Shown here one piece after another: positions 1 to 64,000 of a stretch of DNA of 64,000 bases. The stretch is from a virus. The stretch's first letter is position 1; each line of letters begins with the position of its first letter. Both the position numbers and the translations under genes were made by a program. Below the pieces are notes generated by a model. That model had not been told where the DNA came from. It saw nothing but the letters and a program-made list of their open reading frames with translations, and did no database searches. The stretch lies in the IMG/VR virus record IMGVR_UViG_3300009553_000019, positions 1 through 64,000 of that record. The stretch is one strand, 5' to 3'.

Positions 1-1
1 T

Positions 2-2644
2 GCTACTGGACCTCAAGGCGCTCAAGGAAATCAAGGCGTAACCGGTGCTACTGGACCTCAAGGAAATCAAGGTGTAACTGGTGCTACTGGACCTCAAGGA
101 AACCAGGGTGTAACGGGAGTTCAGGGTGCTACTGGACCTCAAGGAAACCAGGGTGTAACAGGGGCAACTGGACCAGCTGGATCTACAGGGGCAACTGGAG
201 CAACTGGGCCTCAAGGTGCAACAGGAGTTCAAGGCGCAACAGGACCAGCTGGTGGCGGAGGATCTGCTTCTGGTGCAGCCCTATTTCCAACCTCGGGTGC
301 TCTATTTAACTCTGTAGCACACTGGGGTACTGCTCCTTACATTAAGGATAGTCAGGTCATTCTTGATGATGTTGGAAATTTCACGAATGTCAGGTCTATA
401 CAGTTCAATGGGGCTACCTCTGGTGTTGGGCCTGTTCCAGTTCCAACTTCTATTGGAACTCAAACTGTAGATTTAACAAAAGGCCAAAAGCTTAGAGCCT
501 GGGTATCAACTGATACGACTTTTCGAATAATCCCACCTACTGGAGTGGGAAATTATCAATTACAGATTACCCATCTTTCGGACAACATTAACCTCTTTTG
601 GCCTTCGAGTGCTACCGGAGTAGTTTGGCAGCACAACTACATCCCATCTTTTAATTCAGCATCTGGATCAAATGACTTCGTAGCCTTGATAGGCGATGGC
701 TCAGTTGTTTATGGCTCGTTAGCTCCAAACTTTGGTGCATCTGGACCATTGCCTGGAGCTGGTGCTACTGGACCTCAAGGAGCTCAAGGCGTAACTGGTG
801 CTACTGGACCTCAAGGAGCAACAGGCGTTCAAGGCGCAACAGGACCGACAGGGGCTAGGGGTGTAACGGGTGCTACGGGACCACAAGGCGTAACTGGTGC
901 TACTGGACCTCAAGGAAATCAGGGTGTAACTGGCCCAACTGGACCACAAGGCGTAACCGGTGCTACTGGTCCTCAAGGAAATCAGGGTGTAACTGGAGCA
1001 ACAGGACCCGCTGGACCTCAAGGTGCTACGGGGGTTCAGGGTGTAACTGGTCCAGCGGGTGGTGGCGGGTCAGCATCTGGAGCTGCAATAGCACCTACAG
1101 CAGGAGCTACATTCAACTCATTAGCCCGTTGGGGTACTGCCCCCTCCCTCAAAGATAGTCAGATAATTCTTGATGATGTTGGCAATTTAACAAATGTCAG
1201 ATCAGTACAATTCAACGGTGCTACGATAGGGATTGGACCTGTTCCTGTACCCACAGCTATTGGAACTCAAACTGTAGATTTAACAAAAGGTCAGAAACTT
1301 AGGGCTTGGGTATCAACTGACACGACTTTTCGAATAATTCCACCTACTGGCGTGGGAAATTATCAGCTACAGATTACACATCTCTCTGATAATATTAACC
1401 TGTTCTGGCCATCAAGCGCCACGGGGGTAGTTTGGCAGCATAACTATGTCCCATCCTTTAGTTCTGCCTCTGGTGCGAATGATTTTGTAGCTCTAATAGG
1501 CGATGGCTCAGTTGTTTATGGCTCGTTAGCTCCAAACTTTGGTGCATCTGGGCCACTACCAGGGGTTGGTCCAACAGGTCCAGCTGGAGCAACGGGAGCA
1601 ACGGGACCTGCAGGTGCTACTGGAGCTGGTATTCAAGGTGCTACTGGAGCTGCTGGCCCAACAGGCCCTGCTGGTGTAACTGGTGCTACAGGACCTCAGG
1701 GTGCTACAGGACCTCAGGGAGTTACGGGTCCAGGAGCTGGTGCTACAGGACCTCAGGGAGCAACAGGTCCAACAGGACCAGCGGGTGCTACTGGAGCATT
1801 ACCTGCTAGCATAAACCTCCCTATAGGGACTGCGTCTTTCACTGGTATTTCGATCCCTACAGTTAGCTCTGGAACTTTTACAGCAGTAGCAACTAGCTTC
1901 GCAAATGTAACGAATAAAGCAGTAGGTAACCTCATTGGGTTATTTATTGGCCAATTCTCGTCTACTGGCCTTTCGACTGGTCTAGGTGCTCCAGTTCAAG
2001 CAAGAGTAGTTATTGATAATATCCCAGGCATTCCGTTTACACTGTCTTTACAAGGTGTAACTGGAATCAATGCTCCTATAACTGCTCAGCATGTGATTAG
2101 TTCTACAAACGTAGGTGGACATACTGCTTGGATTGAGGTATCGAAGCAGGGAACATCAAGCAGGCAAGTTTTCGTATCAGGTAATCTCAGTTTAATCTCT
2201 CTTGAGGCTGCAATAGGTGCAACTGGTGCTACTGGCCCATCTGGTGGTCCTCAAGGAGCTACTGGGGTTCAAGGAGTAACTGGTTCTACAGGTCCAGCTG
2301 GAGCTCAAGGGGCTACAGGGCCAACTGGACCAGCTGGTGCTACTGGACCTTATGTAGGTACATTTAACGGGACTAGCTACCAACTTGGAACAGGAGATAT
2401 CCTTTTTGAGGCAGCCCTTTTAAGTGGTCGAGATTATTTCGCTATGGGGGTTAGGACTGGATTATCTGAGATTCATGTCCCATCTGGAACAGGGCATGGT
2501 GTTGGCTTTATTGGAAATGCTGCTACAGCCCCACTAGGAACTGTTAAACCAACTGGTGGTATTTTGATCTGGGCATATGCGGCTACATCTTATTCAAACC
2601 TGTATATGATGAATGGTAATGGTGGGATAACAATCCTAGGTTAA
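2..2644 (+). CDS. Collagen-like (Gly-X-Y, GATGPQ-rich) virion fibre protein with duplicated globular domains; 5' end lies upstream of window
   Basis: The frame of the 545..2644 ORF is open back to position 2 (GCT ACT GGA CCT CAA GGC = ATGPQG...). Long G-X-Y runs alternate with globular segments. Confidence 0.85.
242..1570 (+). repeat. Internal tandem duplication (807-nt period) of a ~170-aa globular domain plus collagen linker
   Basis: 242-763 aligns with 1049-1570 ([10 protein letters not shown]...WGTAP..KDSQ..LDDVGN...[16 protein letters not shown]). 689-744 and 1496-1551 are 56 nt identical. Confidence 0.9.
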
Positions 2645-2645
2645 C

Positions 2646-3044
2646 ATGAAATATCTGTATAACGTTCGTTCAGAAACCGATCCAAACACCTCTCAACCTT
2701 CTACTACAGGTGTTACTACAGTAAATGTAGCAACCTTTAATAGTTGGCTGCAGCTTGGTGGTGTTCCAAACAATGCGATCATTTATGTAAAGGGAATCCT
2801 AATTGGCGTAGATGGTTCGGGAAACGCAGCCACTATTGAAGTGGCCAGACCATTTAAATTCTCGTCAGGTGTTTTATCTGCATTAGGCACCTTAAACGTT
2901 ATTACAGGTGCTACTGGAACCTTAGCTACAGCTATCGCATCTCTTGTGGCTAGCAGTCCAGCTATTGTTCTTCAAGCGACTGGGGTTTCAGCTACAACCA
3001 TAACTTGGTTTGGGCATATTTATCTCTTTTCTAATTCATATTAA
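2646..3044 (+). CDS. Hypothetical beta-rich virion/fibre-associated protein
   Basis: 132-aa ORF, T/S/G/A rich, starts 1 nt after the fibre stop. Confidence 0.6.
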   Translation: MKYLYNVRSETDPNTSQPSTTGVTTVNVATFNSWLQLGGVPNNAIIYVKGILIGVDGSGNAATIEVARPFKFSSGVLSALGTLNVITGATGTLATAIASLVASSPAIVLQATGVSATTITWFGHIYLFSNSY

Positions 3045-3055
3045 TCAGTGATTAG

Positions 3056-3787
3056 ATGTCAATTAATGTAGGCGCACATACTCATGCAGGGGCATTATTT
3101 GGTGCATCATCTGTAACTTCGGGAGCTATAACAACCCAAGCTACTGGAAGTACCTTTTTTATTGGGGTGGGGGTTTACAGTTCTGCGAATACAATTACGA
3201 TAGCTGATAATAAGTCGAACAGTTTTCCCCAGGTTGGGACAAACGCTTCATTTGCTCCAGATAACCAGCTACAGCTAGCAATCTTTCTCTGTGTAAATGG
3301 CTCTGGTGGTGCTGGTCATACATTTACTGCAAATTTATCACCAAACTCTGCAGTTGGGTTGTGGGTGGTAGAGATTACTGGAGGAGCGTTATCTGGTATT
3401 TTAGATCAAAATCCAGCAGCTAATAGTTCAACAACTGACCCATACACCTCTTCAGTAACGGGAACGTTATCCCAACCCAACGAGCTGTTAATATCCCAAA
3501 CCTTAACCTATACTAGTGCAGATGGTGAGGTTCTTAACTGGGGTAACAGCTTTACACCGTTAGATGCTGAAGGCCATGGTTCAGATTCAGTTACCGGTGG
3601 AACTGCTTATCGGATAGTATCTTCAGCAACAACTTACCAAAGTTCTTTTTCAGCTAGTGGTGGGGTTACATCAGGAGCTCTTACTGGTATATACTCATTC
3701 AAAGAACTTGGAGCTGGATTGATATCTCGAACGACTCAAATGTCAAGCAGGAATGCATTGGGCTCTAGAAGCATTTTGGCTGCTTAA
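3056..3787 (+). CDS. Hypothetical beta-rich virion protein (two similar halves, short basic C-terminal tail)
   Basis: 243-aa ORF with S/T/G-rich composition typical of phage fibre/decoration domains. Confidence 0.6.
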   Translation: MSINVGAHTHAGALFGASSVTSGAITTQATGSTFFIGVGVYSSANTITIADNKSNSFPQVGTNASFAPDNQLQLAIFLCVNGSGGAGHTFTANLSPNSAVGLWVVEITGGALSGILDQNPAANSSTTDPYTSSVTGTLSQPNELLISQTLTYTSADGEVLNWGNSFTPLDAEGHGSDSVTGGTAYRIVSSATTYQSSFSASGGVTSGALTGIYSFKELGAGLISRTTQMSSRNALGSRSILAA

Positions 3788-5178
3788 TGTCTATTTTCCC
3801 TTTAAGTGTTAGCAGCTCTAGTCGATATTTTCAAACAGCTGCTGGTGCACCGTTCTTATTTAACGAATGCACTGGGTGGGGTTTATTTCAATCTCTATCT
3901 ACAGCAAACGCTAAAGATTTTGTTGATAGGAGGGCAAATCAAGGTTTTAATACCATGAAGATTAGTGTCATATCTTTTGATACTAGTTTTCCTGGATCTC
4001 CTCCTGATTGGCAAGGAGTACCACCTTTTACTACTCCGGGGGATTTTTCTACTCCTAATTCAACATATTTTTCACACGTGGATGATATGTTGGATTACCT
4101 AAGGACCAAAGGTTTTTTTGTGTGGTTGGTGCCTGACTATTTAGGTTATTACGCTTTTACTAACCAGGGGTGGGGAGATACCATTAACACACAAAATAAC
4201 ACTACCAAAATGGCATCTTTTGGAACCTATCTTCAATCAAGATATGGATCAAGAGATCATGTCGGGTGGTTGCTAGGTGGGGATCAGGTTCCTGGAACAG
4301 GGGTGGGATCTAGCGTTAATCTTTCACTGCAAAACTCGCTAAAGAATGCACTTCTTACAGGTAATACACTTCCAGTAGCTGGTCACTATGCTGGTGATTA
4401 TCAAATTGGTGGTGGATCAATTGATCCCATTCCAGGAGGGATGCTATCCACTGATTTTGCTAATGATGCTTCTGTGATGAGTTTTAGATCATTATATTCA
4501 TATAACCCTTCTAGCGGTAGCCCACCTTATTCAAGAATTCTAACTGGTTACAATGCTTCACCAACTTTACCTACAGGACCTATTGATCAGAGTTATGAGT
4601 CAGGTCCTGGGATTGGGCAGCCACAAGGTGACCCATTAACGATTAGGCGAAAACTTTGGCAGGCTATGTGTTCTGGAGCTTGCAGCCTTTCTTACTGTTA
4701 TGGTTCATTGTGGTATCAATTTTCCGATTGGGTAAGTGGTTCTCCAGGGCAAAGTCAAGCAGTTCTTGCTTATCAGTTTTGGTCAAGTATACCTCAGCAT
4801 ACACTAGTACCCGATCAAAGCAGTTCAGTATTCACTTCTGGTAGAGGGACGTATTTAAACGATAGCTACATCTGTGGAGCTTCAACACCTACTCTAGCGA
4901 CTGCCTACTTCCCCAATGGTGTAGGTTCATCTTTGGTAGTAAATATGTCGACATTCTCAACTAAGATGAGAGCGAGGTGGTTTGATCCTACAGCTTCTAG
5001 TGTTTCTACAGGTTTTACGTTAATTTCAAATTCGTTGCCAAATAGTGGGACACATTCATTCAGCACACCTGGCGGAAATTCAGGTGGGGATAGTGATTGG
5101 CTGTTGATATTGGACTCAGTTACAAGTACCGTTTCCCCAACTTTCACCATGGCACCTTTTCTTTGTAATAACTTTTGA
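3787..5178 (+). CDS. DUF4038/apiosidase-like (GH140-like) glycoside hydrolase with C-terminal beta-sandwich; ends in APFLCNNF
   Basis: Motifs RYFQTAAGAPF..., R..QGFN, PNSTYFSHVD, RYG....WLLGGD and the C-terminal ARWFDP...DWLLIL. No signal peptide. Confidence 0.75.
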   Translation: MSIFPLSVSSSSRYFQTAAGAPFLFNECTGWGLFQSLSTANAKDFVDRRANQGFNTMKISVISFDTSFPGSPPDWQGVPPFTTPGDFSTPNSTYFSHVDDMLDYLRTKGFFVWLVPDYLGYYAFTNQGWGDTINTQNNTTKMASFGTYLQSRYGSRDHVGWLLGGDQVPGTGVGSSVNLSLQNSLKNALLTGNTLPVAGHYAGDYQIGGGSIDPIPGGMLSTDFANDASVMSFRSLYSYNPSSGSPPYSRILTGYNASPTLPTGPIDQSYESGPGIGQPQGDPLTIRRKLWQAMCSGACSLSYCYGSLWYQFSDWVSGSPGQSQAVLAYQFWSSIPQHTLVPDQSSSVFTSGRGTYLNDSYICGASTPTLATAYFPNGVGSSLVVNMSTFSTKMRARWFDPTASSVSTGFTLISNSLPNSGTHSFSTPGGNSGGDSDWLLILDSVTSTVSPTFTMAPFLCNNF

Positions 5179-5235
5179 TGTACATCAAATGTGTAATCAG
5201 GACAGACTAGGTACCAGAAGTTGGCTAATTAACTT

Positions 5236-6657
5236 ATGACAACTTTTCCATTGAGTGTTAACAATTCTGGTAGATACTTACAAACAGCAAGTGGCTCTCC
5301 TTACCGAATCAAGTCTGATGCAGGGTGGATTACCCAATGCAATTTCGATACCTCCACTCAAAATTCATATCTTGATGGAATCAAGGCGTTAGGCTTTAAC
5401 GCCACCACCTTGATGGGTATTGTTAAGAACTCTACTAGCTGGGGTGATGTAAACGAACCCGCTAATTTTGACGGTGATCAGCCATTTACTGGTGCTACTT
5501 TCTCAACCCCAAACTCTGCTTATTTTTCTAAACTAAGCGATTATATTGACAGAGCCAACTCCCGTGACTTAGGTGTTATGTTTTTTCACACCTATGCAGG
5601 GGCTGGATCTGATGGTTGGGATGCTGATTTAATTGCTGCTAGCAACTCCACCTGTTTTAACTGGGGTGCCTATCTTGCTTCTACATTCACTCAACCAAAT
5701 ATTATTTGGATGCATATGGGTGATCGAACAGCAAGTGGCACATCATTAACAAGGTGGCAAAATATCATAGCAGGGATTCAGAGTGTTAGTCGTAATCGAT
5801 TAGCAGGATGCGAGCTAGACGGACCAAACTCGATTATAACTAGCCAGTCTGGTGTAACTCTCGGAGTAAACCCTTCAACATCAGACATGCAAATTAGCTC
5901 ATTTTATGGGCAAGGTGCGAGTCAAAATGGGTGTACTTATGTAGAAGCTTATTCTTCTTACCTACTTTCAGTGGCTGGTACATGTGGGCCAAGTTATCAA
6001 ACTGAGCCTAACTACACAAATGCTTTTTATGACCCTAAGAATTCTAGATCTGATATTAGATCTATGATTCACTGGGCCTTGTCCAGTGGGGCTTTGGGTG
6101 GGACGAATTTTGGTGAGGATTTGAGGTGGGATGGAAGGCCAGGAATTCTTACCTCTCTAACTGCATCTGCCACTATTGATCAAAGTTATTGCAACGCATT
6201 CTATGATTCGATAAAGTGGTGGTTGTTAAGGCCCAGTGGTACCAGTTCAAGTAGTCCAATCTCAGGTGCTGGTAGCTATGGTACTGCGAACTGTGGTAGA
6301 ACCCTCATTGTTTCGGGTCAGGGGAGTGGTACTTCTTTTATTTCGGCTTGTATGACAAGCGATGGATCACAACTTTTCTCTTACATTCCACCAACTGGTA
6401 CAGGTACAACTACCTTTAGTGTCGATTTACAGAGTATGGCAGGTTCTACTGTATTTCGATGGTGGAACCCCACTACTGGAATTATGGGATCGGTGATTGG
6501 TACTTACCCCAAAACTGCTTCATCACAGTCTTTTACCACACCTGGAGATAACGGAACAGGTACTAATGACTGGTATTTAGTTGGTACTTTAGTGGCTGAT
6601 ACTTTTCCAGCTTCGACTGGTTTGGTGACTGCCCCCTTTCTTTGTGCTAATTTTTGA
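5236..6657 (+). CDS. Second DUF4038/GH140-like glycoside hydrolase paralogue; ends in APFLCANF
   Basis: Colinear with the previous gene (FPLSV..S.RY.QTA.G.P, FSTPNS.YFS, WWNPTTG, FTTPG.N....DW.L). Confidence 0.75.
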   Translation: MTTFPLSVNNSGRYLQTASGSPYRIKSDAGWITQCNFDTSTQNSYLDGIKALGFNATTLMGIVKNSTSWGDVNEPANFDGDQPFTGATFSTPNSAYFSKLSDYIDRANSRDLGVMFFHTYAGAGSDGWDADLIAASNSTCFNWGAYLASTFTQPNIIWMHMGDRTASGTSLTRWQNIIAGIQSVSRNRLAGCELDGPNSIITSQSGVTLGVNPSTSDMQISSFYGQGASQNGCTYVEAYSSYLLSVAGTCGPSYQTEPNYTNAFYDPKNSRSDIRSMIHWALSSGALGGTNFGEDLRWDGRPGILTSLTASATIDQSYCNAFYDSIKWWLLRPSGTSSSSPISGAGSYGTANCGRTLIVSGQGSGTSFISACMTSDGSQLFSYIPPTGTGTTTFSVDLQSMAGSTVFRWWNPTTGIMGSVIGTYPKTASSQSFTTPGDNGTGTNDWYLVGTLVADTFPASTGLVTAPFLCANF

Positions 6658-7313
6658 TGCAATATCAAACTAATTTTCCCTTAAATCAGTCGCCAATTTC
6701 CGAAGGCGGGGTGTGGGGACATGTAGGTCTTGATTGGACCTTGGTTAACACTTCTGGCGGAGTTGCTTTTGGAACACAGACTGGTTCAGATGGTTTTAAT
6801 GACTCTTATGCCTTACTCCAGTCCACCTACGGGGACACTCAAACTGCTACTGGTGTAGTATCAAGAACTGGTGGTGCTATTACTTCAGCACACGCAGAGG
6901 TAGAATTACTTCTTAGATGGACAGATCAAGCTCACTTTTCTAGAGGATATGAATTCAACTTAGCTTTTGATGGAAGCTATGCCCAGATTATTAGGTGGCC
7001 AGGACCATTAGGCACATCACTCGGTGATTTTACCTATATTGCTACAGCTGGTGGTTTGGGTACAATTAATGACGGTGATGTTTTGATGGCAAAAGCTATT
7101 GGAAATAACCTGTTTTTGTACCTAAATGGATCACTTCTTTGTTCAGGAACTGATACTGTTTGCCCATCAGGGTTGGTAGGGATTGGTTTCTATTGTGATG
7201 GTGGGGCAGTTGGGAGTAAGTATGGCTTTAAGAATGCAACATTCACAGATGGCCAAAACTCTCAGAATTACCAACCATTTACTTCAGCTCCCTTTCTTTG
7301 CACTAATTTCTAG
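6657..7313 (+). CDS. Beta-sandwich (possibly lectin/ConA-like) virion protein; ends in APFLCTNF
   Basis: ATG overlaps the previous stop (TGATG). Beta-strand pattern such as LFLYLNG...GLVGIGF. Confidence 0.55.
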   Translation: MQYQTNFPLNQSPISEGGVWGHVGLDWTLVNTSGGVAFGTQTGSDGFNDSYALLQSTYGDTQTATGVVSRTGGAITSAHAEVELLLRWTDQAHFSRGYEFNLAFDGSYAQIIRWPGPLGTSLGDFTYIATAGGLGTINDGDVLMAKAIGNNLFLYLNGSLLCSGTDTVCPSGLVGIGFYCDGGAVGSKYGFKNATFTDGQNSQNYQPFTSAPFLCTNF

Positions 7314-7343
7314 CTTGGTATAATTACGACAAGTAGGGAAACG

Positions 7344-9779
7344 ATGCAAAGAAGTCTAATTTCAGCATGTTTAATCGTTCGAAACGAAGAACTCCGTCTT
7401 GAGCAGTGCTTAAAATCATTACGACCTCATGTTGACGAGTTAGTAATCGTTGATACAGGTTCAAACGATAAAACCCCAGAAATTGCTAGACAGTTTGCGG
7501 ATAAGTTTGAAGTTTATCGATTTTGCAATGATGATCTTGATCGTATCGAAGACTTTGCTAAAGCTAGAAATCGAGCTTTAAGTCTTACCACCCACCCCTG
7601 GGTGTTTTGGGTAGATGGGGATGATGAAGTCGTAGGTGCAGAATATCTACGAGAGATGGCTTTTGAGGCTGATCAAATCCCTCAATACAAAGGCCATGGC
7701 ATTCAGATATTCATGAACTATGAATATGATTACGATGCTAGTGGAAACGTGACCTGTCTCTTACGTAGAGAGCGGTTAATCAAGAATAAAGATTCATTTC
7801 ATTGGGTAAACCCAATCCATGAATTACTCGTACCAAAGCCTGATCAGAATGTAGGGATCTTATATCGATTTGATAAGACAATTATCAAGCACCGACGGCA
7901 AGGAAAAACCTCTTCTGATCCCGAGAGAAATCTGAGGATTTTGAAGAAGTGGTATGAAAAGCATGGAGAGTCAGATCCTCGACAGCTGTACTACCTAGGG
8001 GTGGAGTATGGTGGAAGAGGGTACCATGAAGAGAGCTTATCAATCCTGAAGCGGTATTGTAGACTCTCTGGCTGGGATGATGAAAAGTGTAACGCGATGT
8101 GCCAAATCTCTGCAACCCATCTCATTCGAGAAGAATTTGATGAAGCTATTGCATGGGGTTTGCAAGCAACTACTGTTAGGGAAAACTGGTTCGAGCCTTA
8201 TTATGCTTTACTAAGAGCCTTCTATTGCAAAGCAATGAAAAGCCAATCTACTCGTGACTGGGAATTGGCTGTTCATTTTGGGAAGGTTGCTACATCTAAG
8301 CCAGTTACCGATAGTTTGCTTTTCATTAATCCTATGGACCGGAATGTTGAGGTTTTCAGATACCTCAATTTTGCTTACAATCGAATTAATCAGGTTGTCG
8401 AAGCTTTGAACTGTTGCGAAGAAGCGTTGAAAGCAGTTCCAACAGACCCTCAATTTTTACTAAATGCTGCGGTATACAGAGCTGCAAAAACTGTATATGA
8501 TCTGAAGGTTAACTCTCAAATTCTCCATAAGACTCTTCAAGAAATGCCATCTGATTTGCATCCCTTGAAGTTAGATCAGTTAAAAGTAATCACAGATCTG
8601 TTGGGAATTTCAGAAGCTTTAGAACAACCTAAGATAGCTCAATCTACTACATCAATTGCTTTACCAACCCACAAAGAACGAAAATTTGATGGTCCATTGG
8701 ACATCGTTTTTTGGATTGGTGACGGAGTTGAAAAATGGTCACCAGACAGTCTAAAATCTGGCTTGGGTGGTTCAGAAACTGCTGCGATATACACCTCTAA
8801 GCTTCTAGCTGCTAGAGGACATAAGGTTCGTGTTTTTGCAGAAGTTGGTGGTGTATTTGATGGTGTTGAGTATTTACATCACTCAAAGTTCAAGGATGTT
8901 GAGTGTGATGTGTTCATCAGTTCTCGTCAGCCATGGGTAGTGCAGCAATCATTCAAGGCAGGTTTGAAACTACTCTGGATTCACGACGTACATTGTGGAA
9001 CATACACTCAACAAATGCAACAATGGTTGCTAAAGTTTGATGCGGTATTGGTGCTATCTGAGTGGCACAAGAAGTTTATCCTAGAAACTTATCCCTGCTT
9101 AAATCCTTCAATTGTGATTAAGACAGCAAATGGTATTGACCACTCAAGATTTTCAGGTCCTGCTATTAAGCGAACTAACAAATTGGTGTATTCAAGCTCA
9201 CTTGATCGTGGGTTAGAAGCACTTTTGCAAATGTTTCCTTCTATTCAAGAGCAAGTTCCTGGAACGGAACTACACGTTTATTACGGATTTGACTGGTGGA
9301 AGAAGTTTACCGAGATGAAGGGCAACCCTCCACAAGAACTTGCTAGAATTGACGCAGTTGAAAAAGGGTTGAAACAGCCGGGGGTTTTCTTTCATGGTAA
9401 GCAAAGCCAAGAAGTCATAGCCCAAGCTTTCAAATCGGCTAAGGTCTGGGCCTACAGCACCTGGTTCCATGAGTCCTTCTGTATTACCGCTCTTGAAGCC
9501 CAAGCTGCTGGGGCAGTGCCTGTTACTACAGCTATTGCAGGGTTGTTGGATACTGTGGGTAGTGGATTCTTGATCGAAGGAGATTGTACTCGACCTGGCT
9601 ACCAAAAGCAGTTTATCGAACATGTAGTAACTCTGCTATCTCACGAAGGTATTAGAGAGCAGTGTTCAGAGACTGCAGTTCAATTTGCATCAAAATTTAC
9701 TTGGGAATCAGTAGTGGATCAATGGGAACAGATCTTCAAGCAAGAATTTAACATGGTTCCACTACTACCAGCTGTTTAA
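7344..9779 (+). CDS. Multidomain glycosyltransferase: GT2 (GT-A) + TPR region + GT4 (GT-B)
   Basis: ISACLIVRNEE, VIVDTGS.D.T, DFAKARN, WVDGDDE, IHE, ERNLRIL, YYLG (SunS/SgtA-like GT2-TPR). C-terminal GLGGSE, YSSSLDRGL, ESFCITALEAQAAG (GT4 EX7E). Confidence 0.9.
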   Translation: MQRSLISACLIVRNEELRLEQCLKSLRPHVDELVIVDTGSNDKTPEIARQFADKFEVYRFCNDDLDRIEDFAKARNRALSLTTHPWVFWVDGDDEVVGAEYLREMAFEADQIPQYKGHGIQIFMNYEYDYDASGNVTCLLRRERLIKNKDSFHWVNPIHELLVPKPDQNVGILYRFDKTIIKHRRQGKTSSDPERNLRILKKWYEKHGESDPRQLYYLGVEYGGRGYHEESLSILKRYCRLSGWDDEKCNAMCQISATHLIREEFDEAIAWGLQATTVRENWFEPYYALLRAFYCKAMKSQSTRDWELAVHFGKVATSKPVTDSLLFINPMDRNVEVFRYLNFAYNRINQVVEALNCCEEALKAVPTDPQFLLNAAVYRAAKTVYDLKVNSQILHKTLQEMPSDLHPLKLDQLKVITDLLGISEALEQPKIAQSTTSIALPTHKERKFDGPLDIVFWIGDGVEKWSPDSLKSGLGGSETAAIYTSKLLAARGHKVRVFAEVGGVFDGVEYLHHSKFKDVECDVFISSRQPWVVQQSFKAGLKLLWIHDVHCGTYTQQMQQWLLKFDAVLVLSEWHKKFILETYPCLNPSIVIKTANGIDHSRFSGPAIKRTNKLVYSSSLDRGLEALLQMFPSIQEQVPGTELHVYYGFDWWKKFTEMKGNPPQELARIDAVEKGLKQPGVFFHGKQSQEVIAQAFKSAKVWAYSTWFHESFCITALEAQAAGAVPVTTAIAGLLDTVGSGFLIEGDCTRPGYQKQFIEHVVTLLSHEGIREQCSETAVQFASKFTWESVVDQWEQIFKQEFNMVPLLPAV

Positions 9780-9837
9780 CCTGACGTAACCTAAGTTTTA
9801 GTTGTCGAGTTGATACTATTATCATGAGGAATCTCAA

Positions 9838-10935
9838 ATGAGATTAGCGATGTTTTACGGGAAGTGGTCATCTAGCAATCGTGGTGGGTTTGCAGATTTT
9901 CCCAACCTATATACGAGCAAAGGTTTGACTGGATCTGAAAGTTCTTTTTTTAACCTAGTTAGAGGTCTTTCAGAGCGTGGGCATCAGATTGATGTGTTTT
10001 GTGATACACCAAAGCCTGCAAAATTTGGTGATGCTACAATTTACCCGTTGAGTACTGCAGTAGGTGAGTATCAAGCATATGTCAGCTGGAATGAACCTGA
10101 CATCTTGAGAAACTTCAAAGGAAAGCGTATTGTAGCTCAGCAACTAAACGATTTCAACTACTGCAAACCTGGATTCGATGACTTCGTAGACTACTACATT
10201 AGCCCATCGAAAGCTCATGCTAATCGAATGCTAGAGTGGGGTTGTGTAAGTGAGTCAAAAGTTCGAGCTATCAGTAATTCAATCAACCTCGATTTGTTAC
10301 CGACGGGTTTGGAGAGATCTTCAAATCGCTTGATTTACTGCTCTTCTCCAGATCGTGGACTTCATCAGGCATTACAGATTTTTGGACTTGCACGACAAAA
10401 GAAAAAAGATTTAGAGTTGCATGTTTTTTATGAATTCAAAAACTGGTTTGATGTCAACATTAACCAGTGGAATTCAGGAAACCCAATTTCGGACGCATTT
10501 GGAAACCGTGCTAGATACATTGCTGAATGCTTTAGCCGTTTAGGGGTGAATGGGGAGAATGGTTTATTTCTTCATGGCAATGTATCGAATAAGCAGATGC
10601 AGGAAGAGCTTGCAAAATCTACCATAATGCTTTACCCCTGCGATCCTGTAAACTGGACTGAAGGGTTTTCAGTTTCAACCATGGATGCCTGCGCTAACGG
10701 TTGTGTTCCGATGATTACTGGAGTGGATGCATTGGGTTCAATTTACGGAGAAAGTGGTGCATTACTTCATCCTGTGAATTCACCAAGTTATCTTGGAAAT
10801 TGGGTCCACAACCTACTTTGGTTGTTGCAGACAAATTTAAATGCTAGTCGAGAACAGGTTACCAATTTTGCTAAGAATTTTGATCGAAAGATCATTGCTG
10901 GAGAATGGGATTCGTTCTTCCTTGAGGTAATTTGA
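9838..10935 (+). CDS. GT4-family glycosyltransferase, paralogue of the C-terminal domain of the previous gene
   Basis: GLTGSE, YCSSPDRGL, EGFSVSTMDACANG. RBS GAGG upstream. Confidence 0.85.
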   Translation: MRLAMFYGKWSSSNRGGFADFPNLYTSKGLTGSESSFFNLVRGLSERGHQIDVFCDTPKPAKFGDATIYPLSTAVGEYQAYVSWNEPDILRNFKGKRIVAQQLNDFNYCKPGFDDFVDYYISPSKAHANRMLEWGCVSESKVRAISNSINLDLLPTGLERSSNRLIYCSSPDRGLHQALQIFGLARQKKKDLELHVFYEFKNWFDVNINQWNSGNPISDAFGNRARYIAECFSRLGVNGENGLFLHGNVSNKQMQEELAKSTIMLYPCDPVNWTEGFSVSTMDACANGCVPMITGVDALGSIYGESGALLHPVNSPSYLGNWVHNLLWLLQTNLNASREQVTNFAKNFDRKIIAGEWDSFFLEVI

Positions 10936-12461
10936 CTGTATCTGTTGATAGCTTAACCCGGTTTAAACCCCAACCAAAAGAGACTGTTCTTTTAATCACC
11001 CCACCATCAGCTTTTTTGCTGGATGAACGGGTGTTTATGAGTTTGGGGATTTTGAAAGTAGCTGCAGTTCTAGAAAAAGCAGGGCACTCAGTAGAACTTC
11101 TTGATTTATCTGGAATTGAGAACTATTTAACAGTTGTAGCACTTCAAGTAGCATCTACAAAAGCTAAAGTTGCAGCACTTACTATTACAACCCCTCAACT
11201 TCCAGCGGCCAGTCTAATAGTAGATCAAATTAGAAAGGTCAGACCTGATCTTCGAGTCATTGCTGGTGGTCCACACATCACTTTAGTCCATTCTGCAGTA
11301 AAGTTAGAAGTGAAGCTGGGCAGGGTCGGTAGAGCTCATAAAGCCTATGATCGACTTGTTCAGCTCTTTGACACTATGGTGTCAGGAGATGGTGAGATAT
11401 CTATCTTTGCAGCAATAAGAGAAGATGCGCCACAGCTAATTGATGCAGATGATCCAAAAAGTGGGTTGTTTATGTCCAACGCTGATTATGGCGAGTCACC
11501 ATTTCCTGCTCGACACTTAGTCGACGTAACCAGCTATAAATACAGCATTGAAGGATTTCCTAGCACCAGCCTAATAGCACAGTTGGGTTGTCCGTTTGCA
11601 TGTGGATTTTGTGGTGGTCGAAATTCGAAAATGCTTCGAATGATACGGACTCGATCCACCGAATCGATTGTTAACGAAGTTGAAATGCTCTATAAAACGT
11701 ATGGTTTTACTGGCTATATGTTCTACGATGACGAGCTAAACGTTAACAAATCTATGGTGAGTCTGATGAATGCCATTGGAGATCTCCAAGAACGCTTGGG
11801 AGTGGAATTTCGTCTTCGGGGATTTATCAAATCAGAGCTGTTTAACAAAGAGCAAGCTCGAGCTATGTTCAGAGCTGGGTTTAGGTGGTTGTTATGCGGG
11901 TTTGAGGCAGCGTCTCCTCGAATTCTTGAAAATATCAACAAGAAAGCTACCCTAGAAGATAACACCAAAGTCTTAGAAATTGCAGATAGGGTTGGTCTGA
12001 AGGTTAAGGGGTTGATGTCGGTTGGCCATCCTGGTGAATCTGAAGAATCCATCCTAGCTCTTAGGGATTGGTTGTTAAAGGTAAAACCCGCTGATTTTGA
12101 CTGCACAGTAATTACAACCTATCCAGGTACACCTTACTATGATGAAGCAGTTCCTCATCCGTCGTTGGAGGATGTCTGGACCTATACCTGTAAGAAATCT
12201 GGCGACCAGTTACATTCTTATGATGTAGACTTTACTAAGGTTGCTGAGTACTATAAGGGTGATCCTGATGGGGGTTATCACTCATATGTATTTACAGATC
12301 ACTTGTCAGGCCAGCAGATTGTAAAACTTCGAAATCAAGTTGAAACAGAAGTTCGATCTGCTTTAAACATCCCATTTAACCCTGGACATGCTTCAGTTAG
12401 ATATGAGCATTCTATGGGTCAGTCAGAGTTACCTCAGTTCATTCTCCGTAAAACTCAGTAG
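10932..12461 (+). CDS. Cobalamin-binding radical SAM enzyme (class B methyltransferase-like)
   Basis: N-terminal B12-binding domain (SLGILKVAAVL, VIAGGPHIT, GDGE), CPFACGFC (CxxxCxxC), FYDDE, GFE, INKK, GHPGES, YPGTPYY. Confidence 0.9.
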   Translation: MTVSVDSLTRFKPQPKETVLLITPPSAFLLDERVFMSLGILKVAAVLEKAGHSVELLDLSGIENYLTVVALQVASTKAKVAALTITTPQLPAASLIVDQIRKVRPDLRVIAGGPHITLVHSAVKLEVKLGRVGRAHKAYDRLVQLFDTMVSGDGEISIFAAIREDAPQLIDADDPKSGLFMSNADYGESPFPARHLVDVTSYKYSIEGFPSTSLIAQLGCPFACGFCGGRNSKMLRMIRTRSTESIVNEVEMLYKTYGFTGYMFYDDELNVNKSMVSLMNAIGDLQERLGVEFRLRGFIKSELFNKEQARAMFRAGFRWLLCGFEAASPRILENINKKATLEDNTKVLEIADRVGLKVKGLMSVGHPGESEESILALRDWLLKVKPADFDCTVITTYPGTPYYDEAVPHPSLEDVWTYTCKKSGDQLHSYDVDFTKVAEYYKGDPDGGYHSYVFTDHLSGQQIVKLRNQVETEVRSALNIPFNPGHASVRYEHSMGQSELPQFILRKTQ

Positions 12462-12474
12462 TTGCTTGTTGATC

Positions 12475-12512
12475 TGAGTCTAGTGCATTATACAATCGAT
12501 GCACTAGACTCA
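12475..12512 (+). promoter_or_regulatory. Perfect 14-bp inverted repeat with a TACAAT -10-like box in the loop, ending on the A of the next start codon
   Basis: TGAGTCTAGTGCAT (12475-12488) / loop TATACAATCG / ATGCACTAGACTCA (12499-12512). Confidence 0.6.
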
Positions 12513-13045
12513 TGATAATAGCACCTATTGGAGTGACTTTTCCATTAATTCTAACGATCTCTCAAGAAGGGATTGGTGGATTAGTTGGACAGAGCCCTAC
12601 TGTAGCTCTTAGAAATACCTTAACCAATACCTACCTTGATTGGTCGGATGGGACATTCAAAGTATCTGGTTGGGGAGTTAAGTATCAACCTATGTCTGAG
12701 ATCGAAAGAGGGAATTATCAACAGTTGGTGATTCATTCATCTACCCCAGGAATCGTATCAGGTATGTTCTTGTCTGCCGAGTACAACCTAAATGGGGCTT
12801 CTAATGTTAAGGGTGAGGCTAGTGATCTAGTCTACATCTCTGGTGGGGATAGTAGCTTAGATGTTGCTTTGCTGCGTAAGGGTATGACTAACCGAATGGA
12901 GGAGTTCGGTGGAGATCCCGGTCAGCTGATCTTGTATGACGACGACGGAGTTACACCTCTTATGCGTTGGGAGCTGAGAGATGAAAGTGGAGGGCTTGTA
13001 GTTTCTACTGTTGGCCAACCTTCTCGAAGAGGTCCTGGAGTATGA
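12512..13045 (+). CDS. Hypothetical virion structural protein
   Basis: 177-aa ORF coupled (ATGA) to the next gene. Confidence 0.6.
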   Translation: MIIAPIGVTFPLILTISQEGIGGLVGQSPTVALRNTLTNTYLDWSDGTFKVSGWGVKYQPMSEIERGNYQQLVIHSSTPGIVSGMFLSAEYNLNGASNVKGEASDLVYISGGDSSLDVALLRKGMTNRMEEFGGDPGQLILYDDDGVTPLMRWELRDESGGLVVSTVGQPSRRGPGV

Positions 13046-14199
13046 GAAGTGGGTTTATAGCTAGAACTGGTGTAAACTACACCCCACTAGGTCAAACATT
13101 TGGGTTGGGGTCTGTAGGGACTGAAGTTGTACCCACTCCAGTTCAACCACCAAAGCATCGAAATATTTGTGTTCCAGGCTATTGGGGTAACAACCTGAGA
13201 TGTAGAATTGGGCAAGAGTCTACTCAGCTTAAGATAGCAGCAGCTTTAAATGATGAGTTGCTTGCAACAGGAGTTAGAGTTGCCTTATGGTTACCTGTTC
13301 ATGAATACCTGAAGCTTACAGCACCCAAGAATCAAACTGGTGGGGATATTGCTACAGCAGGAACCTTGAAATGCTCTTGTGTTAAAGAGTCGGGTCAGCA
13401 TGCAGATAGACGGTGCAATAGCTGTCATGGCACAGACTTCATTCCCGGCTACTTGAAGTTTGGTTATCAAACGCTATGGATGTCTTCTATCAGCCATGGT
13501 TGGACAGTTACGAATTTAACTCAGAATACAGTACTCAAACCCTACCGCTATGAACTTAAGAGTGGAGCTACTGTAGGCACTCTTGAATCTACTGATCTGT
13601 TTTTTACAAAATCAGTAACCAATGGGGACTGGGATTATCGAAATGATTTTGTTCTTCGAGATGCTGCTAATAATGCTGTGACAGTTTTCTTTAGTGTTAA
13701 TCAAGGCGCAAATTGGTATGACATAGCAAACCTTCAGTCAATAGCTCCAGCTTCTGGCAGTATTAGGTTTAGAATCAATCTTAGCAGAACGTCAACATCG
13801 ACTCCATCACCGGCTTGGGAGATGCTTAGAGTTCGTTATCCTACGATAGCTGAAAATGGAAGAGTAGGGCCATGGATTTTGATCTTGAAGAATGTAATGA
13901 CCAAAACTGATATCCAAGATCTTCGAGGGATTATCCAGGATGGTTCGATGTCGTTTTGGACAGCTCCACTGTCTTTATTTGACTGCAACATTCAGAAGCA
14001 GAGTTCGATTGATGACCCAATCAATCTTTTTTCATTAATTAAAGAGCCTGCTTTTATCGAGTTTCTGGATAGCGTAAGAATCGGACAAAGATGGTCGATA
14101 ACGAAAGTGAATTATTCCGACTCACTAGACTTTTTAACCAGGCAGTTCTTTTCCAGCAGACTACAGCAAGAACTGGAATTTACTTCGCTAGTGTTTTAA
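13042..14199 (+). CDS. Putative head-closure/neck protein with Zn-binding motif
   Basis: CSC...CNSCHGT.FIPGY motif of the kind seen in large-myophage neck proteins; position upstream of sheath. Confidence 0.5.
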   Translation: MRSGFIARTGVNYTPLGQTFGLGSVGTEVVPTPVQPPKHRNICVPGYWGNNLRCRIGQESTQLKIAAALNDELLATGVRVALWLPVHEYLKLTAPKNQTGGDIATAGTLKCSCVKESGQHADRRCNSCHGTDFIPGYLKFGYQTLWMSSISHGWTVTNLTQNTVLKPYRYELKSGATVGTLESTDLFFTKSVTNGDWDYRNDFVLRDAANNAVTVFFSVNQGANWYDIANLQSIAPASGSIRFRINLSRTSTSTPSPAWEMLRVRYPTIAENGRVGPWILILKNVMTKTDIQDLRGIIQDGSMSFWTAPLSLFDCNIQKQSSIDDPINLFSLIKEPAFIEFLDSVRIGQRWSITKVNYSDSLDFLTRQFFSSRLQQELEFTSLVF

Positions 14200-14242
14200 T
14201 CATCGAGTAAGGGTTAGAACCTTACTAAACTCCGTTAAAACA

Positions 14243-14761
14243 GTGTCTAAGATCAAAATCACAATCAAGAGAAAAGAGGGAAAACCTGCTTACGATTCTC
14301 AGACATTGAAGAAGGCGGTTTTATGGTTGGAACAGATCATCCCACCAACTATCACTTCTTGGATCTTCACTAACCAACCATTTAAGTCTCAGTCAGGTAT
14401 GGCTGCAAAAAGCTGGAAGGTTACTGTTGATGGTAACATCCTCAAGATAACCAATTTGATGCCTTACACATATTGGTTAAATGATGGGGTTAGGCCTCAC
14501 GTTATGACTTACCTCTTGAATGGGAAACATACCCAAAGGCATGCTTTTGGTAAGTATGCTTATTGGGGTCGAACTCCTGTCCCAATTCCAGGAGCTGCTG
14601 GTTTCTTTTTCAGAACTCCCACCCCAGCCTCATTTGCAGCTGGAAAGTGGAAGCATCCTGGAACAATAGGTTCGCACTTCTTAGAGAAGTCGTTGTCTGA
14701 ACTTATTGAAACAGTTAAGACTCAACTGCCCAACCTTCAAATAGATTTGACAACGTTATGA
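14243..14761 (+). CDS. Putative neck/tail-completion protein
   Basis: Basic 172-aa ORF with Y..WLNDGVRPH and WKHPGT...HFLEKS motifs. Confidence 0.5.
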   Translation: MSKIKITIKRKEGKPAYDSQTLKKAVLWLEQIIPPTITSWIFTNQPFKSQSGMAAKSWKVTVDGNILKITNLMPYTYWLNDGVRPHVMTYLLNGKHTQRHAFGKYAYWGRTPVPIPGAAGFFFRTPTPASFAAGKWKHPGTIGSHFLEKSLSELIETVKTQLPNLQIDLTTL

Positions 14762-15939
14762 TCACTGAAGATCTTGCTAGTCATAAAAACATAGCCACCA
14801 CTCCGCTTGATCCACAAGATCCCGCTAGATTTAGTCAGTTAACTGAGACTGTGAAGGATTGCATACAACGTGAATTATGTCAATTCTTCAAGTTTGTAGG
14901 ATCAGGTTCTAAGCATATTGAGATACCTACAATAGAAAAGTATAGTCTAGGTTCTGAAGGTGGTAACAATCCTATCGAAACCATGACTAGGATTATCCTT
15001 CAGCACCCTGATATTTTAGAGCGATTACCGCTTATCGCCATCACGACTTCGACTGGTTCGAATTTAAAGCTGGGCTTTAACAGTCAGATGGTTGGTGCAA
15101 CTCAGCAACCTGCTAGAGTAAAGGGAACCAACAAAGGGCCCTTTCATTTTGTAGAGGGTGATAAGATTGCTTTTAGAACGAAGCCTGATGGCATCAACTT
15201 TGCAATATCAACCATTCTTTTTCCATCGAAACTAATAACAAATCTAGCTGCTACGACCGTAGAAGAAGTAGTTGCTCTTACTGCTGTTCAGGCTTTGCAT
15301 GTTACAGCTCAGGTTACTAATTTTTCTGATCCAGTTGGGGTAATACGGTTTTTAGCCTTTGGTCCGCTTGCTAAACTCTACCCTAACCAGATAGAAGTTT
15401 TACCTCCTCCATATTCTACTCAGAATGCTATCGACCAGTTAGGGCTGACTATAGAGGTGGTAGATAACAGTGCTAATAGACCACCAGCCAATCGTTACCA
15501 GTTAGCAGCTAATCTAACAGTAGGTTTAGATATAGGTTGTGAATCAGAGAATAGTCGTCGAGAGTTGACAGACTTACTTCTGAATTTTTTCAGCCTGGAG
15601 ATGGATAAGAGGGACTTTACCTTTTATGGTAGATCCATCTTTGATGATGAATTTATCCAAGATGATTCTGGCAGAAAAGAAAACTATCAGGTAATTCTAA
15701 AAGATCAGCACGCACTAACGGGTGAAGCAGAGGTACCTCGTCAAGCTAGTTCTGGTGAGCAGAAAGATCTGATTTATATAAATCGGTTATCAGTACCCGT
15801 CACAATCGTTGATTACATCGATCGGTACGTAGTTAACCTGCCAAGGCGACTGAACGAGGCCACTTTGATTCAATCAGTCAACGATTCTGGTGGAATGCCA
15901 GAAGGTGATCATGTTGGCTTTGGTGAGACTTCTGGTTAG
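14758..15939 (+). CDS. Putative tail terminator/completion protein with inserted domain
   Basis: LPLIAITT and SRRELTDLL motifs; located immediately before the sheath. Confidence 0.45.
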   Translation: MITEDLASHKNIATTPLDPQDPARFSQLTETVKDCIQRELCQFFKFVGSGSKHIEIPTIEKYSLGSEGGNNPIETMTRIILQHPDILERLPLIAITTSTGSNLKLGFNSQMVGATQQPARVKGTNKGPFHFVEGDKIAFRTKPDGINFAISTILFPSKLITNLAATTVEEVVALTAVQALHVTAQVTNFSDPVGVIRFLAFGPLAKLYPNQIEVLPPPYSTQNAIDQLGLTIEVVDNSANRPPANRYQLAANLTVGLDIGCESENSRRELTDLLLNFFSLEMDKRDFTFYGRSIFDDEFIQDDSGRKENYQVILKDQHALTGEAEVPRQASSGEQKDLIYINRLSVPVTIVDYIDRYVVNLPRRLNEATLIQSVNDSGGMPEGDHVGFGETSG

Positions 15940-16087
15940 CGAAAGATTAATCGAATCCTTACGACGATCACTATAATCGAGTTGTAGGGTAGGTCCTGCC
16001 TCATGAATGCAATTCAAGCAAGTCTTTCTTGAAGTTGTAAAGAAGGTTGGACAAGGTTCTTTAGTATAAAGACTGAGTTACACAAAC

Positions 16088-18511
16088 ATGACTATCGATC
16101 TTTCAGTATATACAGACCCAGGCGTGTACCAGCAAGAGGTTATTCAACCTCAAGCATTAGCTACAGGTCAGGTGCCAAATGTACTGGCTGTAGTTGCTAT
16201 CGGTCCTCGGTCTAAGCGATCGACTAACGAGATTGTTCAACGTGGTATCGTACTTAACGAATCTGTAACTTTCAGTACCCCATCTCCTTACAATTACACA
16301 TTGTTGAGTCATGGAAATCGTCGTAAACAAGATACAACGATTTTAAGGAATGGTACTGATTCAATCCCTCTGGGTGGTTATGATTATCTTCCAGCTTCAA
16401 AGCAAGGAGTAGCTGGACCCTACAACATTCCTGCAACTTCATATCTTACCTTTGAGTTAGATCACAAGGGTTACCTCTCAGTATTAATCACAGCGTCAGC
16501 TACTCAAACTGCTGGGGTAATTGTAGGCCTAATTAATGCAGCTCTAGCAGCTGATGCTAGGTATGGGGTACCATACAACGCTGTAGCTTCAGTTGCAGGT
16601 GGCAATGCAGTCAAGATAACTTCACCAGTTACTGGTGCTACATCTGACTTTAGAATTATTCAGACCCCAGCAGCCACTGGTGGTGATGTAGGTGTTGTTA
16701 TTTTTGGTGGTTCGCTACCATTTATCGCAGACACAATCGTTCAACTGAATCCACTTCAGTATGTTACTGGTGCTACTTATACGATTTCCTACGTATCGAC
16801 AGATAACCAAGTCGATCCATTGACATTTAGTCCAGTTACCAGCATCATCAAAATTGGTAATACTGCGAATGTCACTTCTTATGCTAAGAGTGTTGATTAC
16901 ACCTTAAACGGTAACAATGTTGATTGGTCACTAAATACTCAAGCAACAGTTACTGGTCCTGCTGGAACCTTTAATACGACGGTGCTTAACAGTATCAAGT
17001 TTGCGGTTAATGGTTTAGCAGCTCTTACAGTTGCAATTCCAACTGGAGCAACGACTTCAGCTGCAGCAATTGCAACAGCTTTAAATACCGCTTTAATTGC
17101 TAGTTCAGCATATGGACCTCTGTATGGTTCGGTGTTTACTGCACCTAGTACTTCAGTTGTAGCTACTGCTCCAGCTCAATTTCAAGACGAGCCTGTAGCT
17201 AGAGGTGTGAATAGCATCATTGAATTCTTTGATACACCAAACAACTCTGCAAACTTAGTGTTTGGTATCACTTCCTTTCCTTACCAAACAATTGGTTCAG
17301 CTGACCAACCAACATATGGTTCTCTGTATTTCATTACTTATGAGTACGTTCGGCCTACTTCTGATTACAACAACCCAAGTCCTGTAGATCATAGATTCTT
17401 TGACGAGACATCTGCATATCTTTATACAGAGCCACTAACTGCTGATAATATCTCAGTTAATAAGTTGGCGATGGCAGTGAGAGTAGCATTTGAGAATAAT
17501 ACCCCACAGATCATCTTGATTCAGGTGAATGATCAGAATCAGCCTGGTTCTCCATCAATTAATGAGACCAAGGCAGCCATTGACTCGGCTAGCAACAACA
17601 GCAGCATTACAGAGCTGGTGGTTCTCGATACTAGACTAGCTGTTCAATCTTACTTGCTGTCTCATGTCACTACACAATCCGCGATTCTCGAGAAGAATTA
17701 TCGTAGAGGTTGGTATGGCATGGCACGAAACACTCCAGTGGGTGACATCGACACGCCCAACACTTTCGTCTACAGAGCACAGATCACACTTCAGGTTCCA
17801 CCAGATAGTCCTGGAAGAGGTCGATCCATCATCTCTGCTCCAGCAAATGTTTCCAAGACATTTACTCTAGAGTCTGGAGCTGAGCAAAAAGTGTTGTTGG
17901 ATTCGACTTATCTTAGCTTAGCAACAGCAGCAGTGATGTGTAGCTTTCTATCAGTAGCGACCTCTCTATTGCGCAAGACGATTGTTGGATTCGATCTCGA
18001 TGATTTCCAGGTTTATCAGAAGGGTGAGCGTAGAACACTAGCAGCTAACGGTGTAAACGTTGTAACTCTTGATGGTGGAAACTTTAAGCTAACTGATCCG
18101 GTAACCACTGAACAGGGTGCTGGAAACCTTAGAGAGTTTACTGAAATTAGTGCAGGTGCTCAGAAGGATAAGGTTGTCAGAGGGATTGATAAAACTCTAG
18201 ACACCAACGCGGTCGGTATTGTGCCTTCAGATCTAGCCGATTACATTAACGACATCAAGGGGCTGATTGCAAATGAGCTTCGATCAATGATCGAAACTGG
18301 CGACATTGCACGTTACAAAGATCAGAATGGAAACCCTCGAGATATCAACCTCCAGACTGATATGCAGGTCTTCCAAAGCCCGACTGATCCTACCAGATTT
18401 AATTTCAGGTATTACTTCAACCTACGCTATCCAGCCAAGAGATTCTTTGGTGAGTGGTCGGTAGACAATCCGTTTTTTGGTGCAGCAAATTCAGGACAGC
18501 AAACATCTTGA
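16088..18511 (+). CDS. Contractile tail sheath protein with inserted surface domains
   Basis: N-terminal YTDPGVY..E, C-terminal LAANGVNVV...DPVTT...EIS and FNFRY.FNLRYPAKR; 807 aa. Confidence 0.85.
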   Translation: MTIDLSVYTDPGVYQQEVIQPQALATGQVPNVLAVVAIGPRSKRSTNEIVQRGIVLNESVTFSTPSPYNYTLLSHGNRRKQDTTILRNGTDSIPLGGYDYLPASKQGVAGPYNIPATSYLTFELDHKGYLSVLITASATQTAGVIVGLINAALAADARYGVPYNAVASVAGGNAVKITSPVTGATSDFRIIQTPAATGGDVGVVIFGGSLPFIADTIVQLNPLQYVTGATYTISYVSTDNQVDPLTFSPVTSIIKIGNTANVTSYAKSVDYTLNGNNVDWSLNTQATVTGPAGTFNTTVLNSIKFAVNGLAALTVAIPTGATTSAAAIATALNTALIASSAYGPLYGSVFTAPSTSVVATAPAQFQDEPVARGVNSIIEFFDTPNNSANLVFGITSFPYQTIGSADQPTYGSLYFITYEYVRPTSDYNNPSPVDHRFFDETSAYLYTEPLTADNISVNKLAMAVRVAFENNTPQIILIQVNDQNQPGSPSINETKAAIDSASNNSSITELVVLDTRLAVQSYLLSHVTTQSAILEKNYRRGWYGMARNTPVGDIDTPNTFVYRAQITLQVPPDSPGRGRSIISAPANVSKTFTLESGAEQKVLLDSTYLSLATAAVMCSFLSVATSLLRKTIVGFDLDDFQVYQKGERRTLAANGVNVVTLDGGNFKLTDPVTTEQGAGNLREFTEISAGAQKDKVVRGIDKTLDTNAVGIVPSDLADYINDIKGLIANELRSMIETGDIARYKDQNGNPRDINLQTDMQVFQSPTDPTRFNFRYYFNLRYPAKRFFGEWSVDNPFFGAANSGQQTS

Positions 18512-18544
18512 TTCTTTTAGCGTGAACTAGAGGAGTTAAGAAAG

Positions 18545-18877
18545 ATGACACCAGAACAAGAAGCTAAGATCGACCAACTACTAAAAATGGTTGGAGATGT
18601 TGCCAACGATCAGATAGCCCTTCGACAGAAGTTAGAAAACTGTGTAGGGGTAGTAGAAGTTCTGGTGCATAAACAAGGAATTCAGCAAGAATCTCTAAAA
18701 TCTGCTTGGGATGCAATTATGCGAGCAGTTGATAGAAGAAAAGACTTAGACTCGAAGATTCTAAGTCTACAAGAAGTTACAGGAAATGCTTTTGATGCCA
18801 TCAAATCGATAACAGATCATCTTGGCATTCCAGCACTTACAGAAAAAAATGACAGGTCCTCGGTGTCTTCTGGTTGA
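18545..18877 (+). CDS. Hypothetical coiled-coil protein
   Basis: 110-aa ORF with strong RBS GAGGAG and heptad pattern. Confidence 0.6.
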   Translation: MTPEQEAKIDQLLKMVGDVANDQIALRQKLENCVGVVEVLVHKQGIQQESLKSAWDAIMRAVDRRKDLDSKILSLQEVTGNAFDAIKSITDHLGIPALTEKNDRSSVSSG

Positions 18878-19223
18878 TGATGAGCCAGGGCTATTAAGAC
18901 TAGTTTCTAGAATTCTTGAAATTCACTGTAATATGACTGTAGTTACTGCATCAAACGCTATAGTAGCACTTCAGCGACTTCATGCTGAAAGTTTTGATAT
19001 CTTAGTTACTGATGAGGGTATGCCTGGTCCTTCTGGTTTGCATCTTTTGAAAGTTGCAAAAGAGAAATGGCCATTAATGCGAAGAGTCTTATTGACTGGG
19101 GCAGCAAATAGTGAGCAGATGAATTCTGGCATTGCTGATGCAGTAATTGATAAGATCTTCAACTCCAAGGTAATAGCCTCAAAGATTTGTCGTCTAGCCT
19201 CAAATGCTAGGAATATCACTTAA
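18849..19223 (+). CDS. Stand-alone CheY-like response regulator (receiver domain only)
   Basis: LLVDDE, FDILVTDEGMPG.SG (phospho-Asp), RRVLLTG (conserved Thr), IDK (conserved Lys). ATG at 18849 preferred over TTG 18822. Confidence 0.9.
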   Translation: MTGPRCLLVDDEPGLLRLVSRILEIHCNMTVVTASNAIVALQRLHAESFDILVTDEGMPGPSGLHLLKVAKEKWPLMRRVLLTGAANSEQMNSGIADAVIDKIFNSKVIASKICRLASNARNIT

Positions 19224-19276
19224 ATGGGAATTGCAAGCTAGTCAAAAGCTAGCCCGAGAACCGAAAGAATAAGCTA

Positions 19277-19729
19277 GTGCCTACTAATCCTCCAAATACA
19301 CTGGTTAGAAGCTCTCATGCTTTGACCATCAGAGCAAACGGTATAACAGTTGGCGTTATTCAAGGCTGGTCTCCAGCTATGAATCGGGCGATTACACCGG
19401 TATATGAAATATCGGTCGCTACCAGCGGTGAACCCATTGAGAACGTACCTGGAAATGTTGGTGGGTTAACCATCTCCGTCTCCCGATTTGATCTATACAC
19501 TAAGCGTATGGAGTCAGCATTTGGTACACCAGATGTAGCAATGCTAGGAGATCACAACAACCCATTCCAGGTTCTCGAAATTTGGAGATTCCCTGATAAT
19601 ACTCAAGAGGGCTGGCTTTATCTAGGCTGTTGGTTCTCCAACATGGGTAGAAACTATTCTGCTACCGACCAACGCTTAGTAAATGTTTCAGCATCTATTT
19701 CGTATGTTCGTAAGATTCGGTCAATCTGA
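19277..19729 (+). CDS. Tail tube protein
   Basis: 150 aa, after sheath. VG.IQ.W, R.I.PVYEI, E.VPG, L.GCWF, SASISY pattern of myophage tubes. Confidence 0.8.
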   Translation: MPTNPPNTLVRSSHALTIRANGITVGVIQGWSPAMNRAITPVYEISVATSGEPIENVPGNVGGLTISVSRFDLYTKRMESAFGTPDVAMLGDHNNPFQVLEIWRFPDNTQEGWLYLGCWFSNMGRNYSATDQRLVNVSASISYVRKIRSI

Positions 19730-19736
19730 GGTTAAG

Positions 19737-20201
19737 ATGAAAAAGTTTTTCTCGCTGTTTTTAATTTTTGCAATCATCCTTCCTGCCGCAGTACTCGAAA
19801 CTGGCTGCACAGAGGCCTTGTCTGATGCAAACATTGGTAAGGCTAGTTCTGTCTTGAGTGCTATCGAAACAGTTGTTTCTGTGGCCTCAGTGATTTTTGG
19901 TGATGCAAAACCTTTGATTCCAGCAGATCATCAAGATACTGCTCAAAATGCTTTCAATACTTTGGTCTTGAATGTTGAAAAAGCAAAAACTGCTTTGGCA
20001 GATGCTTTGAGTTTAGCCAAAGATTCAAAGACTCGTCCAGATACTAGAAAACTGGTTGATGATGCGATCAGTGCAATTAACGATCTTCAAGACTTTTTGA
20101 AGACTTTGAAAACTTCTAAGTTTGGTATTAAACCAAATGGAGAAGATGATGTCAGTAAAGTCTTTGAAACGTCAAAAGGAATCCTTGCAAGAAGTAAATA
20201 G
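19737..20201 (+). CDS. Predicted lipoprotein, helical
   Basis: MKKFF + hydrophobic stretch + lipobox-like LETGC; RBS GAGG before ATG 19737. Confidence 0.55.
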   Translation: MKKFFSLFLIFAIILPAAVLETGCTEALSDANIGKASSVLSAIETVVSVASVIFGDAKPLIPADHQDTAQNAFNTLVLNVEKAKTALADALSLAKDSKTRPDTRKLVDDAISAINDLQDFLKTLKTSKFGIKPNGEDDVSKVFETSKGILARSK

Positions 20202-20238
20202 TCAGTTGGTAAACCAGTCATTAGTAGGTTTATAATTG

Positions 20239-20376
20239 ACAATGCTAAACTTATATCTCACTAGAAAAACGACTTAGTTTAGCACTGTATGGTAACATAA
20301 GTTCGAAGGATTCCTGAGCGTGTAATAACGCGATGACGGGCTCCAAGGAGGTTAAGTCTTGTTACTTAACCTCCTT
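20239..20376 (+). ncRNA. Candidate structured RNA leader containing a kink-turn
   Basis: TATAAT at 20231. Stem 20243-20251/20276-20284. K-turn 20308-20344 (CUGA / GAUGA around a GCGU/ACGC stem). Perfect 13-bp hairpin 20345-20357/20364-20376. Confidence 0.5.
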
Positions 20377-20399
20377 CATCACGTTTAGTAGGAGCAAAA

Positions 20400-20930
20400 A
20401 TGTCTGATCAAAATGATATCTCAAACGCAAAACGACAATCAGCCTTAAATGTACTTGACGATCTAGCATCGGAATTGGATCAGGGGTTTCTTGAAGAAAC
20501 ATATACTGTAAAAGGAGTAGAATGGACAATTCGTCTACTGAACGACCATGAGAGAAACTGGGCTAATGGCTATCTGAGAAACGCCTCTCTTACTTCGATG
20601 GCAACCTCTTTGAGATCCCCAACATTAGCTATCGCTATTCGTAAAATTAACGGGTTAAGTGTTGAGGCATTTTTTACACAAAAATGGCAAGAACGAGAAA
20701 CTGCGTTGAGCGAGGTTGAGAAGGCAATTTTAGCTGCTACCAACCAGTTCGTAAAACAGTACTTTTTTGCTGAAACATTATTTAAGTGGTTATCTGAAAG
20801 ACCTCCACAATTTGTTCAAGAGTTATGGTCAAAATACACAGCTTTAGACGATCGTAGGGAGGCAGCAGAAAGCGCCATGGGAAAATCTTTGGGGCAGGTT
20901 GGGACATCGGAGACTCCCCAGACTACTTAA
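20400..20930 (+). CDS. Tail assembly chaperone (gpG-like, short form)
   Basis: Between tube and tape measure; RBS AGGAG; slippery G GGA AAA near the 3' end. Confidence 0.75.
   Translation: MSDQNDISNAKRQSALNVLDDLASELDQGFLEETYTVKGVEWTIRLLNDHERNWANGYLRNASLTSMATSLRSPTLAIAIRKINGLSVEAFFTQKWQERETALSEVEKAILAATNQFVKQYFFAETLFKWLSERPPQFVQELWSKYTALDDRREAAESAMGKSLGQVGTSETPQTT
20879..20885 (+). other. Programmed -1 ribosomal frameshift site GGGAAAA
   Basis: X XXY YYZ heptamer in frame (ATG GGA AAA). The -1 frame is open for 60 codons into the 21059..21676 ORF. Confidence 0.8.
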
Positions 20931-21676
20931 AAGATGATCCATTTCTAAAAACATTACGTGAAGATCCAGCTCTTAGCTGGAGGTGGACTCAACTAAAGAT
21001 AAAGGCTAGAGTTTGTCATTCAAAAGGTTTACTATTAAGCGATGACAGGCTGAAGTTTATGAACAAGTCCAGGTGGATGTTTGAAACCTGGCAAATAGCC
21101 TTATCAGAGACACAAAAAGCTAATCAAACCACAAAGATTGGTGAACTAGGGTTTAAAGCTTTACAGAACTTGCTGGTAAATCTTATAGGTTTGAACATTG
21201 AACCCGTTGTTGATGATTCAAAACCACTTGATAAAGATGGTAAGCCAGCATATCGATGGCCAATAGGTGAAGAGTTTACTCCGTTGATCTTAGCAATTGC
21301 CCGCCCTGACTACGTAAAACAGGCAATGGATAAGATAACTACCCTTACTGAATCAGCAACAGCTGAATCTACTGAAAGTGACTATTCAGAAGATGATCTG
21401 CAATTCTTTGATGACTTACCAATCAATGAGAAGCAAACAGTTTGGAATAGTGCGGAATTCCAAAACCAGCTAAAGTCTCTCGTCATTATGAAAGATTCGG
21501 CTTCTGTTGACCCTTTTGCTGAAAAGATAGAACAACCTGTTGGTCCTACAGCTGAAGATAAGAAACGTTTAGCAGAAGAGCAAGCTTTTAATCGACCAAG
21601 GAGAGCACCAGCATTTAAGGTTGATGCTGATACTGAAGATTTGCTTGATTTTGGTGAACTTAAGAAAGACATTTGA
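20879..21676 (+). CDS. Tail assembly chaperone, frameshifted C-terminal extension (gpGT-like; ~425-aa fusion)
   Basis: The -1 frame reads GKIFGAGWDIGDSPDYLKDDPF...LKFMNKSRW... with no stop. The 21059 ATG lacks a clear RBS. Confidence 0.75.
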   Translation, partial: GKIFGAGWDIGDSPDYLKDDPFLKTLREDPALSWRWTQLKIKARVCHSKGLLLSDDRLKFMNKSRWMFETWQIALSETQKANQTTKIGELGFKALQNLLVNLIGLNIEPVVDDSKPLDKDGKPAYRWPIGEEFTPLILAIARPDYVKQAMDKITTLTESATAESTESDYSEDDLQFFDDLPINEKQTVWNSAEFQNQLKSLVIMKDSASVDPFAEKIEQPVGPTAEDKKRLAEEQAFNRPRRAPAFKVDADTEDLLDFGELKKDI

Positions 21677-24030
21677 TGGAACTAGAAGCAGAGCTAAGTG
21701 TTGAAGGTTTAGATTCAACATCCTCTTCCTTTACTGATATGGGTAAAGCGGTGGAGGAGTTTGAGCCACTCGCTGAACGACTTGCTAAAGCATTAGGCTC
21801 TGTTTCTGCTACATTAGATTCGCTATCTAAAAAAGTAGATAGCGAGGTTAAGCTAAGTCAAGAGCAGCAAAAGAAACTTGACGAAAAACAGCAGGATCAG
21901 GAACGTAAAAAGAGTGAAGAAGATGCAAAAAATGAGCAATCAAGGCTTCAAAACAAAGTTGCTCAGTTGATTGGTGGTGGGATTAACACTGCTGCTTACG
22001 CTCAAGCTCTCGATAAGGTAAAAGAGCAAGAAGATGCAATTCAAGAAGCTGCTAAGAGAGGGTTGATAACAACTAAGGAAAAGGTTGAAGCTTTAGGTAA
22101 GCTAAAGGTTCAATACAGCAAGTTAGCCACCGAATCTGCAGTCTACAACGCACTAGGTCAAGGTGCTATTGGTAGGATAGCAGCTACAACGACTAGTAGA
22201 TTAATGTCGGTACCTGGCAAAGCTGTTGACGCGGTTGGATCACAGATTTCAGGTATTGGGACGGGGTTGATGGGTTTAGCAGGCTCATTACCCATCGCTG
22301 GTGGACTTTTTGGGTTGATGCTATATGGTGTAATGAACCAAGACAGACTCAATAGAGAAGCTGGGGAGATCCTTAACATAGGTTCAGCCATGGCTGGAAA
22401 CCTTACCTCTGCTGGTTCTGGTTGGTTATCCGGATTCCAAGAAAAGGCACAAAAGTACTACGCAATTAACAAGAGCGAGGTACAGGGCCTTCTTTCAACG
22501 TTTAAAGAAGCTGGATTCTCAATAAACGATGTACTAAAGAAGCAGTCGGGGTCATTAGGCGAGGTTGGGTCTAACATTATGACCCTGACTTTAGGTATTG
22601 ATAAACACTTTGAGCTAGCATCTGGGGCATCTGCAAGAAATGTAGTTTCGCTAGTTAACGACTTTGGCATGAAGGTAAAAGATGCTGGGGATCTTTACGA
22701 GAAATTGGCTTTTGCGGGTTCTAGATCTGGTATCGGTGTACAAAACTTTGTTAACTATGTTCAGCAAGGTTCAATGACTCTACGGCAGTATGGTGTTTCT
22801 GTAGAAAATACTGCTGTAGTTTTGACCAAGTTACAAGACGCTTATGAAGCAATGGGCATGCCCAAGGCTTTGGCTGGTACTCAAGCGGGTATAGCTTTGG
22901 GTCAAATTTCCGGAGGGATGGCCAATCTAAATTCTGGAATGCAAGGCTATATGGCTGAACGAATGGGGATGGGTCAGGGTATCGAAGCTAGGATGCATTT
23001 TAGGGAAGGGATGGAGCGGTTATCAAAGGGTGGGGCTGATAATTCATTCCTGAGTGATTTCATTCGTCAAGCTAGACAAATGGCGCTTGAATCAACTGGT
23101 GGGGATTCAGCCATGGCGAGATATTTCCTCGAGCAGCAGGGGTTTGGTTTTGAAGGAGCCAAGGGGATAATGACCATTGGTGATAAGTTAGATAAGGGTC
23201 AAACCTTAGATCAGCTATCACTAAAAGAACAACAATCCCTTAGAGATTCCTTTATGACTGAAGGTCAGAAACAGGGGGAAATCCAGAAGAATATGAATAA
23301 GATTCTTGCTGGGATGGCTGACATAGGACAAGGTCTCTTAAAGATTGTAACCAACTTTGTAGGGTGGGGAATCGTATTTTTCAAGACATTGATGGTTCGT
23401 TTTACAGGAACAGAAGAAGAGAAGCAGAAAGCTCAAGTTGAGCTCGATAAGTTCTCAAAAGGTATGCGGGAAGGCGCTAGTCAAATTTGGGGTGGCAAAG
23501 ATTCAACTGGTGGTTTTAAGGGTTTAAAATCTGGATTTGGTGGGTTGTTAGCACCAATTGCTAAACCATTGACAGATGCTATTGAATGGGATCCACATTC
23601 AGCTAATTCACCTCCTCCCATTCCAATTGATGAACATACAACTAAAAAAGAAGCCGAAACTAAAGCTGCTGAAGCTGCATACCAAAAGTCAATGGTAGGT
23701 CAAATTGATAAATACTCGGATGAGTATTACCACAAGTTAGTACATGATTCAGATTCAACTGCAATGCAAGCCCTATATGCTGCTAACGCTGGGTTAGCAA
23801 AAGTAGAAATTGGTGCATTGAAGGCTATATCCCATCCGATTGAGAAGTTCAACAATTGGCGAAGTGGCGGAAGTTGGGAATCGGATGACGAAAAAGCTGC
23901 TAAGGATAGAGGGGTGCAGGCATATGATGCATGGCAAGCAGCTCATGGCAAGAAAGTTGTCATAACTGTTGAAGCAAGTAGTAGTAATCAACAATCACGA
24001 CCATCAACTAGATCAATAATGGATCATTAA
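21673..24030 (+). CDS. Tape-measure-like protein, paralogue 1
   Basis: 785 aa, helical A/G/Q/K-rich, follows the chaperone, with hydrophobic GLFGLMLYG segment. Confidence 0.7.
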   Translation: MMELEAELSVEGLDSTSSSFTDMGKAVEEFEPLAERLAKALGSVSATLDSLSKKVDSEVKLSQEQQKKLDEKQQDQERKKSEEDAKNEQSRLQNKVAQLIGGGINTAAYAQALDKVKEQEDAIQEAAKRGLITTKEKVEALGKLKVQYSKLATESAVYNALGQGAIGRIAATTTSRLMSVPGKAVDAVGSQISGIGTGLMGLAGSLPIAGGLFGLMLYGVMNQDRLNREAGEILNIGSAMAGNLTSAGSGWLSGFQEKAQKYYAINKSEVQGLLSTFKEAGFSINDVLKKQSGSLGEVGSNIMTLTLGIDKHFELASGASARNVVSLVNDFGMKVKDAGDLYEKLAFAGSRSGIGVQNFVNYVQQGSMTLRQYGVSVENTAVVLTKLQDAYEAMGMPKALAGTQAGIALGQISGGMANLNSGMQGYMAERMGMGQGIEARMHFREGMERLSKGGADNSFLSDFIRQARQMALESTGGDSAMARYFLEQQGFGFEGAKGIMTIGDKLDKGQTLDQLSLKEQQSLRDSFMTEGQKQGEIQKNMNKILAGMADIGQGLLKIVTNFVGWGIVFFKTLMVRFTGTEEEKQKAQVELDKFSKGMREGASQIWGGKDSTGGFKGLKSGFGGLLAPIAKPLTDAIEWDPHSANSPPPIPIDEHTTKKEAETKAAEAAYQKSMVGQIDKYSDEYYHKLVHDSDSTAMQALYAANAGLAKVEIGALKAISHPIEKFNNWRSGGSWESDDEKAAKDRGVQAYDAWQAAHGKKVVITVEASSSNQQSRPSTRSIMDH

Positions 24031-24845
24031 TGCCCGTTTCCCCATCGTTAGCACAGGCCCTAGACCTAGCAAACCGTTTTAATCGAGGTGATGGGAATGC
24101 AGGTCCTCGAATTCCCATGTTGATATACTCTGATGCTACTGCCGCCAGAGGCGAACCTCCTCTTCAGTTAAGAATCAATCCGCAGTCTGTAGCTTTTAAT
24201 CAACCAAAGCGCATATCAAAAAAGAATACGCAAGCTGGAACTGTGTATATGCATTGGTCTGACGAGAATGGAAGTAACAATGACATTCTTGAAATGCAGT
24301 TTAAGGGCAAAACTGGCAACATCAACCTGAAACACGATAAACCAAATCAACCAACTCTAGTTGGTAATGCTCTTCAAACGTTAGCAAATACACTTTCGAA
24401 TACTCCACCAAATCAAGGTCCAGCGCCTAATCAAGGAGCTGGAAAACTTTACACTTGGGCTAGGTTGTACCAAATGACACTAGCACCAACTCTGGATTTT
24501 TTGCCAGTTGGAAATACTGGTGGAACTTCCCGTCAAAACATAACTTCTTACATAGTTTATCGATCTCCCCTCCTACCACGAGCTATTAGATTTGGTGGAT
24601 TCTTTAACAACGCTTTAACATTTGCTGAAAATGCTGAACAGCCATGGTTAGTAGACTGGTCATTTAGCTTTATTGTCCAAAAGACAAATCCACCTCTCAA
24701 CCAACTTACTTCTTATCTAAACAACATCCTAACTGGTGGAGACAATGCTTTTGTAACCACCATTCAACAAGCTCAGAGAGATACAGTAGAGATGGCAGAG
24801 ACTAACAGAGCTGCTCAAGTAAATACAAATTTCAAACAGGGTTAA
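24030..24845 (+). CDS. Tube-initiator/baseplate tail-tube-fold protein
   Basis: INPQS....K.I.K..T.AG, F.G.F...F.E.AE.P....WSFSF.V pattern. Confidence 0.6.
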   Translation: MPVSPSLAQALDLANRFNRGDGNAGPRIPMLIYSDATAARGEPPLQLRINPQSVAFNQPKRISKKNTQAGTVYMHWSDENGSNNDILEMQFKGKTGNINLKHDKPNQPTLVGNALQTLANTLSNTPPNQGPAPNQGAGKLYTWARLYQMTLAPTLDFLPVGNTGGTSRQNITSYIVYRSPLLPRAIRFGGFFNNALTFAENAEQPWLVDWSFSFIVQKTNPPLNQLTSYLNNILTGGDNAFVTTIQQAQRDTVEMAETNRAAQVNTNFKQG

Positions 24846-24848
24846 GTC

Positions 24849-27023
24849 TTGGAAAAAGAAGTTGAATTAGACCTGGAAGGAGTTGCTTCTAGTTTTACAG
24901 ATTTAGGTAAAGCTATAGCCTCCTTGGCTAATTCAGCTGAAAATTACTCTGAAATTTTAGCTCAAAAGAAACAGAAAAAGACTCCTGAGAAAGAAAACGA
25001 TACTTTAGACCCGCTACTGCAACTTCAAAAAGATCGTCAAGTAGCTCTAAGAGAATTTTCTTCTCAGCTGCAGTTAGCAGGACTACCTCAGGCTGAAATT
25101 AGAGAGTTAGTGACCATTCAAGAAAACATACTAGCTCTTGGCGATGCTGAAAAAACAGGTTTAATAACCCGTACGGAAGAAGCTGCTGCAATAAAAAGCA
25201 TGAGAAAAGAGTTGGTAAAAGCTTCAGCTAGGGCTGAAGGAATTGACGAAAATCAACTTAACTCTGCTATGAATTCTGTTGGGGTTTCAAAAGGGTCTAG
25301 ATTGTTAGGGAAGGTTAGCAATCTTGGTGAGCAGCTAGGAGAAATGTCTGGTGGCTTTGGAAAGATTTTCGGATCTTTCACTGGGTTAAGTTCACTGGCA
25401 ACAGGAGGGTTTGCTAGTGCTGGAGTAATGGGTGGAGGGTTAGCATTGTTTGGTGCGATGCTATTTGGAGCTACTGAAACTAGCAGGTTGGGAGCACAGT
25501 ATGGACAAATCTATAATCTAGCAGTTGCTGATGGCGATTCTAGCTATAAGGCTGGTGTTGAATCTTTAGCAGCTTTTCAAGAAAAAGCACAGCATTATTA
25601 TGGTGTAGCTAAAACTGAAACTCTTGCCAACATAAAAATCTTCGTTGATGCGGGTTCCACGTTTAAGAGTATTTTTTCTGCTGAAGCTAAAAGCTGGGGT
25701 GAGGTAGGTGAAAATGCTGTTACGATGTCAATTGGTCTAGATAAGTTTTTCGAATCTGGGGATGGGTTTGCAGCTAAAACAGCAACCTCTATAACTAGAA
25801 ACTACAACCTTGATTTAGAGAAGGCAATCAAGGTTGTAGCAGGTATGGAATTTCAGGCTAAAAACCTTGGTTTTAGTGTAAGCTCCTTTGTTAGCTGGAC
25901 CCTACAAGCAACAGGTAATGTCAGGGAACTTGGCGGGAATTTAGAAGAAACTGCAAGTGCTCTAATCCAACTCAAGAAAAAATACATAGAGTTGGGGTTT
26001 ACAGGTGAGTCTGCTAACAGAATGGCAAACGAGGCTTTACAGTCATTGGTTGGTGGGTTAGCCCATATGTCTACTGGCCAACAGATAAGCATGGCTACAG
26101 AACTTGGCCTAGGCTCTGGGTTAGCAGGTAGACAGGAATTGTTAAACGGTATTGCCAGGGGTGAAGACTCAATCTTAGAGAAAGCTACAAAAGTACTTCG
26201 TGAACGAGCAATGAAGGCTGGTGGTGGTAGAGAATTTGAAGCTAGATTTGTCCTACAGGAAACTATGGGATTTTCTGGTGAAGGGGCGAGAGCTGTTTTA
26301 CTTTTAGGTGAGAAATTCGATAAGGGTTTGAAACTTACCGAGCTTAAAGCAACAGATAAAGCCTTACTAAGAAAAGCGTTTATAGACGAAGGAACGAAAA
26401 CCTCTGCTATTGAGAAGAATAACAGAGAGATGATGGATGGCATAGCTGAGTTAGGTAAGGGCTTACTAACCATTATTGGTAGTTTTTTAGGTGTAGCTAT
26501 TGTTGGTTTTAAAGCCACTCCTGACCTGATTTATGGAAGCGCTGCTGAAAAGTCCGCAGCAGTGGCAATGTTAGATAAAGAATTACGATATATGGATGCT
26601 GGGTTAAATCTAGCAGAAGCAGGTAGTAAAAAGGCCTTATCAGGTGTTTGGCATCAGATTGAGCCACTTTTAAGACCTGTAAAAGAGGCTCTTAGTTTTA
26701 ACGCTATAGGTGTAAAGTCACCTGAACCTGTTGAAAAACCTTCTCCTATATCCTCAGCTAAACCAACGAAATCCCTACCTTCGTCTTGGGATGTTGCTAA
26801 ATCACCTTCTCCTTCATCATTCTATCAGACAGATAACCAAAGCAAAGCTCCAACCACAAAACAACTAAAAAATGGTTACAAACCAACAACACAGGCTATT
26901 AAGGATTTGGGTAAGACCAAAGTCGAACAGACTGAAGATGCTATAAAGAATGCAGAATGGCAGTGGTTACCTGGATCTTCAGACCCTGACAAACAAGTCA
27001 AAGTTCAAATGACCATTCAATGA
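24849..27023 (+). CDS. Tape-measure-like protein, paralogue 2
   Basis: Shares EG..SSFTD.GKA, FQEKAQ.YY, GEVG.N and F..EG.K with paralogue 1. Confidence 0.7.
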   Translation: MEKEVELDLEGVASSFTDLGKAIASLANSAENYSEILAQKKQKKTPEKENDTLDPLLQLQKDRQVALREFSSQLQLAGLPQAEIRELVTIQENILALGDAEKTGLITRTEEAAAIKSMRKELVKASARAEGIDENQLNSAMNSVGVSKGSRLLGKVSNLGEQLGEMSGGFGKIFGSFTGLSSLATGGFASAGVMGGGLALFGAMLFGATETSRLGAQYGQIYNLAVADGDSSYKAGVESLAAFQEKAQHYYGVAKTETLANIKIFVDAGSTFKSIFSAEAKSWGEVGENAVTMSIGLDKFFESGDGFAAKTATSITRNYNLDLEKAIKVVAGMEFQAKNLGFSVSSFVSWTLQATGNVRELGGNLEETASALIQLKKKYIELGFTGESANRMANEALQSLVGGLAHMSTGQQISMATELGLGSGLAGRQELLNGIARGEDSILEKATKVLRERAMKAGGGREFEARFVLQETMGFSGEGARAVLLLGEKFDKGLKLTELKATDKALLRKAFIDEGTKTSAIEKNNREMMDGIAELGKGLLTIIGSFLGVAIVGFKATPDLIYGSAAEKSAAVAMLDKELRYMDAGLNLAEAGSKKALSGVWHQIEPLLRPVKEALSFNAIGVKSPEPVEKPSPISSAKPTKSLPSSWDVAKSPSPSSFYQTDNQSKAPTTKQLKNGYKPTTQAIKDLGKTKVEQTEDAIKNAEWQWLPGSSDPDKQVKVQMTIQ

Positions 27024-29464
27024 CTGATCATTTATCAGACTTAAGCAAGGCGATTCTGTTCTTTGCTCAGAGAACCGAAAAGCTGTATGCTGATTTGGGA
27101 TCCTTATCTGACTCTTACGGTGAAAAGGGTAATTCCTTAGTTGATGAGAACCTACCTGATGAGGTTAGAGAACAGCTTGAAACAGAGCATAAAGAGCTTC
27201 AAACAGTTTCAAAATTAGTTGGCAACGATACCTCTGCTAACTTATTAGCAGATATGAAACGAATTGAAATTCGTTTATACGAATTAGACTCTGCTTACCA
27301 ATTAGGGCTAGTTACTGATTCAGAACACCTGAAGACTTCAGAAGAGTTAAATCATGCCTATGATGATTTAAATGCAACATTAAAAGCCAGCTCCTTAACA
27401 GGAGTTTCAGCAGCAAAGAAGCTCTCATCTTTACCAAAGAAAGCTGGAGATTTAATAAGTGGGCAATTAGGGGGTGTACTAACTGGTACTGTTGGACTGA
27501 TAAGCAACCTCACATCCCATCTACCCGCAGCGGGACTATTCGGGTTGCTTTTGTATGGAATCCTAGAAAAAGATAGGCTAAACCAACAAGCAGGGGAAGT
27601 TGTAAACCTGCTATCAGCAACAGGTAGTGAATTAACAAATGCCTCGATTAACCACTTAGCATCTTTTCAAGAAAAAGCTAGTAAGTTTTACTCAATCTCA
27701 AAAGAGTCAGTTCAGGGTGTTGTAAAGGAACTAGTAGATGCTGGTATGTCTGTTGAACAGATTACCCGAGTTCAATGGAAAAACCTAGGGGAGGTGGGGG
27801 AGAATGTAGTAACTGCATCTTTAGCAGTAGATGCTTTCTTTGAACATAGTCAAGGGTTTACTAATTCAGCAGCAGTAGAGTTGATAGACCAGCATGGTAT
27901 TGCTTTAAATAACGCAGTTAACCAAATTGTAAAGATTGAATTTGCTGGAAAAAATGCAGGGGCAGGTGTTGAAGAATTTACTAAAGAAGCATTGGAAGCT
28001 TCTGCAGAATTGAAGAATTATGGTGTTGAAGCTGAATCAGTAGCATCCTTATTAATTGCAGTTCAGCAAAGTTATGAAAAGACTGGTTCAAGTGCCCAAT
28101 CTGCTATGAAGTGGGCTTTAGATGGAATGTCTGAGATAGCGGGTGGGTTCAAGAATTTATCAGTGGGTATAAACTCTAAATTAGCTCAGTCTATGGGTTA
28201 TGGATCTGGAATTGAGGGAACTTATGCCTTAAGGGATCGAATTGCAGTTGATGACCCCAACCAACTAAAAGAGCTGGTAGACCACCTATTCGATATCGTT
28301 AAAAGTACCGTTTCAGATACTGCAAACCCCATGCTATCTGATTCAACCAAGATGCGTCTGTATCTTGAGGGGTTAGGGTTTGGGCAACAAGGTTCAAAAG
28401 CTTTAGTTGAGGTAGCAGGAAAACTAGACAAACCACTAGCCGAAGTTTCCAAGGAGGAATGGTCTGGTATTCGACAGGCTTTTACCCAAGAAGGTACTAA
28501 AACCTCTGCCATCATGAAAGATACCGAGCAGATCTTAATTGGTATGAGAAATACTGGTCAAGGTTTGCTTGGTATGTTTACTAATTTTGCTGCTTATGCA
28601 ATTATGTCAATGAAAGCATTATTGCAGTTAGATTGGGCTGATGTTGCGGGCATATTTAACCTTCCCGGTAGCTCTCTACTTCCACATAACGATGAGTTGA
28701 AAAAGTCAGTCTCAACTGCATTAGATCAACAGTGGCATAGAGTAACTGATTCGATGGATCAAGTTAAGCACGGGTTTTCAATGTCTTGGGAGGGAATAAA
28801 AGACATTGCTCAACCAGTTCTTGAACCAGTAGCAGTTGCTAGAGATTTGAAGGTAAATCCAGTTTCTAGAGTTGGTGGGGATGGGGGACCAAAACGGATG
28901 GTAACTATGACAACCACCAAGCTTTCTATGAAGCAAGCTGTTAATGTTTTAGCTACGGCATGGCAAAATGTTTTTGGAGAACAGAATGATGAAGCAGTAG
29001 CTCTTCTTGCTTCTCAGTGGTCAGTAGAGACTGGAACTGGCTCTAAAATGTACAATTACAACTTTGCAGGGATAAAGGGGTACAGCTACCTGGGTACAGC
29101 GTTTTCATCAAAAACAAAAGAAGGGTATGACAAGACTGAAAAAGTGATTACTGATAAGTTTCGAGCTTATGAAACGGTGGAACAGGGAGCTGAAGATTAT
29201 GTTCGATTTCTAGCTTCTAAATACAAAGATGCTGTAAATGCTGCTGCCGAGCATAATGCTAACGAATTTGTACACCAACTAAAGGCTCATCATTATTTCA
29301 CAGGATCAGAAAAAGTGTATACAAAGTTGGTTAATTACTATTCTTCGATAGCTCTAAAAACAATTAAAGAAGTTCGAACTTCAATTTCTAGTGCTGTTGT
29401 AACTAACAATGTAAATGGAAGATCCGTAAAGTTGGTAGTGAATGTTCAAGAAGCAGGTCTTTAA
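27020..29464 (+). CDS. Tape-measure-like protein, paralogue 3, with C-terminal GH73 (FlgJ/glucosaminidase-like) peptidoglycan hydrolase
   Basis: Same shared motifs. C-terminal SQWSVETG.G..MYNYNFAGIKG, TKE, FRAYET.EQG..DY..FL, Y.T...Y. Confidence 0.8.
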   Translation: MTDHLSDLSKAILFFAQRTEKLYADLGSLSDSYGEKGNSLVDENLPDEVREQLETEHKELQTVSKLVGNDTSANLLADMKRIEIRLYELDSAYQLGLVTDSEHLKTSEELNHAYDDLNATLKASSLTGVSAAKKLSSLPKKAGDLISGQLGGVLTGTVGLISNLTSHLPAAGLFGLLLYGILEKDRLNQQAGEVVNLLSATGSELTNASINHLASFQEKASKFYSISKESVQGVVKELVDAGMSVEQITRVQWKNLGEVGENVVTASLAVDAFFEHSQGFTNSAAVELIDQHGIALNNAVNQIVKIEFAGKNAGAGVEEFTKEALEASAELKNYGVEAESVASLLIAVQQSYEKTGSSAQSAMKWALDGMSEIAGGFKNLSVGINSKLAQSMGYGSGIEGTYALRDRIAVDDPNQLKELVDHLFDIVKSTVSDTANPMLSDSTKMRLYLEGLGFGQQGSKALVEVAGKLDKPLAEVSKEEWSGIRQAFTQEGTKTSAIMKDTEQILIGMRNTGQGLLGMFTNFAAYAIMSMKALLQLDWADVAGIFNLPGSSLLPHNDELKKSVSTALDQQWHRVTDSMDQVKHGFSMSWEGIKDIAQPVLEPVAVARDLKVNPVSRVGGDGGPKRMVTMTTTKLSMKQAVNVLATAWQNVFGEQNDEAVALLASQWSVETGTGSKMYNYNFAGIKGYSYLGTAFSSKTKEGYDKTEKVITDKFRAYETVEQGAEDYVRFLASKYKDAVNAAAEHNANEFVHQLKAHHYFTGSEKVYTKLVNYYSSIALKTIKEVRTSISSAVVTNNVNGRSVKLVVNVQEAGL

Positions 29465-31992
29465 TGCCTAGATTAACGCGAGGGGAAAATCAAGGATATG
29501 TTAGAAACTTGTTCCCTGCTTACCGGGTGTATGTTGGAGGTGAGAACGTTACAGAATTAGTAACGTCGGTCAGGACTCAATGGCCGGATGGTAGTCCTTC
29601 AGAAGCAACCATTGAGTTGGTCAACCCCAACAAATTGTTAACCATCACTAGATCAGACATAATCACAATAGGTAATGCTAGATTTGATCTGATAAACCAA
29701 ACTACTGATCAGGGTATTGTAGATAGAACTAATCAAATTCTGTTTACCGACGAGGATGCCGATTTACGCGAAATTATTGAAGCTAATAATGAGATTGAAG
29801 CTAACCGTCGAAATGTTTCTGTAGGTGATTTTACGGAATCGGTAGATAAGCTAGTTTCAGATCGATTTAAAGACGCTAGTCGACGAATTGGAATTGAGGA
29901 TGTGATTGCTTCTACTCCACTGTCAGCTAAGGTAGCAGGGCTAAAATCTCGTATGGTTCAAAAGAAGCAAGATTTGAAATTCATACAGGGGACTACCAGC
30001 TTTGATGGATCCGCAGCTACTTCAGAACCATTTTTTAAGTGGCCTTTCTATGAGGGTTTATGGATTTTCCACCATCAAGATCCAGTTAGAGTTGCTTTTC
30101 GAGATCCTTACGACCCCTCCATTTGGTACTGGATGCATGCAGGTACCATTACCGATATTAATGAACGTGAAACTGATAATCTTCAATCAACGGTTACCAT
30201 TAATTCAGAAGGCGTTTTAAAAGACCTTAGATATGCTAGAATTGCAAATGTCACTACTGCTCTGTTGACCCCTGATCAAATTACATCGATCAAGGATCAA
30301 CAGACAGGATTTTCAGGTGAGCAACTGTCAAAATTGCAGGCTACTGTATTTTCTAATTTCTTACAGAATAGCACTCTAGACCAGGTTGTGGAGTTAGTCG
30401 TTTTTGGCTCTACTTCAGTAGCAGATCAGTTAAAACAAAGTATTAACGCAATTACCAATGGTACCGTAGCTCCAGAAGTAGCTTTGGTAAGGTTTGGTTT
30501 TAACCCATCCCTACTCAGCAAAGATACAAGCACAGGGACTTCTGGAAATCCCACCACAACAGCTAGTAACACTACTGCAACTTCTGGAAATATCAGTCAG
30601 TTGATTCAATCAGCTCAAATTTCTGAAGAACAGTTTAGAGGAATGAATATTGATGCAATCTCTAACTTCAAGAGATTTTCAAATCAGCAGGGACTTGATG
30701 TTAGGATCATAGGTGGACCAGTTGGTCCCGTTGATGAGTTGATCGGGGCACCAATTGACGGGCTATTCGATTGGCAGAGCCTGCTTGATCATCAGGTAAG
30801 ACTGTCTGACATCCAGACGATGGCTTTTCCTGAAAATACTAACAGAAGAGGAGCTACTTCTGACGTAGCCTTTGGTTCACAACCTTCTAATCCTAATTCC
30901 TCATCAAACTCCACCATTGGTATAACGACTTCTAGCATTGAAGACACCATTGATCAAATTGGTGAAGATATTCAGACCTATCCTATACGCCAGCGGGTTA
31001 AGATGTTGTTACCAGCAAATCTTGGCCCTTCTTTAGGTAGAGAGGTTCTAGATAGAGACTTCGCTGCTTCACCTGCAATGCAGGCAGAGTATTATGATCG
31101 ACTTTCTTTACTTCAGCAGATTGTGGAAAGAATTGAGTTTTCACTCTACGACACTCCAAGAGGCGATATAGTCATAGAGCATCCCCTGTACGACTTTGAA
31201 CCTCGTCATTTTTCTGGTGGAGGAGGGACGAATGCTTTTAACCAATCTGCAGACTCTTTTGACTTAACCGACCAACAAATGGCTGAATTACTTGGTGTGG
31301 AGGATTTACCAACTCCTTCAGCTGCCACTATCCAACAAGATAACATTGGAAATAAATATCAGAACAATTACGTAGTTGGTTCTTTTGAAACCATCAGTGT
31401 AGATATTGGTAGCTCTGAAGAGAATGTAAAAACAGTAATGGTCTGTACGCCAAGACTCTTACCATCAATCTCTGGTGATAACAGTAGACGAGACAACAGA
31501 CAGGTTCTTGTTTCTTTACCTAACTTAGTACCGCTGTATGGTTTTAGACTTGAGCAAGGTGATGTTCTTGGTTCTATAACTACAGTAGAAGCTGCTAGGC
31601 TGTGGGGCCATGTCATGCTAAATCGAATGAATGCTGATATGGTTAGTATGCGAGTTCCAGCTTTACCTAATTGGTGTTCTTGGCCAAATAGGCCACACTA
31701 CATACAGACTAGAAATGTGATGGCGGTAACTAAATCAGTATGTCATACTATAGCATGGCAATCAGACTGTAGCACAGAATATGGTGTAAACCACTGTAAA
31801 TTTTGGGATGGCAGGACTCAAAAATCAGATGTCCTAACTGGTAGCGTAATTTCAAAGCCATTGGTTCCAAGATTCGTCCCATTTGGTGGGGTTAATGCTA
31901 GACCATTCAACTATTCAGACATACTTCGTGTAGAATTTGATCAAAGAGGTCAACCTACACCGTACAATGCTGCAAATAAGGCTCCACAATGA
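29464..31992 (+). CDS. Baseplate hub protein (gp27/VgrG-N-like)
   Basis: YRVYVGG..V, ATIEL.NP, M.AG.IT, EFSLYDTPRGDIVIEHPLYDF, V.KSV.H.I. Confidence 0.65.
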   Translation: MPRLTRGENQGYVRNLFPAYRVYVGGENVTELVTSVRTQWPDGSPSEATIELVNPNKLLTITRSDIITIGNARFDLINQTTDQGIVDRTNQILFTDEDADLREIIEANNEIEANRRNVSVGDFTESVDKLVSDRFKDASRRIGIEDVIASTPLSAKVAGLKSRMVQKKQDLKFIQGTTSFDGSAATSEPFFKWPFYEGLWIFHHQDPVRVAFRDPYDPSIWYWMHAGTITDINERETDNLQSTVTINSEGVLKDLRYARIANVTTALLTPDQITSIKDQQTGFSGEQLSKLQATVFSNFLQNSTLDQVVELVVFGSTSVADQLKQSINAITNGTVAPEVALVRFGFNPSLLSKDTSTGTSGNPTTTASNTTATSGNISQLIQSAQISEEQFRGMNIDAISNFKRFSNQQGLDVRIIGGPVGPVDELIGAPIDGLFDWQSLLDHQVRLSDIQTMAFPENTNRRGATSDVAFGSQPSNPNSSSNSTIGITTSSIEDTIDQIGEDIQTYPIRQRVKMLLPANLGPSLGREVLDRDFAASPAMQAEYYDRLSLLQQIVERIEFSLYDTPRGDIVIEHPLYDFEPRHFSGGGGTNAFNQSADSFDLTDQQMAELLGVEDLPTPSAATIQQDNIGNKYQNNYVVGSFETISVDIGSSEENVKTVMVCTPRLLPSISGDNSRRDNRQVLVSLPNLVPLYGFRLEQGDVLGSITTVEAARLWGHVMLNRMNADMVSMRVPALPNWCSWPNRPHYIQTRNVMAVTKSVCHTIAWQSDCSTEYGVNHCKFWDGRTQKSDVLTGSVISKPLVPRFVPFGGVNARPFNYSDILRVEFDQRGQPTPYNAANKAPQ

Positions 31993-33332
31993 GCGGTAGA
32001 CCAATTATCCCCACTGATAGAAAGAATGGGCCATTATCAGCTACAAGACCTGCTGATTTTTTTACTACGATGCACAGAGCTATCGTAGTATCGGTTGATG
32101 CTGAAAAAGGGAAACTTACAGCACAGTTTGAAGATACCGCTGGTCAAAGAGACAACATCAATGTCCCATTCGGGTTTATCAGTTCACCAATAAATAATCG
32201 AAGAAAGTCTGCCTGGAGTAGGTATATACCACAAGAGGGTGATATTGTAGTTTTAGGTTTTGATACAAACCACACACCTAGAATCATAAGTTACAGCCTG
32301 ATTTCTTATGAATTACTTTCGGTGTTAAATAGCGAAACTGGTTATCAGTTTAGTACTCTACAGCCAGGTGAGTGGGATCAAAGATCTAGTGGTGGTGCAT
32401 ATTTTAGAGGTGATAGGACAGGACTACTATTCCTATCAGGTGGCTTAACGAGTATCTCATTAGACAAGAAACGATTTGAAATACGATCTTCAGCGGGACT
32501 TGAAAAGTTTTCAGCAAATCAATCAGTATGGAGACGAGGTCAGGTTAAACGGTCTTTGGTACCTTTTACCCCCGAGACTGTCATTAAGTTTCCAGCTGGT
32601 GGTGCACCTGCTACCCCAGCTAATGCAGTACAGATGGATTTGTACGAAAGTACCGTAGATCTTCGGTCTCCTGTTCCGGGAACTCCCTTAGGGTTCCCAA
32701 TGGCCTTCAGCTCGTTGGGAAATGTAGTAAATCCGGAGCTGTCTACAGCAGCAGGAGATGCTTATGGCGTTGGTCCCGTAGCTATAAAAAGATTTCCTGC
32801 TACTGTGGCAGCTGGAGCACCAGCAACCGCTACAGCTAGGTTTTTTGCTAGGATCTATGCTTCTGATCCAGTATCTCAACTTCCAGCCCCACCCACTCCA
32901 CCAGTCCCTGGAACTCTACCATTTGAAATTGGTATTGACCAACTGGGAAATGTTTTCATAAACAATTTAGGTGTAGGTGCTTTGGGTGGGGTAAGGTGGT
33001 TTACTTCTGGAACTCTTTTTGAGTTAGCAGGTGCAGTAGCAATACAACTATCCTCCCCAATCATTCGACTAGGTGGTCCATTAGCTACCGTACCAGCAGT
33101 AAAAGGAACTGAATTTGCAACTGCATTTACTGCTTACTTTACAGCAGTAGCATCTGCAAGTTCTACTTTAGCCGGAGGTAGTGGTTCACCACAATCTGTC
33201 ATTACCTATGGAACAGCCATGGCAGCTGCAGCTACTGCCATGGCTGCTACAATAGCTGGTATGCTAGCTCCACACATCTTAATGACTGAAGCTCCAATTC
33301 CTAGCCTTCTACCTAACATATTGACAGGTTAA
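31989..33332 (+). CDS. Baseplate spike protein (gpV/gp5-like OB-fold N-terminus)
   Basis: A.VVSVD, YIPQEGD.VV.GF, LQPGE...RSSGGA, C-terminal IRLGG..AT.PAVKG. Confidence 0.65.
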   Translation: MSGRPIIPTDRKNGPLSATRPADFFTTMHRAIVVSVDAEKGKLTAQFEDTAGQRDNINVPFGFISSPINNRRKSAWSRYIPQEGDIVVLGFDTNHTPRIISYSLISYELLSVLNSETGYQFSTLQPGEWDQRSSGGAYFRGDRTGLLFLSGGLTSISLDKKRFEIRSSAGLEKFSANQSVWRRGQVKRSLVPFTPETVIKFPAGGAPATPANAVQMDLYESTVDLRSPVPGTPLGFPMAFSSLGNVVNPELSTAAGDAYGVGPVAIKRFPATVAAGAPATATARFFARIYASDPVSQLPAPPTPPVPGTLPFEIGIDQLGNVFINNLGVGALGGVRWFTSGTLFELAGAVAIQLSSPIIRLGGPLATVPAVKGTEFATAFTAYFTAVASASSTLAGGSGSPQSVITYGTAMAAAATAMAATIAGMLAPHILMTEAPIPSLLPNILTG

Positions 33333-33345
33333 AAGGAAATCTAAA

Positions 33346-33861
33346 ATGGCTTGTACCGACCTAAGCACATTCGAACGCTGCCTAGTTAACACACTCTTGA
33401 ATTTAGGAGCCTACGGTTTAGAAGCTCTACAATCATTTATCAGAACTGAGCTGATACTAATTGATGCAGAACTTGCAGCTTTGTTGATGCAATTGCTTCA
33501 ATATGATCTACTAGGGCAATTAGCGAAAAAATATGGTGATATTGCTAATGCTGAATTTAATTCGCTGATATCAGTTTTAAACGGACTACCTCTAGGGTTG
33601 CTTGATAAGGAATGTCTTGGATGGGCAAACCTCTCAAATGGGATTAACGGGTTTTTACAAAACGAGATTCAGCCACCATTTCAGCAAATCATTTATGAGG
33701 TTGAGAGGTATGCTAGTTTCCAATCGGAGTTGGCTGCATTACAATCTGATTTTGAACAGCTGAAAGAGCTTTTAACAGGAACCTTAGATTTACTAGATAC
33801 CTTGATCCTTGAAGCAAAGTGTAGAGCTACTGCCGAAGGACAGAATGTAGTAGCAGCATAA
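33346..33861 (+). CDS. Hypothetical acidic helical protein in the baseplate cluster
   Basis: 171-aa ORF, RBS AAGGA. Confidence 0.55.
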   Translation: MACTDLSTFERCLVNTLLNLGAYGLEALQSFIRTELILIDAELAALLMQLLQYDLLGQLAKKYGDIANAEFNSLISVLNGLPLGLLDKECLGWANLSNGINGFLQNEIQPPFQQIIYEVERYASFQSELAALQSDFEQLKELLTGTLDLLDTLILEAKCRATAEGQNVVAA

Positions 33862-33912
33862 GCTTGAGAACATCGTTGAAAATCACGATAAACTACTAGT
33901 GAAATCTATAGC

Positions 33913-34338
33913 ATGTCTTCGACTTTTCTTGTTCAAAATAATGACGCTGTATATGATGTCTCTGGTAGACCAAAAACTATTGTAGATCACGCAAAAGTTC
34001 GTCAAGACATTGCCGAGATGCTATCTATCGAAACTCAACCATCCGGGTTTGGTTCTGGAATTATCTCACTGCTTGGAAAAGTTGATGGAGCACTCTCGGA
34101 TGGAGTAAACAGTAACATTGATTTTTCAATACGAGATAAGATTGAATCTGCTACTACTCGATTTATTGGACTACAGAGAAAGAATCTGAAAAACCGACCA
34201 TTTACAGAACAGATTTCCGGTCTAGACTTTTTTGATGTTCGTCAAAGCTCAACAGATCCCACACTGTATATCTGGAAAGCTGCTTTTAGTACCGTTGACG
34301 GAAACTTTATCAATAGAAGTGGTAGCTTTAATTTATGA
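33913..34338 (+). CDS. Baseplate wedge/sheath initiator (gp25/W-like)
   Basis: 141 aa, K..QD...L, FGS....LLG, DP..Y; precedes the J-like gene. Confidence 0.6.
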   Translation: MSSTFLVQNNDAVYDVSGRPKTIVDHAKVRQDIAEMLSIETQPSGFGSGIISLLGKVDGALSDGVNSNIDFSIRDKIESATTRFIGLQRKNLKNRPFTEQISGLDFFDVRQSSTDPTLYIWKAAFSTVDGNFINRSGSFNL

Positions 34339-35768
34339 GCGTACCTAAGCTTAATGCAGCTGCATTTGAAGGCCAGCTTAAAACTGGAATAAATGCTAGA
34401 GATACATCTGCTGACACTGATATAGGCCCCATTAGAGACTGGGTAATATCACCAGTTGCTAGGGTTTTTGAAGGGCAGAATGAGAGAATCAGGCAACTAT
34501 ACCAACTTCTGGCTCTTCAACGCCCTAATGAACTGGATCCAGCAGATGTTGATGCTTTCGTTTTTAATGAACAGGTTATCCGTAGTCCAGGTAGTCCAGG
34601 ATTTGTAGATTTAATCTTTTACCGTAAAACTACACCAACTGCTAATTTACCGATACCTGCTAATTTTCCAGTAGCTACGGATCCAGACCCTACCACTGGT
34701 GCCCAGGTAGTTTATGTGACTTTGCAATCTCAACAGTTGTTGGTTGCTACGGCTGGTGCTTACTTTAATGGCATAACTGGCAGATATGAGCTAAGAATTC
34801 CAGCTAAATCATTAATTATCGGAGATTCTGCTGGGGTCAGTAAGAACCGATTAGTTAGGCCACTTCGACCACTTCCTGGATTTGATGGAGTAGTAAACGA
34901 TCAAGATTCTAGAAGTAGCAACCCGGCTGAGACAAATGTTGATGTTGCTGATAGATACTTCCTTAGAATCAGAGGTACAGAAATTGGTACACCAGCTGGT
35001 TTATCCAGGTATGTACTCCAAACATTTGGAACGGTGGAGGATATCGAGATAATTTTTGGTAACGATTCTGCTTTGACAAGAGCAGACATTGATGCTGGAG
35101 CAGTAGATGCCTACATAGTTGGAGAGGCTCCTTTATCTATTACCCAGACGTTGCCATTTCCCGGTAAGCTGAATTTGATGGTGTTGGGAAACCAACCATT
35201 AGTGAACGTGATTTCAGTATCATCTGGTCCTTCCTTCACTGAAGGTGTAGATTTCGATGTCGTATATGATTCTGGTATCTACTCAGGTAGTACTAAAGGA
35301 AAAGATGGAATTCGGTTTAGAGCTACAGGTGGATCCCCTAACATAGGTGATCCTGTAAATATTACGTACACATATGATACACTAACAGTAGCTTTGCAAT
35401 CGTTTTTCAATACGGTAGAGTTTGATGAAACTGGCAGAGACCTACTCTTTCGAAGAGGGGTCAAGGTTCAAGTTGCACTTCAAGGCAACTTGAAGGTAAA
35501 AGCTGGTGACCCCAACACTGTCTTATCAGTTGTTAATCAAACAATTTTGGACTTCTTCAATGGCAGCACAGTACAAAAAGGGCTGAAACTTGGAGATGCA
35601 GTTGAAATCTTTGATATTGATGCTCAGCTATCTAGAATTCCAGGTGTTGATAACTTTGTATACACACTGCTAGCAAGAGTCGGTAGTACTGGAGTTGCAG
35701 ATATCCCAATCGCTAGGTTGGAATATGCTCGCCTAGATCCAGCAAATCTTAGTGTTTCTTTAGTTTAA
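34335..35768 (+). CDS. Baseplate J-like wedge protein
   Basis: GPIRD..I.P, V.N.......AET......R, GT..G, GAVDAYI.G, IPGVD. Confidence 0.8.
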   Translation: MSVPKLNAAAFEGQLKTGINARDTSADTDIGPIRDWVISPVARVFEGQNERIRQLYQLLALQRPNELDPADVDAFVFNEQVIRSPGSPGFVDLIFYRKTTPTANLPIPANFPVATDPDPTTGAQVVYVTLQSQQLLVATAGAYFNGITGRYELRIPAKSLIIGDSAGVSKNRLVRPLRPLPGFDGVVNDQDSRSSNPAETNVDVADRYFLRIRGTEIGTPAGLSRYVLQTFGTVEDIEIIFGNDSALTRADIDAGAVDAYIVGEAPLSITQTLPFPGKLNLMVLGNQPLVNVISVSSGPSFTEGVDFDVVYDSGIYSGSTKGKDGIRFRATGGSPNIGDPVNITYTYDTLTVALQSFFNTVEFDETGRDLLFRRGVKVQVALQGNLKVKAGDPNTVLSVVNQTILDFFNGSTVQKGLKLGDAVEIFDIDAQLSRIPGVDNFVYTLLARVGSTGVADIPIARLEYARLDPANLSVSLV

Positions 35769-35785
35769 GCTGTCGAGGAGTAGTT

Positions 35786-38700
35786 ATGAGTTCTGCAATC
35801 ATCCTAATTCAGCAGAGTGGAGCCCCTGCTGGAGTAGCAGGGAAAAGTCGTGATGACCTAGCTCTGTATTCTGGCGCCAACCCAATCCAAATTTCCTCGA
35901 CTGATGGAACTGCAGGAACTGTTGCATGGGCGTTAATTGATAAACCCCCATCATCGACTGCAGCTATTGCTAATCCATCAATAGCATCTACTACATTTAA
36001 TCCAGACGTACCTGGGTCATACTTTATCCAGCTGACTGTAGATGGAGGTGGAAGTCCAGGTCAGATCCAAAGGTTGGTAGCTGCAGTACAAATCGCCTTA
36101 CCAGTCTGGGTTACAGGAACTTTGGATGCACCAAAGCTCAGAATTCCAGCAAAAGGTGAAACGATAGAGTTTAACGTCCAGTCATCTCCAGCTAGCGGGG
36201 CAAATACTAGAGGCTGGGCTCAAGAGATGGACGAGTGGTTTAGATCCATCTCTCAGTATGCTTTTGGTGTTGCTATTCAGTCAGCATCAACTCCTGTTAC
36301 TGGAACTGGTTATTCCACCTTTTTCACTCTCAACTTTGGATCTGGTTTTACAATAGTAGATGGTGGAAATGGTGTTCTTAACATCTCTACCTCAGGTGGT
36401 GGCGGAGGTGGTGGTGCACTAAGTCCTGCTAACTACACTGTAGCTCTTCCCGGTGGTCCGTTTTCAGTTTTAGATGTTGAAGCATCCTTCTTTGCTCCTT
36501 CTGGTTCTAACATCTACAACTCTGCTGGAAATGCTAATTTTGAAGCATCAGGATCAAATGCTCAATTAGTCGTCCATGCAGGTCATCATCAGAAACTCTT
36601 CCATAACCCAGGGATTCTCCCTGACCCAAATACTACGTTGGGTTATGCAGCTACTATCAACACAGGTTCAAACCCCCACACAGTAACATTTACAGACCTT
36701 GCTGGAACCCAGATTGCAACCTCTGATGGAAGGGTAATCAATCCTGGAGTACTTGGAGCTGGTCCGCAGATCAACATTGGGGCACCAGCTTCACCTCGAT
36801 TGATTGATTGGACGATTAACCCAACTTCTCTTCAACCAGAAGCAACTCAAATAATTGCAGTTGCAGCATCGGTTAATGTAGAAGGATTGATTGTAGATGT
36901 TTCACCAGGCCATCCAACTGGAGCACAAAATCTAGCATATAGTGCTAGTGGGTGGAGATGGAGTAATGGTCAAACTACTCCACCCCTAGCTGCTCCAGGA
37001 ATTTTAAGACTCTTCCACTCAAATGGGGTGGATTATGTTGATGTCTATCAACGAGTTGCAACCCCCTCAACTGGAACTGACAGCTGGACAATTTCAGCTC
37101 CAAGCCCAACTCTTCAAAGGGTTGGTAGAGCATTGTATTGGGTAAATGGATCCACATCAGAATGGGGGTTTTTACTCAATAGCGAGAGAAGATTTATTGA
37201 TGCTAGACAAACTGGATTTTTAGGTGATATTGAGCTCCAACCTGTTGCCTTAGCCAGGATTGATCAGCTTGGCGCTGACTTACAGTTTCAAGCTGGTGTT
37301 GTTTTTGACCACCGGAGAACGGTAGCTGTTAGCAGCCTAGCTGACATGTATTATGATTCGTTTGGTTTAGTTGGAACTGGATCATCAGTACCAAACGATG
37401 CTGTATCGATTGAGGGTGGTTCTTGCTGGATTTCTGGGAGACGCTATACGCTCAAAGGATCATTAGCAATTAACACAATCAGCGGAATTGGTTCTGCTGG
37501 AAAGAAGATTATTTGGGCTGAAGTTGGGGCTGATGGCAAATCAATCTCTCTTAAGGCTGCAGCAGCAACCGATCCGATCAATGGCTTACAAACTGCACTT
37601 TTGAATGGGTTTGATACACAGCCTCCGTTTGCAAAAGATTCCGCTGGTGGGACTCCCAGAAAACGTTGCCCTCTGTGGTATGGCAACTACGACGGTACAA
37701 ACCTATTGGGAGCTGGCAGAGTTGACTTGCGAAGAGATGTGGCGTACTTTGGAAGCTGGTCTGTAGGTACTCGATCTTTTTACGCTTACACGTCTTTGGA
37801 TGGCTCACCCACTCAGCAACCTTTAAGCAGAACAGCAGTACCAACCCCTGCTGGTGGACTGGGGACCGAATTTGAGAGTATAGCTGCCGCTTTAGCTTGG
37901 CATGCAGTTTTGACAGCTGGTTCTTTAGCAGGGACTGTTAACAACCTGCTAGACTCTGGTGGTAGAGGAGAAAACTACCCTTGCTGCTTGAATATCATCA
38001 AGGATACCTTTGAGACCTATCCTTTCACAATCTGGAATAACATAGAGATTCGTGGAGGTGGTAGACCTAATGTCCGATTGATGGCTAGGGCAACCGCTTT
38101 TGGGACCTCTGAACCAGGCTATTTTTGGATTGGTTCAGATTCTTTAGTTTACGGATCAGGTGGTGGTAATCAACTGGTTTACAATGTAAAGATCACTGGT
38201 TGTAATTGGGTGGTTGATAACCCAGTTGGTGATGGCGCATCTAATGCTGAGTGCATTAGAGTGAATGCGCCTTACTGGCTTGACTCTGCTTTCCCGACCA
38301 TCGCACCTCAAGCAAGCTGTCAACATGTGACAATTGATGACAATCGGTTTTTTGCTAGAGTATCAGCTCCAACTACTTCATTCGCAGGAATACGATTTTA
38401 TGCGGAAGCTGGTCCTGGGGGACCTGGAACTCATGCAGGAACTTACCACATCATCTCAATTCGAAAGAATAACCTTGGACTGAGTTATGGTACGACGGGT
38501 AGTTCAAACACGACTCTGGGAGTAGGTATTGGTGGTATATTTACAGCACCAATTAATGGCGAGCTTAGCCAACAAATAGAGATCCTAGATAACACCATTC
38601 GGGCAGGTCAGTTCGGTATTCGATTGGGTGAAGGAAATTGGGGAGTTGATAGAACTATCATTAGGGACAATTTTATAGGTGTAACCCAATCAACTGGAAC

Positions 38701-40600
38701 GTTGATCTCTTTTAGAGATAGCTCAGATTGGGAGGTTTCTAGAAATACAGGAACAACCTCGACATCTGGTGGTACTGGTATCTTTATGTTTGGATCTTGT
38801 CCAAATGGACGGATGTTTGCTAACAGGTTAACCGGTCCATCTAGTGCTACACCAACTGGTAGTGCTATAACTTATAGCTCTTGTTCCGATATCAGAGTCT
38901 ATGACAATACCTTGGTTGGTTGGTTGTATGGTATTACAGCTTCTGCTAGTGTGATTAGAGGTAGCTTTAAAAATAACAAACTTGTTGAAGGTGGGACATC
39001 GGATTCATGCTCTTTCGGGGTGAATTTCCCTGTTACTATCAACGACTGTGAGTTCGTTGGAAACGTAATTAGCGGTTATAGGGTTGGGCTGATTTTAGGA
39101 GCAACTGGTAATGTTACTCGTCTGTCGGTAAAAAACAACACCATTGCTGGTCAATCTATTTCAGCAGTTACTGGTGTAAGTGAATTTAGTGGTAAGGGAA
39201 TCTTGATAGCAATGCAGTCAATACTTGGAACTGACCAAGCTATCGAAATTCAAGGAAATACCATAAGAGACATTGTCACTAGTGATACACTAAGTCATGA
39301 TCTTTTCTCTACACCTACTGGTGGTATTGTAGTTCGAGCGATAGATAATGCTTCCAAAGCATTATCAGGACTAACGATAGAGGGTAACCAAATCCACTGC
39401 TCCAACTCGATAAGTCCTGGATCTGCTTTAATCAACACATTAGGTTGTTGGGGTATTTGGACAAATGCATCTCTTTCAGCTGGTTCAGTATGCAACAATA
39501 CTATCAACAGTGATGGTCTACAGATAAATTGTAATGATGCTGGAGGAACCGGAGATGGTGGGATTCGAGTTGGTTGTGGATCCAGCCCTCTTAGTAGTTC
39601 AACTTTTGCCATCACAAGTGCTATCATAAACGGAAATACGATTACGTGGACTTCAGGATCTGTTAGTGCTAGTCAAGCAGCATCTGCTGGTGTTAGAATT
39701 TTTGGTGATCAGCTAAATACAAAGGTCACCAATAATCAGATGTTGTTGAATTCCACAATGAATACAGACGCCACTTCGTGCGGTAGATTACACGGTGTGG
39801 TTGTAGATACAAACGGATCAAGAATCGCTTCAAATATCGAAGTTTCAAACAATCGAATTTCTTCTGAAGGGTACATGGCTACGCCACTCGGAACTGGTGG
39901 GGTTCCAGTCTGGATTAGATTTAGTAGCAATAGCTGCTCAATCAACAACAACAAAATTTCTGGGTCTTGGCACCACAACATTAATACCTCTGTCGGATTG
40001 ACAGAAAATCTGAAGTGGGCCTTTATTGCTGTAGGTATTGATGGTGCCAATACTACAAATGATTGCACCATTAATGGAAACACTATTATCGTTCCAGATA
40101 TACCAGTAGCTGCTGGCTGGAACATGCTATGTGGCATACGTGTTGGGTTATCTACTGGTAGTGGTAGTAACCTCCAGATAAACAACAATCTCTTGGATGT
40201 AAATCTTTACTCAACTGATCTTGCGGGTGAAGGTTCAGGAGCTCTGGATTCTGGGGCAATTCAAGTTAGTGGTAATGGTGTAAGTTGTGAGTTTGTTCAA
40301 ATTATGAACAACAGAGTTTTTAGGTTAGATCCACGAGGTGCTAGAACTGCAACCGCAATTTCAAATAGAGGTTGGTGTTCTGCCCAAGTGATTGGCAATG
40401 ATACTAACTCTTCGCCAACCCCATTCCCTGCTGTTCGAGACTTGCTTGAAGTTAACGTTGGTGGGATGCCCCATTCGGCTAGGTGGAGTTTAAATAGAGC
40501 TGGTACACCTTCGAGCGTTGGTCGTATTGATTTAGATCCCACCTCATATCTAGCGGATCCAGGTGGTGGAACTAACTGGGATGGGAGCACTTTTAGCTAA
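35786..40600 (+). CDS. Large tail fibre/tailspike: N-terminal PKD/Ig-like domain, C-terminal right-handed beta-helix
   Basis: W.L..KP..S.A...TTF.PDVPG.Y.IQL.VD, followed by many I..N.I parallel beta-helix repeats; 1604 aa. Confidence 0.7.
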   Translation: MSSAIILIQQSGAPAGVAGKSRDDLALYSGANPIQISSTDGTAGTVAWALIDKPPSSTAAIANPSIASTTFNPDVPGSYFIQLTVDGGGSPGQIQRLVAAVQIALPVWVTGTLDAPKLRIPAKGETIEFNVQSSPASGANTRGWAQEMDEWFRSISQYAFGVAIQSASTPVTGTGYSTFFTLNFGSGFTIVDGGNGVLNISTSGGGGGGGALSPANYTVALPGGPFSVLDVEASFFAPSGSNIYNSAGNANFEASGSNAQLVVHAGHHQKLFHNPGILPDPNTTLGYAATINTGSNPHTVTFTDLAGTQIATSDGRVINPGVLGAGPQINIGAPASPRLIDWTINPTSLQPEATQIIAVAASVNVEGLIVDVSPGHPTGAQNLAYSASGWRWSNGQTTPPLAAPGILRLFHSNGVDYVDVYQRVATPSTGTDSWTISAPSPTLQRVGRALYWVNGSTSEWGFLLNSERRFIDARQTGFLGDIELQPVALARIDQLGADLQFQAGVVFDHRRTVAVSSLADMYYDSFGLVGTGSSVPNDAVSIEGGSCWISGRRYTLKGSLAINTISGIGSAGKKIIWAEVGADGKSISLKAAAATDPINGLQTALLNGFDTQPPFAKDSAGGTPRKRCPLWYGNYDGTNLLGAGRVDLRRDVAYFGSWSVGTRSFYAYTSLDGSPTQQPLSRTAVPTPAGGLGTEFESIAAALAWHAVLTAGSLAGTVNNLLDSGGRGENYPCCLNIIKDTFETYPFTIWNNIEIRGGGRPNVRLMARATAFGTSEPGYFWIGSDSLVYGSGGGNQLVYNVKITGCNWVVDNPVGDGASNAECIRVNAPYWLDSAFPTIAPQASCQHVTIDDNRFFARVSAPTTSFAGIRFYAEAGPGGPGTHAGTYHIISIRKNNLGLSYGTTGSSNTTLGVGIGGIFTAPINGELSQQIEILDNTIRAGQFGIRLGEGNWGVDRTIIRDNFIGVTQSTGTLISFRDSSDWEVSRNTGTTSTSGGTGIFMFGSCPNGRMFANRLTGPSSATPTGSAITYSSCSDIRVYDNTLVGWLYGITASASVIRGSFKNNKLVEGGTSDSCSFGVNFPVTINDCEFVGNVISGYRVGLILGATGNVTRLSVKNNTIAGQSISAVTGVSEFSGKGILIAMQSILGTDQAIEIQGNTIRDIVTSDTLSHDLFSTPTGGIVVRAIDNASKALSGLTIEGNQIHCSNSISPGSALINTLGCWGIWTNASLSAGSVCNNTINSDGLQINCNDAGGTGDGGIRVGCGSSPLSSSTFAITSAIINGNTITWTSGSVSASQAASAGVRIFGDQLNTKVTNNQMLLNSTMNTDATSCGRLHGVVVDTNGSRIASNIEVSNNRISSEGYMATPLGTGGVPVWIRFSSNSCSINNNKISGSWHHNINTSVGLTENLKWAFIAVGIDGANTTNDCTINGNTIIVPDIPVAAGWNMLCGIRVGLSTGSGSNLQINNNLLDVNLYSTDLAGEGSGALDSGAIQVSGNGVSCEFVQIMNNRVFRLDPRGARTATAISNRGWCSAQVIGNDTNSSPTPFPAVRDLLEVNVGGMPHSARWSLNRAGTPSSVGRIDLDPTSYLADPGGGTNWDGSTFS

Positions 40601-42423
40601 TGGCCTGGGGTACTTCAGCCTGGGGTGGAGGTGGTGGAGGAACTGGACCATGGGGAGCATGCATTCCTGGTGGTCCAGATTTAACGCTACCAACTATCTC
40701 TTTACAATCTCCAGCTCCCACATCGACTGTATCAAACAACACCAACATTGCGTTTAGAATTTCTGATGATGTTGGAGTTGATTTTAACACCATTGTCGTA
40801 AAAGTCACTGTCGGTGTAACTACCTACACTGCATTTTCGGATGGTGTTTTTGATCCTCTGTTTAATGGTGTTCAAAACTTTCTTAGTGCGAATGCTACAA
40901 ATGGCTTTGATTTCATCATACAACCTAGTATCGTATGGGCTGCAGGTTCTACTGTTAGTGTTACTGTTGTTGCTGGTGATACTAGCTGCAACCTAGTAAC
41001 TACTAGTTGGTCATTTCAAATTGAGGAGACTGAGTCAGTTTGTTGTGGTCCAATCAATTTCATAGATGTACCCTATCTAGGTGGGTGGGGTGATCATGAG
41101 TGGGGTACCTCATATTGGGGTGGGGGTTTAACGGTTTCTTTACCAGTAGATGGGGGCGGTGTTCCACTAATCGGAAGTATTACCCCTAATCAAGGCTTTA
41201 CTACTGGTGGTGATAACTTCACTATCATAGGATCTAACCTAGCTAGTTTCTTTTTTAATGACCGCTTTTCTGATGCTATTGTTGGATTTCTCTGGTATCA
41301 GATGGGTGGCTTAATTACTGAAGGACCCATTGGGTTCAATGGTTCATTACACTGCAAAACTGTTGGGTTTAACTCATACTCTGGAGTAGTTGCGAATTAT
41401 CTAAAGCCTAATGGCGATTTTCATGTAGCTCTAGACTTTTTGGTTAAAACTCCATTCTTAACTAAAAAGCCACCAGTAGAAGTAGTTCTTGCAGCGGTTG
41501 AAGCTTTTGTTGATGATGGGAATCGTATACGTTTCTCTTATGTTGCAAAAGGGTCAACTAGCATCCTAAGGATGGAGGTCTGGAAGACAGGAATACTTCG
41601 ACACATAAAAGAAAAGCAACTATCTACTTTTAGTGGAAATCTTGGTATTATGCGATACTATGACAGTATCCATAGTGATGAGAAGGTTGCTTTTTGGTTT
41701 AACGGAAATAAGATTTTTGACTGTTTTGATGGTCCAGTCGGTACATTGCAGATTAGATTCTTTACCTACAATAACAATAGTTCCTATGAACTAGAGACAT
41801 GGTTTGACAACTTTATCTCTCATACTGTAATTGTCTTTACTGGTCCATTTGGTAGTGATGTAGTAACTAACGTAGTTGAAGTAAATACTAATCGAGTTAG
41901 GGGTAAGACACCAGCTACTGTTGAAAACTGGGCTGGTGATGTTAATATCAGAGTTACTAATGGGTCAGGATCTGGTTGTGTAGGAACTTGTTACGCATCT
42001 GTAACGCCTTATGTACCTGCTAGCCCTTCTGACTGGGAATCACCAGCACCTACAACAGTCGAAGAAGCAATGCTTCGAATTCAGCTGGAGCTTTTAGATC
42101 ATTTTGATGGGACAGTCTCAACTCTAGGAGTATGTTCTAACTTGGTTGATTTGGCTGCAGACTTAGCCTTGCATATCGACTTTGCAGTCTCACCGACTTT
42201 AGATGATATCTCTCATAAGCTATTCTTACATACAGAACATCCAATTGGACATCCCGATGTGCTAAGTAGTGGTGGATGTTTCCAATATGAGTACCCACCA
42301 GGTTATATCGTTGGCAGGTCTCAGCCATTCCGACCAACCCTAAGAGAAGTATCAATCTGTAATGACGAGGCTCTTAGGAATCCGGGACCAAATATTGGTC
42401 TGGGTCTCCGTGTGGAATATTGA
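40600..42423 (+). CDS. Virion protein with WG-rich motifs, Ig-like/IPT domains and a lectin-like insert
   Basis: WGTSAWGG and WGTSYWGG motifs; ISLQSPAP; SITPNQGFTTGGDNFTIIGSN (IPT/TIG-like). Confidence 0.55.
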   Translation: MAWGTSAWGGGGGGTGPWGACIPGGPDLTLPTISLQSPAPTSTVSNNTNIAFRISDDVGVDFNTIVVKVTVGVTTYTAFSDGVFDPLFNGVQNFLSANATNGFDFIIQPSIVWAAGSTVSVTVVAGDTSCNLVTTSWSFQIEETESVCCGPINFIDVPYLGGWGDHEWGTSYWGGGLTVSLPVDGGGVPLIGSITPNQGFTTGGDNFTIIGSNLASFFFNDRFSDAIVGFLWYQMGGLITEGPIGFNGSLHCKTVGFNSYSGVVANYLKPNGDFHVALDFLVKTPFLTKKPPVEVVLAAVEAFVDDGNRIRFSYVAKGSTSILRMEVWKTGILRHIKEKQLSTFSGNLGIMRYYDSIHSDEKVAFWFNGNKIFDCFDGPVGTLQIRFFTYNNNSSYELETWFDNFISHTVIVFTGPFGSDVVTNVVEVNTNRVRGKTPATVENWAGDVNIRVTNGSGSGCVGTCYASVTPYVPASPSDWESPAPTTVEEAMLRIQLELLDHFDGTVSTLGVCSNLVDLAADLALHIDFAVSPTLDDISHKLFLHTEHPIGHPDVLSSGGCFQYEYPPGYIVGRSQPFRPTLREVSICNDEALRNPGPNIGLGLRVEY

Positions 42424-45400
42424 TGCCAATAAATAGCTTAATCAACAGATATCGAGACCTTGTCAATCAAATTCCGAAGGGGTCTTTCTATAGTAATGAT
42501 GGAAACATTGTCCCTATGCGGGACAATCCCTATGTAATTCGATTTACAACTAACTCACCCAATACACAGTTTGGGGTGTTTGTCAATAACATCTATACAG
42601 GTGTAGTTCAGAGTGATGCTCAGGGGAATGTAACTACCTCTGTTTTACCGAAGTTGGGTGAGAACGAGCTATCAATTGTTAACAGCGTAACTCAAGAACG
42701 AACTATATCGTATCTTACTACTAGAAATTACGCTACCTGGCTAGCTTCTATAGCTGAAGTTTTTGAAGAACTAGATAACTTCATAGATCTAACTCAGTTA
42801 GATTCTGGGTTAGCCACTGCATCAAGTTCTGGCTTAGATGAGGTTTGGGGGGTTAGGGCAAACCAAAGCAATGTAGGTTATGAACCTGATGCTTATCGGG
42901 AAACACTTCAAGCCTTACTTCTTGGTTATCGACTTTTTGGTGCAAAGTTTAGAGGTATTGAGCTAGCAGTTGCAAGTTTTACTCAAATCCCTCCTCTTAT
43001 TTATCAACGACGATTTGATGGTAAACGATGGATTCTTGGGTCGGATTTCCTAGTCAACCGTACTTTCGAAACTATTGAATTCGCTTTTAACCCAACCCCT
43101 TCACTGCCTGGATTAACCTTAGAGAGTATAGGGTGGATTGCTAATACAGGATCAACCACTCTTGGTTGGGTGTCTGGTGGGACTATTAGTGTATCTGGAA
43201 CTGTCGATCTTAATACCCTAACTTATGGTAAAGGTGGAAGCGTTGATGGGCTAACGTTAGTAATTTCTAACGAAGCTGGAGCATTTCAAACAGTAAAGTT
43301 TAATCAACCCGCTAGTGGTGGGGATCTTACGGATCAAATCAACCGAAGTATCCAGGGCATAGAATCGTACATTGGGGTTGGAAATGTTTTGGTTATAAAA
43401 TCAACTTTGCTTGGTTCTACCAGCTTTATCAAGGTTGAGCGTTATGGAACAGCCCTGCCAATAGTCGGATTGTTAGAGCAGCTAATAACAGGTAATGATA
43501 ATCTCATCACATACATAGACCCTATCTTGGGGTTGTTTACAAAACTGACTTCTCCAAGATTTGATGGGCTAGTAGATATTCCAGGACCTAGGTTTCCAGC
43601 AAGAAGTCTCAGTATTGCAGGTCCATTCAATATCACGCCTGGAAATCAGCTGCTAGAATTTGATATTGACTCAAGAGGGGTAATTGATATTCTTTTACCA
43701 CTTGGAGCTCAAACAGCTACTAGTTTAGCTACTTTCATCAACACTGCTTTACTTTTAGATGTTAGGTATGGAATCACCTACTCGAACAGTATTCAAGTAG
43801 CAGTTGGAAGTCCAAGAATAAGAATAGACTCTTCGGATGGTGGTTCTATTGAAATTTACCCCACCACCGGATCTATCTACCTATTCAACATCACAGCTCC
43901 TGAAAAGTATTTAGGGTACCAACCAATCATTGCTACTGTTCGAGTAGTTAATGCAGCTACAGATGTTTCAAATTCTGTAGTTTTTCAGACCTATAGATCA
44001 CCACTGCCAGAGAATTGGTTTGCTTTTGGAGCTTCAGCAAAAGTTGTCGCTAGACAGGGACAACAGTTTTCTACTGGTCCCCAATGTTTACAGCTAACTG
44101 CAACAGGATCTGGTGAAATCACTCTTTACCAAAAGGCAATTGTCCAAGCTAATAAGTATAAGGAATTTCTTTTTGATTGGGGTATGTGGTTATCACCAAC
44201 GGTAAATATATCAGCTACGTTAGGTTGGAGTTTTGATAATGGTACAACCTGGAATGAAGGTACTACGATTGCATTATCAAAACTAGATGACCCTAACCAG
44301 CTCCCAAAATTCATCAGAAGTACATTTAGGTACGATGCTGACGCTTTAAGCTTAACAGTTAGGGTAAGAATATCAGGGTTGACAGCTGGGCAGACTGTTG
44401 TGGTTGATTCTGCTAGATTATTACAACCCAATGTTACTGCAATGTTTCTGGCAAGAAATACAATCATACGATCTCGTAAACGATCGTATTTCGGAGAACT
44501 ACTTTGGAGTTGGTGTTCTGATCCATTAACTGCTGATGAATCTACCTCAATTGGTTTGGGATCACCTCCCAATTGGCCAGTAGGTACGATAGATCAAATA
44601 GCAGCAGCTCAAAACCAAATCGATAGATTTGACGTTTCGGAATTTGACCTAGTTTCGGGATTGTCAAAAAATCTCATGGGGGTTATTAATGAGTCAGATT
44701 GGTCAATGGCAACCTTAACCAATCTAGATCTTATCCCCAGAGATCCTTCTAGAGCTTCTTTTGTTCAACCATCTGTTGCAGATGTAGTAACTGATTCTTT
44801 GACTTTTCCAAATGCTCCACCATATAGAGCAACTCTAAGTTTAGTTTCAGATCAAGATCAAGGTCAGGCTGTATTATTTGAAGATGGTACACCATTACCC
44901 AACGACAAATGGTTTTTTAGCTTAGCGAACCAAATTACAGTAGATACATCATCTTATAACCCCAACGCTCTATACACTGTTAGTTATTTACCTCTTTGGC
45001 AAGCTGAGACTCAGATCATTGATTTGGGTAGTGGGTTTCAAGATTATGTGTGGTATGGAGATCACTATCGATTCACTAGATTTGATACAGATAAGACAAA
45101 AACATTGAAGTCACGATATCTCTATCTTGATTTCACTACCTTTGAAGCTGTTTTAGATTTTCCAGCAGTTCCCGACATTAACCTGACTACAATCGTTAGG
45201 GATAATGGTTTGGATAAGGTAGAGCTAACAAAAGATTCTTTCATTTGGGTTGATCAATACACCGTCCGATTAGCAGCACAGGCAGTTATACCTACGGCAC
45301 TTTATACTATGACTTACTACGAAGTAGGTATGAAAAACGAAGAGCTTCCTCAGGTTTTATTTGAGACTAGGGGTGGGGCAACTGCCTCTGATTGCCAATC

Positions 45401-45581
45401 AGCTAGCTACAAGACAATAACGAGAAATCAGGCATTGAGGACTAGCACTGGTTTTAGATACCACCAATTTAGGTTAACAGCAACCAATATCAAATATGTT
45501 ACTGATTTTAGGTTGTCATCAATTGTTGCAAAAGGGCTAAATGTTTTTGGCTCTCAGTCTGTTCCTGGTTTAGTACCGTGA
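42423..45581 (+). CDS. Large baseplate wedge-like protein
   Basis: L.TA....LDE.WG, YRE.L..L...Y..G....GI..AV..FT (wedge signature). Confidence 0.6.
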   Translation: MPINSLINRYRDLVNQIPKGSFYSNDGNIVPMRDNPYVIRFTTNSPNTQFGVFVNNIYTGVVQSDAQGNVTTSVLPKLGENELSIVNSVTQERTISYLTTRNYATWLASIAEVFEELDNFIDLTQLDSGLATASSSGLDEVWGVRANQSNVGYEPDAYRETLQALLLGYRLFGAKFRGIELAVASFTQIPPLIYQRRFDGKRWILGSDFLVNRTFETIEFAFNPTPSLPGLTLESIGWIANTGSTTLGWVSGGTISVSGTVDLNTLTYGKGGSVDGLTLVISNEAGAFQTVKFNQPASGGDLTDQINRSIQGIESYIGVGNVLVIKSTLLGSTSFIKVERYGTALPIVGLLEQLITGNDNLITYIDPILGLFTKLTSPRFDGLVDIPGPRFPARSLSIAGPFNITPGNQLLEFDIDSRGVIDILLPLGAQTATSLATFINTALLLDVRYGITYSNSIQVAVGSPRIRIDSSDGGSIEIYPTTGSIYLFNITAPEKYLGYQPIIATVRVVNAATDVSNSVVFQTYRSPLPENWFAFGASAKVVARQGQQFSTGPQCLQLTATGSGEITLYQKAIVQANKYKEFLFDWGMWLSPTVNISATLGWSFDNGTTWNEGTTIALSKLDDPNQLPKFIRSTFRYDADALSLTVRVRISGLTAGQTVVVDSARLLQPNVTAMFLARNTIIRSRKRSYFGELLWSWCSDPLTADESTSIGLGSPPNWPVGTIDQIAAAQNQIDRFDVSEFDLVSGLSKNLMGVINESDWSMATLTNLDLIPRDPSRASFVQPSVADVVTDSLTFPNAPPYRATLSLVSDQDQGQAVLFEDGTPLPNDKWFFSLANQITVDTSSYNPNALYTVSYLPLWQAETQIIDLGSGFQDYVWYGDHYRFTRFDTDKTKTLKSRYLYLDFTTFEAVLDFPAVPDINLTTIVRDNGLDKVELTKDSFIWVDQYTVRLAAQAVIPTALYTMTYYEVGMKNEELPQVLFETRGGATASDCQSASYKTITRNQALRTSTGFRYHQFRLTATNIKYVTDFRLSSIVAKGLNVFGSQSVPGLVP

Positions 45582-45590
45582 GGTTATGAG

Positions 45591-48500
45591 ATGGAAGGCA
45601 CTAGATATCGAGATGGCACGTTAGTTGACCAGAATCAACTACAAAGAACTGAGTCAACTAAGGCAGCCCAGATTTTAGATAGCCGAACTGATGAGTGGGA
45701 ACTGGGGATTGTAGGCGGATTAGTAGTAACCGTTAATAGCGTAAATACTAACCGAGTTGATTTATCTGCAGGTCATGGCTATGCAAATAATGCGGAGTTG
45801 GTTTTTATTGGGGTTGACCAGCTAAATATAGCTTTAGCAGATAATACACTTGGAGCTATTAACCTCCTTTACGCGTTTTATACTGAATTGGGTGGATCAC
45901 CATCACCACATGAGACCAATGGTACTGCGCCAGACACCGAGAATATAGCTTCTTTTAGGGTTAGGGTTTTAACAGCATCTCAATTTGCTGCCTTACCGTT
46001 TACCGACCCTACCTATTCTCAAGATGCTCAGGATAGGGCATTTTTGTTGAGTAAGATAACCGCTACTGGAGGTGCTTTAACTTCAGGCAGTATCACTCAA
46101 CCCCCACCATGGAGAGGGTTAAAGCAAGCAACTTTAGGGTTGCCAAATTTTGGCGATGGTATAAAGATCGTTATTGTTTCAGATACTACCCCAGAAGGAC
46201 CAAATGGTCAACTATCTTTTACCCAATCTCCAAACGCTTTAGCTTGGGCAGCTCCGGGAGATACCTTCGGTCCAACGGTACTGATTCCCAACGATGGTTA
46301 TTACACACTGACGTCTAGTGGTGGCTCAACAATTCAGGTTAATGTTCAGGTTACCGGATTGCCAGTAACGCCTCAAATAGTTACGGTTTCTATTTTAGGT
46401 CTATATACTCAAGAAGTTCCTAGAATGTCGGGAACTGACCTTCATCATAGAAGTTTAGTCGGAACTGGAACACCAACCAAACAAAACCCGCATGGTTTAT
46501 CACTAGCTGATATTTCACCTGAGTTCGTTGATGAAATTCGATTTCATCAACAGCTGATGCATAGTAATGGAATTTGGAGAGGGTCAAGTGCAAATTGCCT
46601 AAAGGTTTCTATTAACGAATCCCCATCTCCAGATAATTTGTTAATTAACACGCCAACTGGAGCAGATACCTACTTTGTTGATGGTAGACGGTTAGTTAGT
46701 ATCGTCAATTCTGGTGTATCTTTTACCGACGTTGTATCAAATAACAAATCACTGTATGAGATTTTCGTAGATGCTAGTGGCAATGTAAAGAAATCTGAAA
46801 GAGCCCGCCAACCCCAACCTGCAGTATTAGCAGGTTTGGAGAATGGTATAGTCTTTGTTTCAGAAGACTTCCCCGCTGGAACTTACCAACTGACATGGGA
46901 TACCACAGGAGCCCCACAACTATCGCTAAACGATGGCCCACCTGTCTTAATATTAGGAACAGGTCTTTACAATCTCAGGTTTGATTTTGGTTACATACAA
47001 TTCTATGTAGGCTCATACAGCAACTTACCTGGTGTATCTCCAAACCCCCCAGGAACGTTTGTTGAGGTGATTACAATAAACCCTGCTGTTAGCAAGAGTA
47101 AAAATCTTTCATTAGCTCAAGTTTACTTTTCAGGATCATCGTCAGGGTTTTTGGGCTATACACCAAATAGGGGAGTTGAGGCTGCCAAGCTAGTTGATAC
47201 TCGATTATTTGGAAGCATTGAAACCTATCATTTTAGAGATGATACTTTAAGAGAGTTAGAGCTTCCGACGGATGAACATAGCTATGACGGAGTAGTTATT
47301 GGCAGACCTGACCCACGATATACAGAAGGGCTAACTGTTTCAATTCTGGGTGGTTTAACAGTAACGGTAAATGGCTTCGCACCAGCTTATGTCAAAGGAC
47401 GTCGTTTTGAGGTTGAAGGTGGAGTGAACATTACTGTTCAAGGAACTTCTAGTACTGTAATCTATGTAAATGAGCATGGTTCGATAAGTGAATGCCCTAT
47501 AACTCTAGCCTCATTTTTGAGTGCAAATAATGCAACTGATGGGTTAAATCAAGACGGGTCATTAATCCTTCGAGGAGCTGCTCTAGCTCTAGTTTTATCA
47601 GATGCAGGTTCTGTAGTTGATGTTATAGATTTAAGACGAAATCTTGGAGGTGGGAACGTTTCTGTTGAACCATGGACTGTTGGTTCAACCAACTTCGTTT
47701 ATGGTGAGTTCTTTGATCTTAGAGGGGCTATTGTTTACGCCTCTGCTAACAAGATGTCGGTGATAAAGGTTCTTGAAACTGTTATTGATGATCAGATATC
47801 TCTTGTTGATGATTTGGTTATTGATGGTGGTGTGATCATTCTTGACTCAGCAGTCGCTTCACTTTCTAGTATTTTTGAAGTACTAAGCTCTGCAACTATA
47901 AGAAATGCTACAGTTGTGGCAGATATAGGCCCAATAACAGGGCCATTGCTAAACGGCAATTCAGCCAGTAATAGACACCTATCACTTGAAAGTGTTGCTT
48001 TGGTTGGGGCAGGTCTAACAGGTATAAAAATTGGTCCTGCTTCAAATACCCAGCAAGTTACCATTCGAGATTTAGTGTGCAGAGTTGGTGTTGCAGGTCC
48101 TGCTACTGCAAATCCCGTAGTTGAATTGCAAGTAAACACTGCAGTTGATGTTGATGGGATTACGTATGATCCAGGCCTATCACTTACAAGTGATGGGATA
48201 ATCAAACTATCGGGAGCTGGCATAAATTACGATTTAGGTTTATCTGTATCTGGAATACATTCAAAATCAACAGCTTGGGTAGTAGGGTTTGGTGGAAGCG
48301 GAAACACTTTACAAAATCTCAAAGTCTCTGATTGTGTAGGGATCAAACTAGATACCTTCTCTACCACACCTACATCTAAAGTTGCCTTTGCTAACACAAC
48401 ATGTCTTGGAGCTTTGGTATTAACATCTCTACAAGATTCAAGTTTTAGCAATTGCTCAATGCCTAATGGGTTTGGACTAATTTCTGTTCAAAATGTGACC

Positions 48501-49538
48501 TTTACTAGCTGTATTGCTAGTAATTTAGGCGCGATCAATGGCTCGAATATTACTTTTACTGATTGTCAGCATACAAGCCAGTTACATCAATCTGGAACTG
48601 TAGATACGCTTACAATCAGAGGCGGGAGATATCCAGCTGGATTTTTAGCAGATCCAGCTGGAAATCTATCCATTTTCCGAATTACTGACTGCAGTATAGG
48701 CCCAATTGTTTTGGATGGATCTGCGAATAGAAGCCAGATTTGGATTGAGCGTAATCTTTTAAATGGATCAATTAGCTGTAATCTTTCAGCAGTGACCAAA
48801 GTTGGTTTATTCATAAAGGGTAATTCACAGCTGGTTAATTCTAAAATTCAATGTACAAATGTCAGCGAAGCATGGTTGACGAATAACAGATTCTTTTCAG
48901 TGTTTGCTAGTTATGAATCCGCCCCTTATTGGTTTCAAGCAAGTCCTGGATCAAAGATAACAGATATTAGCATTGATGATAACCGTTTCGACATTGTTGG
49001 AACTGCAGGAGCAGCACCTCCAGCTACCTGGGCTTATTACGTAATTAACATGCTATCAGCCCCTGCTCCAAACAGAACAGAGAGGGTTAGCATTCGGGGG
49101 AATCAGTTTCATTGGACTCCAACTTCCCTCCAACCCATTCTGTGCTTTCATAGTGGGCGATCATTAAGTCTCCAAATTTTAAACAACCGTATGAAGTCCG
49201 AATCAGTGGGTACAGTTACCTGGTCGACATACGGTGGAGGTTCTACCCCATTTACTGCCTTTCATATGGGGTTGTTTACTAGTGATTTACCTTTTAGTGA
49301 CCCTTCAGCAGAAAAATCTGCAACTGGAGATTTGGCTATTGTTTCTGGAAATACTGCAGAAGACTCTGGAGGACCTATCTCAGTACCTTGGTTGGTAGCC
49401 AGCACTGGGGTTGGTGGGCAATATTTTGTAGGTTCAAATAATATGCCTCAAATTGGTAACACACGATACCCGACTGACGGTTCTTTTGTTGGGTGGTGTG
49501 GAGCTCTCAGTAATTTTACGCTTAACAACAACCTGTGA
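45591..49538 (+). CDS. Tail fibre/tailspike with baseplate-anchoring N-terminus and C-terminal beta-helix
   Basis: GIV.GL.V, G.GY..N.E, GTGTPT..NPHG.SL.D motif, then beta-helix repeats. Confidence 0.7.
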   Translation: MEGTRYRDGTLVDQNQLQRTESTKAAQILDSRTDEWELGIVGGLVVTVNSVNTNRVDLSAGHGYANNAELVFIGVDQLNIALADNTLGAINLLYAFYTELGGSPSPHETNGTAPDTENIASFRVRVLTASQFAALPFTDPTYSQDAQDRAFLLSKITATGGALTSGSITQPPPWRGLKQATLGLPNFGDGIKIVIVSDTTPEGPNGQLSFTQSPNALAWAAPGDTFGPTVLIPNDGYYTLTSSGGSTIQVNVQVTGLPVTPQIVTVSILGLYTQEVPRMSGTDLHHRSLVGTGTPTKQNPHGLSLADISPEFVDEIRFHQQLMHSNGIWRGSSANCLKVSINESPSPDNLLINTPTGADTYFVDGRRLVSIVNSGVSFTDVVSNNKSLYEIFVDASGNVKKSERARQPQPAVLAGLENGIVFVSEDFPAGTYQLTWDTTGAPQLSLNDGPPVLILGTGLYNLRFDFGYIQFYVGSYSNLPGVSPNPPGTFVEVITINPAVSKSKNLSLAQVYFSGSSSGFLGYTPNRGVEAAKLVDTRLFGSIETYHFRDDTLRELELPTDEHSYDGVVIGRPDPRYTEGLTVSILGGLTVTVNGFAPAYVKGRRFEVEGGVNITVQGTSSTVIYVNEHGSISECPITLASFLSANNATDGLNQDGSLILRGAALALVLSDAGSVVDVIDLRRNLGGGNVSVEPWTVGSTNFVYGEFFDLRGAIVYASANKMSVIKVLETVIDDQISLVDDLVIDGGVIILDSAVASLSSIFEVLSSATIRNATVVADIGPITGPLLNGNSASNRHLSLESVALVGAGLTGIKIGPASNTQQVTIRDLVCRVGVAGPATANPVVELQVNTAVDVDGITYDPGLSLTSDGIIKLSGAGINYDLGLSVSGIHSKSTAWVVGFGGSGNTLQNLKVSDCVGIKLDTFSTTPTSKVAFANTTCLGALVLTSLQDSSFSNCSMPNGFGLISVQNVTFTSCIASNLGAINGSNITFTDCQHTSQLHQSGTVDTLTIRGGRYPAGFLADPAGNLSIFRITDCSIGPIVLDGSANRSQIWIERNLLNGSISCNLSAVTKVGLFIKGNSQLVNSKIQCTNVSEAWLTNNRFFSVFASYESAPYWFQASPGSKITDISIDDNRFDIVGTAGAAPPATWAYYVINMLSAPAPNRTERVSIRGNQFHWTPTSLQPILCFHSGRSLSLQILNNRMKSESVGTVTWSTYGGGSTPFTAFHMGLFTSDLPFSDPSAEKSATGDLAIVSGNTAEDSGGPISVPWLVASTGVGGQYFVGSNNMPQIGNTRYPTDGSFVGWCGALSNFTLNNNL

Positions 49539-49542
49539 AACA

Positions 49543-49848
49543 ATGGAATTACACAACACAAAATTATCCTTCCTCTCTTGGTTACAGCTTAGCCTCGAAC
49601 AGAGAAATCTTGTAAAACAAGCTTTAGTTAGGTTAAGTGCATTCAACTGGACAGATCAAACGGTACAAGATTGGTACTCAGCTAGAAAAATTGGTTTTAC
49701 AGATCATTTAGGAATTCAGCTGTGGGGGTTGGTTGGTGAGAATTACAGACTTCTGGCAAAGTTAGAATTAAAAAGAATCGTATGGTATGTTGGTCATGCA
49801 TGGAAATCACAGCCAGAGTTGATTATCGAAATTTCTTCATCTACTTGA
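49543..49848 (+). CDS. Hypothetical protein
   Basis: ATG 4 nt after the fibre stop; 101 aa. Confidence 0.5.
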   Translation: MELHNTKLSFLSWLQLSLEQRNLVKQALVRLSAFNWTDQTVQDWYSARKIGFTDHLGIQLWGLVGENYRLLAKLELKRIVWYVGHAWKSQPELIIEISSST

Positions 49849-49881
49849 TTCTCTAGTGATCATTATTATGATCATTGTATG
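49845..49881 (+). promoter_or_regulatory. Conserved early promoter copy 1 (leaderless)
   Basis: TTGATT-N16-TATGAT-CATTGT-ATG(49879). Confidence 0.8.
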
Positions 49882-50649
49882 AAGGTTTCAATGATTCGAT
49901 ATACAATGGTAGCTTTGATGGTCCTAACAGGATGTGGTCCAGCTTTTACTGCTGCTGAAGATTCTGGTGGAGCTTCTGGTCGAACAGCAATTGATGAAGT
50001 TGCAGGTCAACCCTCAGAGCAAGATAATGCTGGCATGGCTGGGGTTAATCTATCATTAGCTGGATCTAACGGAATCGAAAATCTTGGGGGTTCAGTTTCA
50101 ACTGGTGGTGCAGACACTGCAGGACATTCTGGAAGCTCTAGTGCAGGAGCTTCTATAGGTGGTTCGATTGACTCCCAAAATCCCACTGAATCCTCTGCTA
50201 GAATTTCAATTCGATTGCCAGCTAGTACGAATGGGGGTAACTGCCCGGATCCTGGGACAACTTATATTGTAGGTTCAAAACCTCCTACTCAATCAGATCC
50301 AGGAACTCCAGTATCTAATGGAGGTAGTGTTGAGACTTCTTGTATCTTTTCTGATACAGGATTTGGTGGAAAATTAAAAGCATCTCACTTAGCATTTGAT
50401 GATAGTATTGACCTAACGATTAGAAATGGAGTTAGGGAGCTCGATGGATCAATCGATGCAGACTTTACTTTCGTTACTTCAAAGCTAGGAAGTGAGTTTA
50501 CAGGAAATTGCAAACTTACTCCGTTGGTTAAGTTCAGCCAAGAAATGGTTTGGGGTCAGTTCTCTTGCAGCAGTATTACTAGCGCTGATGGAGATCAATG
50601 TCAAGTCGGGGAAAGTGTAATTGTTTTTCGTAACTGCTCAGATAAGTGA
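49879..50649 (+). CDS. Lipoprotein with G/S-rich linker and Cys-paired C-terminal domain
   Basis: Signal peptide with lipobox LTGC; AGSGG-type linker; 6 Cys in the C-terminal domain. Confidence 0.75.
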   Translation: MKVSMIRYTMVALMVLTGCGPAFTAAEDSGGASGRTAIDEVAGQPSEQDNAGMAGVNLSLAGSNGIENLGGSVSTGGADTAGHSGSSSAGASIGGSIDSQNPTESSARISIRLPASTNGGNCPDPGTTYIVGSKPPTQSDPGTPVSNGGSVETSCIFSDTGFGGKLKASHLAFDDSIDLTIRNGVRELDGSIDADFTFVTSKLGSEFTGNCKLTPLVKFSQEMVWGQFSCSSITSADGDQCQVGESVIVFRNCSDK

Positions 50650-50669
50650 AAATTTTCGAGGCTTCATAC

Positions 50670-50707
50670 TTGATTTCATTCTGAATCATTATTAAGATAT
50701 TTGTATG
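50670..50707 (+). promoter_or_regulatory. Conserved early promoter copy 2 (leaderless)
   Basis: TTGATT-N17-TAAGAT-ATTTGT-ATG(50705). Confidence 0.8.
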
Positions 50708-51097
50708 ATGCTATTTACAGAAACAGAACTTCTCCCTCTTGAAGAAATAGCTTGGCAAAAGTCCAATTTGAAAACCATGTACGACGAGGAAACTAAAATG
50801 CACGATCCAGAAATCTCAGAAGAAAACATCAAAAACGCAGTGATGGAAATCAAAGAATTTGATTATACTAACGTTGAAACAGCGGTCATAGAAATGGTCA
50901 AAGCTGACCTGAAACCAAAGAAAGTTCTCAAGAAACCAGCTCCAGTTACTTGCTCAATCTGTGGTCGAGAACGTGATTGTCGTTCAATGAAAGCAACTCT
51001 GGTAGAAGATTCTGCATTGAATCAAGTTCGGCGATATGTTTGTCGTAAGACAGTCAAAGCTGAAGATGGTTCGGTAAAATGCTTCATCAAGGAATAA
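50705..51097 (+). CDS. Hypothetical protein with C-terminal Cys-rich (Zn-ribbon-like) domain
   Basis: CSICG...C...C...C. Confidence 0.6.
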   Translation: MMLFTETELLPLEEIAWQKSNLKTMYDEETKMHDPEISEENIKNAVMEIKEFDYTNVETAVIEMVKADLKPKKVLKKPAPVTCSICGRERDCRSMKATLVEDSALNQVRRYVCRKTVKAEDGSVKCFIKE

Positions 51098-51098
51098 G

Positions 51099-52139
51099 AT
51101 GAAGTACACAGGAAAATTGGATCGGGCAATCGGTGCTTTGGTTGGTAGTGCTATTGGTGATACATTTGGAGCTCCACTAGAGTTCAGGCCAGCTATCACT
51201 GAGCCAAAAAACTGGGTTACCGAAATCACTGGTGGAGGGGGGTTTGGCTGGAGACCTGGAGAGGTAACTGATGACACGATTATGGCCAACGCCATAACTC
51301 AAATGTATCTCCAACACGGCCGTTATAACCAAACCTTCCTGGTTAATCAGTGGTTAGACTGGTTGCATCGAGGTCCGAAGGATATTGGAAGTTGGACTCG
51401 CCAAGCCTTGCATCGAATGGAACGAGAAAAGACTCGAAGTGGTATGTTCGATCACTTTCATTGGGGATCGAACCGTCACGGACTTAGAGATGAAAAGCAT
51501 CCAGCTGTTAAGCTATGGAAATCTGCTGGTTGGAGGGATGCAGGAAATGGCGGAGTTATGCGATGCGTTCCCAGCGCATTAGCAACCCCTCGAGCAAGGG
51601 ATCGAATTCGGGAGGTTCGATGGATTTGTGAAGACACTCACCCTGATCCTCGAGCTATTGCCAGCTGCATTGGAGTAGTTGAAACTTGCGCTCAGCTAAT
51701 TGCAGGTGATTCTGTAGAAGTTGCAGTTGGGGCGGCATTTTCAAGAATCAAATTCAAGACTGTAATTCCTTGGTGTGATACATGGAAGTCTGAAACTATT
51801 TTCGAAAGCTATGAAAATACCTTGTTTCTTGTTAAACAAGCGATGCTGACATCAAAGTCACTTCCTTGGCATAAGTGGACGAATAGTGGATATACGATTG
51901 GGACTATCGAATCAGCTTTCGCAGCTCTGCACCAATGCGACTCGTTCGAAGATGGTTTGGTGATGATCGTCAATCGCGGTAATGATGCTGATTCGGTGGG
52001 AGCTGTTGCTGGATCTCTGCTAGGAGCGAAGTTTGGTTTTGAGGCGATTCCCAAACGTTGGTTTGACAAGCTAGAAAACGGACAACAGTACGTCGATAAT
52101 GCTATCCGACTGTATCAACAGATTCGGAGTAACCGATAA
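51099..52139 (+). CDS. ADP-ribosylglycohydrolase (DraG/ARH family)
   Basis: GALVG.AIGD.FG.P.EF, TDDT, DIG, GNGGVMR..P, THPD, G.DADSVGAVAG.LLGA..G...IP..W. Confidence 0.92.
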   Translation: MKYTGKLDRAIGALVGSAIGDTFGAPLEFRPAITEPKNWVTEITGGGGFGWRPGEVTDDTIMANAITQMYLQHGRYNQTFLVNQWLDWLHRGPKDIGSWTRQALHRMEREKTRSGMFDHFHWGSNRHGLRDEKHPAVKLWKSAGWRDAGNGGVMRCVPSALATPRARDRIREVRWICEDTHPDPRAIASCIGVVETCAQLIAGDSVEVAVGAAFSRIKFKTVIPWCDTWKSETIFESYENTLFLVKQAMLTSKSLPWHKWTNSGYTIGTIESAFAALHQCDSFEDGLVMIVNRGNDADSVGAVAGSLLGAKFGFEAIPKRWFDKLENGQQYVDNAIRLYQQIRSNR

Positions 52140-52358
52140 ATGGTTTACACACCCGCATTACAAATTTTGCTAGGATCTTTCTTAGCTACTGTAGATCTAA
52201 GTTGCCATGAATATTGGTGGGTCGCTTGGTGGCTGTTTTTCGTTGCCACGGGTATCTTGATAATGTTTGTTGATTGTTGTGTAGAAGAAAAGCTGAATGA
52301 GATGATAGCCAGGCGAGAAGAGTTTCTACAAGAGCTTGAATTGGAGGAACTACAATGA
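52140..52358 (+). CDS. Small membrane protein
   Basis: Two hydrophobic segments; tightly coupled to neighbours. Confidence 0.5.
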   Translation: MVYTPALQILLGSFLATVDLSCHEYWWVAWWLFFVATGILIMFVDCCVEEKLNEMIARREEFLQELELEELQ

Positions 52359-52624
52359 ACGCAGGTCAAAAGATTCTTTATGATCTGTTTGAAGATATTC
52401 TTCATGCTATTCCTGAACTACCAGTTAAGGACCAGGTAAAGTATCTGCAGGTTAGCTTTAATTATGCAGCACCAGAACGGGAGTTTGAGTTTTGGCAGAG
52501 GTTGTCAGTAATTCTAAACCAAAACTCAAATTCTGGAAGCTGGGATGGCTGGGAGTACAGGATTGCTTTTCTTTACAACGACGCGGCAGAAAATCGAAAC
52601 AAGCTGTCTAACGAGGCTGCATGA
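52355..52624 (+). CDS. Hypothetical protein
   Basis: RBS GGAGG; ATGA coupling. Confidence 0.6.
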   Translation: MNAGQKILYDLFEDILHAIPELPVKDQVKYLQVSFNYAAPEREFEFWQRLSVILNQNSNSGSWDGWEYRIAFLYNDAAENRNKLSNEAA

Positions 52625-53031
52625 TCTCATGGGATTGTGAATTACTGTACGAAGACGGAGTTCGTCTGTACAACAGTAAAAAACTTCGTAACATTAAGAT
52701 AATGTCTGATAATCGTCAGATAGGTGACTTGGTTTACAAGACGACGGAGGGTATCATACGAACTCTTATCTCTGGCTACAAGGTTGACCATTTCAGTATT
52801 CACTGGCTGACCATTTCAGGGTATGAGCTAGGGCTAGATGGCCAAACAATGTTTAAGCAGGTCCTTGCTATTCAACCAGCAATTCTCGAAGCTAATATAG
52901 GACAAGAGAAAGCTGAAGTCCTGGTAAAGACTGAATTAACCAACCCACTTTTATGCATACGGTGTAATCTTGAAAGAGATGAGCATCCCCATCCTAGTGT
53001 ACTTAGGAACTGCATAGTATTTTTAGAGTGA
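52621..53031 (+). CDS. Hypothetical protein with C-terminal CxxC...H...C motif
   Basis: RBS GAGG; ATGA coupling. Confidence 0.55.
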   Translation: MISWDCELLYEDGVRLYNSKKLRNIKIMSDNRQIGDLVYKTTEGIIRTLISGYKVDHFSIHWLTISGYELGLDGQTMFKQVLAIQPAILEANIGQEKAEVLVKTELTNPLLCIRCNLERDEHPHPSVLRNCIVFLE

Positions 53032-53048
53032 CGGTAATATAGCTTGAA

Positions 53049-53121
53049 CGGGGTATGGCGCAGTTGGTAGCGCGCGTGCTTTGGGAGCATGAGGTCGCCA
53101 GTTCGAGTCTGGCTACCCCGA
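53049..53121 (+). tRNA. tRNA-Pro(TGG)
   Basis: Acceptor CGGGGTA/TACCCCG; anticodon arm CGTGC-TTTGGGA-GCATG; T-loop GTTCGAGTC; CCA not encoded. Confidence 0.95.
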
Positions 53122-53130
53122 CTATAATCT

Positions 53131-53203
53131 GCCACCTTAGCTCAGTTGGTCGAGCAGCTGTTTTGTAAGCAGCAGGTCATCGGTTCAAATCCGATAGGTG
53201 GCT
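53131..53203 (+). tRNA. tRNA-Thr(TGT)
   Basis: Acceptor GCCACCT/AGGTGGC; anticodon arm GCTGT-TTTGTAA-GCAGC; T-loop GTTCAAATC; CCA not encoded. Confidence 0.95.
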
Positions 53204-53238
53204 CTAATGACTCTTTGTAAAAATCTTGATTCTGCTAC

Positions 53239-53275
53239 TTGATTTGTCGTTAATCATTATTATGATGTTTGTATG
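53239..53275 (+). promoter_or_regulatory. Conserved early promoter copy 3 (leaderless)
   Basis: TTGATT-N16-TATGAT-GTTTGT-ATG(53273). Confidence 0.85.
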
Positions 53276-53431
53276 GACAAATTGGAGCAAGGAAAGATCA
53301 AAGTTGAAGCTAGCAGGCTTAGGCTAGCTGGTTATGAAAAACAGGCTGAAGATCTTCTTGCTAAGATGTATAGCAAAGTCAAAGCAGAGAAGCTCAAGAA
53401 CAGGAAGAAATTCTTGAGTAGGAGTCGTTGA
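53273..53431 (+). CDS. Small basic protein (52 aa), not in ORF track
   Basis: MDKLEQGKIKVEASRLRLAGYEKQAEDLLAKMYSKVKAEKLKNRKKFLSRSR; stop abuts the next ATG. Confidence 0.75.
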   Translation: MDKLEQGKIKVEASRLRLAGYEKQAEDLLAKMYSKVKAEKLKNRKKFLSRSR

Positions 53432-53680
53432 ATGAAACTGGAAATTGAAGTAACTCAGGTACAGGTAATTCGTATACCTTACCATACAGATACCATTTAC
53501 TTCTCTTTTGCTGGACCAACCCCCTTTCCAAAAATGTCAGAAAAAGAGCCTGGTAAGTATGGGCCCGTAATGAAAGTTGAATGCCAGAAAGGGTTTGCAG
53601 AAGTGTGGTTGAGATCAATGGGCATTACCTCTTGTGAATTGATCACTCAAGAAGGTTCTAAACAGGTTACTATCCCATGA
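53432..53680 (+). CDS. Hypothetical protein
   Basis: RBS AGGAG; 82 aa. Confidence 0.6.
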   Translation: MKLEIEVTQVQVIRIPYHTDTIYFSFAGPTPFPKMSEKEPGKYGPVMKVECQKGFAEVWLRSMGITSCELITQEGSKQVTIP

Positions 53681-54066
53681 AAACCATCAAAACTGTCTGG
53701 AAGTTTCCCATTGTTAATGGTGAATTTACTCACAAGATTCCAGTTGGGGCTGAGTTCTTAACCCTACAGCGGTGGATGGAAACCCCTGTATTCTGGATGT
53801 TGGTAGATCCAAAAGCGAAGAAAGAGGAGCGAAAGTTCTTCCTTACAGGAACTGGAACCGATATTGAGGTTGATAGTAACTCAGTCCTAACTTACCTTGG
53901 CACATTCCAGATGCAAGGTGGTTCCACTGTCTTTCACTTATTTGAGATGACTGGAGTAGCTCCTGTCCTCAAGTTGCTAACCTCAAAAGAACCTCCACTA
54001 GAAACAGACGATTCAAAATCCGGTAACATTACTCCAACAGACCCTAAAGGAACGAATCAATGGTAA
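53677..54066 (+). CDS. Conserved phage hypothetical protein (KT.WKFP...W.LVDP...GTG...YLGT.Q...VFHLFE type)
   Basis: Motif pattern common in phage early proteins; ATGA coupling. Confidence 0.65.
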   Translation: MKTIKTVWKFPIVNGEFTHKIPVGAEFLTLQRWMETPVFWMLVDPKAKKEERKFFLTGTGTDIEVDSNSVLTYLGTFQMQGGSTVFHLFEMTGVAPVLKLLTSKEPPLETDDSKSGNITPTDPKGTNQW

Positions 54067-54428
54067 ACAGCTTGACTCGACAGCCTCAGAGAGATTTGAT
54101 CAGGTATCGATACATTCGTGAAGTTGGGACTAGAAAACCAATTGGTTGTGTTGCATATGCCCTGGGCATAGAAGGGATTCAGTTTGGTTGGTCGTTTTGT
54201 AGCCCATCTGATAAATGGGACACTAGCAAAGCTAGGATGATTGCTAGAAATCGTTTGTCTTCTGATTCTTTTCAGGAGCTTAGCTACGATACCCAGCAAT
54301 CCCCTACAAGAATGCTTCGAGATGCTTTGCAGACAATCGCAGAGCATTTTGCTAGTCATCGTGAACGAAATATGATCTCAATTATTCACGCATTGAGCAA
54401 TGACTGGGATCTCAACCCAGACCGATAA
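54060..54428 (+). CDS. Hypothetical phage protein
   Basis: GWS.CSP.D.W....AR.IA..R motif. Confidence 0.6.
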   Translation: MVNSLTRQPQRDLIRYRYIREVGTRKPIGCVAYALGIEGIQFGWSFCSPSDKWDTSKARMIARNRLSSDSFQELSYDTQQSPTRMLRDALQTIAEHFASHRERNMISIIHALSNDWDLNPDR

Positions 54429-54830
54429 ATGCGTCAATGGATGGTTAACCCACGGATACTCTGTAAACTCCACCTGGGAGGAGAAAATCTTGAACATTGG
54501 ATGTTTTTAGGTTCTATCAGGGTAGGAAAAACGAAGTGGGGTCACTACCCAGGTATGCTAGAAATCAAGAAGCTACATTCTCGACACGTTGAACTAGCAG
54601 CTGAAATGACAAGTCGAGGTTGGAATCATAAGAAGCCAATCACCAACCCAATGGTACATCATGCCTATGTCATAGGGCATGGAAACACAGCTTTTTGGGA
54701 TGGGTTCTTTCAGCCAGAACCAACTATAGACGTTGCAGCTAATGAACGAGAGCTTTGGAGACGTTGTCAGCGATGTAGAAATCGCATGGCAGTTTTAGGT
54801 TACAGATTTCCTCTAACAATCAATACTTAA
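54429..54830 (+). CDS. Pyrimidine-dimer DNA glycosylase / T4 endonuclease V-like
   Basis: MR.WMVNP.ILC..HL.GE..E..M, RH..L..EM..RG.NH..P, EL..RC..CR.R. Confidence 0.75.
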   Translation: MRQWMVNPRILCKLHLGGENLEHWMFLGSIRVGKTKWGHYPGMLEIKKLHSRHVELAAEMTSRGWNHKKPITNPMVHHAYVIGHGNTAFWDGFFQPEPTIDVAANERELWRRCQRCRNRMAVLGYRFPLTINT

Positions 54831-54850
54831 AGGAGCACTTTAAGTATTGG

Positions 54851-54864
54851 TATAATAGTACGTG
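54851..54864 (+). promoter_or_regulatory. Extended -10 promoter candidate directly ahead of a GTG start
   Basis: TGG-TATAAT-AGTAC-GTG(54862), with no RBS in between. Confidence 0.45.
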
Positions 54865-55197
54865 AACTTTAGCTACGCATCACTACTTCAAGCCTCATTA
54901 AACCAACTTGAGCTGGAAGTAAGGTTTGAATCACTGAGAAAGATGTTCTCACATATCAGTGGAATGCCTGAACACCAGATCCCTGATCATTGGATCTATC
55001 TGTGTAATCAACCAGAAATTGCAGATGCTGTAACTACCAAGAATGCTATTCAAGTTCGTATGCAATACAACTTCAGTATTCCGGTGAATACCAATGATCC
55101 TGCCTGGAGCTCTAAGTACAAGGGAAGGGTTGTAGATATGGTTCAGCAACTACTTGATGAAGGATATTTAAGACGTCTCGTTAAAAAATCTGCCTAA
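54862..55197 (+). CDS. Hypothetical protein
   Basis: 111-aa ORF filling the gap between genes. Confidence 0.55.
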   Translation: MNFSYASLLQASLNQLELEVRFESLRKMFSHISGMPEHQIPDHWIYLCNQPEIADAVTTKNAIQVRMQYNFSIPVNTNDPAWSSKYKGRVVDMVQQLLDEGYLRRLVKKSA

Positions 55198-55202
55198 GAC
55201 TA

Positions 55203-55239
55203 TTGATTTGTTGAAAATCATTATTATGATGTTTGTATG
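55203..55239 (+). promoter_or_regulatory. Conserved early promoter copy 4 (leaderless)
   Basis: TTGATT-N16-TATGAT-GTTTGT-ATG(55237). Confidence 0.85.
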
Positions 55240-55383
55240 GCCGATTTGAAGAAAACAAAAGTCGAAAGTAGAGACGCTGTAGAGAAGAAACCAACTTTCA
55301 AAGATCTAGGCTTTGCTTCAAATGCTGATATGCTCTATTATCAAATTGCAATGGCTAAAGCAAAGAAGCGAGGTAAGAGATGA
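55237..55383 (+). CDS. Small basic protein (48 aa), not in ORF track
   Basis: MADLKKTKVESRDAVEKKPTFKDLGFASNADMLYYQIAMAKAKKRGKR; ATGA-coupled to 55380. Confidence 0.75.
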   Translation: MADLKKTKVESRDAVEKKPTFKDLGFASNADMLYYQIAMAKAKKRGKR

Positions 55384-55667
55384 AAACGACTCTAGAGCCT
55401 GGACAAATTACTTGCGAGATTGATGGTTGGAATTTTGGTCAATCTTCATATGCAGAAACCGATAGCTATGACAAGGGTTCTGCAACTATCGACTCACAAG
55501 GTAGGTTTTGTATAGAAATTCTCAACACCATCTACGATGATCGAAATGGTGACTCAATCGAAGAGCATTCGATAACCATCCCTAAAGAGGTTTGGCAAGA
55601 ACTAGTTCGTCGGTTTAACTCTCAAAAAATTGTAGAAGTTGGCATGGTGGTTGAGAGGCACGATTGA
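55380..55667 (+). CDS. Hypothetical acidic protein
   Basis: RBS GAGG; 95 aa. Confidence 0.6.
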   Translation: MKTTLEPGQITCEIDGWNFGQSSYAETDSYDKGSATIDSQGRFCIEILNTIYDDRNGDSIEEHSITIPKEVWQELVRRFNSQKIVEVGMVVERHD

Positions 55668-55674
55668 TTCTTCA

Positions 55675-56745
55675 ATGGTAAAAATAGTTAACCCAACTCC
55701 AGACAATTTCAAATCTGCTCATAGCAGATTTCCAGTAGTTCCAACTCAAGCAGAGATCCCTGGTGGGACTGCCGTTGAGGATTCGGTTGATTACTTCACC
55801 AACGACCATATTGCTAACCACCTGGAGAAGATCAAAGATATTCTCCAACGATCAGGTGATCTACAAAGAGTTTACGCTTACTCAAGAGCTGTAAATGCTA
55901 TTCGTAGCCACAGTATACCTGTCTCTAAGATGGATTTAAAGGCTGGTGATATAAAGTATGTTGGACCAGCCATCGTCCAGACTATTGAGGAGTTTATTGA
56001 GTCTGGTATGTCAAACAGGCTGAGAGACCTTGAAAAAGAGTTTCCACCACTACCAGATAGTTTGAAAGAGCTTGAGAAGGTTTCAGGCCTTGGACCAGTG
56101 AAGATTGCCAAGCTTCACAAAGAGTTTGGAGTCCTCAATCTAGCAGACTTGCAAAAACTGATTGACAGTAAACCTGATTATGAATTTGTAGCAAGTTTGA
56201 AGCAAGCTGTACACATTGCGTTAACCGAACAACCTAGAATCCCGATTGATGATGCTCTAGTAATCGGAGACCCAATCCTCGATGTTTTGAGAAATTGGGC
56301 AGAAGTGATCAAAGTTAGTTACGCTGGATCAATTCGACGAAAGCTTCCAACCGTAAAAGATATTGACATTGTTGTAGCAGTATCTGAGCATAATCGTAAA
56401 ACGGTTAGAGATAAAATCAAAGCGGCGTGGCCAGAAGATGTTTATGCAGACGGACCCAGCAAGACTCGTTTAAGAGTAAAAGGTCGTCAGCTAGACATTG
56501 TCTTTAGTGGGTTAGATTGCTGGGGAGCCAGCTTGGCATACTTCACTGGATCTCAAGCTCATAACATTCTTGTTAGAGAGCATGCTGCTAGCAAAGGTCT
56601 AAAACTCAACGAGTTTGGCTTAAACGAACGAAAAACGGGTATGTTTGTCTCAGGATGCCCTGACGAAAGGTTTCTTTATCAGTTACTAGGACTGAAGTAT
56701 GTAGAACCTGAAGATCGAACCGATAAAAAGCTAGAAACTTTATGA
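55675..56745 (+). CDS. polX: Family X DNA polymerase (8-kDa/HhH + nucleotidyltransferase; no PHP domain)
   Basis: R..AY.RA, I.YVGP.I, V.GLGP.K, AGSIRR...TVKDIDIVV, QLDIV, YFTGS..HN...R..A...GLKLNEFGL, L...Y..PE.R. Start uncertain (55639 or 55675). Confidence 0.92.
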   Translation: MVKIVNPTPDNFKSAHSRFPVVPTQAEIPGGTAVEDSVDYFTNDHIANHLEKIKDILQRSGDLQRVYAYSRAVNAIRSHSIPVSKMDLKAGDIKYVGPAIVQTIEEFIESGMSNRLRDLEKEFPPLPDSLKELEKVSGLGPVKIAKLHKEFGVLNLADLQKLIDSKPDYEFVASLKQAVHIALTEQPRIPIDDALVIGDPILDVLRNWAEVIKVSYAGSIRRKLPTVKDIDIVVAVSEHNRKTVRDKIKAAWPEDVYADGPSKTRLRVKGRQLDIVFSGLDCWGASLAYFTGSQAHNILVREHAASKGLKLNEFGLNERKTGMFVSGCPDERFLYQLLGLKYVEPEDRTDKKLETL

Positions 56746-56924
56746 AGATTCTATTTCAGGTTTGGTCTGTAGGGGCTATTGTTGCTGCCAGTATAGTTGA
56801 CGTTGAAGCAGTAAACAAAGTTGGCTGGTACAAATTACGAGAGATTTTAACAAATTTGGTGATTTCTTTAATCTGGCCTGTTTTGCCACTTCTTTACCTC
56901 TATGGTAAAATACGAGGGAAATGA
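56742..56924 (+). CDS. Small membrane protein
   Basis: Hydrophobic, LIWPV motif; ATGA coupling on both sides. Confidence 0.55.
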   Translation: MKILFQVWSVGAIVAASIVDVEAVNKVGWYKLREILTNLVISLIWPVLPLLYLYGKIRGK

Positions 56925-57937
56925 GTCGTCTGCTAATCTGTGATGGAAATCCGTTGGCGTGGCGGAGTGCTCAGATTTATGAAAACCTAAGAACGAAATC
57001 AGGAATCCAAACCGGGATTATTTTTGGGGCACTTGAAAACCTGATTCGTGGAGTTACTGCTACCAAGCCAGATTCAATTATCGTAACCTGGGATATCAAC
57101 CGATCTCGATGGCGTAAAGAATTGCTTCCTAGCTACAAGTGTAGTCGAGATGTTAAGAAGTCTGCTTCTCAGGTAATCACCATAGACAATGTTGCAGAAC
57201 AGATGCTCTTAACAAGAAAGATTCTTGATCGAGCAGGTGTTCATCAGATTGGTGTTCCAGGAGTAGAGGCTGACGATCTTATTGGCATCCTCTCATCTGC
57301 TTTTGATCAGACGGGAAGCTATGATGAGGTGGTGATTATGTCACAGGATCATGACCTTCATCAGCTGATTCGCGGTCGAGTAAAATTCTACGAGCCAGTA
57401 AAGAAACAGTACATCACACCTGACTTTGTCAGAGAGAAGTTTTCTGGATTTGGCCCAGATGATCTAACACAGATCATGGCTTTGACAGGAGATGGTGGAG
57501 ATGATATACCTGGCATAAATGGAATCGGAGATGTATATGCAGTCAAGTTTCTAAAAGAATTTGGCTCTTTGGAAGCTCTTTTAGATCCTGCAAATGATGA
57601 TAGACTTAAAACTAGCAAACGTGGTCAGTCTATCATCGATGGTCGAGATATTATTCGAAAAGCCTTAAAGTTGGTTACTGTACCTAAAGTTGATGATTTC
57701 TCTCAATACCTAAACCAAGCTGAAATTTCAGCGTTTGTCGAAACTGTACGTTTACCTCCCCAAGCAGATCGATTTTCCTTTATTGGACTTGCAGAGCAAT
57801 ACGAGTTGAGGAAGTTTATAGGATCAGTGGATACAATTCTTCGAGATCCTCCAAATTTCTCTGGTTTTGAAAAGTGGTTCGAAATGACTCCAGAACGAAA
57901 TTTCGAATCAGATGCTAACCTTTTCTGGGAGAGGTAA
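56921..57937 (+). CDS. 5'-3' exonuclease / flap endonuclease (PolA N-terminal/T4 RNase H-like)
   Basis: LLICDGN, V.WD...S.WR...P.YK..R, EADD.IG, S.D.DL.QL, AL.GD..D.IPGI.GIG...A. Confidence 0.92.
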   Translation: MSRLLICDGNPLAWRSAQIYENLRTKSGIQTGIIFGALENLIRGVTATKPDSIIVTWDINRSRWRKELLPSYKCSRDVKKSASQVITIDNVAEQMLLTRKILDRAGVHQIGVPGVEADDLIGILSSAFDQTGSYDEVVIMSQDHDLHQLIRGRVKFYEPVKKQYITPDFVREKFSGFGPDDLTQIMALTGDGGDDIPGINGIGDVYAVKFLKEFGSLEALLDPANDDRLKTSKRGQSIIDGRDIIRKALKLVTVPKVDDFSQYLNQAEISAFVETVRLPPQADRFSFIGLAEQYELRKFIGSVDTILRDPPNFSGFEKWFEMTPERNFESDANLFWER

Positions 57938-57939
57938 AC

Positions 57940-58257
57940 ATGTATTTATCATTGATAGAGACAGAACGAGTTTTTGGTTTTAAACCTAGATTAGCATTTG
58001 AAATCTACCAAAGAGAGGCTAGCAGTAATCATTTTTGGTTACTACAAGAACCAGGAGAAACCTTCTTTTGGATGCGACAGATCTTGTACAAAGAGAGGGA
58101 TATCAGTGTAGAGATTACTGGGTATCTAGGTAGGACAGTTCCTGAAACCCGAGTAGCAAATCAACCTAATTTGCAAGATCTTTGGAAGAAGTGGTATAGT
58201 CAAGCAGTTCAAAGCAGGGCTGGAATTCTTTGCCAGCCAGTAGTATACCCTTGCTGA
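57940..58257 (+). CDS. Hypothetical protein
   Basis: RBS GAGG; 105 aa. Confidence 0.55.
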   Translation: MYLSLIETERVFGFKPRLAFEIYQREASSNHFWLLQEPGETFFWMRQILYKERDISVEITGYLGRTVPETRVANQPNLQDLWKKWYSQAVQSRAGILCQPVVYPC

Positions 58258-58267
58258 AGTAGTTTTA

Positions 58268-58350
58268 GCTCCATTGGCGTAATGGCAGCCGCAGAGGACT
58301 TAAAATCCTTTACTAGCAATAGTGTCCCGGTTCGAGTCCGGGATGGAGCA
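58268..58350 (+). tRNA. tRNA-Leu(TAA)
   Basis: Acceptor GCTCCAT/ATGGAGC; anticodon arm GAGGA-CTTAAAA-TCCTT; long variable arm ACTA-GCAA-TAGT; T-loop GTTCGAGTC; CCA not encoded. Confidence 0.93.
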
Positions 58351-58371
58351 CTGAAAGAAAGGAGGTTCAAA

Positions 58372-58698
58372 GTGTCACAAAGAGATCGTAAGCTAATCGA
58401 AAGCTGTATCGCAAGGCATAGCATCTTCAACCCTGTTCGATGGTTATTGAGGATTGGTATTGTCAGACCATATGAGAAGTCTACTCTAAACCTGAAATTA
58501 GGTAAAGTTGAGATTGACTGTCAATTAAAGGGACCTTTTAGTTGGGAACCTAAACACATATGGGTTTATGTCTGGAAGAGTGAAAGACGTATAGGTTTTT
58601 TTAGAAACTTGCCTGGGGTTGTTAACGACGTTGGAACATGGCTGCCACGTAGGTGGGGATTTTACATAGTCGGGTTTGAGTTTGGACAACGAGGTTAA
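58372..58698 (+). CDS. Hypothetical protein (start re-assigned to GTG after the tRNA)
   Basis: AAAGGAGG RBS 6 nt before GTG 58372, in frame with the track ORF. Confidence 0.65.
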   Translation: MSQRDRKLIESCIARHSIFNPVRWLLRIGIVRPYEKSTLNLKLGKVEIDCQLKGPFSWEPKHIWVYVWKSERRIGFFRNLPGVVNDVGTWLPRRWGFYIVGFEFGQRG

Positions 58699-59044
58699 GT
58701 CTGCTGAAACGGTGGTTAAAGATTGGTATGTATATATGCTAATCAGTCAGAAAGACCAATCGATATACACTGGTATAACCACTGATCTGAATAGAAGAGT
58801 TAACCAACACAATTCTGGATCTGGTGCTAGGCATACTAGAAGTAGGCGACCATATCGACTACTTGGTTATGTCACCATTGGTGAATGCCCTGCTTTTGTA
58901 GAATCACCTCAGTCTAGAGCGTTGAAGCTTGAAGCTAAGGTAAAAACGCTAACTCATCAGGAAAAGTTAGAACTAGCATTGTCTAGGCTCTGGCAAGGGC
59001 CCCTGGTAGAATTAGTTAACAAGAATCTTGTTTTAGGTACTTGA
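58676..59044 (+). CDS. GIY-YIG nuclease (UPF0213/YhbQ-like, stand-alone)
   Basis: WYVYML, IYTGITTDL.RR..QHNSG.GA.HT..RRP, S.ALKLE..VK.L...K. Start uncertain. Confidence 0.88.
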   Translation: MSLDNEVKSAETVVKDWYVYMLISQKDQSIYTGITTDLNRRVNQHNSGSGARHTRSRRPYRLLGYVTIGECPAFVESPQSRALKLEAKVKTLTHQEKLELALSRLWQGPLVELVNKNLVLGT

Positions 59045-59077
59045 TTTGTTGCATATCATTATTATGATATTTGTATA
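59041..59077 (+). promoter_or_regulatory. Conserved early promoter copy 5 (ends in ATA, short leader)
   Basis: TTGATT-N16-TATGAT-ATTTGT-ATA, then GGAAG and ATG at 59089. Confidence 0.8.
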
Positions 59078-59088
59078 GGAAGTTGAAG

Positions 59089-59406
59089 ATGGACCTCAAA
59101 TCAAAGTATCAGAACAAAGAAGCATTCGAACTTGACGAGCACCTATTTAGCTGGTCTGATACGTCGGCTACTGGAAGCTCTCACGGGGTTCTGTTTACTG
59201 ATATTGGAACTGACGACCATTTCTCTAAGGGCTTTTCTGTAGAGTTTGATGAGTCACAGTTGCGGGTTTGGGATTATTCGCAACAAAAAGTCGTAGAAGA
59301 GTACGACGCAGAGTTTCTTATCAGCGTAGTTGAGGAGTTGCTGTTGAAGTACAAGGAGATGAGCGATGAAGGATTTGGGGAAAAATTCAACGACCCACCA
59401 CGATGA
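59089..59406 (+). CDS. Hypothetical acidic protein
   Basis: ATG 59089 with AGGA upstream, in frame with the track ORF. Confidence 0.6.
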   Translation: MDLKSKYQNKEAFELDEHLFSWSDTSATGSSHGVLFTDIGTDDHFSKGFSVEFDESQLRVWDYSQQKVVEEYDAEFLISVVEELLLKYKEMSDEGFGEKFNDPPR

Positions 59407-59551
59407 TGGATTCTCTCAAAGAATTGACAGAATCAAGAATCTTCTAACCTATGAAGTCGCTTTGCAAGATTTCCCTCTAGATTCTAACCCATATGAAATT
59501 ATCGGAGCAAAACTTTTGTTGAAGTGGGGAGCCAATGCCAACCGTATTTGA
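59366..59551 (+). CDS. Small hypothetical protein
   Basis: AAGGAG upstream; bridges to the ligase; overlaps both neighbours. Confidence 0.4.
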   Translation: MKDLGKNSTTHHDDGFSQRIDRIKNLLTYEVALQDFPLDSNPYEIIGAKLLLKWGANANRI

Positions 59552-60827
59552 AATTTTTGAAGCTCTTGAAGCCGAACCTAGCAGGTTGGCAAAAGAGGCA
59601 ATCTTGAAGGAGAACAAGGACAATGAGCTACTTCGTGATTGCTTCTCTGCAGCCCTGGATCCGTATCGTCAGTATGGCGTAACGAATTTTAACAAGCCAG
59701 TTCCAGTTCCAGTTAACCAGCAATCTAGCACTGATGGTGTAGTTAAAAATTGGCTAAATCTGCTGACAATTTTTCAACGCAGGATTAACGTTGGTAATGC
59801 AGCTAGGACTAGAATTTTTGAATTCTTTTCCGCATGTACTGCACTAGAACAAAAATGGTGTGAGCGAATCATTACAAAAAATCTACGGTGTGGAGCTACT
59901 GAAGCAACCGTCAACAAAATCTGGCCAAAGCTCATCCCCAAATTTGAAGTTCAGTTAGCTGAAGAAGCAAAACTGGATGAGGTTAAGTACCCAGTCTATG
60001 TAGATCGAAAGATCGATGGGCTTCGATTGATCGCTTTTATCAGCCAAGGAACTGTTACGCTGATGACTCGTGGTGGTAAAGAGGTTGAAACCTTGCCAGC
60101 ACTTACTGAAGCTCTTTCCAAACTAGTTGGAGATTGGGTTCTGGATGGGGAAATTTACGGTGGAAACTGGAATGACAGTCAATCAGTAATCCACAGCTCC
60201 AAGACTCGTAAAGACGATTCAAAGATGGTTTACAACGTTTTTGATGCTATGAGTTTAGCTGAATGGCGATCTCAAAATTCACTCGATTTTTTGAGTCGAC
60301 AAAAACTGCTAATGCAATTGGTTCAAAAAATCGATTCCCCACTAGTAGTTCGAGTTGAGGGTGATATTGTAGTCGATGAAGAAACTTTGATGCTCTTTCA
60401 CAAGAAGAGCTTAGAGCTTGGCTATGAAGGTACTATGCTGAAGACCTTAGATTCAAGCTACAAGTTTGGCAGAGGAAAGAACGTAACAAAATTAAAACCA
60501 CTTTCTCGATGGACGGGAGTTGTTGTTGGGAGTTATCGTGGCAGCAAGGGAGGAAAATGGGAAAACGAGTTTGGCGGGTTCTATGTGATGGTAAAAGGGA
60601 GCAAGCGCCCAACACAGGTTGGGGGTGGTTTTTCTGATGAGCAACGAAAGACTTTTCTAGGTGCTGGGGTTGGCAGAGTAGTCGAAGTTGAGGGTCAGGA
60701 GCTTACAAAAGACGGGATGATTCGATTTCCTGTTTTTGTAGGTTTTCGTGAAGAAGCGGATCTTGATTCTCAAACAGTTTATGAGCTGAAAGAGTTGGTT
60801 AGTTACTGGATGACTAGAAATGGCTGA
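59535..60827 (+). CDS. lig: ATP-dependent DNA ligase
   Basis: Motif I KIDGLR, III VLDGEI, IIIa YNVFD, IV GYEGTMLK, V KLKP, OB-fold VGGGFSD..R, VI RFPVF..FR. Confidence 0.95.
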   Translation: MPTVFEIFEALEAEPSRLAKEAILKENKDNELLRDCFSAALDPYRQYGVTNFNKPVPVPVNQQSSTDGVVKNWLNLLTIFQRRINVGNAARTRIFEFFSACTALEQKWCERIITKNLRCGATEATVNKIWPKLIPKFEVQLAEEAKLDEVKYPVYVDRKIDGLRLIAFISQGTVTLMTRGGKEVETLPALTEALSKLVGDWVLDGEIYGGNWNDSQSVIHSSKTRKDDSKMVYNVFDAMSLAEWRSQNSLDFLSRQKLLMQLVQKIDSPLVVRVEGDIVVDEETLMLFHKKSLELGYEGTMLKTLDSSYKFGRGKNVTKLKPLSRWTGVVVGSYRGSKGGKWENEFGGFYVMVKGSKRPTQVGGGFSDEQRKTFLGAGVGRVVEVEGQELTKDGMIRFPVFVGFREEADLDSQTVYELKELVSYWMTRNG

Positions 60828-61005
60828 TATAAAGACTAACAAACAGTGGTTTAAAAGCTTAGACAGAGAAGGTAGAAAGCACGTCCTTAGCATGCTCCAT
60901 GAGGTGAGAGTATCATTTCGTCATTTTGAAGGGATTTCTAATCCCGAGGACGTTGTTAGCTCATACATAAAAGAGTTTGAAGATATTCACATCAAGATTT
61001 TTTAG
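60820..61005 (+). CDS. Small hypothetical protein
   Basis: 61 aa, overlaps the ligase stop. Confidence 0.5.
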   Translation: MADIKTNKQWFKSLDREGRKHVLSMLHEVRVSFRHFEGISNPEDVVSSYIKEFEDIHIKIF

Positions 61006-61017
61006 ACCTGACTCTAC

Positions 61018-61055
61018 TTGATTTCTTTGTAGTCCATTATTATGATGTTTGTATG
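61018..61055 (+). promoter_or_regulatory. Conserved early promoter copy 6
   Basis: TTGATT-N17-TATGAT-GTTTGT-ATG(61053). Confidence 0.8.
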
Positions 61056-61063
61056 AGGATCTC

Positions 61064-62707
61064 ATGGGAAGAGTAGATAGAGGTTTAGTCAAGAAAAGAG
61101 CTGAGCTTTTTCTAAAAGAACTCAAACCTGGAATGACTGTAAAGGAGATTGAAGCTGCTAGTAAAATCTCAGCATCTCTTAGAGGTTTACCTAAACGTGC
61201 TGTTAGAGCAGTTTTGATGGGTACATATGCGTCGTTGCAGAAAGCAGGAAAAGTCAGAGTGATAGCTGGAAGGGATATGGCAACTAGTCATGAAAAGTTT
61301 CACATTGCAGATCCAAAACCGAGCTTTCAAGAAGCTAGCAGAGCTACAAAAGGTTTAAATGCTGGAACCTTTTCAACTCCTTACAAAGGAGTTGTGGACC
61401 AATCCCCCATTCAAGAACTAGATAAGGGCTTCTCTTCAGGCCCTTTGACTCCTGAAGGACAGGCAATGTTATCACCCCTTTCTTCTCTTGGTAGACCACC
61501 AAAAGATGAATATCCCGAACGTGCTGAAGAGGATGTCAACAGGTGGTTAAAGTTCAAAACTCTAGATCACCAGCAACGATTTAAAACAGAGGTGGAAAAG
61601 TTTGAGGCTGACATTAACAAAATTGTAGTAGATGCAGGCCTTCAATACTTAAACGATTTTGAACGGGTAGCTTTTGCGTGGGTTAGTGGAGAGAAACTAA
61701 GTGGAAGCTTTGACCCACTAGCTTTAGCAAAGCTAATAGCATCTGTCTACAAGATCTCTCGTCATCCAGTTTGGTGTGATCAAAAACAAAGTTCAAACAC
61801 TTTTGAAATTGAGACTACCCTAGCTGCTAGAGTGATCTCTGAGTTGCAAGTAGTTAAAGCGGATCTCGTGGAGGTGTTTAAGGGTGTAAACGCCTTACAT
61901 ACCTACGCTGACAAAAAGAAGCTTCCTGGCTGGGACTACTACTTTAGCTCTGGAGCATCTTATGTAGAAGTATCAAAAGGAAGATTTGATACTTTTTTGC
62001 AGCTTTGGCTAAGGTCAGGGTTTGCTAGATTGAATGTAGGTCACAAATTAGCGGCAGCTTTAGCCTTAACTGATGCCCCAGAGATTCCTCTTCATTCGCC
62101 ATGGGACGCTTGGAGCCTGACTATCCCCGATGGATTCTTTTCAAACCTTAAGATTGAACCTGTAGCAAAAAATGGTAACCCAACTAAAAGTGAGGATGCT
62201 ACAGTCTCTCTCAGAAGGGCATGGTTCATAGGAACAGAAATCGTTTGTCTTCTGGGTGATTGGGAAGGTGCTACTCGAGGTACTGCAATCACTTGGAATG
62301 AACATATGGATCTGTGCTATGGTAAAGACATCGTCCAGATGGTTAAAAACCTTGGGATGGGAGCTATAGCAGCTATTGAGAATCACCCAGTTAAGCAGTC
62401 AAGTAGCTGGGGATCTACTAGGTCAAAAACAAATGAGAAACGACTAGAAGCTCCAGCTGTTGGAGCAACTTACGAACTAGCAGCTCCTGTCACAATTGAT
62501 CTCCGAGATGATTTAAAGCGAATTGTAGCTGGTGAAAGACGTGGCAAAGGTACTTCGCCAAAAGCTTACTGGATTGTCAAAGGGCATTGGAAGCAACAAG
62601 TCCATGGTCCAAAACGAGGTCTTAGAAAGACGATCTGGATCGAACCTTACCCCAAGGGCGACCCCAGCTTAAAGGTTCTTATGAGAACGGTTGATGTAGA
62701 TGAGTGA
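61064..62707 (+). CDS. Hypothetical protein with C-terminal V.GHW..Q..GP....RK.IWI.PY.KG motif
   Basis: ATG 61064 with GAGG RBS; C-terminal motif recurrent in phage proteins of unknown function. Confidence 0.65.
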   Translation: MGRVDRGLVKKRAELFLKELKPGMTVKEIEAASKISASLRGLPKRAVRAVLMGTYASLQKAGKVRVIAGRDMATSHEKFHIADPKPSFQEASRATKGLNAGTFSTPYKGVVDQSPIQELDKGFSSGPLTPEGQAMLSPLSSLGRPPKDEYPERAEEDVNRWLKFKTLDHQQRFKTEVEKFEADINKIVVDAGLQYLNDFERVAFAWVSGEKLSGSFDPLALAKLIASVYKISRHPVWCDQKQSSNTFEIETTLAARVISELQVVKADLVEVFKGVNALHTYADKKKLPGWDYYFSSGASYVEVSKGRFDTFLQLWLRSGFARLNVGHKLAAALALTDAPEIPLHSPWDAWSLTIPDGFFSNLKIEPVAKNGNPTKSEDATVSLRRAWFIGTEIVCLLGDWEGATRGTAITWNEHMDLCYGKDIVQMVKNLGMGAIAAIENHPVKQSSSWGSTRSKTNEKRLEAPAVGATYELAAPVTIDLRDDLKRIVAGERRGKGTSPKAYWIVKGHWKQQVHGPKRGLRKTIWIEPYPKGDPSLKVLMRTVDVDE

Positions 62708-63158
62708 GCAAGAATTTATCGTGATGCTAACCTTAGGTTGGTGTCGGTCATTCTCTGCTAAACACTTAGGCCAAAGAGTTCAGGCATATAAGATATTCTC
62801 TGATGGTTCAGAGGAGTTAATGACTGGTACATCGGTGGTAGGACAGTCATTAACCTCTCCCAAGGATAGAGGTTCCAAGTTCTGGTTTCTAGCTAAGGTT
62901 CCATTCTGTAACCAAGACAAAATCAGGCTGGAAGTTTTTAGTGGTTACAAGACGAAAGGTGAAGATGAACGACTAACCTTTCGAAAACTATATATCGTTG
63001 TTGCTGATGCTCCAATTAGGGAGTTTTCAATACCTAATGTTGGTTACAGGGGTGTACCACTTTTGAAGGGTAGGCTACTTGAAGTTGCAAGTTTGTCCAA
63101 CGAAGAGGTTAAAAACCATGCTATTAACCAAATTCTAACCGATGAAGAAGGGATGTAG
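62700..63158 (+). CDS. Hypothetical protein
   Basis: 152 aa, overlaps the previous stop. Confidence 0.6.
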   Translation: MSEQEFIVMLTLGWCRSFSAKHLGQRVQAYKIFSDGSEELMTGTSVVGQSLTSPKDRGSKFWFLAKVPFCNQDKIRLEVFSGYKTKGEDERLTFRKLYIVVADAPIREFSIPNVGYRGVPLLKGRLLEVASLSNEEVKNHAINQILTDEEGM

Positions 63159-63203
63159 CAGTAGGTAGAATAACTTGAATACGTCCTAACGGAGTGATAA
63201 AGT

Positions 63204-64000
63204 TTGCCGATCGACATAGATGTTCTAGACGAAAAACACCTATCAATCAGTTTGGTTGACCAAAGACATGCACAGCAAGTAAATCTACTTTGTCAGTCTT
63301 TACTGAATAGTCAGTTTGAAAGGCTAAAAAATCACTGGAAAATAACATGGCACGATCTGGTTCATCTAAGATCAAAGATGGACAAGATGGGGTTGAATTC
63401 TGGTAGATCCGCTACTGATGAGGCTATTGCCTGGTTTAAAAATCAGGAAGCTGAGGATGCTAACATTGATCACATCAAGGCTGGATTACAGAATGATCAG
63501 CTGAATGGGATTCAGAAATTACTCAAAACCAATCCCTATGCAGATCAACTAAGCGGGATTAGGTTTTTAACCACTAGACCTAGAGCGGTTTTAGCAGACG
63601 AGATGGGGATTGGAAAGACTCTCCAACTATTGTCCGCTTATGCTTGGTTAAAAGAGACTGAAGGGGTTGGTCCATTTTTAGTGATCTGTCCTAATGCAGT
63701 CAAGCAAGGGTGGGTAAAAGAGGTTGCAAAGCATACCAATCTAACTGTGAAAGCTTTAGGGAATGGTTCAACCCAGCTTGCTCTAGACTTTGCAGAGTAC
63801 AGAAAGAACAGAACTGATGTTCTTGTCATCCACTTTGATGGGATGGTAACAGTCACTTCGAAGAACAATAAGCGAAAGAAGGCATGGTCAGAGCTAGTTG
63901 AAGATATGCTAAAGCTTCCATGGGGTGGCATTATTATCGATGAGGCTCATCAAGCTAAGAACCTAGAAGTAAAGAGAGCCAAAGCATCACTTTACTTCTG
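63204..64000 (+). CDS. SNF2-family (SF2) helicase/ATPase, truncated by window end; not in ORF track
   Basis: TTG start with GGAG upstream. PY.DQ..G, LADEMGIGKT (Walker A), LVICP..V...W..E, IIIDEAH..KN (Walker B). Confidence 0.92.
   Translation, partial: MPIDIDVLDEKHLSISLVDQRHAQQVNLLCQSLLNSQFERLKNHWKITWHDLVHLRSKMDKMGLNSGRSATDEAIAWFKNQEAEDANIDHIKAGLQNDQLNGIQKLLKTNPYADQLSGIRFLTTRPRAVLADEMGIGKTLQLLSAYAWLKETEGVGPFLVICPNAVKQGWVKEVAKHTNLTVKALGNGSTQLALDFAEYRKNRTDVLVIHFDGMVTVTSKNNKRKKAWSELVEDMLKLPWGGIIIDEAHQAKNLEVKRAKASLYF

Follow-up and report, generated by a model that had tools for sequence, protein, structure and literature searches.

A phage cassette with three tagged proteins

The window analysed here, a stretch of 64,000 nucleotides, comprises positions 1-64,000 of IMG/VR record IMGVR_UViG_3300009553_000019, a linear fragment of a large uncultivated phage with a total of 152,626 bp and an estimated completeness of about 80% (CheckV). 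A cassette of plus-strand genes lies here between the missing phage head genes and the genes for neck and sheath. It opens with a collagen-like fibre (2..2644), which has lost its 5' part at the contig edge and carries repeated globular domains, and continues with a small phage protein of 132 residues (p132, 2646..3044) that is paired with the C-terminal domain of the fibre. The next protein, p243 (3056..3787), is a minor-tail-protein-like two-domain beta-sandwich of 243 residues with a disordered tail (residues 220-243), and its stop codon overlaps the start of the first of three genes whose products all end in the octapeptide APFLCxNF. Downstream of these three follows an 811-residue GT2-TPR-GT4 enzyme (7344..9779), and the glycan cassette is completed within 9838..12461 by a glycosyltransferase of the GT4 family (9838-10935) and by a B12-binding enzyme of the radical SAM type (10932-12461). 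The whole cassette is absent from the nearest relative found and is an accessory insertion.

The first tagged protein (3787..5178, 463 residues) is a GH140-like hydrolase with Apiosidase/DUF4038 and Collagen_bind_2 domains (Pfam), and the second (5236..6657, 473 residues) is its paralogue, with 26% identity. Judged by Pfam, both would be assigned to GH140 (apiosidase-like, DUF4038), given their matches to PF13204 (E 7e-39 and 2e-27) and to the C-terminal beta-sandwich PF12904 (E 4e-7 and 5e-6, above the cut-off). The third (6657..7313, 218 residues, with an alternative TTG start at 6654) is a ConA-like beta-sandwich of a CBM66/GH16-like lectin or glucanase fold, as its AlphaFold2 model (pLDDT 92) matches CBM66 (E 7e-8) and, in addition, CBMs of phage baseplates in Foldseek. 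This fold is unrelated to that of the two hydrolases, in line with the original prediction that the third protein resembles them in the tag only. It has 88 homologues, the copy in the window not counted, as well as 52 viral loci.

All three proteins have relatives among secreted bacterial proteins, and they start where the mature domains of these homologues start, with nothing ahead of the catalytic or lectin domain. By inspection, none of them has a signal peptide, in agreement with the original prediction. This supports a scenario in which carbohydrate-active domains were captured from secreted bacterial proteins.

An appended C-terminal octapeptide

The three copies of the tag read APFLCNNF followed by TGA (5152..5178), APFLCANF followed by TGA (6631..6657) and APFLCTNF followed by TAG (7287..7313), all on the plus strand, and are conserved at seven of eight positions. 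Each is preceded by a linker of 10-14 residues rich in S, T, P and Q, such as SVTSTVSPTFTM (5116-5151) at the first copy and DGQNSQNYQPFTS at the third, so that tag and linker together form an appendage of about 20 residues. Their codons differ: Ala-Pro is encoded by GCA CCT, GCC CCC and GCT CCC, Cys by TGT, TGT and TGC, Asn by AAC, AAT and AAT, and Phe by TTT, TTT and TTC. Coordinates and C-terminal sequences had been given exactly in the original prediction, which also named a short S/T/P/Q linker and the codon differences at Ala-Pro, Cys and Phe. As five of the seven conserved codons vary synonymously while the amino acids remain unchanged, the tag is under selection at the level of the peptide and not of the DNA. 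Even between the two hydrolases, which share 26% of their residues overall, seven of its eight positions are identical. The distance from the tag to the next gene is different for each copy, with 57 nt after the first, an overlap of the stop codon with the following ATG (TGATG) at the second and 30 nt after the third. The codons of the third copy are overlapped by a promoter-like site, TTTGCA-16-TGgTATAAT (7297-7324); the number of such sites is not above that in shuffles.

Within the record, the tag is confined to these proteins. The last ten residues of the trio share seven to eight identities in pairwise comparison, against a background maximum of five over all 365 ORFs, and PFLC.NF, searched for in all six frames of the window and then of the full 152,626 bp, a check proposed along with the tag, turns up at the three ORF ends only. 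Since the record is a fragment of about 80% completeness, three tagged ORFs represent a lower bound.

One could imagine that the octapeptide folds back as an integral strand of each domain, which had been named as a finding that would speak against a tag. However, in all 205 homologues checked the protein stops before the linker, as illustrated by the homologues of the first hydrolase, which end at ...SDWLLILD, and the tail of the third protein (residues 201-218) is disordered in the AlphaFold2 model, with a pLDDT of 44-50. By homologue ends and model, the tag is thus a free, disordered add-on and not a strand of the domains that carry it. Exact-motif scans of viral, metagenome (among the matches listed) and genome collections yielded chance matches only. 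Lack of conservation in homologues, likewise named beforehand as speaking against the idea, is formally what we see, but it is a weak refutation in this case, because known docking peptides vary between phage groups and no close relative bearing the cassette is on record.

Several familiar classes of C-terminal signal do not fit the peptide. A likeness to CaaX boxes had been noted, as the Cys is the fourth residue from the end, but it is followed by N, A or T and then by N, where a CaaX box has two aliphatic residues, and the likeness has to be dropped; a protein prenyltransferase (PF00432) has no match in the approximately 80% complete record, and bacterial hosts are not known to have CaaX prenyltransferases. 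Sorting signals of the LPXTG, PEP-CTERM, GlyGly-CTERM and T9SS CTD types are ruled out as the proteins end directly after the motif, with no TM helix, basic tail or folded CTD of about 80 residues behind it; a T9SS CTD (PF18962) is present in some bacterial homologues of the third protein and absent from the phage protein. A dockerin is ruled out by the absence of a Pfam match and by size, the appendage having about 20 residues versus about 70.

A proposed docking tag and its candidate partner

What might such a peptide do on three carbohydrate-active proteins? A precedent is provided by phages of the K1-5, SP6, KP32 and KP34 type, in which secondary depolymerases attach to an adaptor or branching domain through conserved peptides 7-11 residues long (PMC6872550), a mode of attachment that has been validated experimentally (PMC13352976). 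The closest known counterparts are the peptides on secondary receptor-binding proteins and depolymerases of the K1E/K1-5/SP6, KP32, KP34, Menlow and PhiK64-1 phages (Leiman 2007; Latka 2019, PMC6872550; Latka 2026, PMC13352976). Like these, APFLCxNF is a short terminal peptide common to otherwise unrelated glycan-active heads of one phage. The K1-5/KP32-type peptides differ between phage groups and allow several specificities per virion; unlike the present tag, they are N-terminal, whereas ours is located at the extreme C-terminus and contains a conserved Cys, and they are found on trimeric beta-helix tailspikes, whereas the proteins described here are bacterial-type TIM-barrel hydrolases and a ConA-like domain. 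We consider the chances about even that APFLCxNF is a docking tag, doing at the C-terminus what the conserved peptides of the Klebsiella and K1-5 phage depolymerases do at the N-terminus.

If so, its docking partner is probably p243. The original prediction had proposed a plug-in tag that attaches interchangeable heads to a virion scaffold, possibly by a disulfide to the repeat domains of the fibre. The plug-in idea gains from the appended tail, the captured carbohydrate-active heads and the docking-peptide precedent. The disulfide to the fibre, in contrast, is excluded, as there is not a single Cys in the 880 and 309 fibre residues on record, nor is there one in the 132-residue protein. In place of the fibre repeats, p243, which had merely appeared in a list of docking targets, is now the better candidate. 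Its fold matches the minor tail proteins of mycobacteriophages, although matches to solved structures are weak (Z of 6 or less), and is elsewhere fused to GH99 and PhoD enzymes. The partner of the K1-5/KP32-type peptides, in comparison, is a T4gp10-like branching domain.

The module is recurrently linked with such heads in other phages, either by adjacency or by fusion. In one viral locus, a single protein of 680 residues consists of a p243 domain, a linker and a domain like that of the third tagged protein, and is preceded by a collagen ORF and a 136-residue ORF. Elsewhere, p243 homologues directly follow a GH140-like gene, a lectin-like gene or collagen ORFs, lie near a lyase-like gene, or occur in the order fibre, p243, lectin-like gene. 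In another 31 viral loci, the p243 domain begins no more than about 70 residues into its protein, or 25 in most of the complete ORFs, and 14 of these loci have additional domains C-terminal to it. The heads adjoining p243 in other phages carry no tag, so an association of p243 with heads is possible without it. Whatever the tag does, this recurrent pairing with glycan-active heads defines p243 and its relatives as a family of adaptor or anchor modules of phages that had not been described before.

A further hint comes from p243 itself, in which a tag-like string, AIFLCVNG (3278..3301, plus strand; residues 75-82), lies in a predicted strand (72-83) and contains the only Cys of the protein, C79. 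Apart from the three tags, this string alone in 220 ORFs agrees with APFLC.NF at five or more of seven positions, versus 0.23 such matches per genome in shuffles, and it lies in the gene adjacent to the tagged heads; its likeness to the tag was noticed post hoc. Against p243 as a partner, the L and C of the string are not conserved across the p243 family, and the string is part of a predicted core strand.

Taken as a docking tag, the peptide suggests the following scenario. The phage would have captured two hydrolases of GH140 type and one ConA-like domain, a lectin or glucanase, from secreted bacterial proteins, removed their signal peptides and provided each with the same C-terminal octapeptide on a flexible linker of 10-14 residues. 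A single site of the collagen-fibre module would accept all three heads, with p243 as the receptor, an N-terminal carrier module that in other phages is fused to the heads or encoded next to them. The contact might be formed by an added strand beside the AIFLCVN strand, or perhaps by a Cys-Cys link after lysis. We infer that the heads are part of the virion, that the tag binds a protein partner and that this partner is p243. In favour of docking are the position of the tag outside the folded domains, its selection as a peptide, the lack of any other possible anchor on heads whose first residues correspond to the mature N-terminus of bacterial relatives, the fusions and adjacency of p243, its tag-like string, the start/stop codon overlaps between p243 and the first and between the second and third tagged genes, and the precedent. 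Against it are the occurrence of the tag in a single genome, the N-terminal location of known docking peptides and a conservation at seven of eight positions, which exceeds the needs of a simple one-face strand pairing; moreover, the downstream TPR-bearing protein glycosyltransferase could equally read the tag.

The common C-terminal docking element on glycoside hydrolases and carbohydrate-binding modules, assembled on a scaffold, recalls the cohesin-dockerin system of cellulosomes. A dockerin, however, is a folded module that spans about 70 residues and binds calcium through duplicated loops, in place of which we find an 8-residue peptide, and no cohesin-like domain was identified here. It is rather unlikely that the cassette represents a minimal cellulosome-like display, in which an 8-residue C-terminal plug loads captured glycan-active domains onto p243 of a glycosylated collagen fibre, its Cys forming a disulfide with C79 after lysis or being S-glycosylated by the GmaR/SunS-like enzyme; in the latter case, phage virion proteins would have their first tag for S-glycosylation.

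If the peptide is indeed a docking plug, phages can widen their set of surface enzymes by taking up secreted bacterial hydrolases and lectins, dropping the signal peptide and adding eight residues, and require neither a trimeric tailspike scaffold nor an N-terminal anchor domain. For phage engineers, it would provide a very small C-terminal plug-and-play handle, complementing the N-terminal conserved peptides of Klebsiella phages.

Glycosylation and other readings of the tag

As the main but less probable alternative, compatible with docking, the tag could be a recognition or acceptor site of the adjacent GT2-TPR-GT4 enzyme, whose TPR would bind the free C-terminal peptide and whose GT2 domain would glycosylate the Cys of the tag (S-linked) or Ser and Thr of the linker (O-linked), after which the glycan would be extended and modified by the GT4 domains together with the radical SAM enzyme. 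The tag would then be a portable glycosylation tag. The gene of the enzyme starts 30 nt past the third copy, and Ser and Thr are abundant in the linkers. C-terminal peptides are read by TPR domains such as that of Pex5. In a PDB search with the enzyme, the best match of residues 1-177 is GmaR, which transfers O-GlcNAc to flagellin in Listeria (E 8e-21), followed by S-glycosyltransferases of the SunS family (E 1e-7 to 3e-8). The TPR of GmaR is believed to hold its protein substrate (PMC9638930). The enzyme has the GT2 (plus TPR) architecture of enzymes that act on protein or peptide substrates, Cys included. In SunS-type glycocins, a small peptide with helices offers the acceptor Cys in an adjoining loop or tail; the Cys of APFLCxNF is found in the disordered tail of large folded proteins, with no adjoining helix predicted. 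Glycosyltransferases also lie beside structural genes in the mycobacteriophages Che8, Corndog and Myrna, where, according to citing papers, two virion proteins, the capsid and tail-tube subunits, bear C-terminal glycans (Freeman 2023, cited in PMC12619734); as far as these papers show, no shared 8-residue motif was reported there.

Several observations weaken the glycosylation reading. With 40.5 bits against a cut-off of 350 for the SunS model TIGR04195, to which residues 6-96, the nucleotide-binding part, alone align, the enzyme does not qualify as a SunS family member. Podoviruses have full-length homologues of it, with the TPR, next to their capsid gene, and the 17 kb examined there show no shared C-terminal tag. 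Known acceptor loops of glycocins differ from the tag, which is hydrophobic and aromatic. The most obvious substrate, the Thr-rich collagen fibre, is without a tag, and glycosylation gives no reason for marking the three heads alone.

More improbable still is an address for another compartment or machine, be it the capsid interior, as for encapsulin cargo, or a host factor, for instance a protease adaptor or an export system. A short terminal peptide behind a flexible linker, bringing unrelated enzymes to one assembly, is the layout of encapsulin cargo-loading and microcompartment encapsulation peptides, and the cassette does lie next to the missing phage head genes. However, the encapsulin and microcompartment peptides have other consensus sequences and bind the lumen of a shell, while nothing here points to an interior, where glycan hydrolases and a lectin would make little sense; the links of the minor-tail-protein-like module point to fibre or tail instead. 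An export signal of the sortase or exosortase type would require the TM helix or basic tail that the motif lacks, and the record contains no PDZ domain.

Least probable, and already disfavoured, is a functionless peptide, left by recombination or gene conversion between neighbouring 3' ends or being the translation of a DNA or RNA signal: adjacent genes and the promoter-like site at the third copy would suit it, but such sites do not exceed shuffles, the spacing to the next gene varies from copy to copy, and the amino acids have stayed the same through synonymous change in their codons and through the divergence of the hydrolase paralogues.

The C-terminal octapeptide and its three carriers

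Three consecutive plus-strand ORFs close with the octapeptide APFLCxNF directly before their stop codons: head 1 (3787-5178, 463 aa) with APFLCNNF, head 2 (5236-6657, 473 aa) with APFLCANF, and head 3 (6657-7313, 218 aa from its ATG, with a TTG at 6654) with APFLCTNF. Translated in all six frames, neither the window nor the whole 152,626-bp record has a PFLC.NF site beyond these three, and when the last ten residues of 365 ORFs are compared, the trio shares 7-8 identities as against at most five for any other pair. The tag trio of the original prediction is real and far above chance, and the regular-expression search of the whole record that it had proposed returned these three ORF ends and nothing more. 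The codons do differ synonymously, at Ala, Pro, Cys, Asn and the last Phe, with the stop codons varying as well; the peptide is under selection, and an RNA- or DNA-level signal is ruled out by this variation. Heads 1 and 2 are paralogues with 26% identity overall, but with seven of eight residues identical in the tag. Three copies are a minimum, since CheckV puts the completeness of this linear IMG/VR virus fragment at about 80%.

Heads 1 and 2 match the Pfam family Apiosidase (DUF4038, the GH140 catalytic domain) with E-values of 7e-39 and 2e-27, respectively, and both match the C-terminal beta-sandwich Collagen_bind_2. Head 3 matches no Pfam family; its AlphaFold2 model, built from an alignment of 33 homologues, is a confident ConA-like beta-sandwich (mean pLDDT 92), whose fold most resembles CBM66, GH16 glucanases and the carbohydrate-binding modules found in phage baseplates. 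The closest relatives of all three heads are secreted bacterial proteins; they bear a signal peptide or a lipobox and linkers of low complexity, in some cases also a T9SS C-terminal domain, and the phage heads begin exactly where the mature bacterial domains start.

At the other end, the conserved domain stops ahead of the phage linker in all 205 homologues checked, the hydrolases ending at ...SDWLLILD and the lectin family at ...FSFTSFSAxxL, and none of the 205 carries the tag. In the AlphaFold2 model of head 3, residues 201-218 lack secondary structure and have a pLDDT of 44-50. Therefore, the tag is not folded back as an integral strand of its domain, the outcome that would have spoken against the original prediction, but is a free peptide at the end of a 10-14-residue linker with a high content of Ser, Thr, Pro and Gln.

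How far does the tag extend beyond this genome? The exact-motif DNA pattern (GCN CCN TTY YTN TGY NNN AAY TTY TRR, roughly 35 bits) has 4 matches in IMG/VR viral contigs, at least 117 loci in metagenome contigs and 71 matches in species-representative genomes, counts about equal to chance expectation. Among the IMG/VR matches, the genome matches and the metagenome matches listed, none ends a comparable protein. The tag is likewise absent from 52 + 31 viral loci with head-3-like or p243 domains (p243 being the 243-aa protein upstream of head 1), and at none of these other loci do non-homologous ORFs have a terminal tag in common. The phage collection gave no DNA match and no homologue of head 3 or p243, and for head 1 two weak fragments only. 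In a distant relative, Rctr197k, whose baseplate wedge protein and sheath are 38% identical to those of this phage, the 99 kb examined show no shared C-termini. In sum, the tag is a genuine C-terminal peptide, under selection and specific to the lineage, that three captured glycan-active proteins carry.

Head-3-like domains themselves are frequent in phages (52 loci), where they either form the distal domain of a large fibre protein or stand alone in proteins of 210-260 aa. At two loci (L231 7944-9441 and L233 4736-6233), two tandem stand-alone paralogues have the N-terminal peptide MV[ST]AR.FSG in common, and many stand-alone members are extended at the N-terminus by 10-20 residues that include Arg; in those phages, such stretches may serve as N-terminal docking peptides.

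An accessory cassette and a candidate adaptor

The tagged genes lie in the order fibre, p132 (2646-3044), p243 (3056-3787), heads 1 to 3, an 811-aa glycosyltransferase of GT2-TPR-GT4 architecture (7344-9779), a GT4 glycosyltransferase (9838-10935) and a B12 radical SAM enzyme, with overlapping start and stop codons between p243 and head 1 and between head 2 and head 3. In the nearest relative found, an IMG/VR fragment (L262) with 57% identity in the sheath and 75% in the tube, other genes occupy the syntenic place ahead of the ORF 13042-14199 homologue, and none of the genes listed above is there, from the fibre, p132 and p243 through the three heads to the glycosyltransferases and the radical SAM enzyme. 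The first 12.5 kb or so (~1-12.5 kb) are therefore an accessory cassette, and the reader of the tag is most simply sought inside it.

The window opens within the collagen-like fibre gene (1-2644). At the far end of the record (G000 149571-152626), a terminase gene (149571-151700) precedes a second collagen-like ORF, which is cut off by the contig end and is out of frame with the first. Portal and capsid genes are absent from the record; the cassette therefore lies with the missing head genes on one side and those for neck, sheath and tube on the other. A 200,475-bp contig bearing these same proteins exists elsewhere, and the assembly probably broke in the collagen repeats. The protein p132 belongs to a small viral family of about 40 representatives (L258/L259); its nearest member, 51% identical, comes after a homologous C-terminal domain of a collagen fibre, and in two cases the domain lies at the C-terminal end of proteins of 682-765 aa. 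Probably, p132 is a partner at the fibre tip or in fibre assembly.

For p243 we found 15 metagenomic homologues. Its AlphaFold2 model (pLDDT 81) comprises two beta-sandwich domains and a disordered tail (residues 220-243). A Foldseek search of the PDB yielded nothing clear, and the likeness to solved structures, trimeric TNF/C1q-like receptor-binding heads, is weak (Z <=6). Predicted viral structures gave 46 matches at E <=0.001 with TM scores up to 0.78, several of them mycobacteriophage 'minor tail proteins'. The ESM Atlas has fusions of the fold with GH99/phosphoesterase and with PhoD enzymes, those with PhoD being mostly viral.

Its genomic contexts are informative. A p243 homologue follows a GH140-like gene, with overlapping stop and start, at locus L126, a head-3-like lectin gene at L134 and, directly, collagen ORFs at L273, and lies two genes downstream of a polysaccharide-lyase-like gene at L260. 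At L132/L133, where the closest homologue is found (48% identical), a 611-aa collagen-like fibre is followed by a 51-aa ORF, the p243 homologue and a head-3-like gene. At L214, a single 680-aa protein joins a p243 domain through a repeat linker to a head-3-like domain, directly after a collagen ORF and a 136-aa ORF, in the same order as in the window, while at L210 a head-3-like domain closes a 1097-aa fibre and a p243 domain opens the gene after it. In 31 further viral loci, the domain begins within the first ~70 residues, and in most whole ORFs within the first 25; 14 of the 31 have extra C-terminal domains. Such a layout, with variable distal parts behind a conserved N-terminal module, is that of an anchor or adaptor. 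The heads of these other phages with p243 or head-3-like domains are tagless. We regard the p243 family as a phage module that has not been described before; it is minor-tail-protein-like and in most cases stands at or close to the N-terminus of its protein.

Across the family (the window; L126, L132, L134, L210, L214, L260, L263-L293), p243 recurs beside collagen-like fibres and glycan-active heads, or fused with them. The invariant residues (D51, K53, N55; N81, G84, G85, H88, T89; E106) resemble a ligand-binding or active site. In alignment A2, many homologues end in an Ala/Gly-rich linker and a short hydrophobic tail (LLLLGMGR, LPLLGAG, LGLLGVG), which may be a second kind of terminal docking peptide.

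The tag as a proposed docking peptide

Which role would such a tag play? In our weighing, a plug that docks the heads onto a fibre-associated adaptor module is the most likely reading; that the peptide is a docking tag at all we would put at about an even chance, and p243 as its partner is a tentative candidate. Docking is favoured because the heads have no other anchor, because the tag sits at a free end on a flexible linker and is common to three unlike heads, because the cassette holds a module of carrier type which elsewhere adjoins the same heads or is fused with them, and because docking by short peptides is established for phage depolymerases and has been validated by experiment (PMC6872550; PMC13352976). 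While other phages have one head per p243, fused or adjacent and tagless, here there are three, and a common plug would be a simple means for three different surfaces to use one site. Against docking count the N-terminal position of the known depolymerase docking peptides, as opposed to the C-terminal one seen here, and the restriction of the tag to a single genome.

The original prediction of a plug-in tag for interchangeable heads thus holds as the best-weighted reading, with a free appendage on unlike heads, but the disulfide to the repeated domains of the fibre that it had suggested does not: neither the fibre (880 + 309 residues on the record) nor p132 contains a single Cys. A scan of 220 plus-strand ORFs (50,386 residues) for sites with at least five of the seven fixed positions of APFLC.NF returned the three tags and one further site, AIFLCVNG, at residues 75-82 of p243, where residue shuffles give 0.23 tag-like sites per genome. 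It contains the sole Cys of p243 and lies within the predicted strand 72-83. This match, noticed post hoc, is suggestive (roughly p 0.01 given the adjacent gene). In the family, the corresponding pattern is x-[FY]-x-x-x-N-G-x-G-G-x-x-H-T, in which the Phe and the Asn are kept, but the Leu and the Cys are not. A Cys-Cys link between tag and p243 finds no comparative support, as homologues with a nearby Cys (P0222, P0220) lack Cys-tailed neighbours.

Glycosylation and other readings

Compatible with docking is a role of the tag as a recognition site for the adjacent glycosyltransferase, which we hold to be possible, if rather unlikely; the near-complete conservation of the peptide would also fit such a site. 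In the 811-aa enzyme, a TPR-like middle part separates the GT2 from the GT4 domain. The best match to the first 177 residues is GmaR (E 8e-21), a Listeria enzyme that places GlcNAc on flagellin and whose TPR domain is thought to hold the substrate (PMC9638930), followed by SunS-family S-glycosyltransferases (E 1e-7 to 3e-8); with the NCBIfam SunS model the enzyme reaches 40 bits, where the cut-off is 350. In 42-kb podoviruses from Manatee Spring (MW202524.1 3147-5432, L125), full-length homologues with 31% identity over 98% of the length come directly after the major capsid gene and are followed by further transferases and methyltransferases, which together look like a candidate widespread virion-glycosylation cassette. 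The enzyme is therefore probably a virion-protein glycosyltransferase. However, in the 17 kb examined of a podovirus with such a homologue there is no shared C-terminal peptide, and the enzyme family is not dependent on the tag. For mycobacteriophages, glycans at the C-termini of two different virion proteins are described, as cited in PMC12619734 (Freeman 2023).

That the tag is an address of another kind is improbable, and that it has no function is more improbable still. The likeness to a CaaX box raised in the original prediction fails on the polar residues after the Cys and on the absence of a prenyltransferase from the record; sortase-type, exosortase-type and T9SS signals as well as dockerins are ruled out by architecture, and PDZ readers by the lack of any PDZ domain in the record.

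Two minor observations concern the glycan genes. A promoter-like site with an extended -10 (TTTGCA-16-TGgTATAAT, 7297-7324, 10/12 match) lies over the final codons of the third tagged gene and 20 nt ahead of the ATG of the GT2-TPR-GT4 gene; promoter-like sites in the region are not enriched above chance. The glycan cassette is closed by the B12-binding radical SAM enzyme (10932-12461), whose best family scores, for HpnJ, BzaD and PhpK, are all far under the cut-offs, and which may modify a sugar of the virion glycan.

What the first reader, a model, noticed from the sequence alone, without database searches (positions are those of the whole stretch)
21673..29464. Three length-matched tape-measure paralogues: candidate heteromeric tape measure with divided labour
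Seen: three 724-814-aa helical genes share colinear motifs (FTD.GKA/LSDLSKA, GLFG..L.G...RL...G, FQEKA..YY/FY, GEVG.N, GFG..G.K, F..EG.K, G....G.GLL, terminal V.V.V strand). The sequences are heavily diverged, yet the FQEKA-to-FxxEGxK distance is 272, 268 and 272 codons (22435-23251, 25575-26379, 27665-28481). Only copy 3 carries a GH73 muralytic domain; copies 1 and 2 have unrelated, partly low-complexity C-termini. A tube-initiator-like gene splits copy 1 from copy 2. Established: tailed phages normally encode one tape-measure gene whose product oligomerises in the tube. Inference: conserved register suggests the three chains co-assemble side by side in one tail lumen (heterotrimer or heterohexamer), each delivering a different C-terminal cargo. 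A less likely alternative is interchangeable tail variants.
Basis: partly seen in the sequence, partly recalled or inferred. Interest (0 to 1): 0.85.

Follow-up and report, generated by a model that had tools for sequence, protein, structure and literature searches.

The report
Three conserved tape-measure paralogues, one tail
An uncultured large contractile-tailed phage, like most of its sampled relatives, carries two or three old, intact copies of the normally single tail "tape measure" gene, and only one copy carries a cell-wall-cutting enzyme; the copies probably share one tail tube, but that is not shown.

Summary
Window 21673-29464 holds three colinear paralogues (785, 724 and 814 aa; about 30% identical). 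A tube-initiator gene splits copy 1 from copy 2, and only copy 3 has a GH73 domain.

They are tape-measure proteins (TMPs). A frameshifting chaperone pair (slip site GGGAAAA) lies directly upstream. The fold matches annotated TMPs. The Pfam PhageMin_Tail matches are sub-threshold. Sheath, tube-initiator and baseplate-wedge genes flank them.

All three copies form separate orthologue clades kept intact in six related phages. Across about 23 distinct loci of this TMP family the copy number is 1, 2 or 3, never more. Duplication happened independently at least three times, and only the long copy was found to carry a wall hydrolase (GH73, CHAP or M23).

The indel-free core spacing is the same in every family member, including a single-copy relative, so it does not indicate co-assembly. 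A mixed tape measure in one tail is still the most plausible reading, because solved TMPs are trimers, a duplicated homomer mixes by default, and the genes are translationally coupled. It remains untested; the complex prediction gave no verdict.

The scan has noted TMP paralogue sets in other giant phages, and "two potential tape measure proteins" are published for Staphylococcus jumbo phages.

The parts
16088..18511 (+). Tail sheath gene (807 aa)
   Evidence: ESM Atlas structural look-alikes are clusters carrying Phage_sheath_1/1C, DUF2586 and DUF3383 (TM by target up to 0.85). There is a weak DUF4815 match.
19277..19729 (+). Candidate tail tube gene (150 aa)
   Evidence: Matches phrog_985 'virion structural protein', E 1.3e-9. 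A conserved ~150-aa gene follows the sheath gene in all relatives. The tube fold itself was not tested.
20400..20930 (+). Tail assembly chaperone, G-like ORF (176 aa)
   Evidence: It overlaps the next ORF, which lies in the -1 frame, directly upstream of copy 1.
20879..20885 (+). Slippery heptamer G_GGA_AAA in the zero frame (programmed -1 frameshift site)
   Evidence: The same GGGAAAA is found in L009 and L010; AAAAAAA sits at the equivalent place in L004, L005 and L008.
20858..21676 (+). -1 frame extension of the chaperone (GT-like; annotated ORF 21059-21676)
   Evidence: The frame is open from 20858. The stop-start junction with copy 1 is TGATG.
21673..24030 (+). TMP paralogue T1 (785 aa; probable start ATG 21676). 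It is the slowest-evolving copy. Hydrophobic segments at residues 197-222 and 554-577; indel-free core 213-571.
24030..24845 (+). Tube-initiator-like gene (271 aa)
   Evidence: The AF2 model matches small tube-fold chains in solved contractile baseplates (phi812, phiCD508, AFP, PVC, Anabaena CIS, A-1(L) 'baseplate-initiators') at E 9e-6 to 3e-3, prob 0.99-1.0. Atlas look-alikes carry Phage_tail_tube_init or Dit_like.
24849..27023 (+). TMP paralogue T2 (724 aa, TTG start), with an S/P/K-rich C-terminus. Hydrophobic segments at residues 186-211 and 531-558.
27020..29464 (+). TMP paralogue T3 (814 aa), the lysin-bearing copy. Hydrophobic segments at residues 164-182 and 516-535.
29000..29323 (+). 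GH73 (glucosaminidase) domain of T3, residues 661-768, with Glu670 in SVETG
   Evidence: Pfam PF01832, E 3.8e-9, above the gathering score. It aligns to solved FlgJ at E 9e-5, with Glu670 on the ALETGWG glutamate.
29464..31992 (+). 842-aa gene in the position of the baseplate hub (unverified)
   Evidence: A conserved ~790-860-aa gene follows the TMP and tube-initiator genes in every relative. It has no family or PDB match.
34335..35768 (+). Baseplate wedge subunit (477 aa)
   Evidence: phrog_6 'baseplate wedge subunit', E 4.1e-17.

Best explanation
The three genes are anciently duplicated tape-measure proteins (TMPs) of a contractile tail.

Shown: all three are intact, colinear and co-oriented. 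They are chained by overlapping stop and start codons from the frameshifting tail chaperone through to the hub-position gene. Each is conserved as its own orthologue group in related phages.

Inferred: because a TMP is a trimer inside the tube and the copies of a duplicated homomer mix by default, the paralogues most likely enter the same tail lumen as a mixed (hetero-oligomeric) tape measure. T1 would be the conserved scaffold or ruler chain. T2 and T3 would be faster-evolving chains, and only T3 carries a C-terminal peptidoglycan hydrolase. On this reading each tail delivers one, or few, enzyme-bearing chains next to the hub, where that end leaves first on ejection. The two hydrophobic segments that flank the conserved all-alpha core of every copy would then take part in membrane passage, as proposed for other TMPs.

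Sub-claims: TMP identity about 0.9; co-residence in one tail about 0.55; strict 1:1:1 heterotrimer about 0.35.
For: TMP identity:
- A G/GT-like ORF pair with a zero-frame GGGAAAA slip site lies directly upstream, and is conserved (as GGGAAAA or AAAAAAA) in five of the ten relatives checked.
- The named rows among the top 50 Foldseek BFVD matches of the T1 model are almost all tape-measure or minor tail proteins, E 1e-7 to 3e-4.
- PhageMin_Tail matches 8 of 37 family members below threshold, and TMP_3 matches 1.
- All 8 weak tblastn hits in cultured phages fall on annotated TMP genes.
- The proteins are all-alpha with two hydrophobic segments each.
- Sheath, tube-initiator and wedge genes flank them.

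Retention:
- T1, T2 and T3 are each monophyletic (SH-aLRT 98-99) across window, L006, L009, L010 and L011, with L012 added. All frames are open.

Recurrence:
- A single-copy relative (L013) branches outside T1+T2+T3.
- All window-lineage copies share a 4-residue deletion (segment 231-255 is 24 residues, against 28 in almost all other copies; 27-31 in five).
- The tube-initiator gene sits at a different place than in the S/L lineage.
- The duplications are therefore independent.
- Copy number over about 23 distinct loci is 1, 2 or 3, never more.

Division of labour:
- Wherever a hydrolase domain was detected it lies on the long copy: GH73 in window and L009, CHAP in L010 and L011, M23 in L004, L014 and one ENA contig.

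Co-expression:
- The gene junctions are TGATG, TAATG, TAAgtcTTG, ATGA and TAATG.

Literature:
- Three TMP C-termini dock on the tail tip of myophage Pa193 (PMC11456595).
- Duplicated homomers commonly persist as heteromers of paralogs (PMC6711710).
Against: - No direct evidence shows that any of the three is in the virion, or that they touch.
- The conserved core spacing is family-wide and does not co-vary within genomes.
- Almost no columns are conserved differently in the three clades, so no specialised hetero-interface is visible.
- N-terminal lengths differ by 10-40 aa between paralogues.
- Two-copy phages need an uneven 2:1 ratio or a 3:3 hexamer.
- Pfam matches stay below the curated cut-off (20.5 against 33.2 bits).
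- The phage is uncultured and no cultured relative is in the phage collection searched.
Confidence: 0.55

Rival explanations
1. One ruler plus TMP-derived cargo. Only T1, the conserved copy, is the tape measure proper. T2 and T3 are TMP-derived ejection or tail-lysin proteins. They use the TMP-like body to be loaded into the tube or hub, but they are accessory and do not set tail length.
For: T1 orthologues are 44-52% identical, whereas T2 and T3 orthologues are only 29-43% identical. T1 has about twice as many conserved columns, although its orthologue set includes closer relatives than the T2 and T3 sets. In the window lineage T1 keeps the ancestral place before the tube initiator, as the single TMP does in L013. 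Staphylococcus jumbo phages have a TMP beside a TMP-like 'tail lysin' (bioRxiv 10.1101/2020.12.14.422802).
Against: T2 and T3 keep the whole TMP architecture, including the N-terminal motif, both hydrophobic segments and the indel-free core, over very long divergence. T2 has no recognisable cargo. This rival overlaps the main model, since all copies would still share one lumen.
Confidence: 0.2
2. Alternative tails. Each paralogue forms its own homotrimer, so the burst contains up to three kinds of virions with different tail-lumen proteins. This would be bet-hedging over host envelope states.
For: Each paralogue retains all TMP features and could in principle function alone.
Against: Virions lacking the hydrolase-bearing chain would be handicapped. 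Three homologous chains sharing one chaperone pair and one hub would need evolved self-specificity to avoid mixing, and almost no clade-specific conserved positions are seen. Tight translational coupling gives no means of choice.
Confidence: 0.12
3. Serial tape. The three proteins lie end to end and together measure a tail about three times as long.
For: Total TMP length correlates with tail length in known phages (PMC3556154), and some large phages have very long tails.
Against: All copies keep the same N-terminal and post-core motifs rather than complementary head-to-tail ends. The single-copy relative has a 741-aa TMP with otherwise the same tail module, so each duplication would have doubled or tripled tail length, and this would have had to happen repeatedly in independent lineages.
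Confidence: 0.05

Closest known systems
Canonical single-gene tape-measure proteins with the PhageMin_Tail / TP901-type core (e.g. lambda gpH; Pa193 gp41, whose three C-termini are seen at the tail tip, PMC11456595)
   Same: The gene position is the same: after a G/GT chaperone pair with a -1 frameshift and before the tube initiator and hub. The protein is all-alpha with hydrophobic segments. It matches annotated TMPs at fold level and at sub-threshold profile level.
   Different: Here there are three diverged paralogues instead of one gene. The Pfam score is below the curated cut-off. The core is unusually indel-free across the whole family.
TMPs with a built-in cell-wall hydrolase (phiCbK gp95 with CHAP, PMC3556154; T5 pb2 and mycobacteriophage TM4 TMP, from my own knowledge)
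   Same: A muralytic domain is fused to the TMP and delivered through the tube. The enzyme type varies between phages.
   Different: In those phages every chain of the homotrimer carries the enzyme or motif. Here the enzyme was found only on one paralogue, the long one, while one or two enzyme-free paralogues are kept beside it.
[quoted passage not shown] Also the DC4 tail lysozyme (1962 aa) beside its TMP (1990 aa) (PMC10638138).
   Same: Adjacent TMP-like genes occur in a large myovirus, with peptidoglycan-degrading domains on them.
   Different: Those are ~2000-aa proteins in two copies and were mentioned only in passing. No phage of that group appeared among the tblastn matches of T1 or T3 in the cultured-phage collection. 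The present family shows a triplet, orthologue-level retention and repeated independent duplication.
Heteromers of paralogs arising from duplicated homomers (PMC6711710)
   Same: A homomeric ancestor (the single-copy TMP of L013 is the model) was duplicated and the copies were retained together.
   Different: That is a general principle from yeast. It has not been demonstrated for any phage tape measure.

Membership tests
Phage tail tape-measure protein | The gene lies directly after tail assembly chaperones made by a programmed -1 frameshift, and before the tube-initiator and hub genes | tested here: met
   The G-like and -1-frame ORFs overlap by 73 nt and hold a zero-frame GGGAAAA. This is conserved in relatives. 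A tube-initiator fold follows.
Phage tail tape-measure protein | Sequence match to a curated TMP family at its threshold (PF10145 PhageMin_Tail, PF20155 TMP_3) | tested here: inconclusive
   T1 scores 20.5 bits against a cut-off of 33.2. 8 of 37 family members match PF10145 below threshold (best E 3.2e-5), and 1 matches TMP_3.
Phage tail tape-measure protein | Predicted structure resembles known or annotated TMPs: long helices, an all-alpha core and hydrophobic segments | tested here: met
   AF2 model with pLDDT 71, above 90 in the core. The named rows among the top 50 BFVD matches are almost all TMP or minor tail proteins at prob 0.99-1.0. Each copy has two hydrophobic segments. There is no solved-structure match.
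Phage tail tape-measure protein | Protein length sets tail length; the protein sits as an oligomer in the tube lumen | not testable with these tools
   The phage is an uncultured metagenomic virus. There are no virions, EM images or proteome.
GH73 N-acetylglucosaminidase (T3 C-terminus) | Pfam PF01832 above the gathering score | tested here: met
   37.7 bits against 30.2, residues 661-768.
GH73 N-acetylglucosaminidase (T3 C-terminus) | Catalytic glutamate of the (A)LE(S/T)G(W)G motif | tested here: met
   T3 Glu670 (SVETG) aligns with the Glu of ALETGWG in FlgJ entry 2zyc. A second FlgJ entry, 3k3t, has Ala at that position. That this Glu is the catalytic acid is from my own knowledge. The YATD motif reads YFTG in T3.
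Tail tube initiator (Afp7 / Pvc7 / T4 gp48-gp54 type) for the 271-aa gene | Tube-like beta fold found as a small baseplate chain of contractile systems | tested here: met
   Foldseek PDB matches: phi812 baseplate chain M at E 9e-6; phiCD508, AFP, PVC and Anabaena CIS baseplates at E 1e-4 to 6e-4; cyanophage A-1(L) 'baseplate-initiators' at 2.7e-3. The model pLDDT is only 64, so this is a fold-class assignment.
Heteromeric (mixed-chain) tape measure | Physical association of the paralogues in one tail | not testable with these tools
   No virions, proteome or cryo-EM data exist for this uncultured phage.

The most novel reading that the evidence does not exclude
The tape measure of this phage clade is an obligate heterotrimer, one chain from each paralogue (2:1 in the two-copy phages). 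This state evolved convergently at least three times from a single-copy homotrimer. Copy number is capped at three by the three-fold lumen and hub, and the arrangement exists so that only one chain per tail carries a bulky, freely exchangeable cell-wall hydrolase.
Probability: 0.35. Interest if true: 0.85.

Novelty: new variant of a known kind. Interest (0 to 1): 0.62.

Why it matters
Textbook tail assembly assumes one tape-measure gene whose product forms a symmetric trimer. Here a large uncultured phage family breaks that rule: 436 sequence clusters matched the family profile, and about 23 loci were inspected. The family has repeatedly and independently multiplied the gene to two or three copies, never more in the sample. 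Each copy has been kept for a very long time, and the cell-wall enzyme was found only on one copy.

If the copies do share one tube, this would be the first asymmetric tape measure. It would be a natural example of a homomer turning into a heteromer, and it would explain how phages can swap a bulky enzyme on the tape measure without tripling it.

It also gives a practical annotation rule: neighbouring TMP-like genes in giant phages need not be frameshift or assembly artefacts. The Staphylococcus jumbo phages with two TMP-like genes are cultured and could be used to test the idea.

Tried and rejected
1. Complex prediction on the post-core segments (T1 500-645, T2 484-622, T3 461-615, each with its orthologue alignment) scored 0.01 against a mark of 0.32. 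This is 'no answer', neither for nor against.
2. Foldseek of the T1 model against the PDB gave nothing at E <= 0.001. VIA-align wide gave only generic helical hairpins, Z <= 9.9, over residues 103-166. A profile search of PDB sequences gave only coiled-coil noise.
3. I tested whether segment lengths co-vary between paralogues of the same genome, which would have supported an in-register assembly. They do not. Ten of fourteen core segments are essentially the same length in nearly every copy, and the variable ones follow paralogue clade.
4. I searched for columns conserved differently in T1, T2 and T3, as a possible hetero-interface signature. Only 2 mild cases were found.
5. The search for related loci with the broad alignments A2 and A3 failed because no conserved stretch was available. 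The narrower alignment A8 worked.
6. phmmer of the sheath, tube, 842-aa and 477-aa proteins against PDB sequences gave nothing useful.
7. Full-text searches for heteromeric or paralogous tape measures found no such report. The exception is the passing mention of two potential TMPs in Staphylococcus jumbo phages. The phiCbK, 0305phi8-36, SuMu and Shady hits were irrelevant wordings.
8. I rejected the idea that these are podovirus-type internal or ejection proteins, because sheath, tube-initiator and wedge genes and the G/GT frameshift are present.
Full report
WHAT IS THERE

The window is the first 64 kb of a 152.6-kb IMG/VR virus record, estimated to be 80% complete. Between 21673 and 29464 lie three + strand ORFs of 785, 724 and 814 aa, here called T1, T2 and T3.

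- They align colinearly at 29-30% identity, with more than 100 invariant columns.
- An HMMER search of the whole record with T1 finds exactly these three genes and nothing else, at E 0, 4.5e-76 and 1.5e-69.
- A 271-aa gene (24030-24845) separates T1 from T2.
- Only T3 has a GH73 domain: Pfam 37.7 bits against a cut-off of 30.2, residues 661-768.
- T3 Glu670 aligns with the glutamate of the FlgJ ALETGWG motif.
- The C-termini of T1 and T2 match no family.

ARE THEY TAPE MEASURES?

Yes, with about 0.9 confidence. Six lines of evidence agree:

1. Directly upstream, a 176-aa ORF (20400-20930) overlaps a -1-frame ORF that is open from 20858. The overlap holds a zero-frame G_GGA_AAA heptamer at 20879-20885. 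The same arrangement, with GGGAAAA or AAAAAAA, recurs in L004, L005, L008, L009 and L010. This is the lambda G/GT-type chaperone layout that precedes tape-measure genes (the general rule is quoted in PMC3556154).
2. The AF2 model of T1 (pLDDT 71) has long N-terminal helices. A Gly-rich hydrophobic stretch follows, then a confident all-alpha core (residues ~250-500, pLDDT above 90), a long hydrophobic helix (526-578) and a helical tail. The named rows among its 50 best BFVD matches are almost all tape-measure or minor tail proteins, at E 1e-7 to 3e-4.
3. PhageMin_Tail matches 8 of 37 family members, always below the curated threshold.
4. All eight weak tblastn hits in cultured phages fall on annotated TMP genes.
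5. Each copy has two hydrophobic segments at equivalent positions flanking the core.
6. The neighbours fit a contractile tail:
   - The 807-aa protein resembles tail sheaths.
   - The 271-aa protein folds like the small tube-like baseplate chains of phi812, phiCD508, AFP, PVC and A-1(L).
   - The 477-aa protein is a baseplate wedge subunit, phrog_6 at E 4e-17.
   - The order TMP, tube initiator, hub matches phi92 gp134, gp135 and gp137 (PMC13450770).

COMPARATIVE PICTURE

Profile searches find 436 cluster representatives of this TMP family, almost all between 680 and 1020 aa. None is in the cultured-phage collection searched. I inspected about 23 distinct loci.

The window lineage comprises the window, L006, L009, L010, L011 and L012.
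- It always has the order T1, tube initiator, T2, T3.
- In trees, T1, T2 and T3 are each monophyletic (SH-aLRT 98-100) and T2 and T3 are sisters. The triplication therefore predates phages whose T1 proteins are only about 50% identical.
- No copy has decayed.
- T1 evolves more slowly (44-52% identity between orthologues) than T2 and T3 (29-43%).

A second, larger lineage has a short (S, ~750-830 aa) and a long (L, ~870-1020 aa) paralogue in tandem before the tube initiator. A sub-lineage has duplicated S again, giving three copies. L005's record is 100% complete and holds exactly three.

A third type (L014 and one ENA contig) has the long copy first and then a short one.

One relative, L013, has a single 741-aa TMP between the chaperones and the tube initiator.

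Three observations indicate that the window-lineage triplication is independent of the S/L duplication:
- L013 branches outside T1+T2+T3.
- All window-lineage copies share a 4-residue deletion. Segment 231-255 is 24 residues in them, against 28 in almost all other copies, L013 included; five copies have 27-31.
- The tube-initiator gene sits after T1 rather than after all the copies.

An older duplication homogenised by gene conversion, with loss in L013, cannot be excluded without a rooted tree.

Copy number in the sample is 1, 2 or 3, never more. Wherever a wall hydrolase was detected, it lies on the long copy:
- GH73 in the window and L009.
- CHAP in L010 and L011.
- M23 in L004, L014 and the ENA contig.
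- None detectable in L005, L006 or L008.

I tested this by placing 15 anchor columns on about 70 family proteins.

- Ten of the fourteen segments are essentially the same length in nearly every copy (18, 26, 15, 22, 37, 19, 21, 20, 22, 19), including in the single-copy L013. This holds at 20-35% sequence identity.
- The few variable segments follow paralogue clade. For example, segment 490-530 is 42 residues in nearly all L copies and 40 in most S copies. They do not follow genome.
- The span from the N-terminal motif to the last conserved motif is 577-637 residues everywhere. It differs between paralogues of one genome about as much as between genomes.
- N-terminal parts differ by 10-40 residues between copies.

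The striking indel-free core is therefore a property of the family. It could reflect a folded domain or a ruler constraint. It is not a signature of co-assembly. A search for clade-specific conserved positions found almost none.

MOST LIKELY MECHANISM

Co-assembly remains the best model for other reasons:
- Solved tails show three TMP chains whose C-termini dock on the three-fold tip and hub (Pa193, PMC11456595).
- Immediately after duplication, identical chains must mix. Heteromers of paralogs are a common stable outcome of duplicating a homomer (PMC6711710).
- There is one chaperone pair and one hub for all the copies.
- The genes are chained by the overlaps TGATG, TAATG, ATGA and TAATG.
- Copy number never exceeds three.
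- In independent lineages the detected wall hydrolases all lie on a single copy.

The last point fits a heteromer that limits the number of bulky domains near the hub. It does not fit three redundant genes.

I put co-residence in one tail at about 0.55 and a strict 1:1:1 trimer at about 0.35. The rivals are:
- T1 as the only ruler, with T2 and T3 as TMP-derived cargo (0.2).
- Separate homotrimers giving alternative tails (0.12).
- A serial, three-fold longer tape (0.05).

KNOWN OR NEW

TMPs with hydrolase domains are well known. 'Two potential tape measure proteins' have been noted in Staphylococcus jumbo phages (bioRxiv 10.1101/2020.12.14.422802).

This scan has also noted TMP paralogue sets in other giant phages (e1-5688266, e1-5341612, e1-1958277). 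A look-up of T1 in the scan's index by shared short words found no look-alike stretches.

I found no report of a demonstrated heteromeric tape measure.

I rate this a new variant of a known kind. It is of moderate-to-high interest, but it rests on inference until virions are examined.

Noticed in passing
window 20858-20930 (heptamer at 20879-20885): A canonical -1 slip site G_GGA_AAA lies in the overlap of the two chaperone ORFs before T1. GGGAAAA is conserved in L009 and L010, and AAAAAAA is at the same place in L004, L005 and L008. No slip site was found in L013 or L014, and no overlapping ORF pair was detected by my script in L006, L011 or L012.
   Followed up: partly
window 18822-19223: A stand-alone response-regulator receiver domain (Pfam Response_reg, E 1.4e-14) is encoded between the sheath and tube genes. 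It is absent from that place in L006, L008 and L009, judging by gene sizes.
   Followed up: no
window 21673-21678: T1 more likely starts at ATG 21676 (TGATG overlap with the chaperone stop) than at TTG 21673. The database copy of the protein is 784 aa.
   Followed up: partly
window 2-12461: The module upstream of the neck holds a collagen-repeat protein (Pfam Collagen, E 3.5e-34), two apiosidase-like glycoside hydrolases with collagen-binding-type domains, a GT2-TPR-GT1 fusion, a GT4 and a B12-binding radical SAM enzyme.
   Followed up: no
window 29464-31992 and relatives: A conserved ~790-860-aa gene in the hub position has no Pfam, PHROG or PDB sequence match at all. The 447, 171 and 141-aa genes after it are equally unmatched.
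   Followed up: no
L010 1-9400 and L011 1600-8600: In two relatives the sheath-tube block and the chaperone-TMP block are separated by an inserted set of mostly reverse-strand genes, including an N6/N4 methyltransferase (L010) and a DpdA-like gene (L011).
   Followed up: no
window 53049-53204 and 58268-58351: Three tRNA genes (Pro-TGG, Thr-TGT, Leu-TAA) lie in the non-structural part of the window.
   Followed up: no
family-wide: T1 residues 213-571 and the equivalent region in ~70 proteins: The ~360-residue core is almost free of indels at 20-35% identity, which is unusual even for a folded domain. Whether this reflects a ruler constraint or a compact all-alpha fold (AF2 pLDDT above 90) is open.
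   Followed up: partly
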